Source of the DNA: Anthoceros angustus
Lineage: Eukaryota > Plantae > Anthocerotophyta
Direction: 5' to 3'
Assembly (NCBI GenBank): GCA_010909165.1
Contig: VJWM01000117.1
Location: 186,001-250,000 of the forward strand
Length of the DNA stretch: 64,000 nucleotides
Shown: positions 1-64,000 of the stretch, piece after piece
Layout: every line of letters starts with the position of its first letter
Numbering within the stretch: the first letter of the stretch is position 1
Position numbers and translations under genes: made by a program
The notes under the pieces: model-generated
The model's database searches: none
Seen by the model: only the letters and a program-made list of their open reading frames with translations
What the model was told of the DNA's origin: nothing

Positions 1-164
1 ACTGTTGGAACAGACCAGCACATTAGCTTCCAATGAAATTGAACTACGAGAAATTAATACAATGGAACGCATTAAACTCCAAGTTTACACGTGTGACTCT
101 GTAGAAGGTTGTGCTGGTTCCCCGTGACTACGTAGAGCACAGTGGAGGAACGTTGATACTTGTT

Positions 165-322
165 GCAGAGTATTCCGTAGATGACCCTCCGGGAACCTCA
201 TGGAGCTACTTGCTGCCTAGTATCTTCGATGGCATAAGTTACATTACATACGGTACTCTATGCAAAGTATCCTTTAGACGACCCTCCAAAATCTCATGGA
301 GCTACTTGCTACCTAGTATTTC
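165..322. repeat. Two imperfect direct repeats (~62 bp core, ~97 bp spacing) in an LTR-U3-like fragment
   Basis: The motif gcaRagtat...gaccctcc...ctcatggagctacttgct.cctagtat occurs at ~165-227 and ~262-322. A TATA-like ctatataaac lies at ~510-520. Confidence 0.6.
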
Positions 323-960
323 ATACGGCGAACGCTAGACATCTCCACAAAGAACGTTAGATATCTCCACAGAGTTTTAGCAGCACGCGTCTCAAGACAG
401 CCTGGCAACCTTGCCACCTACAACTTTAGATAGCAGACGTTGAATATCTCTACAGAGTTATTGCGACACACGCCCCGAGATAGCTGCGATACCCGACGTC
501 CGATGTGTGCTCTATATAAACAGCGTATGTGATGTCCTACTATGGACAAGGAGAAAAATGCGGACTCCCCCGCTTAGGAAGGTAATAGACCGTTTTTTTT
601 GTTTTTCGTTAGTGTTGGGCGGGAAATAAGGCGGAAAAAGGGGAAATAAGGTTGAATAAGGGGAATGATGATGGACGGCAGGAAGTGATGAGGGCGGGTA
701 GCAGGAAACTCCGGAGTAGGCCACTCCGCAGTAAACGCCGGAGTAGGCCACACCCGACTAAACTCCGGAGTAGGCCACTCCGGACTCAACTCTGGAGTAG
801 AACGCAATAAGTCCGCCGGGAAAAGTAACTTCGGAAAAGGGATGGAGCGCATAGGCAAGGGGGCCACGTGGACGGTGTTGAGAGGAGGACGGGCATGCAG
901 GGGACCAGGACCACAGGGTTGTCAGCGGCCGTTATGGGCAGGTAACCACGACCCAAGGAC

Positions 961-1254
961 ATGTACCAGGGAGGCGGTGGCGTAAGGCTAGAGTACATGA
1001 TGCCGGACTCTGGCAGTTACAAGCCGAAGGACGTGTTCCGTGCTTGCGATTACTCCGACCGAGAAGGTCATTCTCTCGACCGACTTCCCGACAGTTTTCG
1101 CAGTCACTTGCACTCATGCATCCCGCTCTCTGGCGCTCTCTCTTCCGATGCCCAAGCGTACCTCCGAGCCGGAGGCTACTACGACGGGGAGGGAGATAGT
1201 GGTCGTCGCTCCAGCAGCCCAGCAACCTGCTCCGGTCCAAGCCACCGAGCCTCG
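961..1254 (+). pseudogene. N-terminal part of the LTR-resident ORF, cut by the Copia-1 insertion
   Basis: ORF-track fragments 961-1281 and 1040-1300 (LAITPTEKVILSTDFPTVFAVT...SRSLALSL) align by eye with 29880-30000 and 50215-50305. Confidence 0.5.
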
Positions 1255-1437
1255 TGTTGGATTAATAACCACGACGGTTAAATATCCCACTTACTTTTAG
1301 GTTATGCTATTTAGGGTTATTAGGCTACTTTTGTATATAACATTTTTCTGCTCATTATTAAATACACATCGTTTTATTTCCATTGCTCGCATGCCTCGCA
1401 TCGGCCTTTCTTGCTAGATGCATGAGGTATCTCCACA
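1255..1437 (+). repeat. Copia-1 5' LTR (183 bp)
   Basis: tgttggattaataacc...gaggtatctccaca, matching 7218-7398. Confidence 0.95.
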
Positions 1438-1448
1438 TGGTATCGAGC
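1438..1448 (+). promoter_or_regulatory. Primer-binding site, tRNA-iMet type
   Basis: tggtatcgagc directly after the LTR; the canonical TGGTATCAGAGC minus one base. Confidence 0.85.
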
Positions 1449-1479
1449 ACCTTGATGGTGTCTCGAATCCTTTGTATCT

Positions 1480-2298
1480 TGCAATGCCTCGTGGTCGTGG
1501 AGAACGTGTGTTCTCGCGTGGTGAATTTCCTTCAAGGCACCATGGACCACTAATCTCTCCACCACTCCCAAGCGCCTGGATTGCATTTTTCTCGATAATT
1601 ATCGAGAAATAATCCGGCGATGTCGGAAGAGGCGATCGCGAGCAAAGAAGGCTCCATAATTTTAAAGCAGAGCAAAGATTAAATAGACATCAAGAAGTTC
1701 AGCTTGTGGAAGTCACTCCAAACAAGTGACCAAGAATCGACAATTTAAAACACAATCTAAATATCAGCATTTAGACAATAAAAATGCGATCTAATTTGGA
1801 GTTTCTTGATGATGCTATAGAAGGCGAAGATTTTGATTGAAAATCCGCACATGAGGATATCCATTCTCTTGTAGAATCTCATTGTAATCGGATTGAAAAA
1901 TGTGTGGCTCAATTGCGTGCAAGCAGGACATTTTTCTAGAGGCTTTGCATGAGCAAGAGAAGCGCACCAACGTGCACTTAATTGCCCGCAAGTGTTTTCG
2001 TTATTTGCAACGAATTGACAATCAATTTTATTCATTCTTCTTGGGGTTTCTAATTTGCCTTCCCTTGAGAAAATGACAAGCCATCCATTGCGGAGAATCT
2101 AAATCTTCAGGGCATTGTTGCCCACCTATCACGATCCTGTGATTTGTTTCCGCTGCACAAGGAGAGGAGTTGCAATTAGGGATTTGTTGCTGGATTGCTG
2201 TATCTGCTCAATTGCTCCAGCCACAGATTGCAGATATGAAGAGACGGTTAGGGTTACCTGAGTATGTCACCTGCAGGCTTCCCTTCATGTTCTGCTGA
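1480..2298 (+). pseudogene. Degenerate extra ORF between PBS and gag, unknown product
   Basis: Successive stop-poor frames read MRSNLEFLDDAIEGEDFD*KSAHEDIHSLVESHCNRIEKCVAQLRAS / FLEALHEQEKRTNVHLIARKCFRYLQRIDNQFYSFFLGFLICLPL / ENDKPSIAENLNLQGIVAHLSRSCDLFPLHK / EELQLGICCWIAVSAQLLQPQIADMKRRLGLPEYVTCRLPFMFC. Confidence 0.45.
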
Positions 2299-2490
2299 AT
2301 CCCAATTGCTTTCCTCCCTTTAGCCCTAGTTTATATTTATTTTTTAGGGCACGTTTCGTATCTTGATAGTTACACACTAAGATTTGAATGGTTACTATTC
2401 ATTTCTGCATTAGTTACGGCTTCCTTGTTAGTTAGTCTTTGCTTGCTGCCTCCATCTTTTACAGATGTAGCTACCTGCACATGTACAGTC

Positions 2491-4801
2491 ATGTCACCTA
2501 CTTTTACCTCTGATCTCAAGAGCACAGATAGATTTAATGGCACGCGTTTTGATATTTGGAGTGTCAGGATGAAATCCACTTTACTTGCTCGTGGAGTCCG
2601 GGATGTAGTTGATGGGACAAACCCGGATCCGGCACTCCTTCTAATCCTACAACAGCAGGAGCTACCGTTACTCAAAAGCAGAAGATGCATGGGATAACAC
2701 AGCATTCGTAGCCCTCCTAGTCAATGGGCTTGAGTCCGATCTTGTCCACGAATTGAGTTCCTTACCAATGCAAAAGCAATTTGGGATCACTTACAGAACT
2801 TACAAAGTTGAAACAATGATGAGCTTATGCGCATCGGCAATTTTATACCTTGCGCATGAAGGAAGGAGATTCTGTTGCAGCATTCACTAGTCGGTTTAGG
2901 CACTTGCGTGCTCAAATGGCTGCTCTTGGCACAACTATGCAAGAGGTGGATGCGGTAGCACAGCTTGTCACCAGCCTGCCTCCCAGTTACCAGACATTTG
3001 TCACCACACAAAATGGTCCCATTCGAGCTGCCGGCCAGAGTGTCAAGCTCACATATGTTATTGGGGCTCTATATCAAGAGGAAATGAGCCGCCAAATGTC
3101 ATCAAGGGACAACACTGCCGTTCTAAAACTGACAAAGTTTTTTCTGCGACAAGAGGAGGTCGATTCAACATGAGAGGCAGGAGAGGTCAACCACACCGCC
3201 GCAATGCCGCTCAACCTTCCGCATCAAGGAGACAAGGTAACTGCAATTGGTGTGGGACTCCTGGGCACTGGGCCAGAGAGTGCAGAAAGAAAAAGGCCGG
3301 GGAGCCTCAGCGGGCAACACCTCGACCTACAGCTGCATCTGCCACATCACAATCAAAAGAGAAGGTTTCCGAACCTCAGTCAAGCAAACCAGTTGTGAAA
3401 ATATTAACAGTCTGCCTGAGCACTCAAACGAGTGAGGTAGACGGTTGGTACTTGATAGCGGTGCCACCGCTCACATATGTCGTGATGAGCTTCAATTCAC
3501 TAGCTTGACTCTTACCACTATTTACGAGCAGTGTTTTAGGTGATGAATCCAGTTCAGCATGCGCACATACATGGTAAAGGCATCTAAGTTCCCACTTCAT
3601 GATGATACCGTCTTAGTTCTACCGGATGTTCTTTATGTTCCTAAGATGGCTAAAAATTTAATGTCACTTAGTAAGATAATGCATGAAGGACCTCATACTT
3701 ACAGCTCGAAACCACATGTTGCTTTGCTCGTCGTAGCTCACCTTCTCATTTTTCAAAAGTCCTAGATTGATTGTATCGTCTGGATATCTCTTGTATCCGT
3801 GAACAAGCAAATTCCACATTTGTTGGTCCCTTGACAACAACAATACTTTGGCATGCCCGCCTTGGGCATGCAAACCGTTCTAAACTTGTTGACTTATCAA
3901 AGCGGATATTAGAGCCCTTCCTCATTGCTTCAAAGATCGCCCATGCGAAGTTTGTGCTTTGGCAAACAATGGAGACTCCTTTTCCTACAATTCCGCATTT
4001 CGATCCACAGCGGTTGGAGTTAGTACATGCGACATCTGGGAGACTTCAAGAACAATCCCTTGGTGGAGCATTATATTATTTTACTCTCACCGATGACTAT
4101 AGCGGATATACATGGACCTACCCTATGGAGCATAAGAGTGACACCTTTCAGATATTTCAAGACTGGCTGTTGGTTGTTCAAAGGCAATCTGGTCGTATGC
4201 TGAAGATGTTCCGCACCGACAACGGAGGGGAATTTACAAGCTCTGCCTTTGAGCATTTCGAAACACAAGGCATTATTCATCAGCTGATAGTTCCATACAC
4301 GCAGCAGCAGAACGGCGTGGCGGAAAGAAGAAACCAGACTCTGATGGGGATGACGCGCTCCATGCTTTTATGGTCTGGACTGCCCAATCCTTTTTGGGCT
4401 GAGGCGGTTGTCACAACCTACATTTTGAACCGCCTTACCTCTCGTTCTGTTCCTGGTGGCACACCTTTTCAGCTCTTTTGGAATAGAAAGCCAAGTCTTT
4501 TACATCTTCGCATATTTGGTTCTCGCCTTTGCTTATGTGCTGCAGAGAAGAGACGTAAGCTTGACAATCGCCGAGACAACTTGTATTTGTAGGCTACGTT
4601 GAAGTGACTAAGGGCTACAAGCTTCTTGATATGCAAAATATGCAGCCGGTGGTAGCCCGTAGTGTTACCTTTATTGAGCATTTGGTTCCATCATCACCGA
4701 TTCTCCTTATTTTACTGTGCACTTTTGGGGTTACGCCAATTGTATTAAAAATTCGTGAGTATCCAGATGATGTTGACGGTGAGGCGATCTGGTGTCATCT
4801 C
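2491..4801 (+). pseudogene. pol: Copia gag, protease, GAG-pre-integrase and integrase (frameshifted)
   Basis: DRFNGTRFDIWSVRMKS (Copia gag N-terminus), zinc knuckle CNWCGTPGHWAREC, protease W(Y)LDSGATAHIC at ~3445-3480, WHARLGH, and integrase FRTDNGGEF...QNGVAERRNQTL...WAEAV. Confidence 0.92.
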
Positions 4802-6133
4802 CCACCGCTCACATATGTCGTGATGAGCTTCAATTCACTAGCTTGACTCTTACCACTATTTACGAGCAGTGTTTTAGGTGATGAATCCAGGTGCACATAC
4901 ATGGTAAAGGCATCCGTAAGTTCCCACTTCATGATGATACCGCCTTAGTTCTACCGGATGTTCTTTATGTTCCTAAGATGGCTAAAAATTTAATGTCACT
5001 TAGTAAGATAATGCGGATGAAGGACCTCATACTTACCTAAACCACATGTTGCTTTGCTCGTCGTAGCTCACCTTCTCTGTATTTTCAAAGTCAGTCCTAG
5101 ATTCGTAATTGTATCGTCTGGATATCTCTTGTATCCGCCGTGAACAAGCAAATTCCACAAATGTTGGTCCCTTGACACCAAATAAGTCAGATTTTCGCCT
5201 TTGGCATGCAAACCGTTCTAAACTTGTTGACTTATCAAAGCAGGATCACATGAGAGCCCTTCCTCACTGCTTCAAAGATCGCCCATATGCGAAGTTTGTG
5301 CTTTGGCAAACAATGAGACTCCTTTTCCTACAATCGTGATTTCGATCCACGGCAGCTCGAGTTAGTACATGCGACATCGGAGACTTCAAGAACAATCCTT
5401 GGTGGAGCATTATATTATTTTACTCTCACCGATGACTATAGCGTATATACATGGACCTACCCTATGGAGCATAAGAGTGACACCTTTCGGATATTTCAAG
5501 ACCGGCTGTTGGTTGTTCAAAGGCAACTGGTCGTATCAAGATGTTCAAGACCGACAACGGAGGGGAATTTACAAGCTCGCCTTTGAGCATTTCGAAACAC
5601 AAGGCATTATTCATCACCGATAGTTCCATACACGCAGAAGCGGCGTATGGAAAGAAGAAACCAGACTGATGGGGATGACGCGCTCCATGCTTTTATGGTC
5701 CGGATCGCCCAATCCTTTTGGGGTTTAGGTCATCACAAAGAACCTACATTTTGAACCGCCTTACCTCTCGTTTGCTCTCTGGCACACCTTTTCAGCTCTT
5801 TTGGAATAGAAAGCCAAGTCTTTTACATCTTCGCATATTTGGTTCTCGGCCTTTGCTTATGTGCCCGCAGAGAAGAGAAAGCTTGACAATCGCCGAGACA
5901 ACTTGTATTTGTAGGCTACGTGAAGTGACTAAGGGCTACAAGCTTCTTGATATGCAAAATATGCAGCCGGTGGTAGCCCGTAGTGTTACCTTTATTGAGC
6001 ATTTGGTTCCATCATCACCGATTCTCCTTATTTTACGTGCACTTTTGGGGTTCCGCCACCAATTGTATTCGAAAATTCCGTGAGTATCCAGATGATGTTG
6101 ACGGTGAGGCGATCTGGTGTCATCTCCCACCGC
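4802..6133 (+). repeat. Tandem second copy of the protease-to-integrase segment 3464-4801
   Basis: Colinear with 3464-4801 and differing mostly by 1-3 bp indels. CCACCGC lies at 3464, 4802 and 6127. Confidence 0.9.
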
Positions 6134-6499
6134 CTCCAAATTGATACTCCACTAGATGCGAGCCCGATGCAACACGCATGACAATGCTGAAAATTCAGAT
6201 CATGAGCCTCCCACAATCCGATTAACACCGTAGAATCGAACTGAACTGAGTTCTTCCCAAGCTTCGATTCTTCCGTGAAGAAGAGACATTACCAGTTCGG
6301 TGATATTACACATGAACACATGCGTGAGGTCTACACGTGCTCATCGCCCTCCTCGAATGGCTAGAGCCCGTTACACATCTATTGACTTTCGTAAGTCGGT
6401 GGGAGTCTGTATCCCATCATCACAATGCCTCTTTGCCCATCATCCCTCCCGAGCTGTCACTCTCAAAGAAGCATTTTCGGTCTGATAGAGATAAGTGGA

Positions 6500-7200
6500 G
6501 GCATCTTTGTGGATGATGAATTCAAAGATCTTATGAAAAATGGTACGGAAACTTGTTCCTCGTCCTAAGGGCAAACCAATAACACAAATGGGTATTCAAG
6601 CATAAGTTAGATGCTGATGGTAACATAGCACGTTATAAAGCAAGGCTCTGCGCACGTGGATTCACACAAATACCTGGTCTGGATTTCCAGGAGACATTTT
6701 CTCCAGTGGTACGCTCTCAATCAATTCGCCTCTTCCGAACACGAGCGACTCCTTGCACTTGCCATCAGCCCTAGCTAAGTCCGACAGCGCGCGCCTGTGT
6801 GCCGTGGTTGGCCAGATTTTTCTGGTACTGCAGATTTGCAGGAGCCTTGAGATTTTCACGAGATCACACTCTGTGAGTGCCCTTGGCTAGAAAACCCGCT
6901 TTCAAGTTGCACCATGTTTGTGAAGAAATTCAGGTCGCGGCGCCACCAGCGATGTGAAGATCGCAACTTTTGGTAACAGCTGTGTTCGCGCGGAGCCGTG
7001 TTTATGCCGTGTTTATCTGAATCTCGCAATGGCTTTGTTATAAATGGTGTATTTTGGTAGACATAGTGCAAGGAAAAGCGGGAGCGTGGCTTGTATGGGC
7101 TTCATATCGGAACTCTGCAGTTAAGCAGGGTGCCGATCAGTACCCGGATGGGGTGCTGACCAGAACTTATTTTGGTGGACTTTATACTGGTTTTAACCCG
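6500..7200 (+). pseudogene. Copia RT N-terminus joined to a degenerate RNase H remnant (most of RT missing)
   Basis: ITQMGIQ/K...DGNIARYKARL.ARGFTQIPGLDFQETFSPVVR at ~6580-6720. An LARxPAF-like RNase H remnant lies at ~6860-6930. Only ~0.7 kb is present where RT plus RH normally needs roughly 2 kb. Confidence 0.7.
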
Positions 7201-7217
7201 TCGAGGTTAAGTGGGAG

Positions 7218-7398
7218 TGTTGGATTAATAACCACGACGGTTAAATATCCCACTTACTTTTAGGTTATGCTATTTAGGGTTATTAGGCTACTTTTGTATA
7301 TAACATTTTTCTGCTCATTATTAAATACACATCGCTTTATTTCCATTGCTCGCATGCCTCGCATGCATCTTTCGCTAGATGCATGAGGTATCTCCACA
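7218..7398 (+). repeat. Copia-1 3' LTR (181 bp), preceded by a PPT at 7207-7217
   Basis: Matches 1255-1437; ttaagtgggag lies immediately upstream. Confidence 0.95.
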
Positions 7399-9130
7399 CC
7401 TCACGGACCGGGAGGAAGCGAAGAAGCAGCACCACCACCCTTGTCCCAAGGACCGCTCTGGTGCCCCTACCCTTGCCAGTGGCGGAGGCGAAGAAGCGAT
7501 GAAGAGGCGGGCCATGCTGACAAAGTGTGAGGGACAAGCAACCCCATCCCGAGCCAGTCCTGTCACCAACAAGGAGGGGAAAGCGGGCCAGCTCTCGGAC
7601 CCCCTCACCACCTCCGGACCCCAAGCACCGGGCGAAAAAGGAGTTAGTGGTGAAGAGAGCCAAGGAGGTGGAAGCGTCGGCTCATAACAGACCGGACCTG
7701 AGGGTCCTGATCGAGTCCGGAGTTCCTAATCTGGACTCACTCCGAACAATGATATGGCGATCCTTGACGGACCGGGAGATACCCGCACCTTTAGTGGACT
7801 TCTCGGGTGTCTCCCCAACGGTGGGCGTGGAGGAGACACGGCGGATTTTGGCAACCGTCATGGACGGTATGCTCTGGGGACTCTGCGGGACAGCGGAGGC
7901 CACCCGAAGACCCAGGAAGTGGAGGCCACCCGAAGGCGGATGGTGGAGCTCCAAGGGCAGGCAGAGGCAGCCCAGGCTGCCAAGAGGAAAGCAGAGTCCC
8001 TCGCTAGGGTCGAGGAGGAGAAGCGCCGAACGGCCGAGTCGGAGGCAAGGTCCGCCCAACAGGACAAGGCCAGGATACTCCAGTTGTGTGAACAGCTGAA
8101 GCACGCCCAAGAGGCGCAAGCGAGGGCGGACGACCCAGCCAAGGAGGAGGTGGCTGTGGAAGCGGCGGAGGGAGCCGCAGGGGAGAAGGCCAAAGACTTG
8201 GCGGCACTGACAGGAGGCGAGCTGCATGGGAAGCTCGGTGAAGGGCCCGAGGCGGAGGCCTCTGCCAAGATGGATAGGGACCACTACCGTCGGGATAGGA
8301 ATCGGTGGAGGGAAGCGGCAGGAGCGGCCACGGCAAGCCTGAAGGCGGAGCAGGCAGCCGCAGAGCAAGCACGGGTGGTCCGTGAGGAGGAGATGGAGGC
8401 CAATACCAGGGAGCTGGGGGACCTCCGGGTACAGCTGCAAGACTTGGAAGAACGGCACTAGGAGTTGGAGGGCCAGAAGGAGACTCTGGAGCTGCGACTC
8501 CGAGTAGTGGAAGAGAGGAACGGACTTCTCCAAGGGCGAATCGAGGACCACGAGCGAGAAATAGAGCGACTCCAGCTCTGCTGGAAGGGCGGAGGAGAGT
8601 CGGGCTGCAGCAAGGACGTCGCCCGGAGAAGGAGCGGGCGACACCCGTGATTACGGTTGGAGCAAGACATGGCGGCCCTGAAGGAGAAGATGGCAGGGCA
8701 GGAGAGGGCCCTGAAGGAAGAACAAAAGTTGCTGGTCCACCTGCAAAAAGCGGAAGGGGAACTCCGGTCCATGGCCAAATTAGCCGAGCCAGGCGCAGAA
8801 GAACCGGAGGAGCGACTAGCGACAACGCTCCAGAAATGCAGCTGAGCCGCCTTTGTGGCCTCAAGGGACTCGGCCAGGTCTCGGCTAGATGACCTCGCGA
8901 TGGGGATATAACAACAGCACGCCCGGTTGCGGAAAACCGAGGCGAGAATATCGAGTGCCACCCATGTGGAGGAGGCCATCCAGTGCCAGTTGGATCACAG
9001 CTACTATCACGCCGGAGCTCCGGCGGTAGAGGCAGCACACCACGCAGTTCAAATCGAGGGTCCGCCAGAGGAGTCAGAAGGAGTGTGGAGGGACGAGGGC
9101 CGGGGAGATAGCACGGCCACAGGGACCCTG
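7399..9130 (+). pseudogene. C-terminal part of the LTR-resident ORF: low-complexity region, conserved TVMDGMLWGLCG motif, long coiled coil
   Basis: ORFs 7527-8099, 7754-8461, 8465-8650 and 8657-8845 chain by frameshifts. The E/K/A/R-rich heptad-like sequence is homologous to 31250-32450. Confidence 0.65.
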
Positions 9131-9327
9131 AGAGCTCATGGGACGAGCGGTATCCGCGATCAAGGTGAGCTTAAAATGGATAAACCATGTGAAACAATTA
9201 TCCTCTAAATAGGATTAGTTTAGGATAATGCCGTTTAAATGCTGACAATTAATGAACGCTAAACGGTAATTAGTAAACACCAAACGACAACTAGAGGACG
9301 CGAATCAGGGCACGCTTGCAGCTGCCC

Positions 9328-10161
9328 TGTTGAAACCCGTGGGCTCACATCAAGAGTGTGAGCCCAACCAAACGATCATGACTCGAGGCAAGCTCACACT
9401 GGGATCGCCGACGCCACCGCATGGCTTACACGCTAAACCACGGAGATGGAGACGGAGGCAGCTAGTCGCCGGGTCGCCAAGGGAGAGTGCCTACAACTAT
9501 CTTAGAAACTCAAGTGCTTTTGTTGTTCCGGCCAGTTGGGCTCAAGGGTTGCAAGGATTGATTTTCTGTGTCCCATGCGGCTGTGTGCGACTTACCGACT
9601 CCAAGCTGCTCGTGTAGGCAGCCCATCAACAAAGTCGTTCCACGACTCCTAGAAACCCGCATGTGAGCAAGATTTCATGTCACTGAGACGACTAATCATG
9701 AGATCCGACAAGGCCTGGCTAGAGGAGGTGGCTACGCACCCACAAAGCAAGGCACCACCTCCCCGCCCGCCATGAAGAAGGCCATGCAACGCTGACCCAA
9801 CAAGTTTGGGGTTTCCAACCTTCCGGGGCTCATAGCGCCAGCGTTACTGGTCATTGCCGTTGATTCTTATACTAAACTGCCGCCTGACAAGGCAAGTCTA
9901 ATGGTATACTTTGTCCAATTTGGAGCCCTATCCGTGGACCGATTGCGTTTGAAAGTTTCGATAGCTGATTTTTTTGCTGCACTTGCTTTGATTTTCAATC
10001 GGCATCGCGAGTGAGCGAGGTGTCTGCAAGCTTTGCATGTGAGCTGGAGTTTTGCTGTGTTTCTCAACCGAAAGTACATAGGGGATCAGAGAAGCGCCGT
10101 CATGATCAAAGGCTTGTACTTTTATTTTGTCTTTGAGGGAGGCATCTAGGGTTCTCTAACA
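9328..10161 (+). repeat. Probable LTR (834 bp) of another element
   Basis: Termini tgttgaaaccc...gggttctctaaca form an imperfect inverted repeat with TG/CA ends, and a gag-like ORF follows. There is no partner LTR in the window. Confidence 0.45.
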
Positions 10162-10225
10162 GGTGTGCTTGCATGCCACCTCTTGCTGAGAATGGGTCAT
10201 TTGTGTGTGAGTTGCTGCATGGGTT

Positions 10226-10800
10226 ATGCAACCCGAGGAGCCTGAAGGCAGCCCACGGTATCGTCTGCGATCGAGGAACGTCCCCGCTAGGATTACACCA
10301 GAGCGTGGACGAGCGAGGAGGAGGAGAGCTGCACGTCAGCGACGTTTGCCTTGGGAGGAAGAGGTCCAAGAGGACCATCAAGCTAGGCTAAGTGTCAAGA
10401 CAGCTGCCAGCTGAGGTTGAGAGTTGGTTTCGCCAGGATTGGGATGTACCACATTGGGCCCCCACGCCTCTAGGAAGCCAAGGAGCTGGTTTCAATTGTT
10501 CTATAGTCACAACTGCGAGGTTAGGGTCTCAAGGTCGAGCAGACCTCTCGAGATTCAACACGGATCCATGGAGGAGGAGCACCTACATATGTGAGAGATT
10601 CTCCGGGAGACCAGGGACACAGACTTTGCGGGATTTCAAATTGATCAGACGTCTCCAATCAACCGCGCGCACGGATTCGATACACGGAAGTTCACACCTG
10701 AAATTGTCTATCCAGAGAGACACAAAAGGCTCTCTTATACATCCAGCTGCGGATCACCCCAGCTCTCTCTCCTCTCCAGTGTCTAAAAAATATGGCTAAC
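10226..10800 (+). pseudogene. Possible retrotransposon gag N-terminal fragment
   Basis: Located just after the putative LTR; basic N-terminus and an ERFSGRPGTQTLRDFK gag-like motif. Confidence 0.3.
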
Positions 10801-11479
10801 CACCACGAGCGCACCTACCAATTTAGGTGACTACAGCTCCACAGGTCCTTAAAACACCCTATCCCCTAATCCAAGAAAAGGCCCCTGACCTATGATGCCG
10901 CTTTCCTCTAAAATCGCTATGCCGCCTCCGCTGTCTGCCAGCCCTCGCCCAAGGATCGTGGGCACCATGCCAGTGGAAAGAGGAGAGGAGAGGAGAGGAG
11001 GAGGAGGCAAGTGTAGCTCTCACATTGAGATGAGGCTTGGAGGTATTTATGCCTCAGGCTAGGAACTCCACAAGAAGCTCCTAGGAAATATAATAAGAAG
11101 CTTCCTAGTGATTAGCTTTTGCTAAACTAATGATAAACACGATAATTTTTGAAGGGGTTAATAATCTCAAGGGCTCTCCGCAAATAATCTCAAGGGGTTT
11201 TGATGGGCCCTAAAACAGCTTTTGAAGGCATTCGAAAAGCGACTCGAAAAAAGGTGTCACCGGAAAATTACTACTTTCCATCTAGCAATGTTTGTGGCCA
11301 ATGGTGGTCGCAAACTCGAACCTAGGGAAATAATGCAAAGTAGGAACGGTGAGGAAGGCCGTTCTCGCCGCAAGACGATCAGAACTCGCTTTTGGGATGG
11401 AAATGTGGTTTTGTTATGACACCACAAAAGCCAGACGTGGTATTTCCTAACACGTAAACATCAAGAACGGACTTACAAC

Positions 11480-12300
11480 ATTAACTCGGGACCCCGGAAA
11501 ACGAGATTTCGCCACTCATCCCCGTAGTTCAATCCATCGTCATCACTTGGTCCAGCTTCTCCTCCATTGTCATCACTATCTTCGACACTTTCACTCGCAG
11601 TTGTATGAAGCCAACTCGCAGAGCTTATCCCTTATCGCTTTTTGTCCACCGTGACATGATGTTTCCTGCTCAACACAAACCCATAATACAGATGACTGCT
11701 TCATTCACAAATACCTCTGTATGTTTTTAGGTAATGGATCTTATTCCCTTTTTCCCCAAGATTGGACCGGATGGGTTACCACCGCGACTATGTGTTCTCG
11801 CACATATCTCCTTCATACGCATCTATGTGCTCGGTCCGATACTAGTGGATAAGAAAGTGAGGTCGTGGTGCGTTTAGCTTCATCACAATGACCTCCCAAT
11901 CCGTAATGGCTATGCATGTCCGTATTGCACGGCACGCCAAAACATCCCTCTCGGATTTCTATGTCCCCATTCATCCGTGCCATTTCCGCAGCTTGCCTTC
12001 CGCATTTTGATATGCCCCAAATACATATCACTGGGAGGTCCTCAATAATGCCTCATCTAGCAAAGCTTCATCCGCACTTGAAGTGGTCAGTCAGTATGAT
12101 CCACTTACGCACGTGAAAACCACTTCCAAGAAGGTAGCACTAGCCCAATGTTATTCTCCACAACGATAGCAATCTCCTTCCGTCCAACAAAGGCTTCCCA
12201 CCACTTATACTCTTCAACATACCTATGGATGCAAATCTTTTAACCCTTCCCGCAAATGGGCCACACCTTCCATCGGTGATAGGATACCGCTGCCCTTCTT
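11480..12300 (-). pseudogene. Degenerate coding region inside the TIR element, unidentified
   Basis: Protein-like frames YVEEYKWWEAFVGRKEIAIVVENNIGLVLPSWKWFSRA, DEALLDEALLRTSQ*YVFGAYQNAEGKLRKW and KSERDVLACRAIRTCIAITDWEVIVMKLNAPRPHFLIH, with an acidic tail DSDDNGGEAGPSDDDGLNYG. Confidence 0.4.
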
Positions 12301-12344
12301 GTCCCCCTAGCTTCACCCAGATGCACCAGGATGAGCAGGAGGGC

Positions 12345-12670
12345 GCGGCCGACCGGCCTCCCCCAAGATGCCTCGCTGGGCCGGCGCCGCGCCCCCTAGC
12401 ACACCGCCATGGGCCGGCGCCTCCCCTAGCACACCGCCGGCCGCCGCGCCCCCTAGCACACCGCCCATGGGCCGGCCGGCCTCCCCTAGCACACCGCCCA
12501 TGGGCGCCGGCCGCCGCCCCTCCCCTACACCCCGCCCATGGCGCCGGCCGCCGCCCAACACGCCCGCCGCGCCGCCGGCCGCGCCCCCACCAACACGCCA
12601 TGTTTGCCCATGGGCGGCCGGCCGGCGCGCCTCCCCTAGCACACCTGCCATGCGGGCCGGCCGCCTCCTC
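12345..12670. repeat. GC-rich degenerate tandem repeat inside the TIR element
   Basis: Recurrent cctcccctagcacaccgcccatgggccggc-like units. Confidence 0.85.
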
Positions 12671-13612
12671 CTAGGCTGTCTTCCAAAAATAAATATTTAG
12701 CGCCTCAAGAGTAACTCAACCATGGATTGTTGGTCTAGTGTTTGGGAAATAAGTGTAGTAACGAATAGGTTTCGTGTTCAAACCTCGTTTCCTCAAGTTC
12801 AATTTTGTTGATTTTAAGGATGCTTGCATGGCGCATGGGCAACTAACTTTGTTCATTTTAAGGACGTTGGCATTGCCTTAAAGCCCAAGTGGTTGCATTG
12901 AGTGCCGAAGGTTGAAGACCACGATCGCGACCTTTTGGATGAGGGTCGCAGACTAGATGTGTGGCGCGACACCGCTGGACGCCGGGCCCAAGAATGATAC
13001 TATTGAAGACGAGCAAGCAATGGAGGAGAACGACAACTTCGAGGCGGAGGATATGGACCGCCTCGAATATGGCGGTGGTACTTGACTCGCCGCAAGGCAT
13101 GGATGAGTCGCCAGCCGCACTCTTGAATGGCTATTGTCGATGCCGATGACCACTTCCTCCTTCATAGCTTGTTTGTTGCAATGTTCTCACGACCACTTAA
13201 ATGAGACTCCGCTAGTACAAGATTGTTTTCATTGTGTTCCACCACTTGAAAGTAAAAGTTTTCGGTTGTAATAAACATATGAAAATGGCAGCCCTCTATG
13301 CATTCTACTAAACGCAACGGGCCCACACCCCTATGCTCCAGCTCGTGTAGACTTGAAAGTGCATCTTTATCAAAGATATGACCTCGTAAAGGGTGTGTGC
13401 ATTATCAAAGTAGGGCACATATGTCGTTTCTAGGTAAGGTGTTCTTCGTGACAAGGGGTGTTCTCGGCAAGGTGATATCCCCTTCAAAAATTATCGTGTT
13501 GATACTTAATCGACACCTAACTTAGACTAAGTGTATTAATCTAAGTACATTGGGCTTTAATACCCTTACAACCTCCCACTTAAAGGCCAATTTACCTTCG
13601 TAGGAGAATGGA

Positions 13613-16600
13613 CTATCTCATGCCCATCAGTGTCCGAGCTTGTGCAAATTGCTCCGTAGAGAGTCCCTTGGTAAGAATATCTGCAGGAATCTGGCTGGTG
13701 TGAACCTTGACAAGTTGTACCCTCTTGTCATCTAACACCTCTCGAATGAAGTGATATTTCACATCCACATGTTTAGTCTTCGCATGAAACACTGGATTCT
13801 TTGCCAATTGGATAGCACTGCTATCACAATGCAACCGCGACTCAACCTTGATCCCCAAGTCTCCCACTAAGCGAGCAAGCCATATGGCTTCCTTGCAAGC
13901 CTCGATTCTTTGCAACATACTCGGCCTCTGTAGATAGCGTAATGCACGCAAACGAGATCGCCATGAGGCGCCCCTCCGGTGCGTGAAGACATAACGATGT
14001 GGACCTCCTTTTGTCCATATCCCACATAATCGATCTGTGTACCCAACCACATGCATCTTCACTACCAAAACATATGCACAAAGCTTTTGTACCATTCGGA
14101 TACCTCATAACTCCTTTTATCGCCTCCCAATGCTTCTTGCGAGGTTTGACATAAACGCTAACCACTCCCACGCAAAGGCAATGTCGGGCGTGTAGCAATC
14201 ATTGCATACATCAAACTCCCTACTGATGAGTATGGGACCTTCTCCATTTCGCTTTGTCCTCCTCGAGCTTGGGCAATCCCGCTTGAAAGTTTCACATATG
14301 GAGGCAATGGAGTACCCAATGGCTTCCCTTCTCCATGTTGAAGCGTTGAAGCACCTTAATGTATTCCGTCGAGACAAATAAAGCGGCGCTTATATACATT
14401 CCGACGAATCATGCCAAGTATATGGCTCGCTCTCCCAAGTCTGTCATTTCAAAGTGAGCATTCAACTTTGACTTCAATCAAATTACCAAGACTGCCCAAA
14501 GAATTAGCATATCATCCACATAGAGGATCAAAATGAGCAAGCTTTGATCCTTAGCTTGCTTCAGATAGAGGCAATGATCCTCATCGCTCGTTTGTAGCCT
14601 TGAGAAAGCATAAATGAGTGGAACTTGTGATACCACTCTCTGTTTCAAACCATAAAGGCTCTTTCCGCACACAGCTCTTTGCCCTTCTCAACAAAACCTT
14701 GGTTCTTTGCATGTAGACGTCCTCTTGAAGGTCACCATGCAAGAATGCCGTCTTGACATCCATCCGCATAAGTTCCATATCATTCACGGCAAAGCAAGAA
14801 CACATCGCAGTTGTCATTTTGACTCGGTGAGAAAATCTCATCAAAGTCAATGCACAGTTGTTGCTTGAAACCCTTAGCAACCAATCGTGCCTTGTACTTT
14901 GGTTTGCCATCAAGCGGTATGACCTTCATCTTGTACACCCATTTGCGGTAGTGCCTTCTTATCCTAGCAACGAACCAACTCCCAAGTTTGGTTCTTATGC
15001 ACAATTCATTCATTTTGGCCATGGCTCCCACTTCTCTTTGTTACTCGACAGAGCCTCTTTGTAAGAAGAGGGTTCCCCACAATCTGTACATAATCCAGAG
15101 ATGGATCATAACAGGTGTAATCTGCGACCTCGACCGAGCACCTCTATAGGTGCTTGTTCGACTCTTGGTTCATCTACGGTGGAGGAATGTGCTCGCACAT
15201 TACCACGGTTATCCGCCCATGATGATCATGTCCATCTTCTTGGAAGATCACCCTTCGCACCTCCACGGTTGGAGTAGGCTTCCTGTGCATCTTGTTCTCA
15301 TTGAAGAACACGTCGTTAATCGAACAACCTTTCTAGCCTCTGGATCCCACAAAGCGGTATCCCATCTCACGGAATCACCATAGCCAAGAAAAATACATTT
15401 CTTGGACTTAGGTGCCAACTTGTCCCGAAACTCTTTTGGAACATGGCGGTATGCCTCACAGCAAACACTGCTTGTAGGATGGTTTCTTTCCGGACCATAG
15501 CTCCTCTGGAACACTGCTCATGTGACCTTATTAGGAGATCTGTTAATAAGATGGTAGATGAACCTTTTCGCCCAAAACCCATTAGGCAATCCGAGTTTGA
15601 CAACAAACTCGCATCCTCTCGAATGGTTACATTCATCCGCTACACCATTTTGTGGAGGAGTATCTGTGATCAATTCTCTTTTGATTCCCTTGGAATCACC
15701 GAAAGCTTTCGAAACATACTCGCCACCATTATCGTCCTTAGACACTTCAATGTGGCGGTGATTCTCTACAAGGGTGACAAATTTACGAAACACCGTGAAC
15801 TTCATCCTTTTTCCTCAAAGGATAAACCCACACCTTGCGTGAGAAATCATCTATGAAAGTGACAAAATAGGAGGCACCGCCTAATGATGCGATGAGCATA
15901 GGTCCACATACATCACGTGAACCAACTCAAGAGGTTTACTTCTACTTTTACCTCTGTTCGATGTGATGATTTTGTCATTTCCCATATAAAGCAGTGCTCA
16001 CACATCGAGAGATCGGAGAAGTTAAGAACGAGGATATAACGAGCGAGATAAAACCTTCATTCCCTTCGAGACATATGTCCTAAGCAATGCCACAAGGAAA
16101 CATTTGGTGCTCTGTCATACGATCACATGATCTTTGGTGTTTACACAAAGTACAAAGTGCCACACGATCCACGAGCTAACACAAGAGAACCTTTGGAGAT
16201 CTTCCAAGAGTGATCCCCAAAACCAGGTGGTAACCATCATCCAAGCATCTGCGCTAATCATGCTCTTTGTCAACTTGAACATGCCTAACGTCCTTGACAT
16301 GAATGAAGATCCGTTGTCAAACTTGAGTTGCACATCACCTCGCTGCGATCGCATGCATAGTTATTTCCAAGCCTAACGCATCCTTTCCTTGTAGCATCAT
16401 ACGTGCTAAACCACTCTCTATGCGGAGTAACATGGAAAGATGCACGTCAATTATCCAATTGCGTAATAAATGACTATCCACGGTACATTAATTATGCGCA
16501 TTCAAGTAAGAAGAGATAAGGACATCTCCGTCCTCAACAGTTTAACTCTTCCAACTGCAGAAAGTCGCCTTCTTGTCGTCTGCTTCTCTTTTCCTTGGTC

Positions 16601-17300
16601 CTTTTGAACTTCTCGCTCTCTTTTAGTGACCCCTTTGTGACAATAGTGACACTCCACATTCTTATTACGACTACGAGATTTGCTACGAGAGAAGCTTAGG
16701 TTGCTTCCCTTCGCGGTGGACCTCCCTCTCACTATGAGGGCACCGGAACCTTTGGAAGGTTCCATGTTTTTCCTGTTCACCTCCTCGATTAACAGCTACC
16801 TTCTACATTTACAATGGTAAGACCACTAGCGAGGCGAAATTACTCAGGCTGTCTGAAAGTGTCCCAACTCTCGTAATGTGACCAGAAACATAGCTCTCAC
16901 GGAATCACGTGATACCTTGAGATGAGAGTGGCTGAAAATGGTATTGAAATCATTCGGATGATCGGACATCCTCGTCCCTTCCTTCATCTTCAAGTCCACC
17001 ATTTTAACCAATACACCGAGAAGCCGCACTTTGCTTCTCACAGTCCCACAACACGCCCGTAACTCGTGGTCTTATCTTTCACATTGAAGTACATTTGACA
17101 ATGTTAGCATGATAGTAGATCTAGCAAGCTCATCCAGTCCGCCACTCATCGAGTCATACTATCCGGTTTGGCCTAACAACTTTATGGGCTTGATCCTTTT
17201 ACGCACTAGAACATTATACACTTGTTCTTTCCGAGCGGGAAGTTAGTACCATCTAACTTCTCGATATTGAACATGACGTTTTCGATGATGAAGACATCAT
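13613..17300 (-). pseudogene. pol: Copia-2 gag-pol (gag, PR, INT, RT, RNase H), frameshifted
   Basis: RNase H LAKNPVFHAKTKHVDVKYHFIRE...ADILTKGL; RT YKARLVAKGF, MDVKTAFLHGDL, LYGLKQ, LYVDDML; INT DNGGEY, QNGVA, KLAPKSKKCIFLGY; gag RGRS...RSKSRSRNKNVECHYCHK. Confidence 0.93.
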
Positions 17301-17439
17301 GACTCAAAAATCGATCTGATAAAACACTCGACTCGCCTTGTCGGAAAAGTCAAAAAGATCAGTCGTCCGTGTATTTTCTGAGTATTCCACCGTATTTGGC
17401 GAATATTTTACGCTCCGCCGGTTGCACCCTCATTACTTG

Positions 17440-17965
17440 TGCGCCGCGCGCGCGGCGCACCGCGCGCCGCGGCCGCCGCGCCCTCGCCGGCCGGCCGCGC
17501 CAGCCGGCGGCCGCGCACCCGCCCGCGGCGGCGCGCGCCGCTGCGGCTGCGCGGCGGCGCCGCGCCTGCCCAGCGGCGGCGCCGCGCGCCCAGGCTGCGG
17601 GCTGCGGGCGCCGCACGCCCCAGCGGCTGCGGCTGGCGCCGCCGCGGCGCTGCGCGCCCGCGCTGGCGCCGGCGGCTGGCGGCGCGGCGCCGCCCGCCGC
17701 GGCGGCTGGCGCGCGCCAGCCCCGGCGCGGCTCGCCCGCGGCCGGCTCCCACGCCCCAGCGGCTGCGCGCTCCGCCCAGCCCCGCGGCCCGCCCGCGCGC
17801 CCGCCCGCGGCGCCGCGCCCGGCGCCGCTGCGCGCCCGTGTGCCGCGGCCTCCGCCGTGCCGCGCGGCCAGCGCGCGTCGCGCCGGCCTCCGCGCCGGGC
17901 CGTGGCGCGCGCGGCCGGGGTCGCGGCCGCCTCGCTCACGGCCTCCGCTCGCGGCTGCTGCGGCG
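17440..17965. repeat. Extremely GC-rich low-complexity tract in the Copia-2 5' leader
   Basis: Almost only C/G with recurring gcgcgcc/cccagc/cggccgc words. All six frames are open simply because stop codons are absent. Confidence 0.85.
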
Positions 17966-18063
17966 TTCGCGACCCTCGCGATCTGGATCACACCGCAATT
18001 CCACGGCTGCGCTGACTAGAAAATTCTAGCATCACAACACAACCAAACCATGGCTCGATGCGG

Positions 18064-18313
18064 TTGAAGGATCGTGGGGCAGCCATGATGGTGGAAAGAG
18101 GAGAGGAGAGGAGGAGGAAGAGTAGCTCTCTCACATTGAGATGAGGCTTGGAGGTATTTATACCCTCCAATACTCTAGGAAGCTCCACAAGAAGCTCCTA
18201 GGAAGGAGCACAAGAAGCTTCCTAGTGATTAGCTTGCTAAACTAATGATACTTAATCGACACCTAACTTAGACTAAGTGTATTAGTCTAAGTACATTGAA
18301 CAATACTCTTACA
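18064..18313 (-). repeat. Copia-2 5' LTR (~250 bp)
   Basis: tgaaggatcgtgg...tactcttaca, matching the split left LTR. Confidence 0.88.
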
Positions 18314-18599
18314 GGCCCATGGGAGTTCCCTCGCTCTCCTTGCCACGCCTCGATCCGGCGATTCTCCCCAAAACCTCCACCTCACTTCACTGCGGTTCCT
18401 TGGCGTCTCCCGGAGGCGTCGCTGTCTATTGCCCCTATGCAGTATCCGCTCCTCATCATTTGGGCCACCGTGCGCTCCTCCTCACGCTTTGGCCTCCGCC
18501 TTGCTCATCTCCTCAGCACCACTTGTGGTAGGCCCCGGGTCCGAAGAACCAGTGTAGGCCGCAGTGGCGATTAAGATGTGCAGATGGTTTACGCCCCTC

Positions 18600-19770
18600 T
18601 GTCCCAACAACCACATACACATTTAGAGTGAGCACCGCTCACCATGCAAGCGGGAGGACATGAGCATCCTCATCCAGGGCCGCGTACAATGCTGTCTCTG
18701 AGAGGTCCTTACCCTCACTCGTGGACAATCCTGGATTGGCTGCCTCCGGGATTCGAGGAGTTGTATCCCTGCCGCTCTGTTGGTGGCCACCTAGTTCCCC
18801 CTTCATGACGGTGGCGGTTTAGCCACCGTAGTAGTTACTTGGGTGGTTGCTTGACTCTGCGGTCATTCTCTCTTATTCTTGGTTTGCCTCTCTCTTGACT
18901 GGCCTCAGCCTCATCTCTCTCCGCTTATATCTCTCCGGGTTCTTGAATTTCTCGAGCGCCGTCTCCACTGCTCTTGGACTCATGAAACCTCATTACGGGC
19001 TCCTCAATCGTAGCGTCGCTCCTTTATATGATTCACTAGGGCCTCCTCTTGGGTGGACATGGCCCTCATTGCTCCACATGCCTTGCATTGCCTCTCGCCT
19101 CCGTCTGGGTCCTGCCACCTTGTTCTCGCCCTCCAAGCCTCCAACTTTTCCTTGAGCAACTTCTCTTGTTGCTTGCACAATCAATGAAGTAGAGCCATGG
19201 CTGCAGTCAGAAAGGTCCGCTTTGAGTCGAGCCATGGCAAGGTCGAGCCTGCAGATTCCCAAATTGGGCATTCGTGCCATTCCTTCCCAACAACTCCGCA
19301 TTGCGGACTCCGTCACTCGTCCCGCCCGGCGGGTCAATGAGATATCTCCAAAAATGTCCTTGAGCTCCGTCGCGGGCCTGGCTGCCGAAACTAACCCTTC
19401 CTCCCCTAGGGGTTGGTCTGCAGCTGCTCCTTCATTCGTACCAACCTCTCCCAGTGGTTGCGATTCATCCTCTGCACCAGGAAGGGGAACAACCTGCCGT
19501 TTCCCTTTTGCTTTCCCCTCCTTCACCCGCGGCTCTGCTGCCGTCTTCGACCTCGAGACCCTAGGTGTAGTTGTGGGTTCCTCCTCCACTGCAGCTGTTC
19601 TTCCCTTTTTGGCCGACCCCCGTTCAGTCGTCGCCGCCCTCCTCTTCTTACCCTTGGAAACCTCCCCACCTTCATCCGAATCTTTTGGAGAGGCGCATTC
19701 CCAATTGCTGGAACCCTTTCCTGAGTCCTCCTTAGACTCCTCCTCCTCTACCTTGAGTTCCCTGACCGGT
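18600..19770 (-). pseudogene. Degenerate TE accessory-type ORF (K/E-rich region then coiled coil), unidentified
   Basis: ORF 18993-19589 (MEEEPTTTPRVSRSK...ELKDIFGDISLT...CWEGMARMPNLG...) continues in K/E-rich frames on both sides. Confidence 0.45.
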
Positions 19771-19829
19771 TTCTAGCTATGACGGGCATACACAGCTTCC
19801 AACTCAGTTAGGCATTCAGAATGCACAAA

Positions 19830-20183
19830 CACATGAATCAAAAGGGTGAAATCAAGGAGGGCCGGGGAGAAGGGGAGAGCAAATTTGAAAAATATACTGT
19901 GAAACAGTGGATCCTTCACACCCTCGAGTGTGAAGGCCGATGGTGACATCGGCGGTATAAGTCCAGAGGAAGAGTGCGAGATAGAGAGTCGGCCTGGAGA
20001 GCAATGATACTTGTGGGTCGTCAATCAACGTGGAGATACCCCACCCCTGTTCTCTGGACTAAGGTTCGGTGGCGAGGAGGGTGGGGAAAATACCTGGGCG
20101 ATGCAATGGGTGTTCCCGAGGAAGAAGATGAGCACACTACTACTCAGTACAAGATCACAAGCGAGAGTCTAACAGGGATGTAG
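19830..20183 (+). pseudogene. Antisense ORF tail in the 3' region of the Copia-4 remnant (copy 1)
   Basis: Reads ...RAMILVGRQSTWRYPTPV...PEEEDEHTTTQYKITSESLTGM*, homologous to 29002-29319. Confidence 0.5.
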
Positions 20184-20489
20184 GAATATTGGTGAGGGCT
20201 ACACCCAAGGGGAAATCCAGGAACACTGATTACGGTGAAGAGGAAAAGAAACCACACAGGCTAAGGGAGACGAGCGGCTAGGCTGTGAGTGTTGCTTCAT
20301 CCACTCTTCTCTTCCATTACCTATCTACCTACATGCGTAGCTACTGTATGTCTCAGCGCTCTTGGAAGAGACTAGGAAGATGGGTGACTGCTGATCAACT
20401 CTAACAAAAGATGCGGCATATGGACAACATGGAAGCTAGTCGGGCGTGAGAGTTTTTGTTGTGCAATACCTTCTCGAGAAGAAGGTGGG

Positions 20490-21040
20490 ACCACAAACAA
20501 ACCTACTGGAGTGTTTTGATGAAGGTGCTTAGGAAATCTTTGTGTAAGCGGGTTAGAGATGTATATCACCTATAAAATATACTCAACCAATACCTCACCG
20601 ATCTCTGCGGCTTGTCAGAATGAAATGATGAGTAATTTGTATATGCTTTGATCTTGCAAGAAATCTGAGGGTTCTTGGAGGGTGCTATGGCCGATTGATT
20701 ATCACACCTGAGTTGTAGGCCGCTCCAAGTTCTTGTAAGCCTTGAAGAAAAACGCATCAAATAACTTCCCTAACGACTTGTGAAAGTGCCCCATACTATG
20801 CCTCTGTAGAAGATGAGATAGTTGATAGCCTTTTGTTGGACGGGATCACAAAAACCTCCTAACAAGTTGCGATGTGACTATACTTCTCTTATTGTCTGGG
20901 TCACTGCCCGGTCAGCTCCAGAGTAAAGGTGAGGTTCAATCCACGCCATTTGCCTTGAGTATCAATCCATGTCTGAGTTCCCTTTAAGTAGCGGAAGATT
21001 CTCTTCTGGCAATCCGTGAGCCTCTCTTGGGTTCATGTGG
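20490..21040 (-). pseudogene. Degenerate Copia RT C-terminus and RNase H (Copia-4 remnant, copy 1)
   Basis: KRIFRYLKGT at ~20980-21010 and LRCDNQSAIAPSKNPQ at ~20670-20720. Confidence 0.75.
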
Positions 21041-21042
21041 CG

Positions 21043-21482
21043 TGTGATACTAATCCCTCACGCACTTGGGTTTAGTGTTTGATTAGCATTAATTAATCTA
21101 AGTACTTATCTTTAAGTAAGTAATTAGTGTTAATTAATCCAGTGCTATGTTAATTAAGTGATTAGTGTTAATTCAACATGGTTAGCAATAGCTAAGTGGA
21201 TAAGCGCTTAAGTATGCTTTGGCATATTCCTTGCATATTATAGTGTATTCTTAGGATATTTCCCATATGCCGTGCCAATAGGATATCTTAGGAATATGGA
21301 TGCGAGGGCTAGTATATATAGACCCTTCCATTGAGGACAAGCTCGGATCATTTGGTCCTCTAGATATGCAAATGCAAGGGTGTTGTAAGGAGGCCAAAGG
21401 TATGATGTCGAGGCGATGTGAGAATTTGTGTTGTTCTCGTGGGAGGGTGTGCTTGTGCCGATGTGCGAGCTACTCCCTCACA
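21043..21482. repeat. LTR-like segment (~440 bp), second copy at ~62985-63414
   Basis: TG...CA ends (tgtgatac...ctccctcaca), AT-rich ttaattaa-type repeats and a TATA-like tatatataga. No TSD recognised. Confidence 0.5.
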
Positions 21483-21489
21483 TTGTTGG

Positions 21490-22260
21490 TTTGCACCTAT
21501 ATATCTCAAGTATTAGATTTGTTTTGCTTGGTTGTTTTGTCAGAAAGTGCTTACTGATTCAAGTGCTTACCTCGTGCATGACGACTCTCTAGGCTATGAA
21601 CATTGCTATGCTGAAATACCAATTACGTGTCCATGATGCCGGATACAGCAGGCTACCTCTGACTGTTTGTAAGGGCGTGTTACCTTGAGATCTTTCTCGA
21701 GATTGGGAAACATGGCGTTGTTCTTGGACAACTTCTCACCGAAGTAGCCATGTTATTCTGAATCAATTAATCGCAAGTAACCCTACCATCCTAGTTACCG
21801 TGACCGTAATTAATAGTATTTAGTAATTCTGAGCAGTGTGCCTCTTGAAGAGACACCCTGAGACATTATTTAAGGCAGACTTTGTATACACCTTATAGCT
21901 AATTCAACACGAAATATCTTTGTGAGCATAGCATCTCGATAATGCTAGACTAGATATAAGGATGCACAATCCTATTGCTAGATTTTAACACATATAGTGG
22001 CAATAGGATGTCGTCCATCATATTAAAATGCTGTAGAGTTGCTTCAAAAAGTGTTCTTGGAGAATATCAATGCAACGCCCCTCATCACTAAAGTGAACCG
22101 TGCACCCAGAGAAAACTCAATTGGCCCAAGTCACCATATCAAAATGAGAAAGAAGAACTTGCTTAATCTTGGCCATCAATACGAGAGGTACAAAGCAGAA
22201 AGTTGTCATCAACATACACAATTAATATCAAGAAGTCATCACCTTCCATGGTATGTGAAC
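21490..22260 (-). pseudogene. Degenerate Copia reverse transcriptase fragment
   Basis: The minus strand gives LILIVYVDD at ~22195-22225, FDMGDLG-like and ILRYI-like remnants. Confidence 0.65.
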
Positions 22261-22568
22261 ACCACTATCGACATCGAGGCATGTAAACCCGGTTCCTATT
22301 TAATTAGTAATATATAAGTTCATAGTAGAAGAAAGGAATAGCTTGGACAAAGAATGTAAACTTGAATACTCTTAGCGAGAGTTTATGATTATTTTTCGAG
22401 AAAACATGCTCTCCATGCCCCTATATATGTGTGGCTAAGCTTCAATATTTTCCACATCATTTTCCTTCCACAAAAAAGTTGCTTGTTCTCATATCCTTTT
22501 CCTTTCTCTTTTTTCACCCTAGTATTTGTGTACCTCTTTTGTCACTCCAATATTTTGTGGTAACAATC

Positions 22569-23131
22569 ATGGCTGGCTACCGGTACTTGTGGTTAGTTAT
22601 TTTTTGCTAGCAGCACTTGTTCAAGGTGGGTGCGGGAACAAGTTTGTTGCAAGAGGACAACCAGCGGATTCGCGTGACTTCATTGCCATCACTTGCCCTT
22701 GGCATCAACTTAGCGGTGAGCTTGTTTTCCGAAATGCGGATGAAGTTTTTTTAATATTTATGTTATTTTATTTTTACTTTTATGGTATGACTTATGTACA
22801 TTGTGATAACTTGACTCGAGTTCAAGTTGCTTTTGGCATAATGCCCATGGTGTGCATGGATCCTATTGGACAAATTAAGAGGACTTTGGGCAGGTGTGAA
22901 TGGGAAATATGGGGGCCCAAAGGAAGCAATTGCGATGTTGCTCTTTTGATGTGTAACGCTACAATAATAAATGCGGGTGTGTCAACATCACTGCTATGGG
23001 TTGAGAAGTTGCCGAGTCGCAATCCGGATAATGGAGAAGGCGTCATTCTTTCACGGGATGCTTGGACCGCAATATATGGAGATTCAAATTACGATTCTGG
23101 GATAGTTAGGGCTTTGTATGTTGAGCTTTAG
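22569..23131 (+). CDS. Putative small secreted DPBB (RlpA-like/expansin EG45-like, plant natriuretic peptide-like) protein; two exons, apparent frameshifts
   Basis: TATA-like cctatatatg at ~22419. Hydrophobic N-terminus MAGYRYLWLVIF/FLLAALVQGGCG. Predicted intron G|GTGAG 22716 to GCAG| 22893. Exon 2 contains YNNKCGCVNIT and ends GVILSRDAWTAIYGDSNYDSGIVRALYVEL*, resembling the LSxDAFxxIA...D.G.I.V.Y end of DPBB proteins. Confidence 0.55.
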
Positions 23132-23687
23132 GAAGCTACATAGGAACTTCCTCGTTCATAGTTCACATATGTATGTGAAAGTTTTGGTATATTATTGTAT
23201 GAACCTAGGCCTATTTTGGTTTTAAAGATTATGCCTTTACATCTTACAAAACTTTGCCAGCTCTTGCATTCTAGAGATCAGTGGCATCATCCGCGTTGGG
23301 ATTGCCTTCTAAGCTAGGAAGGGGAGTAGTGTTGTCCCTATCAAAAGGTGAGGTTGGGCATGTTAGTGTTGAATCCAGCTCATGATCGAAAGTATTTGAA
23401 GCATGGAAGCATTTCATTCCATGTGAGTGCATTTCTATACATGTTCTTGAGGATCGATGATTGGGCAGAGCACAAGTGAGTACAGGTGATTAATGGTGTT
23501 AATTAAAAGCAAGCAAAGTCAAATGTTTATACAAGTGTTAACTAACTAACCTTCCGGCTCCAACCGAGGAGTAAGGTTAATCATAGGTTGAAGTATAAAT
23601 CCCAACACTCCCTCTTAACCTACAGGAGGTTTAAGAGCGAGGCGTGCAGAAGTAAAGTCATGTGCGCGCCAAAGTCCTCGTGTTGGT

Positions 23688-24266
23688 ATGAATTCTGCTG
23701 TGCATCACATGGAGCCCACGTTATTCGAGCTGTGGAGCCTCATGCTTATAGGGGTCACTGCAGCAGTGCTCTTCATAGCTCTCGCATTGGAAGACGCGAT
23801 GGTGCGCTCCCGAATTCATGGCCACACAAGCCAGGAGAGGCCTGTAGGCGATTCCACGGACGGAGAAGAGACCAGCGGCATCAGCACGGCGGAGTAAGCT
23901 CCAAGTCGTGGATGACCTTAACCACAGAAGAGACTTCAACTACATCTGCAGTTACTGAAGCAAAGTGGCCAACAACAACTGACAGAGACTTGCTGTACCA
24001 CCTACATAGTACACTGCAAAAATGTGACGAGGTGAGGAACGCACTTGACTCTGCAAGGGCTAGAATCGGCGGTAGAGCTTTCCAGCCAAGAAGCCCCGAT
24101 CACAGAAACCCGAGCTCACGGCGACGGATGCGAAGGAGAAGCGGTGATCAACGAACTAGAGCTTCTAGGTTACGGCTATCAACCCAGGACACCCGCAGAC
24201 GAGGAAGGTAAGTCCTTGCTAATGACAAGAATTGCTGATGATACTCACGATTTAATCAGGTCTTAA
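23688..24266 (+). pseudogene. Antisense ORF in the Copia-3 3' region with one predicted transmembrane segment
   Basis: MNSAVHHMEPTLFELWSLMLIGVTAAVLFIALALEDAMVRSR... chains by frameshifts to ...ELELLGYGYQPRTPADEEGKSLLMTRIADDTHDLIRS*. Confidence 0.5.
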
Positions 24267-25681
24267 GGATTCATCCACTGAGTACCCCAACATGAGAGAA
24301 CTGACAACCAACAACCACTGTGCAATAAGGAGGCACCACACACAACACAGAGAAGACGAGGGCCTCTGTAAACGATCTGGATTTCGAAACTCCTTGTTGG
24401 ATTGTGTCTTTGAGTGATTTTTTGTTTTTTTCTGCTAAGTTTGGTGTCAAAACGAGCTAGGTTGTCAGTAGGAAGGGATATTTATACTAGAAAGTGTCCT
24501 TGACCTATGAGTTTTGGGTTGTTTCACAGGTTGAATAATAATCGGTCCTTAGACTATGAACTCGATACTCCTTGGCCTTTGGTCTCGGAATATCTAATAG
24601 AAAGTCTATATATGTGGGAGGGGGTCCCCATATTTGGCGGTCCGTAGGCTAGAGGTCGAACCAAGGCGGTAGTTGAGCTGGTGTGTGGTCAGGGGTGTCT
24701 GGGGACTATGTTTGAAGGCGGTTGGCGGCTGGGGCGGTCGTGGAAGGAAGGAGCGGTCGCGGAAGAAGAAGTGGTGGCCGGTTGGCGTCGTAGAGTTTCA
24801 GGAAATATAACCCTAAGGGAACTCGGAAAGGCCGGTGGCGGTGGGTAGCTCAGACGATCCCACAGGCACGAGCTCGCAGGCATAAAGGCGAGGCCACAGT
24901 GGCGGCGGCGGGGCTCGCGATTCTGGAAGGAAGAAACCACAGGGGGCCCGGCCAAGTTGGAGATTGAGGCGAGTTATCAGCAATTCTTGTGGGTGAGGGT
25001 TTTGCAGAGCATGGCGCCCAAGGTTCTGCGAAATTTGGCGCCCAATGGCCAAATATGGACCATTGGAGGGTCAGGTGGAGGATTGGTGAGGGACTTGGGA
25101 TCATGGAAAAGCAGTGGAGAGTTTATGGGAGGATTTTCCGGATCGGACGAGGAAGGAGGACCCATAAATTCAGCAAAGGGCGAAGGCGAGGCGACCAAAT
25201 CGGAGGGAGTGCGGAGATAACATGGGCGGGGAGTAGTGGCATCCTAGGAATAGAACTTTGGATAGGATGCCATCTTGGACCTAAGGCCGTCCAAATTGTA
25301 GGCGCCTCTTGGCGTTGGCCGTTTTAGGACACGAAAGTCGGTGGCTATGGCGCGACAATTGTATAAAGGGGCTTGGTTGTGCCCCTCACATCGAGATAAC
25401 TCTGGTTGAGATCCCCACGCTGTGGCTGGTTGGAGCGTCCGATTGGTGGTGTGCGAGGCGCTCCTAGGGGTGGTCGAGCTTGCTCCATGGCCCAGGGGAG
25501 GAGGGGTGATAGAGCAATCTTGGCGACAAAGGAGGAGGAAACCAAGGGATTGGCGCGGGCGGGTCTGGAGCTTGCTCGTGCGCTTTGTGGCCTTGGGGTT
25601 CTTCTTTCCTTCACCCTTGTTCTTAGTTGTGTTCGAAATTGAGAGAAGTGTTGAGTGGATGGTTGGAAGCTGAGGCGAATT

Positions 25682-25703
25682 GAGAGAGAGAGAGAGAGAG
25701 AGA
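25682..25703. repeat. (GA)n microsatellite inside the solo LTR
   Basis: gagagagagagagagagagaga. Confidence 0.9.
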
Positions 25704-26084
25704 AGATTGGGTGAAGGAGTGATTGAACAGCAGCGATCACGAGGTGTAAGAGGAGTTGAGAAGGGAACTAATTGAGAGACTAACGGTGGAGATTTGTGTG
25801 GATCAAAAAGAATCCAAACCGGTCTTTTGGTGGAAGTGTGCACAAGAGGAAAGCATTCCTTGTGGAATTGTGTGAGTGTGGCGCCCTTTGTGTGTGTGTG
25901 TGAAGCGGTTGAGAGGATTTGTGGAACTTTGGTCCCTAGGAATCGGTGTGTGTGAAGTGTGGAGTGCACGAATAAAGTCGATCATCGATGGTAGCCGCCG
26001 TGGCGAGATCCAGGCGAAATAAGTCGCTAGGGTTTGGTGGGACCCACCGGTTCAAGCAACTACCGGTAGTGGTGAGAGCCACCG

Positions 26085-26150
26085 TCGTGGAATAAGATTT
26101 CGTGGAATAAGATTGGTGGTTGTGGAATAAGATCGTGGTGGAATAAGATC
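26085..26150. repeat. Short tandem repeat (gtggaataagat x4) inside the solo LTR
   Basis: Four gtggaataagat cores with variable 3-10 bp spacers. Confidence 0.8.
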
Positions 26151-26429
26151 GGTGGTAGTTGGACAAGTCGGGAGGTAGTAGTAGTTGAGTAGATAGGTAA
26201 GAGGTAATGCGGTGGTGAGTTTAGACAAGGTCGATGGTGATAGAAGTTAGCGTCTCTTGGCACAAACCATTCCCTTGGGAGCGAATCCTAAGCCTACAAC
26301 AACATTGAGGGTGAATGTGGACCTCATGGTGTCCCTAGACACAAATTCACACTCCACAGCCTCCCAAGCTTCAAGTTGATCTAGAGTAACAGTTGCAGGC
26401 CTCCATGCAGCATAGGTAGGTCATGTTGT

Positions 26430-28810
26430 AATGGGTGGCATAGAAAACACCCTGAGCCCAAGGGCAGCCATATGTTTGTAATGTTTCGTCTTGGGCAAGC
26501 CCTTAGTAAAGATGTCTGCCGTGTTATCCTCTGTACTAACTCAGCAACATCACGGACATAGTGATGATAGAGTTCAATATGTTTGGTTCTGGCGTGAAAC
26601 CTAGGATTGGACACAAGGGCAATAGCGGACATGTTGTCGCAGTAGAGAGTAGTAGGGTCAACCTGAGGTAAGTGAACTGCATCTAAGAACTGTCTTTCCC
26701 ACTCTAACTCTTTGCACGCATCTGTCAGGGCCTTGTACTCGGCCTCTGTTCAAGAGAGTGCCAACGACGACTGTTTCTTACAAGACCAATTGATAGCTCC
26801 CGAGGCAAGAAGAAACACATATGCGAGGCAGACTGCGAGAATCAAGATTAGAGGCGCCCTCGGCACTACGCAAATCTGTAGCAAGAACTCCCTTTGTCCC
26901 TTTGGATTCAGACAGGCACCATAATGCAAGGTGCCCTCACTATAATCCACATGGAGGCATGCCAGTAAGTTTTCACCCTGCTGAGGGTGTAGAAAGCTGA
27001 GGCGACATCCATGTTGAATCTTTTAAGAATCTCTTTAAGATACTTGGTTTGATGAAGGACCACTGACCCATGACTTCTATCACGCAGAATCTGAATGCCC
27101 AGGCAATATTGAAGAGATCCCTGGTCTGTCATCTCGAATTCAGAGCGAAGAAGAGATTTTACTTGGTCAAGGTGCTGCATACTGTCACTAAGGAGGATGG
27201 CATCATCCACATAGAGGGCCAGAATCACAAAGGAGTCTCCAGAGATGAGGTAAAACACATTGGTATCTGCAGGAGACTGAACGAAACCATGTTGCTTGAG
27301 GAATTTCATGATTCGTTTAAACCAGGCCCGAGGGCTTTGCTTGAGCCCGTAGATAGTTTTCAACAATTTGCACACCTTGTTTGGCCAGCGTTTGTCAACA
27401 AACCCTTCAGGCTGTTCCATAAAGAGAACCTCCTCCAATTCCCCATGGAGGAATGTTGTACAGACATCCATCTAATGGAGCTCAAGGTCGAACTCCGCAG
27501 CCATAGCAAGTAGTATACGGACAGATGGCGGCTTTACTACCGGCGAAAATGTATCCCCATAATCGATACCAGGTGTCTGCGAGAAGCCTCTAGCAACGCG
27601 ATTTATAACATGCAATCATTCCATCTGCTTTTAACTTAGTCTTGAAGACCCATTTGCAGGTGATCGACTTGCGGCCAGGTGGCAAGTCTGCCAGCTCCCA
27701 GGTATGATTTTTGATCAAAGAGTTATACTCTTCATCGATGGAAACTCGCCAGTGTTTGCCATCAGGTCCATTTAAAGCTTCAACATAGCTTTGAGGATCT
27801 GGTCTGACAATAGGAACATGCAGGTCAGCTACATGTACACTAGATCTGCGAAAATCAACCGATTGATAGGGTGGCTCAATCCAGTCCTCACGAGCCCTTC
27901 GTTCTCTTGTAGGGTATCGTGGAAGAGAATTAGCTGCTGGAATGGTTCCCTCTGGATCTACATCTCCCACAGGAGCAGGAGGTGCAGCATCCTCCATGTA
28001 GGTAACAGGGTCCATTTCAAGTGCTACAGAACCATTCTCTGAAAGTTCATCCTCTGCAGCATCGACGTGATCAGGTGTGTCAGGTAGCACATCATAGGTA
28101 ACATCCTCTATAGGAACGTTGTCAATATCACCATCATAAACAGGTTGGATGGCTCCATGTGTAGGTAATAGTACAGGCTCACCAAAGGCATCCAGGTCTG
28201 ACAACGGTTGTGGCTCTCCATCTGACACAGGGTAGGTTGTTGGAAGAGAATTTGATCAAGTTCAAACCTAGGATGCTAGCGAGAGAGTTCGTGGCGCTCT
28301 AACTGCTCCACATGAGAAGTTGTCCTGGGGTAAGTAATTCCTTGAAGGTGGCACTCCTAGACAGAACGATTTTGCGAACTTCAAGGTCATACAACTTGTA
28401 GGCCTTCGACTCCTCTGAGTAGCCAAGAAAGATCATCTTAGACCGCTATCTAACTTGCCTCGCTTTGGTCTGTGGATATAGGCAAAAGCAAGTGATCCAA
28501 AACCCTCAAGTGTAGGAGGCTAGGTTTACGACCCCACACTCATATGATGTCTACTGTGAAGGGCGGAAGTTACATATATGTATGCAGCATTCACTATCGC
28601 CTCAAAGAGGACTTAGAAGTGCGATCAGATAGCATCGCGCATACCCATCGCTGTCCGATTTTTCCTTTCTCACACCGCCACTGTTGGGTGTAGGAATCGA
28701 CGAGTGATGCCATGCCTTGGAACAACAGTCATCAAACTTTCTCCCAGTGAACTCGCCTCCATTATCGGTGCGGAAACACTTCACCTATTGGCCAGTTTAT
28801 AAGTTGGAAT
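26430..28810 (-). pseudogene. pol: Copia-3 INT, RT and RNase H
   Basis: FRTDNGGEF; WELADLPPGRKSITCKWVFKTK; MDV.T.FLHGELEE...YGLKQSPRAW...LYVDD; NPRFHARTKHIE. Confidence 0.92.
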
Positions 28811-29319
28811 GGCTTACGCTCCCAACAACTACAAGATTGCCTCCCTCTTGGCTGGATTGCTACTAGCATGCTACGCCTGCATCTTGATCCTCTCTTGGGG
28901 TCTTTACTCTAAGCATTGCTGTCTAAAAATGTATGCTCCCTCTTCAAGTGGAGGCGAGTCGCGTGGAGTCGAATGTCTTCATCAGGCGCAGTGGGTTCCG
29001 CTGAAAATATATCTGAAAGGATCCTCCACACCTCAGTGTGAAAAGCCGATGACATCGACTGGTATAAGTCCAAAGAGGAAGAGCTGCAGATGGAGAAGTC
29101 GGCATGCCGACGGAGAGCAATGATACTTGTAGGTCGTCCAATCAACGTGGGAGATACCCCACCCCCTGTTTCTTTCACCGGACTAAGGTTCGTGAGGCGA
29201 GGAGGGTAACCAAGGAAAAATACCACAAGCTGATGCAATGGGTGTTCCCCGAGGAAGAAGATGAGCACACCTACTACTACGAGTACAAGATCACAAACGA
29301 GAGTCTAACCAGGATGTAG
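28809..29319 (+). pseudogene. Antisense ORF of the Copia-4 remnant (copy 2)
   Basis: Homologous to 19886-20183 from 29002 onward, ending ...KLMQWVFPEEEDEHTYYYEYKITNESLTRM*. It is preceded by a hydrophobic stretch IASLLAGLLLACYACILILSWGLY that is not seen in copy 1. Confidence 0.45.
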
Positions 29320-29848
29320 GAATATTGGTGAGGGCTACCTGCAACAAGGGGAAATCCTGAGAACACTGCTACTGATTCTGGTGAAGAGGGAAAAGAAACC
29401 ATACCGGCTAAGGAAGAGACGACGGCTAGCTGTGAGTGTTGCTTCATCCACTCTGTGGGCTATGCACTTCCCTGGGGAGTTAGGAAATAAGTAGGGTTTC
29501 TGTTTTTTTTTAGGATTGAAGGATAAATAAGGCGGAAAAGGAGGAATAAATTGGGGTAGCGACGAGGCTCGGAGTATACTCGGACTCTGGAGTGAACAAC
29601 GGACCCCGGTACCACTATGGCAAGCTCGGACTACGCAGGAATGCAGGATAAGTCGGAACCCACTCCAGTCAAAATAGGATAAATGCCGGAAAGTAACCTA
29701 GGAGGCGGGCGTGAGGGCAGGCGGCGCCACGTGGGCGGCCACAGAGTGGAGGTCGGGCATGCATGAGGCCGGGGCCTTGCAGGCCGTTATAGCGGTATTC
29801 ACGCCCAGGCTGGCGTAAGGCGAAAAGCGGGCGTGGGTCGAGTAAGCC

Positions 29849-32530
29849 ATGCGGACCCACAGCGATTCTGGACAGCGCCTTCAGCTGATTACTTCCTGCG
29901 CGGCCAAGGAGGAGGTCAATTTGTGCGACCTCGGACAATCCTCACGGTCCCTTGCGCTCCATAATCCGGCTCTCTGGCGCTATCTTTTTGGGCGCGTCGG
30001 CAGGCGTTCGGTTGGCAACGAGCAGCGAAGGAGGAACATCGTGCGGCGGACTCGGCCCTGACAACAGAGGAGGAGAAAGCAATGGCACCCAAAAGCCGGA
30101 GTCAGCCATGGACCCTCGTGGGCGCAACATTGTGGCGCTATCCGGACTTGACCTGGAGGCGGATTGGTGCGAGTGGCATCTGGGCGTGTTCCAAATGGTG
30201 GACCTTTGACAAGCGTCACTCTAGTCGGGAGTTTGCGGAAGATCTTGGCGATCAACAAGGAGGTCGATCCAAGAACCTCCGGAGGACCAGGCGATGGACC
30301 TTGGAGGTCCACGAGGATGGCCTAGCCTTAGAAGGAGGAAGAAGGGGCGTGGTGCAGGCCCCTTAAGGCGAAGGGAAGATAGGGCCCGGCCAGTGGCGTC
30401 TTGAGGCACAGAGCGGACAACCAACGGATGGTTGATATCTGCGACGGTCGAGTAAGGCGGTAGCCGGATCATTGTCCATTGGAACACCTCACCAAGGTGG
30501 ATCACCTTGGTGATAACCCTGATGCGCTCGGTGAAGAGCGGTGGGGAAGGATTATCTTCGGTTGATCGAGCCGCAAGCTAAGGCGAAGCCCTCGCCATCG
30601 GTGACCCATACGATTCATGTATGGGGACATTTCGAGCTCTGAAGGAGGAGAGCTTGAGCGGGCGCTCGGGAAGGGGCTGGAGGCCACTGCCGGAAAGGCG
30701 TGCAAGGCGCCGAGGTGGGGGTCGTCCTTGAAGACCAAGCGGACTCGGGAGGAGGACGGCGGAGGATTCCGGACTCCATCGTGGGCGAACCCCTCACCAC
30801 CGGGGAAGTTTGGGAGGCGATTCCCCTCCTTTTGGTGCCCCCTCGGGAGGCGGCACGGGAGGGAGGCGAGGAGGCGTTGGCTCCGGCCAGCAGACAACCG
30901 GCGGCTGCTGAGCCCAGCGAACTCAGGGGCCGAGGCGGAAGGCGGTGCCGCTACCTGTGACCTCGGAAGGTGCGGTACCTTACCACCTTGCAGGTAAAAG
31001 AGGGGCGAAGGGCGCCCAAGGCGAGGAGGTCAGCGGCCACAGGTCTGTCCCCAGGAAGGGGCAAGAGCTTGCTCCGGACCCCTCACCTCCTCGAGCCGGA
31101 GAAAGAGGGCACAAAGGAGTTAGAGGCCAAGAGGCCAAGAGGGTGAGACTCGGACCTCACCACTCGGGACTGAGGTCTGATTAGGTCAGAGAACCCGTCC
31201 GGACTTACTCGGGGCGGTATGGAGGTCCTTGGCGGACCGAAATGCGGCTCCCACTACGGACTTTGTGGGGCCTCACGGTGGCGGTGGAAGAAACAGCGAG
31301 TCACAGCTACCGTCATGGACGGAATGCTTTGGGGTCTCTGGCAGTGGAGAAGACCCGAAGTGGAGGACCCGGAGGAGGATGGTGGAACTCAAGAGCAAGT
31401 GGCGGCCGGGGCAAAGGAAAGGCGGAGTCCCTCGCTCGGATCGAGGAAGGAAGCGCCGGGTGGCGGGATGAGGCCAGGCGGTTCGAGGCCGGGCCAAGGT
31501 TCTTCTTGTCTGAGCAGTGAAACAAGCTCGAGAGGCCCAAGGCGGAGGACCTTCTGCGGCGAAGGCGGCGGGGAGGCGGAGGCCGGGCACAAGCGAGAGC
31601 TCGGGACTGGCGGAGGCGGCCCGGCTAAAGGCCAGTGAGCCGGTAAAGCGGCGAAGAGTCGCCGCGTGAGCGGCAGGATCACTACGGGCGTGATCGGGCC
31701 GGTGGAGAGAGAGGCAGCGACGGAGGCTAACTCGAAGGCCGCGGCTATGGAGCGAGCAAGCCGGCCTCGGGAGATAGAGGATCTCAGATGTGCGAGGAGG
31801 TAGAAGAGGCGGATGGAGGCAAGAGGACCTGGAGCTACAACTCCAAGATCGTCGGGCGGTGATTCTCAACGAGAGAATCCACGACCTCGAGCACGAAATG
31901 TAAGCTGCCTCAAGACGGAGGAAAATCGGCGACTATCGAGTTGGGCGTTGCGGGCTCTGAAGGAGGCGGAGGAAGTCCGGTCGGACGGAGGTATCAGCTT
32001 TGGAGAGGGAGGCTGGCGGAGCTAAAGGCCGAGAATGAGCGGAGGCGCGAGCACTGGGCGAGAAAAGAAGGCTGGTCCGGTGAGAAAGGCGGAAGGGCTG
32101 CGCTATGGCGGTGGTGGCGATGGAAGGAAGCAGCGGCGGGAGGCGGTGAGGCGGCAGGTGTGGCGCGCCTTGTAGCCTCGCGTCTGATGGCTCCAAGTCA
32201 ATCTGGCGGGAGAGGTGGCCCAACAAGCCGGGCAAAAGACGCCCTCAACACTTATGGCGGAGGAGTATCGGGTGCTCGGGCACCGTGGAAGAGGCAATTC
32301 AACAAGTCGATTCGGACTTTGCCTATTACCAGCTCACGAGCGGTAGAAGCCTCTCGGCCCTGCAGACGGACCTGGAAGGCTCAAGGAGATGAAGGCCACG
32401 CAGGGGCAGCCAGGGACCCTAGTGGCCTGTTTGGAGATATGAGGAGGCGGGCGGAGGAGCGGAGGAGCGAGGGAGGCGGCGGATGCGCAGCACCCCGCAC
32501 CTCACCATGGAAGGAGGGCCAGCGAAGTCA
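29849..32530 (+). pseudogene. LTR(U3)-resident long ORF of unknown function, frameshifted in this assembly
   Basis: Chained frames include EWHLGVFQMV, RRKKGRGAGP, TVMDGMLWGL and an E/K/R-rich coiled coil. It lies upstream of the LTR TATA box, is repeated in the 3' LTR copies, and is homologous to 961-1254 plus 7399-9130. Confidence 0.6.
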
Positions 32531-32584
32531 CTGGGCGATCGGGAAGGAGGACTTGAGGGAGGCCAGGAGTCCGTGAGGGAGGAA

Positions 32585-32720
32585 AAGGGTGGGCGTGAGT
32601 CCGGACCCAGTCCGGACCCAGGAGGTCGGGACCACGTCCGGACCCGTGTCATCCGGACCACGAGGTCCGGACCCGAGAGACAAGGTCGGACCTAGTGGCG
32701 GACCCGAAATGCGGACTCCA
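32585..32720. repeat. Cluster of short gtccggacc repeats in U3 (also at ~57890-58000, ~60095-60185 and ~61085-61210)
   Basis: About eight (g)tccggac(c)-like words at irregular spacing, between the ORF end and the TATA box. Confidence 0.8.
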
Positions 32721-33073
32721 CGAGTTCGGGGAGTCGAGACCTCGAGGACCGGGCTGCGGCGATGAGGAGGAGCCCCTTGACTTACGCTAGGGCCGATGGG
32801 GTGGCCCCACCGGCGAAGGACCCGAGGGAGGCGAGGAGGATGGCGTCGTGTGTGGCGGTTGTCGAACCAGATAGCGGATTAGAGGAGGGGCCCGCCTCAC
32901 GGATCATCCGATTGGGTGCACAAGCTGTCGGGGAGAGTTGGACCACCCATTCCGGAGGCGGGGCCTTGACCCCTGTCTGAAGGAGATAGGAGATAGGGGA
33001 TAGGGGTAGGCGGCCGATTAGGGTATACCGAAAGCTATCACCGTAATAGGGGTAATAAAGGCACCTTGGGCGA

Positions 33074-33078
33074 TATAA
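33074..33078 (+). promoter_or_regulatory. Putative LTR TATA box (equivalent at 61567-61571)
   Basis: gatataagaggg is conserved in both LTRs ~540 bp before the LTR end. Confidence 0.6.
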
Positions 33079-33618
33079 GAGGGAGGCTCTAGTAAAGCAT
33101 CTTTCTCTTGGTGTTGATGCCGCGCTCTGCATTTTGTGAGTCTTCTTGCTAACGTGAGTCTGAGTCCGGCGAGCGCGACTCGGGAGATTGATCAAGGTCC
33201 GTGGCGGACTTAACGTTGTGGTGTGTGCGGGGAAGGGTGAGGTGATCGTGCTCGTCCGGGCAGCGGTCACCGAAACATGGGCAGCGTGGCCGGAGGAACT
33301 CGGGAGGGTGTAGAGCCGGACGGAGGCGCGGAGGAGGTCGGATGCGTAACCGTCTCTAAGGCGAGAGTGTAGTGAGAGGAGAGAGAAAGGATCGTGAAGG
33401 ATGTATGTGAGCAATCTGACGACGGGTCCCTAAGCGTTTAGCCATCACAAGACTGTCTGAAGCGTTGTGAGTAGTTAGGAGTATGTGTGTGTTGAGTGAG
33501 CAGCGCTAAGGGGCGGTAGAATCACAAAGCAGTGCAGGGCCTATCATTCCCTTGGGAGCGGACTTCTTCCTACAACGACACGGATTGTCGGCGCGGCCAT
33601 CGCAAAGTCCGCCACATT

Positions 33619-33635
33619 TTGGGCGTTGCGGGAAT
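33619..33635 (+). promoter_or_regulatory. PBS, tRNA-Asp type (second copy at ~35205-35218)
   Basis: tgggcgttgcgggaat and tggcgctgggaat are deleted versions of TGGCGCCGTTGCCGGGGAAT, the complement of the tRNA-Asp 3' end used by Athila elements. Confidence 0.7.
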
Positions 33636-33684
33636 GAAATCGGTGCGTGGTCGCAAAGTCGTCCTTAGGAGAGAAGGTAAGTGA

Positions 33685-36600
33685 ATGCGTGGCGGTCGGC
33701 GGTCAAGAGTGAACCGTCGGGAGGATCGGACGTGGTCACCTCGCGTGCTCTCGAGCCGAGGAGAGGGAGGCGTCAAACCCAGCGAGAGCACCGTCGATCG
33801 GAGGAGGAGAACGTGGTCGTGTGCCGGACAAGGCAGTCGAGACGAGGGCGAGCGGAAGAAGGTAGGGGCGACGCCTAACCCGCGATGGCGTGACCATGGC
33901 CCCTACCTCGACCAAACAAGCGTACTCCATATTCGGAGGGAAGAAGGAGGCGGGATGGAGACCTTTGTGGAGGACTTCATGTCCAAAGCCAACTTCAGCG
34001 GAGGAGGCGTAGCTCATCCAGCTTTTCAAGGGGTTCTCAGGGCAGTGCTCAATGGTATCGGAGTACCGACCAGGAGAATGCCCCACCCGCCTCGTTTGAA
34101 GCTTTGAAAATGCCTTCTTAGAGCGGTTTCGAGGATCGACCGGGAGGGTATGTATTATCAAAGTTGGAAAATCGGCGAGGAAGAAGGAGAAAGGCTCGTA
34201 CATCGAGCGGTTCTATGAGGATCGGCATCCAACCCATACCACGATGCAAGCGTGACGGTGGTTGGCGGTCTAGCCAAACCCATGGCCAGGCACGTCCTGC
34301 TGCTGGCCGAGAAGGACGTGGGCAAGGCGGTCAGAGCGGCCGAAAACTACGAGGAATCGCTACATCAGAGGATAAAGAAATCCGCTCAAGGAGGCAAGAA
34401 GAAGAAGAAGAAACGGGGTTCAGACTCCGAGGAGGAAGAGTCTTCAGAGGAGGAGGAAGACCAATCGGAGGTGTCTTCGGAGGAGGAGCAGTCGTCCGAA
34501 GAAGAGACGGAGGTCTCTAGCGAGGAAGAGTATCCCCGCAAGAAGAAGAGCAAGAAGGCCCCGGCTAAAAAGAAGCAGGGTAAGAAGGAGGTGGTGACAC
34601 CGGCCGGTCAGAAGCTCCGGACCCGACTCCCTCAAAGGAGGTGGCAGTGCGGAGGACTGGAAAAGTGATAAAGAGTAGAGGACACAGCGATAAACCGGGT
34701 TAAGGGCCGAGGCGGAAAACACCGACGGTGCGAGCGCATCTACGGTGTCGTGTGCCAACACGGCCATTCGAAAATCAAGCGCCTCAAGGCGGTGCATCAA
34801 GTGGACTACGAATCGAGGAGGAGGTGAGGAGCAATGGGAAGAGGCCTATCAGTGCAGAAGCCCCTCACGGGCGCGATATCCCAAAACCATGTGTCCGTCA
34901 GCGGAGGTCCGGATCACAGAACCGCGCTTTTTCTAAGATCAAGAGTGTAGCGTGAGAGGAGAGAGGAAAGGATGATGCGAAGGATGTGTGAACGATACGG
35001 ACGAACGGGTCTCAAACGCTTGGCCATACCGGGCTCAGACGGAACGCCAGAGTAGTTAGGAGTATGTGTGTTGAGACGAACGAGCGCTAAGGACGGTAAG
35101 AATCACCAAACGCTGCGGGCCTATCATTCCCTTTGGGAACGGACTTCTTCCTACAACGACACGGATTGCGCGCGCCCGCCGCCATCGAAAAGTCACGCCA
35201 CATTTTGGCGCTGGGAATGAAATCGGCAAAGTGCGCCCTTAGGAAGAGAAGGTAAGTGAATGCGTGAGGTCGAGCGACGGTCAAGAGTGAACCGTCAGAG
35301 GATCGGACGTGGTCACCTCGCTGCTCTCCGAGCCGTGTGGAGAGGAGAGACGCCAAACCCAACGAGAGCACCGATCGAGGAGGGAGAACGTGGTCGAATT
35401 GTCGGACCAAGACGAGTACGGGTACAGGGACGCCAACGGAAGAAGGTAGGACAACCCACGCCTAATCGATGGCAGCCATGGCCCCTACCGACCAAACAAG
35501 CGCATCTATATTCGGAGGGAAGAAGGAGCGGATGCGAGACCTTTGTGGAGGACTTCGTCCAAAGCCAACTTCAACGGAGAGGGAGACGCGCAGCCTCATC
35601 CAAATTTTTCCAAGGGGTTCTCCGAGGACACTCAATGGTATCGGAGAAAGTACCGACCACCGGAGAATGCCCCACCCGCCTCGCTTGAAGCTTTGAAAAT
35701 GCCTTCTTAGAACGGTTTCGAGGATCGACCGTGAGGGGTATGTATTATCAAAGTTGGAAAATCGGCGAGGAAGAAGGAGAAAGGCTCGTACATCGAGCGG
35801 TTCTATGAGGATCGGCATCCAACCCATACCACGATGCAAGCGTGACGGTGGTTGGCGGTCTAGCCAAACCCATGGCGAGCACGTCCTGCTGCTGGCCGAG
35901 AAGGGCGTGGGCAAGGCGGTCGAGCGGCCGAAAACTACGAGGAATCGCTACATCGGAGGATAAAGAAATCCGCTCAAGGAGGCAAGAAGAAGAAGAAAGC
36001 GGGGTTCGAGACTCAGGAAGAGTCTTGAGAGGAGGAGGAAGACCAATCGGAGGTGTCTTGGAGGAGGAGCGGTCGTCCAGAAGAGACGGAGGTCTCTAGC
36101 GAGGAAGAGTATCCAGAAGAAGAGCAAGAAGGCCCGGCTAAAAGAAGCGGGGTAAGAAGGAGGTGGTGACACCGGCCGGTCAGAAGCTCCGGACCCGACT
36201 CCCTCAAAGGAGGTGGCAGTGCGGAGGACTGGAAAAGTGATAAAGAGTAGAGGACACAGCGATAAACCGGGTTAAGGGCCGAGGCGGAAAACACCGACGG
36301 TGCGAGCGCATCTACGGTGTCGTGTGCCAACACGGCCATTCGAAAATCAAGCGCCTCAAGGCGGTGCATCAAGTGGACTACGAATCGAGGAGGAGGTGAG
36401 GAGCAATGGGAAGAGGCCTATCAGTGCAGAAGCCCCTCACGGGCGCGATATCCCAAAACCATGTGTCCGTCAGCGGAGGTCCGTCAATACAGCAGGCCCC
36501 ACCGATGCACGACCGCATGGGAGCCTTGGGTATCCTCCGTGCAGTAGTGGTCTGCATTGGGCTGGAATCTGGCCATTACTCCAGCGTGTCCGTACAGCAG

Positions 36601-37240
36601 GCGGTAATAATGGGGACTTGTGTGGCGGCCGGTGGGCATATGACGATGCTATGTCCCAACCCCGAGGGGCAGTGCGATATGCCACACCAAGCGGAGAACC
36701 CCGACCACCACGCCACCTCCTAAGGCTCCGTCACGGCGTCGAAGATGCTCGATTGGCGGAGTGGGAAGAGATTCCCAGAGGTACGCGAGATGGAAAAGAA
36801 GAAGATGCGGTGGGGTGTCGAAAGGAAGGGAGTCGGGCGTGGAAAATCTTGGAGGTGTCTACTCGTGGCCGAAGGAAGGAGGGCGAGAAAGGCGCCGGTG
36901 AAGAAGAACAAAGGCGGAGAGCGTCACGGGCCGAGGAAGGCAATCAAGCGGAAATACCCGGTGAGAGGATCCGGCCGATGAAGGAGGGGGGCAGGCTCTG
37001 CGGGAGGATTACGAAGGAAGTTCTCGTGCGGGGAGGGAGAAGGGCAGTGCCTCCGCGGCGGCGATTTCCACGGACGTGGTCAGGGGGTAGATGTTGCGGG
37101 AGGAAATCAAGCATCCGGAGAATACCGAACACAAGTGACCGGGAGAGGATGAGACGCAGCAATAGGATCCTCGATTGGGGTAGAAGCCTCTTTAATGTGG
37201 CGGACGATGATGAATCAAGACACCTTGTGTCCTTTCGGCC
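33685..37240 (+). pseudogene. gag: Gypsy gag; the N-terminal half is present twice
   Basis: Retrotransposon-gag-like ETFVEDF...FQGVLR...QWY...F.ERF, acidic/basic tract SEEEESSEEEED...KKKSKK, and Cys/His knuckle remnants at ~36610-36700. Confidence 0.8.
34925..36480 (+). repeat. Tandem second copy (~1.56 kb) of LTR end, PBS and gag 5' half (33355-34911)
   Basis: Second LTR end cacgccaca at 35202 followed by a PBS. The ORF track shows near-identical peptides at 34164/35754 and 34728/36300. Confidence 0.9.
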
Positions 37241-37329
37241 TTGAGGATAACCCGAAATCTGGCAAGAGGTCCGTCGGGCCGTTAGAAACCTCGCACCAAA
37301 GCCGGAAGGGTATACAGTGGAAGTGAGGG

Positions 37330-38324
37330 TGGTGTCCCATACGGACCCAGGCGCCGATGGTACAAGTGGAGATTGGATGTATCATCAAGGATGTACCGTT
37401 GGACACGGTCGGAGTCAACCTCATCACGAAGCCACGGCACGAATTGGGCTTCACATCCTTGAACCCTCAGAAGACTACGAGAATGGCGGACATGTCGAAG
37501 AGATCCGTGGAGTTAAGCAGTCTTGGCCACCATAGCCGTGCACCCTACAAACCGGATTTTGTTGTGATCAAACCGGCCGGACCATTAGGGTATGAGGTGT
37601 TCTTTGGGCGGCCATGGTTGGCCTGACAAGCTACACTTTGGAAGGAAGGAGATTCACTTCAAGCCGTGGTGGGACCCTAAGGTGCGAGAAGGGAGGTTGC
37701 TATCACGGAGCAAGGACACCTATTGTGGGGAAGCTGAGCACTACGAAGGGTATACCTCGTGGAGGACTCCAGCGGCGAACAAGATAGTTCAGGAGGCGTA
37801 CCCTTTCGCCAAGATCCGCCGGTCCGAGGAGGAGATGGACTACCGCGGATGCCTTTGGTGCGGAAGTGGTTGATTGTTTTCGAGTAAACGCCACAACGGG
37901 CCGGAGGAAGGAAGTGAAGGAGGTCGGACCCGGCCTGAGGGGAGGCAAGAGTCGGACCAAGGAAGCGGACATCGGAAGGGTAACACGATTCACCTCAAGC
38001 AGCTCTTGAGGAATGGGGATGAGAGGGCGATCCAGGAGGAGGACGAGGGTTTGGGCCAGGCCGAGGAGCAGGAGGCAGTGAACCCGGGACGTGGAAGAAG
38101 TGGAGGTCCGCAGCAAATTTCAAGTTTAAGAAGGCATGCCTCGGGACTGAAGGAAGGTAAGCAATCTGGGGAGTTTTCGGTATTGCCTTCAAGGTCACGA
38201 TTAGGGGACGGGCGCGGAGGCGTCGAGAACGTAGGGCCGAGAGCCGCGATAGGCCGTGCGCGCCGACGCGAGTCCGCCTCGCGTGGCGGGAGGTCGAGGC
38301 GATAGCCAGGTCCGTGACCAACCG
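37330..38324 (+). pseudogene. pol: Gypsy aspartic protease and linker, cut by the insert
   Basis: VGVNLI...MAD.SKRSV...VVIKP..P.GYEVFFGRPWL. The frame reads ...EVEAI just before the insert. Confidence 0.75.
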
Positions 38325-38354
38325 TACAGCAAATTATAACTATCTTTTCTTCTT

Positions 38355-38910
38355 GGATGATAATATCCTAATTCTTTTACTTTCACACTTCATAGTGTCA
38401 TTTCCGAGGCCATTTTCGGTTTTATTTCAATCTTCATCGAAGCGGTATGTCGCAAGCTCTGACTCTGGATAAGCGATAGAAGTGAAAATCACTTACACTT
38501 GGTTCTAAACGATGCTTGCTGTGGTAATTTACTCGACGGCAAGGAAACCGGATGAACTGCAAATCAAATTTGATTACGAGCGACATGAGGTGACTCAAAC
38601 GCAAAACCCTAAGCTCGAAGCTTGGATGAAAGATAATATCCTAATTTTTACTTTCACACTTCATGCGCTGGCTTCCGAGGCGTATTTTCGTTTCGCCGCA
38701 TCTTCATCGCCAAGCTTACCGCAGCCCGCATGCGCTGACCATAAGCGGTGCTAGAAGTGAAAATCACTTACACTTGGTTCTAAACGATGCTTGCCGTGTA
38801 ATTTACCTGTACGGCAAGGAAACCGGATGAACTGCAAATCAAATTTGATTACCGACCGAATGTATATCTGGCCACACTCAAGAACGCAAAACCCTAAGCT
38901 CAAGCTGGAC
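38355..38910. repeat. Tandem repeat, ~270-280 bp x2
   Basis: gataatatcctaatt...tagaagtgaaaatcacttacacttggttctaaacgatgcttgc...acgcaaaaccctaagctc occurs twice. Confidence 0.88.
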
Positions 38911-40059
38911 TGAATCAACCGAATCAAAATGATGTACTATACTACTTTACCTTGAAGTTCGTTGTAGTTGTTTCTTTGATGCACTCGACAATTCTTGATA
39001 ACCCGAGGGTTTGTAGCTTCAAGATGGTCCGAGAATCGACAACAAGAAAGCCAAGGTGCAAGCTACTTGAAATGTTCGTGGGGCCGTTGTGGGCCCGGGC
39101 TCCTAAGCTTTGCCGGAATCTTCAACCCGTGTATAACCTTCAAGATACAATGAGCAAATGACATAAAGACTCATCATTTCCTTAACACCCTTGTGAGGTC
39201 ACAGATCACATGTTGTGCTCAACTTCACTCATCGATGGCCCATCCTAGCCCCTCTGTCGAAGCGCAAACAAAAACATCCACGTGCACTTGCAAGTCGGTT
39301 CGTCGGGTTGCTATCTCGAGACTTGGGAATGATCAAGAGAAGCTTACAAGTTAAACAAGTCCGCATGAAGATAACTGCTAACAATTTGGTCATCATGCGC
39401 AACTTAAGGAGTTGACATTGCACATGCCTCGATTTGAGCCATGGTGGCAACGGATTTTGAGGAGGAGTTGGCTTTCTGGTGGTTTGGCTTCCCTCGGTTA
39501 ATTAGGGCGGTCCACAATCTGCAGAAGACAATAGCATTAGAGCATGACGACATGCTTTACATCCTAGCGAGCTAATCTCACGATACGCAAGAAATTGATT
39601 GCAAGGGCATCCGGGCACTATCCCACAAGCTCAAACAGTTCACTCCCTTTTCTCCACACATGAAGAGCAGCATTTTTTACCAGATTCTCTCGCACACTTG
39701 AGCCTTGGATCATGGACATCAATGGTAGGAATACAGGCAAGAAAAATACTCAATGTATGCCATTGGAGCGTCTCCTTGGCGGATCCGTTTAAAACTCATA
39801 TGTAAGCGACGCAACCTTTTAAGTCCACAAGGCAAGAAACATTTCAGACGAAACACACAGGACCCCATTGCTAACGCCAAAACCACTGGTAGCCACCATA
39901 ATACTCACAGTATCGCTCGCCATTTCGGTGAACAATTTGAAAACATTGCAATCTCAATGCACAATTCCGGTATCGCCTCCTCGTGGCTAGAGTTCCTTGC
40001 ATCAACAAATCTCGGAGACATCGACGATCGATCGTTTGTTGATCTTGTGGGGTCGCTCA

Positions 40060-40780
40060 CAAGGAAGTTGCGAGGCAAGGCCAGTGTGCGGAGGCTCAGC
40101 TCCTGAGCGGTGGCGGATTAGTCGTGGTAGGCGCCGCCGGCACCGATAAAGGCCCGGCGAACACCGCACTGCAGTACGGTAGGATACCATCATGAAGGAT
40201 GGAGCTCGTTGGTGCCCAGAAGCAAATCGGAGCACGCCACAAACAAACATTTTTGTCAAAAGCGAGCCATGGCCAGCCGCATTCAAGCAGGCCTGTACCA
40301 ATGCATTCAACGAAATGGCTCACTCACATGATCACGCCAGACTTGCGCGTGGTCCATGTGCGCAACTCAAGCTCTGGCGGTTGATTCCGTCGGTGATCGG
40401 AAGCGTGGCAAGAATCACCAGAAACACCGCGAATCCGATCGGCAAGGGCGCGAGAATCTACCGTGCAGCGCCAGGCTGTCGAGCGAATTTAGCGTGACCC
40501 AACATGACCCACGATAATCGACACCACGCGGTCCGAATCCGGTTCATGTTCATACCGGAACGTGAGAATCACGCGCATTCCTCTTGGCGTCGGTGGCCGA
40601 GAGCACGGTGTGGACGAGGACGAAGGTGCCCACGATCTCGGCTCCCAGCCCCGTTGCCTTGGTGTACCCGTGCTGCACCATGTTGGCGGCCCCCGTGCCG
40701 TATCGGTCGAAGAACGCGGACTGCCATCCCTTCACCAACCCCACCCCCGCCACGCTCAATGGCAGGACCAGATCACACAT
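40060..40780 (-). pseudogene. PIP1: 3' half of a plasma-membrane intrinsic protein (PIP1-like aquaporin) gene with two introns
   Basis: Exon ~40780-40556 GVGLVKG...[39 protein letters not shown]; GT-AG intron 40555-40458; exon 40457-40328 ILAPLPIGFAVFLVILATLPIT.GIN..RSL; intron 40327-40169; last exon with GPFIGA..AAYH. Intron positions match the conserved PIP layout. Confidence 0.92.
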
Positions 40781-41520
40781 CAAACTGAAGACTTGCCAGC
40801 TTCCCCAAGGACACCATGTTGCCTGAGACTCTTCTTAACTCCTCTGCACGCAAGCCCAGGTAAGCAGTCGATGGCGAGCCCGCATCGCTGCAGATCGTCT
40901 TTGAGTCCGAGCTTTTTCTCTGCAAGCAACTCGCTCTGTGGAATCTGAAGGAGACCGGTTCTTGGTGGCGGTCATCGAGAGGGACCACGGACATCGTGGT
41001 GCACACCATAGCCGGGCTCCGGGACTCGGCTCAAGCTCAAGGAGACGGAGAGCTTGGGTGACCTCTCGTGGCACCAATGTGGACATAAACTTCCTCGGCG
41101 CCCTTTGGGGAGATCGGGTGCCTACACGGTGGTGCGCACATCAAAATCAAGACTTGCCGCTTCCCAAGGACACCATGTTGCCCGAGACTCTTCTTAACTC
41201 CTCCGCCGCACGCCAAGGTAAACCAGTCGATGGCGAGCCCGCATGCGCCTGCAGATCGGCCGGAGTCTCGAGGCCGCTTTATCGCGCAAGCAACTCGCCT
41301 GTGGAACTGCAAGAAGGAGACCGCCTTGGTGGCGCCATCGAGGGACCACGACATCGTGGTGCACACCATAGCTGCCCGGGACTCCCATCAAGCTCAAGGA
41401 GACGACGGAGAGCTTGGGTGACCTCATGCGCACCAATGTGGACATAAACTTCTCGCCTTTGGGGAGAGATCGGTGCCTACGAGGTGGTGCGCATATCAAA
41501 GATCAAGAGACCCAAAGATC
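40779..41520. repeat. Tandem repeat, ~360 bp x2 plus a partial unit, abutting the PIP fragment
   Basis: Units start catcaaa..aagacttgcc at ~40779 and ~41140, with a partial unit at ~41492. Confidence 0.85.
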
Positions 41521-42639
41521 AAGCCATCTGGTGGGCGGCTTCTCGCATCGCCCTCAAGCGGAGCGAGGCCGCATTCGGAAGCAACTAGGGGCGAATCGTG
41601 ATCCCCAACAACTGTCTGCAAGTATGTCTTGTTTTTCTCTCGCCTCAAGAGTTGGGCGAGAGAGGAAATGGCGTGTGGCGAGTCACCGTTGGAGCCGATG
41701 GAGCGTGAGGCTGGTGGAGCGGTGGGCGGCAATGGCGGCAGCAGTTAGGCGGGCCTTGCGATGAGTGCAATGAGGCGGTATTCCTTTCCGATCCAATCGC
41801 CATCAGGTGCCCTATCGCAATCGGCAAGGATCGAGACCCGGGGGCGATGCGGATGCATAGCGGGTTAGGGTTGGAAGTTTCTTGCGGATGACCTCGTGTA
41901 TTGTTTGATTGGTCGGCGACCGTTTCCATCGTTCGAGGTTCGAGTTAGGTTTGGTGTGGTCAAGCTAGGTTTGGTAAGTGTAATTTAGGTTTGGCGGCTA
42001 GAGCGTGGCCAATCATAGATTTAGGTAGGTTTGGAATTTGGTTTGGAATTCTAGGTTGATAAATTCAAACAAGGTGCAGTAGAGAGAGATGGCGGGATGG
42101 AGGAAGGAGTTAGGGTTTTGTATGCTATATAAACTCTTTCTTGGATGGTATTGTCTTTTCCTAGGGTAGCTCAGGGCCAAGGTCTTCGTAGTTGCGTCTT
42201 TTGTTTTGTAGTCCAAGGTTTCCATGTCCAAGTCCAGTGTCTTTGTCAGTTTGAAGTAGTTTGAAGCCAATTTCTTGTTTTGTTGTGAAGTTGTTACTTC
42301 AAAAGCCAAAGTTGTTTGCCTCAAGGCCAAGGTTTCTCGACTTAAAGGCCGATGTCATTTTTCGAGTGTCTTGGTCTTTTTTGTCGGCGTTTTCTCCGCT
42401 CTTTTATTGCTACTCTTGCCTTATGTCGCTCTTCTCTTTAGTTTGTGTGCTGTAGTTTGTTTGTTGTTGCGTTTCATGGCGTCTGTTGAGTTGGTGTTCG
42501 AGTTTGTTTTGTGCATGCCTCTTTTCCTCTCCGGGCCGTTGATGACCTTACTTGAACTGTTTATGTGTGTTCGAGTCTATTATGCGCCAATAAGGTGCGG
42601 GTTAAGCACTTCTATGTGTGAAGTCGTTTATATCGTTTC

Positions 42640-44830
42640 TTTGTCTTTTTCGTATGCATCTTGTGTCTTTGTCTTTCTTACTTCCTTGAAACCAATATAA
42701 AAACCAAGGCTGCCTTTGGAGGCTAGTAGGGAGTTTTGAAGTTCTTGGTTGGACATTGAAGTATGGCGCTTTTGTGTTTCATTTACGCTCACGTTTGCGA
42801 CTTCGATTGTTTAGATGGAAAATTGGTCTTCTATCTATTCTTGTTTTGTTGGAGTTCTTGCCGTCGCGTGTTCACGATGTTCCTCTTCACGTAAGTCTTC
42901 TTATTTTGTTACTCGCGTTTACGGATACATAAAAAGTTTCCATCTTTATCTCCTATTTTTTTTTCATTGTCACCTTGTGTTGTTCCATCGTAGAACATAG
43001 AGTTTTATGTATGTTCTTTGTCTAGTTTGTGAAGGTTTACATTATTTGTTTCGTTTAACATTTGGCTTGATTGTCCTCGATGTTATGCATCTTCATGAGT
43101 TTCGATCTTTCTTTGTCTTTTTCGTTATGCATGTTGTGTCTTTGTCTTTCTTATTACTTCCTTGAAACCAATATAAAGGCAAAAGGCTGACCGGAGGCTA
43201 GTAGGGAGTTTTGAAGTTATTGGTTGGACATTGAAGTATGAGCGCTTTTGTGTTTCATTTACCACGTCGCGACTTTCGCTTGTTTAGATGGAAAATTGGT
43301 CTTCTATCTATATGTTTTGTTGAGTTCTGCCGCCGTGTTCACGATGTTCCTCTTGCGTAAGTCTTCTTATTTTGTTGTTACCGCTCGGATACATAAAGAA
43401 GTTTCCATCTTTATCTCCTATTTTTCTTTCAGTTGTCACCTTGTGTTCGTCCATCGTAGAACATAGAGTTTTATGTATGTTCTTTGTCTAGTTTGTGAAG
43501 GTTTCCGTTATTTGTTTCGTTTAACATTTGGCTTGATTGTCCTCGATGTTATGCATCTTCCTGTGATTTTCCTGATCTTTCTTTCAGTTTCTCACCTCCG
43601 TATGTTTCGATGCAGGGGTTGCCGAAAGCTTCGAAAAGATCCGGACTTAACTGAATGTATACTCTGGAAAGTAATAACTGGTACGATCGTTGTTTGTTTG
43701 GTTGTGTCTTCTGTTTAGGGCTTTCAAGCCTCACCATTGATTTCCGTGTTATCATCCATTGTATAGCTTTGATCTTTTGGTTGTGTCATTACTCTTACCT
43801 TTGTGTTGGTTTTGTTTTCTCCTCAGTTCATAAGTTCGTTTATTTGTCATTCATTGTCTTGTAGACTAGCAATAAAGTTTTGTCGACTTTGTAGCTTCCT
43901 TTCGATTAATTATTTCGGTATGTTTTGTCATGCGAGAAGAGTTTGGGCGGCTTGAAGGATATATCCGTGGCTGGATATCTGCGAAGTAATTTGTGCGATT
44001 CATTCTTTGTGTGTTGTTTTGTTTGATTGTGTGTCATTTCGGGACTATAGTTTCATTGTTTTGTTTGTGGCGTTTTGAGTTTCTTTGTTAGCTTTGTTTG
44101 GTGCTTTTCGATTGCTTACTTATGTCTTGGCGGCGAGGAGAGTGTGGGGGCTTGAACAAGATCCACGAAGAAAGAAAATTCTATCGATGGGTGAAGCAGT
44201 GGTATGTTTTCATCTTTGTGTCAATGTTATGCATCTTCCGTGAGTTTCGATCTTTCTTTCGCTCACCTCCGTATGTTTTCATGTGGTTTGGGAAGCTTGA
44301 AAAGATCCGACTTAACTAATGTATACTGGAAAGTAAGAACTGCACGATCGTTGTTTGGTCGTGTCCTCCGCTTAGGGTTTTCAAGCCTCACCATTGATTT
44401 CCGTGTTGTCTCATCCATTGTATAGCTTTGCGCCTTTTTGGTCTTACCTTTGTGTTGGTTTTGTTTTCTCCTCGCTCATAAGTTTGCTTATCTATGTCAT
44501 TCATTGTCTTATAGACTAGCAATAAAGTTTTGTCACTTTGTAGCTTCCTTTCGCTTAATTATTTCCTATGTTTTGTCATGCGTAAGAGTTTGAAGGATAA
44601 GATATCAGAATCGGATAATACCGCAGAAGTAATTTGGGTGCGATGCATTCCAATTATGTGTTTCGTGACTATAGTTTCATTGTTTTGTTTGTGGCGGAGT
44701 TTGTCGTTAGCTTTGTTTGGTGCTTTTCGCTTGCTTACTGTATGTCTTGGGCGAGGAGAGTGTGGGGGCTTGAACAAGATCCTCAAGAAACTGAAATTTC
44801 GCTCAGTAGGCAACAGTGGTATGTTTTCAT
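42640..44830. repeat. T-rich tandem duplications (~475 bp x2, then ~660 bp x2)
   Basis: ttacttccttgaaaccaatataaa at ~42680 and ~43153; aagatccgRacttaact at ~43637 and ~44302; junction word ttatgcatctt. Confidence 0.85.
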
Positions 44831-45189
44831 CTTTGTGTCAAACTGTTGTCTGTCACTACGTTTCTCGCTTGTGTTCGTCTCTGCTACATACATGCAAAAT
44901 CGCGTGTGACGCATTGTTGTTTGACCTTTACCTTTGTTTGGTTCACTCTGAATGGTATGGTATTTACGAATATGTTTTCTTGCCCGGTTAGCGATTTGGT
45001 GGGATTTCTAGAATGAGCTTTCATCTAGATGTACACAGTATTCACTTGGAGTCAATTTTTTCTACCCTGCTTCTGGTTTCAACATTTATGGTGGATGCAT
45101 TTCACCCACATGCCATGTTTTCTACTCTATTGTAATAGATTCTACTATATTGAGTAAAAAAATGACCAAATGGTCAATTCTCTTTCTAG

Positions 45190-48100
45190 AAATCTACCCT
45201 CTAGCCCCAAAAATCGAAGCTGCCGAGGCCCCTGCACGAGGCCGCGACTTTTACGGACATGAAGGGCATTCCGGAAGTGGGGAGCATAAGATCGATTTGA
45301 AGCCGGGGAGGCGGTGTCGAATCAGGCAATACAAGCTCAACCCCAAGTATTCGATCAAGGTGAAGGAGGTCCTTGATAAGTACAGGCGGACATCATTTTC
45401 CCCATAAATGCAGTGGGTCGGTGTGGTGGTTCCCAAAGCAGCCCAAATTCGGGTATGCCAAGATTGGAGGAAGCTCAAGCGGAGAAGGACCACTTCCGAT
45501 GCCATTAAATGAGCGACATTTTGGACAAGGTGGTGACGGACTACTTACTCCTTCTGGATGGCTACTCCGGATACCAATTGCACCTAAAGTCGAGGGACAA
45601 GGCGACCTTCACTCTGAGTGATGCGTTTGCCTACGAGAAGTGCCTTTGGGATGGCCGGGCGCGAGGTCGTTCATGCGTATGGTGACCAACGTCTTGGTGA
45701 CTTCACGAGGGACTTCATGGAGATATTCTGGATGATTTTGTGTGCATGGGGAGGCGGGACAAACACCTTGGGCATCTAAGAAGGTGCTTGGGCGCCGGAG
45801 ACTCAATTGAGCCTACACCGGAGAAATGCTACTTTGGAATGACGGAGGGAATCTTGTCGACATCGTGCCTGCTGGAATCGAGGTGGACGGGACAAGGTCA
45901 GGTCATCCAGTCTCACGGACGAACCTAAAGGAGCCGAGAGGTTTCGAATGGTGGGATACTACGCGGTTTATTAAGGACTTTGCGAAGAGGCGGCTAAGTT
46001 GGCGGAACTCTGCGGAAGGAGGAGGTTTGGACTGGTCACGGGAGGCGAGAGGAGGCCTTGGGGTTCTGAACAAGTGGCGCCGGTTCTAAGAGGACGGTGG
46101 GCAGAAATTTCATGTGTATGTAGATGTGGCTTTTGCTATCGGAGTAGTCTTGAGCGGAAGGACGACAAGCGGGATTATCCGTATACTACTGTTGGACGGC
46201 TCACCGCAGCAATACACAACTACAGGCCAAGCCTTGGGTATAGTATATCTTGTCGAAATTGACACTACCTACTAGGTGAGTTTGTGTTCTATGTAGACCA
46301 CTACTTTTGGTGAATAAAAGGCGGACTGTCCGGACGGATATAAGGTGGATATTGTTGCGGAGTTCACGTTGAAGTGGAAACAAGACAAGGAGGCGCACCA
46401 AAATGCATTTCTGTCACGATTGAAAGCAGGCGGTGTTGAGAGATCGGGAAGATGCGTTCCGGATGAGACATTGGTTGCAGATAAAAGTACAACCGGAGAG
46501 CCAGCAAGAAACTCAAGCGGCTTAGCGAGCGGAGAAGGGAGGGCCCGCGGCGTCCGACCCTCGAAGAAATGGCGGTACCTGCAGGGAATGGAGCTTCCGA
46601 AAATCGACTCGTGGGGAGGGAGGCATTCGTGCACTATGCTCGACCCTTGAGGTACAGCGGTGTGTGTTCAAATTAGGGCGGAGTAGAGCGAAGGTACTGG
46701 CCGGCGAGGCAGGAGGTCGTCGAGGGAATGCAAGGGATTGGGGTGGACACTACGCAAAGACAGTCACCACCAAAAGATTTTGGCAGGATCTTGGTGGCCA
46801 ACAATGTATGGGGACACCCACCGGTTTGTGAAGAAGTGTGATGCTTGTCGGATGGATCGGAAAGCCAACCCGGCGACACGGTGGCCGCTAGTATGATATG
46901 TACTGGCACCTTTCGAAAAGTGGGGTATTGACTTTGTTGGACCTATCTGACCTCGACAAGACACACACAAAGGAGATACATCACGGTGGCAGCGGACTCA
47001 CGGTGGGTAGGCGGTGGCGACAGAGCGGACTCATAAATCGTGGCCAAATTCTGTCGAGAACATCATAACCCTGCGGATGTCGCTGCGGTTGGTAAGTGAT
47101 AGGGGAACCCATTTCCTTAATGATGTGGTGGCCGCCATGACGGAGTATTTGCATCAATCGCCATGAGGCGGCACCCTACAATCCTAAGGCCAATGGGGAG
47201 AGAAGACAAATGGGCTCATCTGCGGGATCTGAATAAACTCACGATGAACTACGCCCATGGTGGGATACCAAGCGCCATCCGCCTTGGGCGTTCGAGACGG
47301 TGACCACACAACGGACCCTTACTTGACCTCGGACACTCTCCCGTAATGCAGTGGGGTTTGAAGTGCCCACTTTTGAGTAATGATGGAAGGGAGGCAAGAC
47401 CAAAATGCATTTCGTCACGATTGAAAACAGAAAGGTGTTGAGAGATCGTGAAGATGCGCTCCTGATGAGACATTGGTTGCCGCAGAAAAGTACAACCGAG
47501 GAGCCCACCGACCAACCCCAAGCTACGAACTGCAGCCTTAGTGGCGAGAAGGGAGGGCCATGGCCGTCCGACCCACGAAGAAATAGAGCGGTACTGGGAA
47601 TGGAGCTTCCCAAAATCGACTGTGACAGGGAGGCATTCGCACTATGCTCGACCCTTCGTAATGTACAACGGTGTGTGTTCAAATTAGGGCCGAGTAGAAC
47701 GAAGGTACTTGCAACCGCAGAGATGTGAGCTGGGAATGCACGAAGGATTGGGGGACACTACGCAAAGACAGTCACCACCAAAAGATTTTGAAGCGGATAC
47801 CGTGGCCAACAATGTATGGGGACACCCACCGCTTAGAAGAAGTGTGATGCTTGTCGGATCGGAAAGCCAACCCCGACGACACTGGCCGCTAGTACCGATA
47901 TTGGCACCGCACCTTTCAAAAGTGGGGTATTGACTTTGTTGGACCCATACACACGACAAGACACACACAAAGGAGATACATCCCGTGGCAACGACATCGC
48001 ACTGTGGGTAGAGGTGGCGACAAGAACGGACTCGCAAATACCGTGGCCAAATTCTCAGACGAGAACATCATAACCCGCACGGATGTCCGCCGTAGCTTGG

Positions 48101-49742
48101 TAAGTGATAGGGGAACCCATTTCCTTAATGATGTGGTGGCCGCCATGACGGAGTATTTCGCATCAATCATCGCAAGACGGCACCCTACAATCCTAAGGCC
48201 AATGGGTCGACAGAGAAGACAAATGGGCTCATCTCAGGATTCAATAAACTCACAGGAACTACGCCCATGATCGATACTAAGCCGCCATCCGCCGCGGGCG
48301 CCCAGCAGAGAAGGTGACCACACAACGGACCCTTACTTGACCTACGACACTCTCCGTAATGCCGAGAGTTTGAAGTGCCCACTTTTCGAGTAATGATGGA
48401 AGGAGACTGTAAGAGGAAAGCCAGCTCGGCGACTCTTGGGGTTTCGGCCTACGGAGGACGGGGAAGAAGCTCGGTGAAGATGCGCTCCTGATGAGACATT
48501 GGTTGCCGCAGAAAAGTACAACCGAGGAGCCCACCGACCAACCCCAAGCTACGAACTGCAGCCTTAGTGGCGAGAAGGGAGGGCCATGGCCGTCCGACCC
48601 ACGAAGAAATAGAGCGGTACTGGGAATGGAGCTTCCCAAAATCGACTGTGACAGGGAGGCATTCGCACTATGCTCGACCCTTCGTAATGTACAACGGTGT
48701 GTGTTCAAATTAGGGCCGAGTAGAACGAAGGTACTTGCAACCGCAGAGATGTGAGCTGGGAATGCACGAAGGATTGGGGGACACTACGCAAAGACAGTCA
48801 CCACCAAAAGATTTTGAAGCGGATACCGTGGCCAACAATGTATGGGGACACCCACCGCTTAGAAGAAGTGTGATGCTTGTCGGATCGGAAAGCCAACCCC
48901 GACGACACTGGCCGCTAGTACCGATATTGGCACCGCACCTTTCAAAAGTGGGGTATTGACTTTGTTGGACCCATACACACGACAAGACACACACAAAGGA
49001 GATACATCCCGTGGCAACGACATCGCACTGTGGGTAGAGGTGGCGACAAGAACGGACTCGCAAATACCGTGGCCAAATTCTCAGACGAGAACATCATAAC
49101 CCGCACGGATGTCCGCCGTAGCTTGGTAAGTGATAGGGGAACCCATTTCCTTAATGATGTGGTGGCCGCCATGACGGAGTATTTCGCATCAATCATCGCA
49201 AGACGGCACCCTACAATCCTAAGGCCAATGGGTCGACAGAGAAGACAAATGGGCTCATCTCAGGATTCAATAAACTCACAGGAACTACGCCCATGATCGA
49301 TACTAAGCCGCCATCCGCCGCGGGCGCCCAGCAGAGAAGGTGACCACACAACGGACCCTTACTTGACCTACGACACTCTCCGTAATGCCGAGAGTTTGAA
49401 GTGCCCACTTTTCGAGTAATGATGGAAGGAGACTGTAAGAGGAAAGCCACCGAGCGACTCTTGGGGTTTGTGCAAAGACACGTAGGATGGAAGAAGCTCA
49501 CAAGATGCGCTTGGTGCAAAACCCCGAAGATTTGGCACGATCGTATGCGGAATCGGGTATGTAAAGGAAGGGACTGGCCCTCCTTTATGATAGTCGTCAT
49601 GCATTTTCCGTGCAAACTTCACACAGATGGATGGGTCCGTACCAAGTGGTGCAAGTATATGACAACGGGTCCGTCCGACTGACTAGATGAGGCTGTTGCC
49701 CACTCGGGTAAGCGGGTGGCGGTGAAGAAGTATCATGCTTAG
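45190..49742 (+). pseudogene. pol: Gypsy RT, RNase H and integrase (integrase region triplicated)
   Basis: DMKGIP...EHKIDLKPG..IRQYKLNPKY; PFGM; FMEIFWMI/DDF-like; FHVYVD; CDAC; PFEKWGIDFVGP; SDRGTHFLNDVV. Stop codon at 49740-49742. Confidence 0.9.
47448..49449 (+). repeat. Two essentially identical ~976-bp copies of the RH/INT junction-integrase segment (offset 1026)
   Basis: The ORF track gives identical peptides at 47684/48710, 47709/48735, 47916/48942 and 48004/49030. An earlier, more divergent copy lies at ~46450-47390. Confidence 0.92.
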
Positions 49743-49760
49743 TGTTGGCGGAGCGTAGAT

Positions 49761-49770
49761 GAGAAGGGAG
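49761..49770 (+). promoter_or_regulatory. Polypurine tract (second copy at 51693-51702)
   Basis: gagaagggag, followed by ta and the LTR start tgtgggct. Confidence 0.85.
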
Positions 49771-49772
49771 TA

Positions 49773-52700
49773 TGTGGGCTATGCACTTACTGGGAGTTAG
49801 GAAATAAGTAGGGTTTTTTTTAGGATTGAAGGATAAATAAGGCGGAAAAGGAGGAATAAATTGGGGTAGCGCTTGGACGAGGCTCGAGTATACTCGGACT
49901 GGAGTGAACAACGGACCCGGTACCACTATGGCAAGCTCGACTACGGAGTAACGGATAAGTCCGAACCCACCTGTGTCAAAATAGGATAAGTCCGGAACCC
50001 TCCAGTCAAAATAGGATAAATCGCGAAAGTAACCTAGGAGGCGGGCGTGAGGATACGAGGCGGCGCCACGTGGGCCACAGTGGAGGTCGGGCATGCAGTA
50101 GGCGACCGTAGCAGGCCGTTATAGCGGTATTCACGCCCCGGCAGGCGTAAGGCGAAAGCAGGCGTGGTCGAATAAGCCATGCGGACCCACAGCGATTCTG
50201 GACAGGCGCCTTCAGCGATTACTTCCTGGCGGCCGAGGAGGTCATTTATTTCTCGGACAATCCTCCGGTCCCTTGCGCTCCATAATCCGGCTCTCTGGCT
50301 ATCTTTTGGCGCCGTCGGCTTAGGCGTGGCGCACCGTCGAGGTTGGAGCGGCAGCGGGAGGAACATCGTGCGGACTCGGACTCGGCCCAGAAGAGGAGAA
50401 GCAATGGCACCCAAAAGCCGACGGACTGGGAGCCATGGACCTCGTGGCGCAACATTGTGACCGGCGCTATCCGGACTTGGCCCTGGAGGCGATTAGTGCG
50501 GGAGTGGCATCGGGCGTGTTCCAAATGGTAGTGGACCTTTGACAACGTCCTCTAGTCAGGAGTTTGCGGGAAAATCTGGCGGCGATCAACAAGGAGGTCG
50601 ATCCAAGAACCTCGGAGGACCAGGCGATGGACCTTGGAGGTCCTGAGATGGCCCGCCGAAGGAGGAAGAAGGGGCGTGGTGCAGGCCCCTTAAGGCGAAG
50701 GGAAGATAGGGCCCGGCCGGTGGTCTTGAGGCACAGGCGGACAACCAGCGGATGGTTGATATCCGTCTGCTGGGATCGAGTAAGCCATGCACTCGCGCAT
50801 GGGACAACGAAGAGGCGCCTTCCGCAGCTACTCGCGCCAAGGAGGGAGGTCACCGCGCAGCCCCCTCACAGCCTTGCGCCCGCAATCCGCCTCATCTTTT
50901 GGGCGCCCGCCAGAGCGTGGCGCACCGCAAGGTTGGAGCAAAACGCGCGGCGAGGAACATCGCGCCGACCGCCAGAAGCAGAACAAGAGGAGGAGAAAGC
51001 AATGGCACCCAAAAGCCGACGGAAACTGGGAGCCATGGACCGTGGAGCGCAACATTGTGACCCGCGCTATCCGGACTTCGGCCCCGGGCCGAGGGGGTTG
51101 GGCGCAGAGTGGCATCCGGACGTGTTCCAAATGGTCTGGACCTTTGACAACGCTACTCTAGTCCGGAGTTTGCCCAAAGATGTCAGCGGCGATCAACAAG
51201 GAGGTCCGATCCAAGAACCTCCGGAGGACTCGAGGCGATGGACCTTGAGGTCCCGAGGATGGCCTACAACCGCCCAAGGAGGAAGAAGGGCGGTGCCGAG
51301 CCCTTAAGGCGGAAGGGAAGATAGGCCGCCACGGCCGCGCCGAGGCTCGAACGCAATGACAACCAACGGATGGTTGATATCCGATCCGCCGGATACCGAG
51401 TAAGGCGGTAGCCGGATCATTGTCCATTGGAACACACTCACCAAGATGCATGGTGCAAAACCAAAGATTTGGCACGCCGATCGCGAATCGAGTATGTAAA
51501 GGAAGGGACCCGCCTCCTTTATGATAGTCGCACATGCATTTTCTGCAAACTTCACCGAGATGGATGGGTCCGCGTCAAGTGGTGCAAGTATATGACAACG
51601 GGTCCGCCACGGCGAGATGGAGAGTCGCTGCCCACCGGTAAACGGTGGCGGTGAAGAAGTATATGCTTAGTGTTGGCGAGACGCCAACAGATGAGAAGGG
51701 AGTATGTGGGCTATGCACTCGGGAGTTAAGAAATAAGTAGGGTTTCGCTTTTAGGATTGAAGGATAAATAAGGCAAAAGGAGGAATAAATTGGGGTAGCG
51801 CCGGACGAGGCTCCGGAGTATACTGACTGGAGGAACAACGGACCCCTGCAACTATGGCAAGCTCCGACTACGCCGAGTAACGGATAAGTCCGAACCCACT
51901 CAGTCAAAAGATAAGTACGCCAGTGAAAGTAACCTAGGAGCGGAGGCGTGAGGATGACGGCGGCGCCACGTGGACGGCCCCGAGTGGAGGTCGGCATGCA
52001 GAGGCAGACAGAACCTGCCGAGGCCGCATAGGCATTCACGCCCGCGCGCGCGCGCGAAGGCCGTGAAGCGGAAGCGAGGGTCGAGTAGCCATGCACTCGC
52101 ACGGACAACGAAGAGGCGCCTTCCGCAGCATTTTCCACAAGCGCCAAGGAGGGAGGCTGCCGCCGCGCAGCCTGCATAACCTCAGCCTTGCGCCCGCAAT
52201 CCGCTCGCGCTTCTTTTGGGCGCCCAGAGCGGGCGCCACAAGGTTGGAGCAACAACGCGCGGAGGAGGAACATCGCGCCGGACCGCCAGCAGCCACAAGA
52301 ACAAGAGGAGGAGAAAGCAATGGCAAAAAGCCGACGAAGTTCTGGGAGCCATGGACCGTGGAGCGAAACATTGTGACCCGCGCTATCCGGACTTCGGCCC
52401 CCGGAGGAAGCAGGGGAATTGGTGGAGTGGCATGGACGTGTTCCAAATGGTCTCGACCTTTGACAACTCTAGTCCGGAGTTTGCCCGAAGATGTCGCGAT
52501 CAACAAGGAGGTCCGATCCAAGAACCTCCGGAGGACTCGAGGCGATGGACCTTGAGGTCCCGAGGATGGCCTACAACCGCCCAAGGAGGAAGAAGGGCGG
52601 TGCCGAGCCCTTAAGGCGGGAAGATAGGCCACCGCGCCGCCGAGGCTCGAACGCAGCGACAACCAACGGATGGTTGATATCCGTCTGCTGGGATCGAGTA

Positions 52701-55700
52701 AGCCATGCACTCGCGCATGGGACAACGAAGAGGCGCCTTCCGCAGCTACTCGCGCCAAGGAGGGAGGTCACCGCGCAGCCCCCTCACAGCCTTGCGCCCG
52801 CAATCCGCCTCATCTTTTGGGCGCCCGCCAGAGCGTGGCGCACCGCAAGGTTGGAGCAAAACGCGCGGCGAGGAACATCGCGCCGACCGCCAGAAGCAGA
52901 ACAAGAGGAGGAGAAAGCAATGGCACCCAAAAGCCGACGGAAACTGGGAGCCATGGACCGTGGAGCGCAACATTGTGACCCGCGCTATCCGGACTTCGGC
53001 CCCGGGCCGAGGGGGTTGGGCGCAGAGTGGCATCCGGACGTGTTCCAAATGGTCTGGACCTTTGACAACGCTACTCTAGTCCGGAGTTTGCCCAAGATGT
53101 CAGCGGCGATCAACAAGGAGGTCCGATCCAAGAACCTCCGGAGGACTCGAGGCGATGGACCTTGAGGTCCCGAGGATGGCCTACAACCGCCCAAGGAGGA
53201 AGAAGGGCGGTGCCGAGCCCTTAAGGCGGAAGGGAAGATAGGCCGCCACGGCCGCGCCGAGGCTCGAACGCAATGACAACCAACGGATGGTTGATATCCG
53301 ATCCGCCGGATACCGAGTAAGGCGGTAGCCGGATCATTGTCCATTGGAACACACTCACCAAGGTGGATCACCTTGGTGATAACTGTTAGTATTCACGCAT
53401 GCGCTCGAGGAAGAAGGCGGTGGGAAGGATTATCTTGGGGTTGATCGAGGCATAAGCTAAGGAGGCGAAGCCTCGCCATCGGGGTGACCCATACGATTCA
53501 TGTATGGGGACATTTCGAGCTCTGAAGGAGGAGGCAGGCGGGCTCGGGAAGGGCTGGAGGCCACAGTAGGCGTGCAAGGGCGCCTGAGGTGGGGGTCGTC
53601 CTTGAGACCAAGCGGACTCGGAGGAGGGAGGAGGATTGGACTCCATCGTGGGCGAACCCCTCACCACCCGGGGAAGTTTGGGAGGCGATTCCCTTCCTCC
53701 TTTTGGTGCCCCTCGGGCGGTAGCCCGGATCATTGTCCATTGAACTCGCCACCAAGGTGGATCACCTTGGTGATAACCTGCTGGTATTCGCATGCGCCAG
53801 CTGGGAAGAGAGCGGACCGGGAAGGATTATCTTCGCCTCGGGCCTGTGAGGCACGTAAGCTAAGGAGCGAGAAGCCTCGCCATCGACCCCATACCGATTC
53901 ATGTATGGGGACATTTCGAGCTCCTCAAGGAGGGAGAGCTTGAGCGGGCGCCAAGGGGCCGGAGGCCCCGCTGGCAGAGCGTGCAAGGGCGCCTGAGGTG
54001 GGGGTCCCTTCAAGACCAAGCGGACTCGGAGGACGACCGGAGGATTCCTGACTCCATACGCTGAGCGAACCCCTCACCACCTGTGGAAGTTTGGGAGGCG
54101 ATTCCCTTCCTCCTTTTGGTGCCCTCCGAGCGCAGAGGGAGTGATGCCGAGGAGGGCGCTACGGCCCGCACCGTGCAATAACCAACAACCGGCGGGCTGA
54201 GCCCGGCGAACTCGGCGGGGCCGAGGCGGAAGGCGGTGCCGCCTGCGGCACCTCGGAAGGTGCGGTACCTTACCCACCTTGCAGGGGTAAAGAGGTGAAG
54301 AGGCGCCTTCCGCAGCTACTCGCGCCAAGGAGGGAGGTCACCGCGCAGCCCCCTCACAGCCTTGCGCCCGCAATCCGCCTCATCTTTTGGGCGCCCGCCA
54401 GAGCGTGGCGCACCGCAAGGTTGGAGCAAAACGCGCGGCGAGGAACATCGCGCCGACCGCCAGAAGCAGAACAAGAGGAGGAGAAAGCAATGGCACCCAA
54501 AAGCCGACGGAAACTGGGAGCCATGGACCGTGGAGCGCAACATTGTGACCCGCGCTATCCGGACTTCGGCCCCGGGCCGAGGGGGTTGGGCGCAGAGTGG
54601 CATCCGGACGTGTTCCAAATGGTCTGGACCTTTGACAACGCTACTCTAGTCCGGAGTTTGCCCAAGATGTCAGCGGCGATCAACAAGGAGGTCCGATCCA
54701 AGAACCTCCGGAGGACTCGAGGCGATGGACCTTGAGGTCCCGAGGATGGCCTACAACCGCCCAAGGAGGAAGAAGGGCGGTGCCGAGCCCTTAAGGCGGA
54801 AGGGAAGATAGGCCGCCACGGCCGCGCCGAGGCTCGAACGCAATGACAACCAACGGATGGTTGATATCCGATCCGCCGGATACCGAGTAAGGGCGGTAGC
54901 GGATCATTGTCCATTGAACTCGCCACCAAGGTGGATCACCTTGGTGATAACTCGCTGGTATTCTCGCATGCGCCCAATGGGGAAGAGAGGACCGGGAAGG
55001 ATTATCGCCTGCCCGCCTGAGGCACGCAAGCTAAGGAGCGAGAAGCCTCGCCATCAGTCGACCCCATACCGATTCATGTATGGGGACATTTCGAGCTCCC
55101 AAGGAGGGAGAGCTTGAGCGGCGGGGCCGGAGGCCCCGCCAAGTAGAGCGTGCAAGGGCGCCTGAGGTGGGGGTCGCCCTTCAAGACCAAGCGACTCGGA
55201 GGAGGACGATCGAGGATTCCTGACTCCATACGTCTGAGCGAACCCCTCACCACCTGTGGAAGTTTGGGAGGCGATTCCCTTCCTCCTTTTGGTGCCCTCC
55301 GAGCAGCAAGACAGTGAGGGAGCCGATGCCGGAGGGCGCTGGCGGCCCGACCAGACAATGCCAACAACCACACGGGCCGAGCCCCGACGAACTCAACGGG
55401 AGCCAAGAGGCGGAAGACGGTGCCGCTTACCAACGCAAAGACTGGTGCCGCATTCTTACCCCCGCCACTGAGTGGCAAGAGGTCAAGAGGCGTAAGGAGG
55501 GCGAAGGACGTGGCCCAAGGCGGGAGGTCAGCGGCCCCACCCAGGCAGTCTGTCCCCAGGAAGGGGCAAGAGCTTGCTCCGGACCCCTCACCTCCTCCGA
55601 GCCCTGTGGAGAAAGAGGGCACAAAGGAGTTAGAGGCCAAGAGGGCCAAGAGGGTGAGACTCGGACCTCACCACTCGGGACTGAGGTCTGATTAGGTCCA

Positions 55701-58700
55701 GGAACCCGTCCGGACTTACTCCGGTATGGAGGTCCTTGGCGGACCGATGCAGCTCCCTCTACGGACTTTGTGGGGCCTCACCGGTGATGGCCGTGGAAGA
55801 AACACAGTCACAGCTCGTCATGGACGGAATGCTTTGGGGTCTCTGGGGTGGAGAAGACCCGGAGGTGGAGGCCACCGGGAGGAGGATGGTGGAACTCAAG
55901 AGCAAGTGAAGGCGGCCCGGGGCAAAGGAAAAGGCGGAGTCCCTCGCTCGGATCGAGGAAGGAAGCCGGGTGGCGGAGCGGGCAGGCGGTTAGGCGGGGC
56001 CAAGGTTCTTTGTCTGCAGTGAAAGCAAGCTCGAGAGGCCCAGCGGGCGGAGGACCTTGCGGCGAAGGGAGCGGGGAGGCGGAAGAGGCCGGGCTGGAGA
56101 GCTCGACTGGGCGGAGGCGGCCCGGCCAGAGGGCCAAATGGGCGAGGCCTGTAAAGGCGGGCGAAGGAGCTGTGAAGAGCGACCGGATCACTACGCAGAT
56201 CGAACCGGAGAGAGTCACAGAAACCGAGGCTAACTCAAGGCCGACAAAGGCCTATGGAGGTGCAAGGGCCAAGACTGGGAGATAGAGGATCTCGAGTCAG
56301 TGCGGAGGTAGAAGGCGGCGAGATGGAGGCAGCGAGGACACTGCTGGGCTACAACTCCAAGATGCGTCGGAGGCGGCCCGGCCAGAGCAGGCCAAATGGG
56401 CGAGGCCTGCAAAAGGCGGCGGAGCCCAAGCCGGTGAAGAGCGACCGGATCACCACACGTGATCGAACCGTGGAGAGACAGCAGAAATGAGACACTCAAG
56501 GCCGACAAAGGCTATGTGGAGCAGTAAGGCCAGACGGGAGATAGGATCTCCGAGTACAGGGAGGTAGAAGGGAGGCAGCAGATGGAGGAGAAGGACACGC
56601 CGGAGCTACAACCCAAGATGCGCTTGAGCAGCAGTGATTCTCAGAGAGAATCCACGACTTCGAGCACGAAGCAGTGCCTCGGCTCCGTCGAAGGCGGAGG
56701 AAAATCGGCGACTATCGAGGTTGGGCGTTGCGAGCTAGAAGGAGGCTGGAGGAAGTCGGGAGTCGGACGGTGTCGACCGCTGGAGGGGTGGCGGAGCTAA
56801 AGGGAATGAGCGGAGGCGCGAGCTGGGCAGAAAGAAGGCTGCTGGTCCCGGTGAGAAAGGCGGAAGGAGCAGCTGCGCTATGGTAATGGTGGCGATGGAA
56901 GGAGAAGGAGGCTGAACAGCGGTACGGGGAGGTGACCGAGGCCCTTGTAGCCTCGCGTGATCTGACCGGCTCAAAATCTGGCGGAGAGGTGGCCCAACAA
57001 GCCATGACTCCGGAACACTTATGGCGGAGGAGTATCGGGTGCTCGGGCACCGTGGAAGAGCAATTCAACAAGTCGATTCGGACTTTGCCTATTACCGAGC
57101 TCACGAAGGCGATAGAAGCCTCTCGGCCGCTGCGCAGACGGACCCTGGAAGGCTCAAGGAGATGAAGGCCACGGCGGCCACAGGGACCCTAGTGGCCTGT
57201 TTGAAGATAATGAGGCGGCGGAGGAGCAGGAGGCGGAAACGAGGGGAGGCGGATCACGGAGGTATCCGACCGAGAGGGAGTCGGAGCTAAAGGCCGTAAT
57301 GAACGGAGCGCGAGCAATCGGAAGCGTAAAAGAAGCCGGTCCACCGAAAGGCGAAGGGAACGCCGCGCCATGGCGGTAAGTCAATGGAAAGGAAACGACG
57401 GAGCCGGAGGTGAGCAACAGCAGCAGCAGGAGGTGACCGAGGCCGTAGCCTCAGCTGACATGCCTGCCCACCACAACCGGGCAGAGGTGGTGGCCCAACA
57501 AGCCGAGCAAAGACGCCCACCTCCTAACACTTATGGCGAGGGAGTAGGGTGCCCGCACACGTGGAAGAGGCAATTCAACAAGTCGATCTGACTTTGCCTA
57601 TTACCACGCGAGCTCCCAAGGCGAGAAGCCTCGACGCCGCAGACTGACGGACCCCCGGAAGGCTCAAGGAGATGAAGGCCACGGGAGACAGGACCCTAGT
57701 GGCCCTGCTTGGAGATGACGGAGCGGAGAGGAGCAACCGGAGGAGCAGAACGAGGGAGCGCGATGCGAGGAGGTAAGCACCCCGACCTCACCATGGAAGG
57801 AGGGGCCAGCGAGTCACTTGAGCGATCGGGGCAGTGGAGGACTTGAGGGAGAGCCACGGAGGAGTCCGTGAGGGAGGGCGGGTGGGCGTGAGTCGGACTT
57901 TGTCCGGACCCGGAGGAGGCCGGACCACAGAGTCGGACCCCGTGTAAATCCGGACCACGAGGTCGGACCCGAACAAGTCCGGACCTAGCCGGCGGACCGA
58001 AATAAGCGGACTCCGAAGTTGAGTCGAGGCAGACCTCGAGGGGCCGGGCTGCGGCGATGGAGGCCCCGCCGACTTACTCACCGGATGGAGGTCCTTGGAT
58101 CGAGAAATGCCGGCCCCACTACGGACTTTGTGGGGCCTCACTGGGAAGAAACACGGCGAGTCCTGCCACCGCCATGGACGGAATGCTTTGGGGTCTCTGT
58201 GGCACAGAGAAGACCTGTGAAGTGGAGGCCACCCGAGGAGGATGGTGGAACCCAAGAGCAAGGCGGCCGAGGCAAAGGAAAAGGCGGAGTCCTCGCCGGA
58301 TCGAGGAAGGGAAACGCCGGGTGGAGCGAGGCCCGCGGTTCACAGATCTTAAGGTTCTTCACCGTCACAAGCAAGCCTGGGAGGCCCAAGCGGGCGGAGG
58401 ACCTTGCAGCGAAGAGGGAAGCGCAGCAGAGGCTAAGAGGCCCGCACAAGCAGAGAGCTCGACCGGAGGCGGCCCGCCAGAAAGGCCAAGGCGAGGCCTG
58501 CAAAGGCGGCGAGCCTAAGCCGCGGCAAGAGCGACCGGATCACCATGCACGGATCGAACCGGTGGAGAGACACAGCACCGAGGCTACTCAAGGCCGCAGC
58601 TATGGAGGGTGCAGGCCAGACTGGAGATAGAGGATCTCCGAGCACCGCAGGAGGTAGAGGGAGGCGGCAGATGGAGGATGAAGGACACGCTGAGCTACAA

Positions 58701-61700
58701 CCCAAGATGCGCTTGAGCAAGCAGTGATTCTCAACGAGAGAATCCACGACTCGAAAGCACTAAACAGAGGCCCCGCCTCAAGACGGAGGAAAATCGCGAC
58801 TATCCAAGGAGTTGGACGCTGCTGCTGGGAGCCGGAGGAAGTCCGAGCGACGGAGGTATCCGATCACCGGAGAGGGAGTCATGAGCTAAAGGCCGTAATG
58901 AACGGGAGCGCGAGCACCGGAAGCGTAAAAGAAGCCCGTCCAAATGAGAAAGGCGAAGGGAACGCCGCGCTATGGCGGTAAGCATGGCGGAAAGGAAACG
59001 ACGGAGAGCAAGTGAGCAACAAATGGCAATGCAGGAGGTGACCGAGGCCGCCTTGTAGCCTCACGTGATACGCCCCACCACAACCGGGCAGGAGAGGTGG
59101 CCCAACAAGCCGAGCAAAGACGCCCTAACACTTATGGCGAGGGAGTAGGGTGCCCGCACACGTGGAAGAGGCAATTCAACAAGTCGATCTGACTTTGCCT
59201 ATTACCACGCGAGCTCCCAAGGCGAGAAGCCTCGACGCCGCAGACTGACGGACCCCCGGAAGGCTCAAGGAGATGAAGGCCACGGGAGACAGGACCCTAG
59301 TGGCCCTGCTTGGAGATGACGGAGCGGAGAGGAGCAACCGGAGGAGCAGAACGAGGGAGCGCGATGCGAGGAGGTAAGCACCCCGACCTCACCATGGAAG
59401 GAGGGGCCAGCGAGTCACTTGAGCGATCGGGGCAGTGGAGGACTTGAGGGAGAGCCACGGAGGAGTCCGTGAGGGAGGGCGGGTGGGCGTGAGTCGGACT
59501 TTGTCCGGACCCGGAGGAGGCCGGACCACAGAGTCGGACCCCGTGTAAATCCGGACCACGAGGTCGGACCCGAACAAGTCCGGACCTAGCCGGCGGACCG
59601 AAATAAGCGGACTCCGAAGTTGAGTCGAGGCAGACCTCGAGGGGCCGGGCTGCGGCGATGGAGGCCCCGCCGACTTACGCTAGGGGCCGATGTGGTGGCC
59701 CCACTGAGGACCGAGGAGGCGAGGGAGTAGGGTGCCCGCACACGTGGAAGAGGCAATTCAACAAGTCGATCTGACTTTGCCTATTACCACGCGAGCTCCC
59801 AAGGCGAGAAGCCTCGACGCCGCAGACTGACGGACCCCCGGAAGGCTCAAGGAGATGAAGGCCACGGGAGACAGGACCCTAGTGGCCCTGCTTGGAGATG
59901 ACGGAGCGGAGAGGAGCAACCGGAGGAGCAGAACGAGGGAGCGCGATGCGAGGAGGTAAGCACCCCGCACCTCACCATGGAAGGAGGGGCCAACGGGAGT
60001 CACCGGCGATCGGGAACAGCTGGAGGACTTCGAGGGAGAGCCACGAGGAGTCCCGTGAGGGAGGAAACCCGGTGGGCGTGAGTCCTGACTTTGTCCGGAC
60101 CGAGGGAGTCCTGACCAAGTCCGGACCTTAATAAGTCCGACCCCGAGGTCCGACTGAGACAAGGTCGGACCAGCCCGGACCTGTGAATAAGCCGACTCAA
60201 GTCTGTGAGTCGAGACAGACCTCGAGGACCGGTCAAGGCAAGAAGGAGGAGCCCCTTCGACTTACGCTTAGGGGAGCCGAGCGGTGGCCCCAAGGCGACC
60301 TGGGAGGCCGGAGGATGACGTGGTAACGGCTGTCGACCGCCGCCAGAGCCCAACCCGGCTGTGATTCCGGGAGAGGAGGGGCCCGCCACGGATCATCCGA
60401 TTGTGCGCGAGGAGTTGGACGCTGCTGCTGGGAGCCGGAGGAAGTCCGAGCGACGGAGGTATCCGATCACCGGAGAGGGAGTCATGAGCTAAAGGCCGTA
60501 ATGAACGGGAGCGCGAGCACCGGAAGCGTAAAAGAAGCCCGTCCAAATGAGAAAGGCGAAGGGAACGCCGCGCTATGGCGGTAAGCATGGCGGAAAGGAA
60601 ACGACGGAGAGCAAAGTGAGCAACAAATGGCAATGCAGGAGGTGACCGAGGCCGCCTTGTAGCCTCACGTGATACGCCCCACCACAACCGGGCAGGAGAG
60701 GTGGCCCAACAAGCCGAGCAAAGACGCCCTAACACTTATGGCGAGGGAGTATCGGCGCACACGTGGAAGAGGCAATTCAACAAGTCGATCTGTGACTTTA
60801 TTACCACGCCGAGCTCAAGGCGAGAGCCTCGACGACCGCAGACTGGAGACCGGAAGGCTCAAGGAGATGAAGGCCACGGGGACAAAGACAGGACCCTAGT
60901 GGCCCTGCTTGAGATGACGGAGCGCGAGAGGAGCAACCGGAGGAGCGTAACGAGGAGCGCGGATGCGGAGGTAAGCACCCCGACCTCACCATGGAAGGAG
61001 GGGCCAAGGAGTCACTCGGGCGATCCAGCTGGAGGACTTCGAGGGAGAGCCACGAGGAGTCCTGAGGGAGGAAACCCGGGCGTGAGTCCGGACTTTGTCC
61101 GACCTGAGGGGGAAGTCCGGACTCAAGTCCGGACCCCAGAATAAGACCCCGAGGTCCGGACCCCGAGACAAGTCCGACCTAGCCACCGGACCAGAATAAG
61201 CCGGACTCGTTCGGAGTCGAGACAGACCGAGGAGGACCGGCAAGAAGGAGGAGCCCCTTCGACTTACGCTTAGGGGAGCCGATAGTGGTGGCCCCACCGC
61301 GGGGACCTGTGGAGGCCAGGATGACGTGGTAACGGGCTTGTGATCACCGCCAGAGCCCAACCCGATGTGATTCCGGGAGAGGAGGGGCCCGCCACGGATC
61401 ATCCGATTGGGTGCACCACAACCGCTGACGGGGATTGACCACCCATTCCGGCGGGCCAGGGACCTTCCAGGTCGTGAAGGAGATAGGGGGATAAATGGTA
61501 GGCCGATTAGGGTATCTGGGCTATCATTTCGAATAGGGGTGTAATAAAGGCGCCACCTTGGGCGGATATAAGAGGGGTGAGGTGCTCTAGTAAAGCATCT
61601 TTCTTGGTGTTGATGCGTTCTTGCGGACCTTTGTGAGTCTTCTTGCTAACGTGAGTCCCGAGTCACCGAAAGGTGCACGGACCCGGGAGATTGATCAAGG

Positions 61701-62130
61701 TCCGGTGGCGGACTTAGCGTTGTGGTGTGTGCGGGGAAGGGTGGCGGTGATCCGTGCTCGTCAGGGCCGACATTTGGGCAGCGTGAGCGGAGGAACTCGG
61801 GAGGTGTAGAGCCGGACGGAGAGGCCAGCGAGCAGGAGGAGGTCGGCGTAACCAGCGTCTTTTCTAAGGCGAAGAGTGTGGCGTGAGGAGAGAAAGGGTG
61901 GATCGTGAAGGATGTATGTGAGCAATCGATGACGGGTCCTTAAGCGTTTAGCCATCAAGCTGTCGGTGAAACGTTGTGAGTAGTTAGGAGTATGTGTGTG
62001 TTGAGGAGCAGGCGCTAAGGGCGGTAGAATCACACGAAGTAAACGGGCCTATCATTCCCTTGGGAGCGGACTTCTTCCTACAACGACAGGGATTGTGCGC
62101 GGTGGCCATCGCAAAAAGTCATACGCCACA
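49773..62130 (+). repeat. 3' LTR region expanded to ~12.4 kb by internal tandem and mosaic duplications
   Basis: LTR starts at 49773 and again at 51705. All content maps to 29454-33616 apart from an integrase-tail re-entry at ~51435-51704. Near-exact blocks at offsets 1918 (50752/52670) and ~1601 (57781/59382). Confidence 0.88.
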
Positions 62131-63414
62131 CACTCTTCTCTTCCACATTACCTATCTCACCTACATGCACGGTGGCTACTATGTCCTTGTACCAAGCTTT
62201 GGAAGAGACTAGGAAGATAGGTGACTACCGAATCAACTCTAACAAAAGATGCAAGATATGGACAACATGGAAGCTAGTCGAGCCAGAGTGAGAGTTTTAG
62301 TTGTGCAATACCTTCAAGAGAAGGTGGGACCACAAACAAACCCGTCAAGCCGAGTGTTTTGAGTGAAGGTGTTAGAAGTCAGAAAAGGTGTTAGAGATGT
62401 ATATCACCTATAAAATATACTCAACCAATACCTCACCAAAGGTTCCGCAGCTTGTCGAATGAAATGATGAGTAATTTGTATATGCTTTGATCTTGCAAGA
62501 AATACAGTGGTTCTTGGAGGGTGCTATGGCATTGATTATCACACCACAGCAGTTGTAGGCACCGCCCAAGTTGTCAGAAGCCTTGAAGAAAAGAACGATC
62601 CAAATAACTTCCCTAACCTGTGAAAGTGCCCCATACTATGCCTCCAGAAGATGTATGAGATAGTTGATAGCCTTTTGTTGGACCGTGATACAAACCTCCT
62701 AACAAGTTGCGTAGGCGGCCTATACTTCTCTTGTTGTCCGTCACACCCGCCTCAGAGAAGATGTACGATAGTTGATAGCCTTTTGTTGACCAGATACAAA
62801 CCTCCTAACAAGTTGCGTGGCCTATATTTCTCTTGTTGTCCGGGTCACCCGCCCACCGCCTCCGTAGAGTAAAAGGTGAGGTTCAATCGCCATTTGCCTT
62901 GAGTATCGCAATCCATGTCTCGAAGTTCCTTTAAGTAGCGGAAGATTCTCACAACGCCCGCTGAGCCTCTTGGGTTCTATGACGGTGATACTAATCCTCC
63001 TGCTTGGGTTTAGTGTTTGATTAGCATTAATTAATCTAAGTACTTATCTTTAAGTAAGTAATTAGTGTTAATTAATCGTGGTGCTTATGTTAATTAAGCA
63101 TTGATTAGTGTTAATTCAACATGGTTAGCAATAGCTGTGGATAAGCAAGTAATATGCTTTGGCATATTCCTTGCATATTATAGTGTATTCTTAGGATATT
63201 TAGGCATATCGATGTGATAGGATATCTTAGAATACGACGATGCCAAGGGCTAGTATATAGACCCTCCATCGAGGACAAGCCTCGATCATAATGGGTCCTC
63301 TAGATATGCAATGCAAGGGTGTTGAGGAGGCCAAAGGTATGATGTCGAGAGCGGTGAGGAATTTGCGTGTTGTTCCTCGTGGGAGGTGTGGCAGCCACGA
63401 TGTGCGAGCTACTC
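62131..63414. mobile_element. Remainder of Copia-4 remnant copy 2 (degenerate RNase H on the minus strand plus the LTR-like segment)
   Basis: Colinear with 20310-21476 and continues 29002-29453 across the Gypsy insertion. Confidence 0.85.
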
Positions 63415-64000
63415 AGAACGATCCGGATTTCAAACCCTGATTGGATTGTGTCTTTGAGTGATTTTTGTTTTTTCTCTAAGTTTGGTGTCAAAACGAGCTA
63501 AGTTGTGAGGAAGGATATTTATACTAGAAAGTGTCCTTGACCTATGAGTTTTGGGTTGTTTCAGTTGAATAATAATCGGTCCTTAGACTATGAACTCGAT
63601 ACTCCTTGGCTTTGGTCTCGAATATGTAATAGAAAGTCTATATATGTGGGAGGGGTCCCCATATTTGGCGGTCCAAGTAAATAGAATTCAACCAACCGGG
63701 CGGTAGTTTGGTGTTGAATTGGCTAACCAGGTGTCGGGGACTATGTTTCAAGAGCGGTTGGAACTGACGGCGGTCGTGGAAGGAGGAGCATGGAAGGGAG
63801 TGGTCGCTGGCCAGTAGGTAAGCGACGGGGAAATATAACCCTAAGGGAACTCGGAAGAGCGCTGGCGGTAGCTCTAGACAATTCTGACGAGCTCACGTAC
63901 ATAGGGCAGCCCGTGGCGGTGTGAAGCTCAGTGCAGGAAGGAAGAAACCCTGGGGACCAAGTTGGAGATTCGAGGCGGAGTTATCAGCAATTGAGCGCTA
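63415..64000 (+). repeat. Start of a second copy of the 24367-type LTR, running off the window
   Basis: aacgatcYggattt...ttggattgtgtctttgagtgattttt... is colinear with 24371-24990. Confidence 0.85.

Follow-up and report, generated by a model that had tools for sequence, protein, structure and literature searches.

The locus raises the question of whether an LTR retrotransposon can carry a protein-coding gene inside its LTRs and, if so, what the product of such a gene might do. The window analyzed here is a 64,000-nt stretch of Anthoceros angustus DNA (GCA_010909165.1, VJWM01000117.1, positions 186,001–250,000, forward strand); all coordinates refer to this window, and all features described lie on its + strand. 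In the reading that we favor, with a probability of about 0.55, the window contains an Athila-like element of the Ty3/gypsy group with a 4.16-kb LTR that carries a likely accessory gene, the product of which would combine a predicted VANC21-like DNA-binding domain with a coiled coil and act against silencing.

Boundaries and lineage of the element

The 5' LTR spans 4,163 bp (29454–33616, TGTGG...CCACA), and pieces of the 3' LTR together match it from end to end. The element is flanked by the target site duplication (TSD) CACTC at 29449–29453 and 62131–62135, and a second, uninterrupted copy of the flank, with a single CACTC at 20302–20306, provides the empty site. The 5' LTR is followed by a primer-binding site (PBS)-like sequence (33617–33633), a near match with sequence errors (10 matches, 2 gaps) to the Athila tRNA-Asp/Asn PBS TGGCGCCGTTGCC; in a duplicate PBS at 35206, TGGCGC is exact. 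The gag and protease region (33890–37800) contains a 1.6-kb tandem duplication (33355–34911/34932–36483), and the integrase part of the RT, RNase H, and integrase region (45215–49742) is also duplicated. The pol stop TAG (49740–49742) is directly followed by a terminal signature and polypurine tract (PPT; 49744–49772, second copy at 51672–51704), with the PPT starting 18 nt past the stop, the purine tract at 49761–49770, and the 3' LTR beginning at 49773; the stop/PPT/LTR junction occurs again at 51672–51705. The first-pass annotation, made from the sequence alone, had proposed a 4.16-kb LTR and a PPT about 20 nt past the pol stop. The latter agrees with these positions, and the former is borne out by the TG..CA ends, the CACTC TSD, the empty-site copy, the PBS, and the PPT.

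The order LTR-PBS-gag-PR-RT-RH-INT-PPT-LTR, bounded by a TSD, is that of Ty3/gypsy elements, and the element is Athila-like: its TSD is 5 bp, as in the Athila lineage (REXdb), its PBS is of the Asp/Asn type, and, judged by the spacing in full-length relatives, an extra (archaeal-type) RNase H would not fit. The TSDs of Phygy and Selgy, as listed in REXdb, are 4 bp. Among related loci, L006, L023, and L027 have the PBS TGGCGCCGCTGCCGG, for which another tRNA is also possible. A chromodomain is absent from the window element, in which pol ends after the integrase tail, and the stretch from pol to the 3' LTR has no extra ORF; the ORF lies downstream of the PPT. Internal tandem duplications have expanded the 3' LTR (49773–62130) to 12.3 kb, and since its 300-nt blocks are 100% identical, while copies elsewhere agree at 74–83%, this scrambled structure is likely an assembly artefact.

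The coding region within the LTR

The coding region of the 5' LTR (29849–32430, with a 3' end that may reach 32,530–32,980) is broken into many frames. Its ATG (29849), the RRKKGRG patch (30333–30353), the TVMDGMLWGL motif (31309–31338, common to a second family), and the TATAAG downstream (33074) were all found where the first-pass annotation had placed them. The motifs lie in different frames. A W-rich conserved domain that includes RRKKGRG (30082–30650), probably homologous to a domain of the extra ORF of related elements, precedes the TVMDGMLWGL motif and a long helical, coiled-coil-like region (31350–32430). The 5' LTR has no long open frame, the longest + strand stop-to-stop stretch being 237 aa, so that of the earlier claim of about 2.7 kb of coding-like sequence inside the LTR, the coding nature and the location stand, but the single long frame is not seen in this copy. 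We attribute this to the many errors of the long-read sequence that makes up the window.

The region is nevertheless protein-coding, as judged from a second, diverged family in the same window. The LTR of this family starts at the same position as that of the main element; its 5' part (528–1253) has a TGTG start, the same conserved islands, and an aligned ATG (997–1000), and the rest of its gene lies past a nested Copia element (7399–9170, cut off near 9170). For 410 codons, this gene stays in a single frame that is interrupted by 4 stops, where 12.3 would be expected (p=0.003), and its period-3 signal is z=12.4. It has the coiled coil (7907–9136 was modeled as long helices) and lacks the W-rich block. 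Where the copies of the main element agree, their differences from the second family peak at third codon positions (38/312, 47/314, and 71/293 at positions 1, 2, and 3; p=2.6e-4, with frames chosen by eye), compared with 11, 11, and 12 in a non-coding control; single pairwise tests reached p<0.01 in just 1 of 11. The period-3 signal was undetectable in the ORF region of the LTR (z 0.3–1.1), a test that is uninformative here because the element's own RT-INT has lost the signal as well (z 1.3). The motif region of both families is spanned by a 1,635-nt contig of run X2, which is tentatively taken to be RNA and whose contigs come from a related family.

The earlier view that the product has no transmembrane segment, and is thus not typically env-like, agrees with the hydropathy profile: across all + frames of 29849–32980, the 19-residue mean never exceeded 1.44, in a scan of broken frames that could miss a segment, and the maximum was 1.12 in the second family and 1.65 in one noisy 3' piece. 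Against Pfam, the best of 59 single-frame LTR pieces reached E=0.0073, with low complexity, and none of these pieces, whose frames are broken, matched PF20167 (Transposase_32) or PF03078 (Athila ORF-1) at the curated cut-off. PMD (PF10536), which the first-pass annotation had put forward for this search, was absent from the 59 pieces and from the 11 relatives' ORFs scanned; PF20167 appeared in the relatives' ORFs, below the curated cut-off (L001, E=2.5e-4; L024, E=2.9e-3), with the other 9 of the 11 ORFs missing it. The DUF1985 profile had no match in the relatives' ORFs scanned. Protein searches with the window pieces returned 0 of 115 candidates, 0 of 7,998, and none among 1.84 billion representatives. 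These blanks say little: with just 54% identity in the nearest integrase, the protein libraries evidently lack the family to which the element belongs. The DNA pattern for MDGMLWGLC had no match in metagenome and viral contigs, and the coiled-coil half, modeled from a single sequence, resembled nothing but generic helices.

The LTR also contains candidate regulatory signals. A poly-T tract ending in AG (29497–29513; 590–612 in the second family) resembles a splice acceptor. GCCACGTGG (29726), which we take to be a G-box, and GGGCATGCA (29755) form a candidate promoter of the LTR gene (29726–29763) that is kept in the second family, and all four + strand occurrences of GCCACGTGG in the window lie at this LTR position. 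On sequence grounds, AATAAA (33054) and TATAAG (33074) are a candidate poly(A) signal and main promoter (33054–33079); the pair, found again at 61543–61572, would put the LTR gene in U3. A purine-rich tract (32,980–33,010) lies just upstream of this block.

Related loci, predicted fold, and a candidate target motif

Comparison with 80 related metagenome loci suggests that neither the gene nor its position is peculiar to the window element. In six of them (L012, L014, L023, L025, L027, and L028), the terminal PPT precedes the extra ORF, and in three (L001, L005, and L006), it follows it; the window element, with its terminal signature before the ORF, sides with the six. For L023 and L027, the LTR ends match and place the ORF inside the LTR, with the inverted repeats of LTR start and end agreeing at 9/9 and 8/9 positions and the ATG lying 514 and 660 nt into the LTR, respectively. 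The post-pol PPT of the window matches the terminal signature of this clade nearly base for base. Priming from a "central" PPT further upstream, of the Athila4 kind, had been considered and was dropped, because the window PPT matches this terminal signature instead and is unlike the post-pol G-tract of L005, L006, L009, and L015. Both PPT placements among the relatives fit the shifted LTR boundary of the first-pass proposal; the layout is shared with the six loci. These form one clade in an integrase tree of 30 of the 80 loci (unlabelled), in which the noisy window sequence did not join them (joining-branch supports of 54–56; wider group, 80), which fits one origin of the layout or two. The window integrase fell among bryophyte-type elements and away from the three loci whose Athila layout is closest to that of angiosperms.

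Homology between the W-rich block and the extra-ORF family of these relatives (L025, L014, L023, L006, L015, and L037) is probable (p about 0.005–0.06, with one test blank). In an ordered-block search with blocks picked from the loci alone, a W-rich LTR copy ranked first on both window strands (47.2, against 44.3 for the best of 107 background peaks), with targeted p values of 0.005 and 0.02. In hhalign, the block and the family aligned in register (P=0.059 and 0.027); for the piece at 52920, P was 0.7. A frameshift-tolerant alignment scored above local shuffles and below the window-wide background (33.2 versus 37.8), and both hmmsearch with the family profile against the window and tblastx of the window LTR against the 80 loci were blank. 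Rather than being an orphan, the window protein probably belongs to this extra-ORF family. RRKKGRG, proposed earlier as an NLS-like patch, is present, but it aligns inside the conserved domain and may be part of that domain rather than an NLS alone.

The fold was modeled from the relatives (L025 first) rather than from the window sequence, giving a domain with a pLDDT of 89 and a pTM of 0.85. Its best structural match among 48,161 chains was 9lnk, a VANC21-DNA complex (Z 6.5, rmsd 4.0, 197 aligned residues; next match, Z 3.5), and a second such complex, 9lnj, gave Z 7.0 (rmsd 4.4, 201 aligned). The match covers about 200 of the 237 residues, or about 85% of the domain, at Z scores under the tool's clear level of 8 and at 11–12% identity. 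Foldseek against PDB and BFVD found no match for the domain at E<=0.001, and a PDB sequence search with it returned nothing. The relatives' domain is predicted to fold like VANC21, and from this model, the in-LTR protein may enable the element to evade silencing by the host.

A candidate binding motif was noticed in the LTR and in related elements. TCCGGA occurs 11 times in the window LTR against 2.4 expected (p=4e-5), under an expectation that keeps trinucleotides and for a motif picked after seeing L027. A cluster of GTCCGGAC-type repeats, putative binding sites, lies at 32599–32720, with 5 TCCGGA against 0.2 expected in 32551–32800. The motif was enriched at p<1e-8 in 4 of the 6 in-LTR loci, which count as one clade, and weakly in L025 (p=0.02) and L028 (p=0.1); it reached p<0.001 in 0 of 3 canonical loci and 0 of 71 other loci. 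It was also enriched within pol of L014 and L027.

Possible roles of the gene and comparison with known systems

Taken together, an Athila-type accessory gene has likely moved into U3, and from the fold model, we infer a DNA-binding, anti-silencing function for it. With the gene in U3, upstream of the TATA at 33074, both LTRs would receive it during reverse transcription, and every solo LTR would retain it. Its expression could come from a separate promoter within the first 395 bp of the LTR or from splicing to the acceptor-like site near 29513, with the transcript ending at AATAAA 33054. The protein would oligomerize via its coiled coil and bind the TCCGGA-core motifs enriched in these elements, and binding would lower the methylation of the element, as VANC does for VANDAL transposons.

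A long LTR confined to this copy, arising through mis-priming, recombination, or mis-assembly, with a decayed internal ORF and a normal LTR of about 0.6 kb (33,010–33,616) in the family, is very improbable. The window is full of assembly duplications, the purine-rich tract precedes the AATAAA/TATA block, and extra upstream PPTs are described in Athila4 and Calypso (PMC2829016, as far as the cited passages go); against this, the TSD is accompanied by an empty site, the post-pol PPT carries the clade's terminal signature, the LTR of the second family starts at the same position, and six independent loci share the layout. Contigs of run X1 also begin at the edge of the LTR, and their depth over the ORF region is similar to that at the LTR end and greater than that over gag, depth being a hint only. 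The gene might instead lie in R or U5, with a promoter in the first 400 bp starting the genomic RNA, as a 5' extra ORF that happens to be duplicated and that resembles Ogre ORF1 or Tekay ORF0 in position. The conserved G-box and CATGCA islands upstream of the ATG and the TATA-like sites before the ORF in L012, L023, and L025 (absent in L014, L027, and L028) fit such an arrangement, which we consider quite improbable: in both LTRs, TATAAG (33074 in the 5' copy) is followed by a pyrimidine-rich stretch, L027 has a TATA 150 nt before the LTR end, and strong-stop DNA of >3.5 kb would presumably be needed.

Another account accepts the gene, its place in the LTR, and its family, and takes the product to be structural or to act in trafficking (a particle scaffold, nuclear import, or a host-protein adaptor) instead of binding DNA against silencing, with another cause for the TCCGGA enrichment. 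We judge this unlikely, though by no means negligible. The coiled coil makes up more than half of the region, the fold match is middling, the second-family copy has the coiled coil without the VANC-like block, and PMC13547354 describes predicted pentamers and many host contacts for the Athila domain. What speaks for DNA binding and anti-silencing is that the sole clear neighbor among the 48,161 chains is a DNA-bound transposon anti-silencing protein and that motif enrichment tracks the in-LTR layout. More tentatively, and at clearly less than even odds, a widespread bryophyte-type Athila-like group may carry a VANC-like gene in U3; every LTR, solo LTRs included, would then hold both the protein and TCCGGA-core sites, a self-sustaining, sequence-specific anti-silencing module outliving the element body and keeping cognate elements and neighboring host DNA unmethylated in trans. 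If so, solo LTRs, usually dead ends, would remain sources of a trans-acting factor. Annotation pipelines take LTRs as non-coding, and surveys would miss a gene at this position. The intact homologs (L014 and L025), the predicted fold, and the candidate motif make the anti-silencing idea directly testable.

In MMTV and HIV, the accessory genes sag and nef lie in or overlap U3 and are copied to both LTRs by reverse transcription. The analogy is one of position only, with no sequence or fold link found, and the window region is several times longer. Among the papers listed in the literature searches, none concerned a plant retrotransposon gene inside an LTR. Retrosat2/RIRE3, as described in the cited parts of PMC3485330, also has very long LTRs (>3 kb) and an extra ORF (ORF0) of unknown function; it differs in being a chromovirus (Tekay) whose ORF0 lies upstream of gag-pol and is not placed in the LTR. 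Athila, a non-chromovirus OTA lineage, shares with the window element the 5-bp TSD, the Asp/Asn-type PBS, the lack of an extra RNase H, and a sense extra ORF past pol. In the Athila accounts cited, as far as their consulted sections go (PMC6317226, PMC7264820, PMC11728184, and the ATHILAfinder preprint), this ORF is internal, between pol and the 3' LTR, whereas in the window it lies inside the 4.16-kb LTR. The same sections report an NLS-like patch in a sunflower Athila ORF with PF20167, the domain that, of the PF03078/PF20167 types, two relatives' ORFs match weakly; those of PMC7264820 and the ATHILAfinder preprint assign no function to Athila extra ORFs and treat it as open.

The relatives' predicted fold matches VANC21 residues 289–555 (9lnk, 9lnj), and VANC of VANDAL, in the cited sections of PMC5735166, is likewise a transposon-encoded accessory protein with a coiled coil, and its element too is enriched in a short motif, some of it within repeats. 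The VANC carrier is a VANDAL/Mutator-like DNA transposon, whereas the window carrier is an LTR retrotransposon, and the VANC motif is YAGTATTAY, against the TCCGGA core in the window and its relatives, at a protein identity of 11–12%. VANC is described as dicot-specific and derived from MAIN-like proteins (PMC13547354, cited part). PMD-C is reported, in the cited portions of bioRxiv 10.1101/2024.09.27.615353 and PMC13547354, to be structurally like the VANC DUF1985 domain and to counter Polycomb silencing; in the same portions, PMD-A is retrotransposon-encoded, and PMD ORFs are known from Ogre internal regions, not from LTRs. Given the likeness of PMD-C to VANC DUF1985, a retrotransposon extra ORF with a VANC-like fold has a precedent.

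The element and its long terminal repeat

The window contains one Ty3/gypsy element, at 29454–62130 on the plus strand, which starts with TGTGG, ends with CCACA and is flanked on each side by CACTC, a 5-bp target site duplication (TSD). The flanking sequence occurs again at 19889–21475, where it runs through one CACTC at 20302–20306 and so provides the empty site. The repeat that received the element has a further copy at 19889–21475 and 24371–24985. The 5' LTR (29454–33616, 4,163 bp) was matched piecewise over its whole length in the 3' LTR, and is directly followed by a primer-binding site (PBS)-like sequence that aligns closely with the Athila motif TGGCGCCGTTGCC of the ATHILAfinder preprint. 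Gag and protease end at about 37,800, and the stop of the reverse transcriptase (RT), RNase H and integrase region is the TAG at 49740–49742; a purine tract (PPT; 49761–49770) and the 3' LTR (from 49773) follow, and this junction is present a second time at 51672–51705. The termini, TSD, empty site, PBS, PPT junction and piecewise 3' LTR match together indicate that the 4,163-bp LTR is real. The first-pass annotation, made from the sequence alone, had described a 4.16-kb LTR and a PPT shortly after the pol stop, and both descriptions hold.

With its 5-bp TSD and Asp-type PBS, and without an extra RNase H, the element fits Athila rather than Phygy, Selgy or Tat, judging from a supplement table of PMC6317226. 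Among named integrases, the closest comes from Marchantia (45%). Protease and RT are separated by about 6.9 kb of unrelated sequence (38330–45215), a nested insertion or a mis-join. This stretch includes short tandem duplications of its own, is T-rich at 42,000–45,000 and gave no match of note in a Pfam scan. An older PPT, which formerly bounded a 0.6-kb LTR, could have left the purine-rich tract at 32980–33010, immediately upstream of the AATAAA/TATA block. Elsewhere in the window lie Copia RT fragments on the minus strand (26911–28255 and 14584–14925) and very GC-rich tandem or palindromic repeat patches (12330–12680 and 17300–18030).

Coding character of the LTR region

Copies of the main-element LTR showed only 74–83% agreement with many gaps, yet some 300-nt blocks recur at 100%. 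Tandem duplications of 1–2 kb occur throughout the window, the 3' LTR reaches an inflated 12.3 kb, and high-depth contigs of sequencing run X1 differ from the window by single-letter gaps at 12 or more places. The window is error-ridden long-read sequence. Breaks of frame within it therefore carry little meaning, and no long ORF is readable: the longest plus-strand frame in the 5' LTR is 237 aa, and the period-3 signal is lost even in pol (z = 1.3; LTR region, z = 0.3–1.1).

A cleaner sequence was provided by a second family, a diverged relative of this LTR (68% DNA identity), located at 528–1253 and 7399–9170. It is split by a nested Copia (1254–7398) with gag, zinc knuckle and integrase matches, LTRs of about 180 bp and the TSD CCTCG/CCTCA. 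The second family has one frame over 410 codons with 4 stops, against 12.3 expected (p = 0.003), and a period-3 z of 12.4. The 5' ends of both families align (a TGTG start, a poly-T..AG tract, GCCACGTGG, GGGCATGCA and then the ATG at 29849), and both contain TVMDGMLWGLCG and the helical region after it; the second-family copy has no counterpart of 30080–30920, the W-rich block. At sites where at least two main-element copies agree, and with frames picked by eye, differences between the families numbered 38/312, 47/314 and 71/293 at first, second and third codon positions (p = 2.6e−4), whereas the non-coding 5' part used as the control gave 11, 11 and 12. Single pairwise tests were weaker, with p < 0.01 in 1 of 11. 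In a contig of run X2, which is RNA by guess only, 13 of the 30 differences used were silent in the chosen frame, compared with 5 and 11 in the other frames. These results show that the LTR region is coding in character; of the long ORF first claimed inside the LTR, the coding nature stands, but not an open frame in this copy. As also claimed, no clear transmembrane stretch was seen in the LTR coding region.

Position of the extra ORF in related loci

Because pieces of the window, used as queries, gave no related proteins in libraries that lack the element's own family, loci were retrieved by integrase, yielding 80 from metagenome contigs. Many have a long sense ORF downstream of pol, and a terminal signature (GTT.GCG.G.AC.C ... 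GGGG.TA|TG) is shared across loci. Both signature and ORF are present in nine of the loci. The signature lies downstream of the extra ORF, the usual Athila order, in L001, L005 and L006, and directly after pol, upstream of the ORF, in L012, L014, L023, L025, L027 and L028 (L027 read by eye); in L007 it follows pol and the sequence ends there. Both PPT placements therefore exist among the relatives. The window junction is almost identical in sequence to that of L012 and L014. The contigs of L023 and L027 also include the opposite LTR end and PBS, and their LTR ends form inverted repeats (TGTGGGAGC and GCTCCCACA in L023; 8/9 in L027), so that the ORF, starting 514 nt (L023) and 660 nt (L027) downstream of the LTR start, is inside the LTR. 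In L014, no second signature was found in the 1.1 kb beyond the ORF. In a tree of 30 of the 80 loci, the six in-LTR loci formed one clade (support 100), and the window branched nearby, not demonstrably with them.

A G-rich tract unlike the terminal signature stands straight after the pol stop in L004, L005, L006, L009, L015 and L047. The extra ORF of L005 (2204–5098; about 960 codons, one in-frame stop) has a long, conserved-looking C-terminal part past the coiled coil and no match in Pfam. In L029, a PPT-LTR junction occurs twice (2058 and 4756) with gag-like ORFs behind each, possibly representing tandem or non-autonomous elements.

The predicted protein and its possible role

Common to the relatives' ORFs is an N-terminal domain of about 210 residues; behind it come coiled coil and low-complexity sequence. 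PF20167, reported in a sunflower Athila extra ORF (PMC11728184), was matched below its cut-off by 2 of 11. The W-rich block of the window (conserved domain 30082–30650) is probably homologous to this domain. An hmmsearch of the window with the family profile found nothing; frameshift-tolerant alignment of the block scored above each of 60 local shuffles with one profile, but stayed below the background of the window, and hhalign of W-rich LTR copies gave P = 0.059, 0.027 and 0.7. In an ordered-block search, with blocks selected from the loci alone, a W-rich LTR copy ranked top across both strands, scoring 47.2 where the highest of 107 background peaks reached 44.3. This search placed 5 of 6 copies in the same register, and its comparison with shuffles gave p = 0.005 and 0.02.

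The relatives' domain was modeled with a pLDDT of 89; the helical half of the LTR coding region models as long helices with no specific structural match. Foldseek returned no match; among 48,161 chains, the best structural match was DNA-bound VANC21, the anti-silencing protein of a VANDAL DNA transposon (Z 6.5 and rmsd 4.0 over 197 aligned residues, the next match having Z 3.5), with a second VANC21–DNA complex giving Z 7.0 and 201 aligned, although a Z under 8 possibly reflects a common arrangement, according to the tool's own note. The match spans most of the domain. The VANC domain reportedly resembles the plant mobile domain, also carried by retrotransposons (PMC13547354; bioRxiv 10.1101/2024.09.27.615353), and VANC proteins bind short motifs that accumulate in their own elements, often in tandem repeats (PMC5735166). 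TCCGGA exceeded the trinucleotide-keeping expectation in four of the six in-LTR loci (p < 1e−8; p = 0.02 and 0.1 in the remaining two), and at p < 0.001 in 0/3 canonical and 0/71 other loci. The main-element LTR has 11 against 2.4 expected (p = 4e−5), the window flank, Copia and insert have none, and the densest cluster is at 32599–32720. As a candidate target, TCCGGA is only a lead, because it was chosen after L027 was inspected, the loci are related to one another, and it is enriched inside pol too (L014:1–2484, 12 against 0.9; L027:3145–7311, 21 against 2.5; dinucleotide shuffles).

We propose, with a probability of about 0.55 for the whole, that TATAAG at 33074 serves as main promoter, placing the gene in U3, and that it would therefore be copied into both LTRs by reverse transcription. 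Transcription of its mRNA would begin within the first 395 bp of the LTR, or splicing would join the message to an acceptor near 29513; the 3' end would lie downstream of AATAAA at 33054. The protein would bind the element's own motifs by its VANC-like domain, oligomerize by its coiled coil and oppose silencing. The protein may instead have a structural role, an appreciably less probable reading. Placement of the gene in R/U5 is unlikely, and a long LTR that is peculiar to this copy or an artefact is more unlikely still.

The finding is limited by the low sequence quality of the main-element copy, and the function of the protein is a prediction. In the literature searched, whose coverage was limited, we found no report of an LTR-borne gene in plant retrotransposons. 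Retrosat2 is described with long LTRs and an ORF0 upstream of gag-pol (PMC3485330). L005 and L006, with both the G-rich post-pol tract and the terminal signature, resemble Athila4, for which two PPTs are reported (PMC2829016). The plant extra ORFs described in PMC7264820 and PMC6317226 are placed in the internal region; in contrast, the coding region of the main element and the ORF of the in-LTR loci lie inside the LTR.
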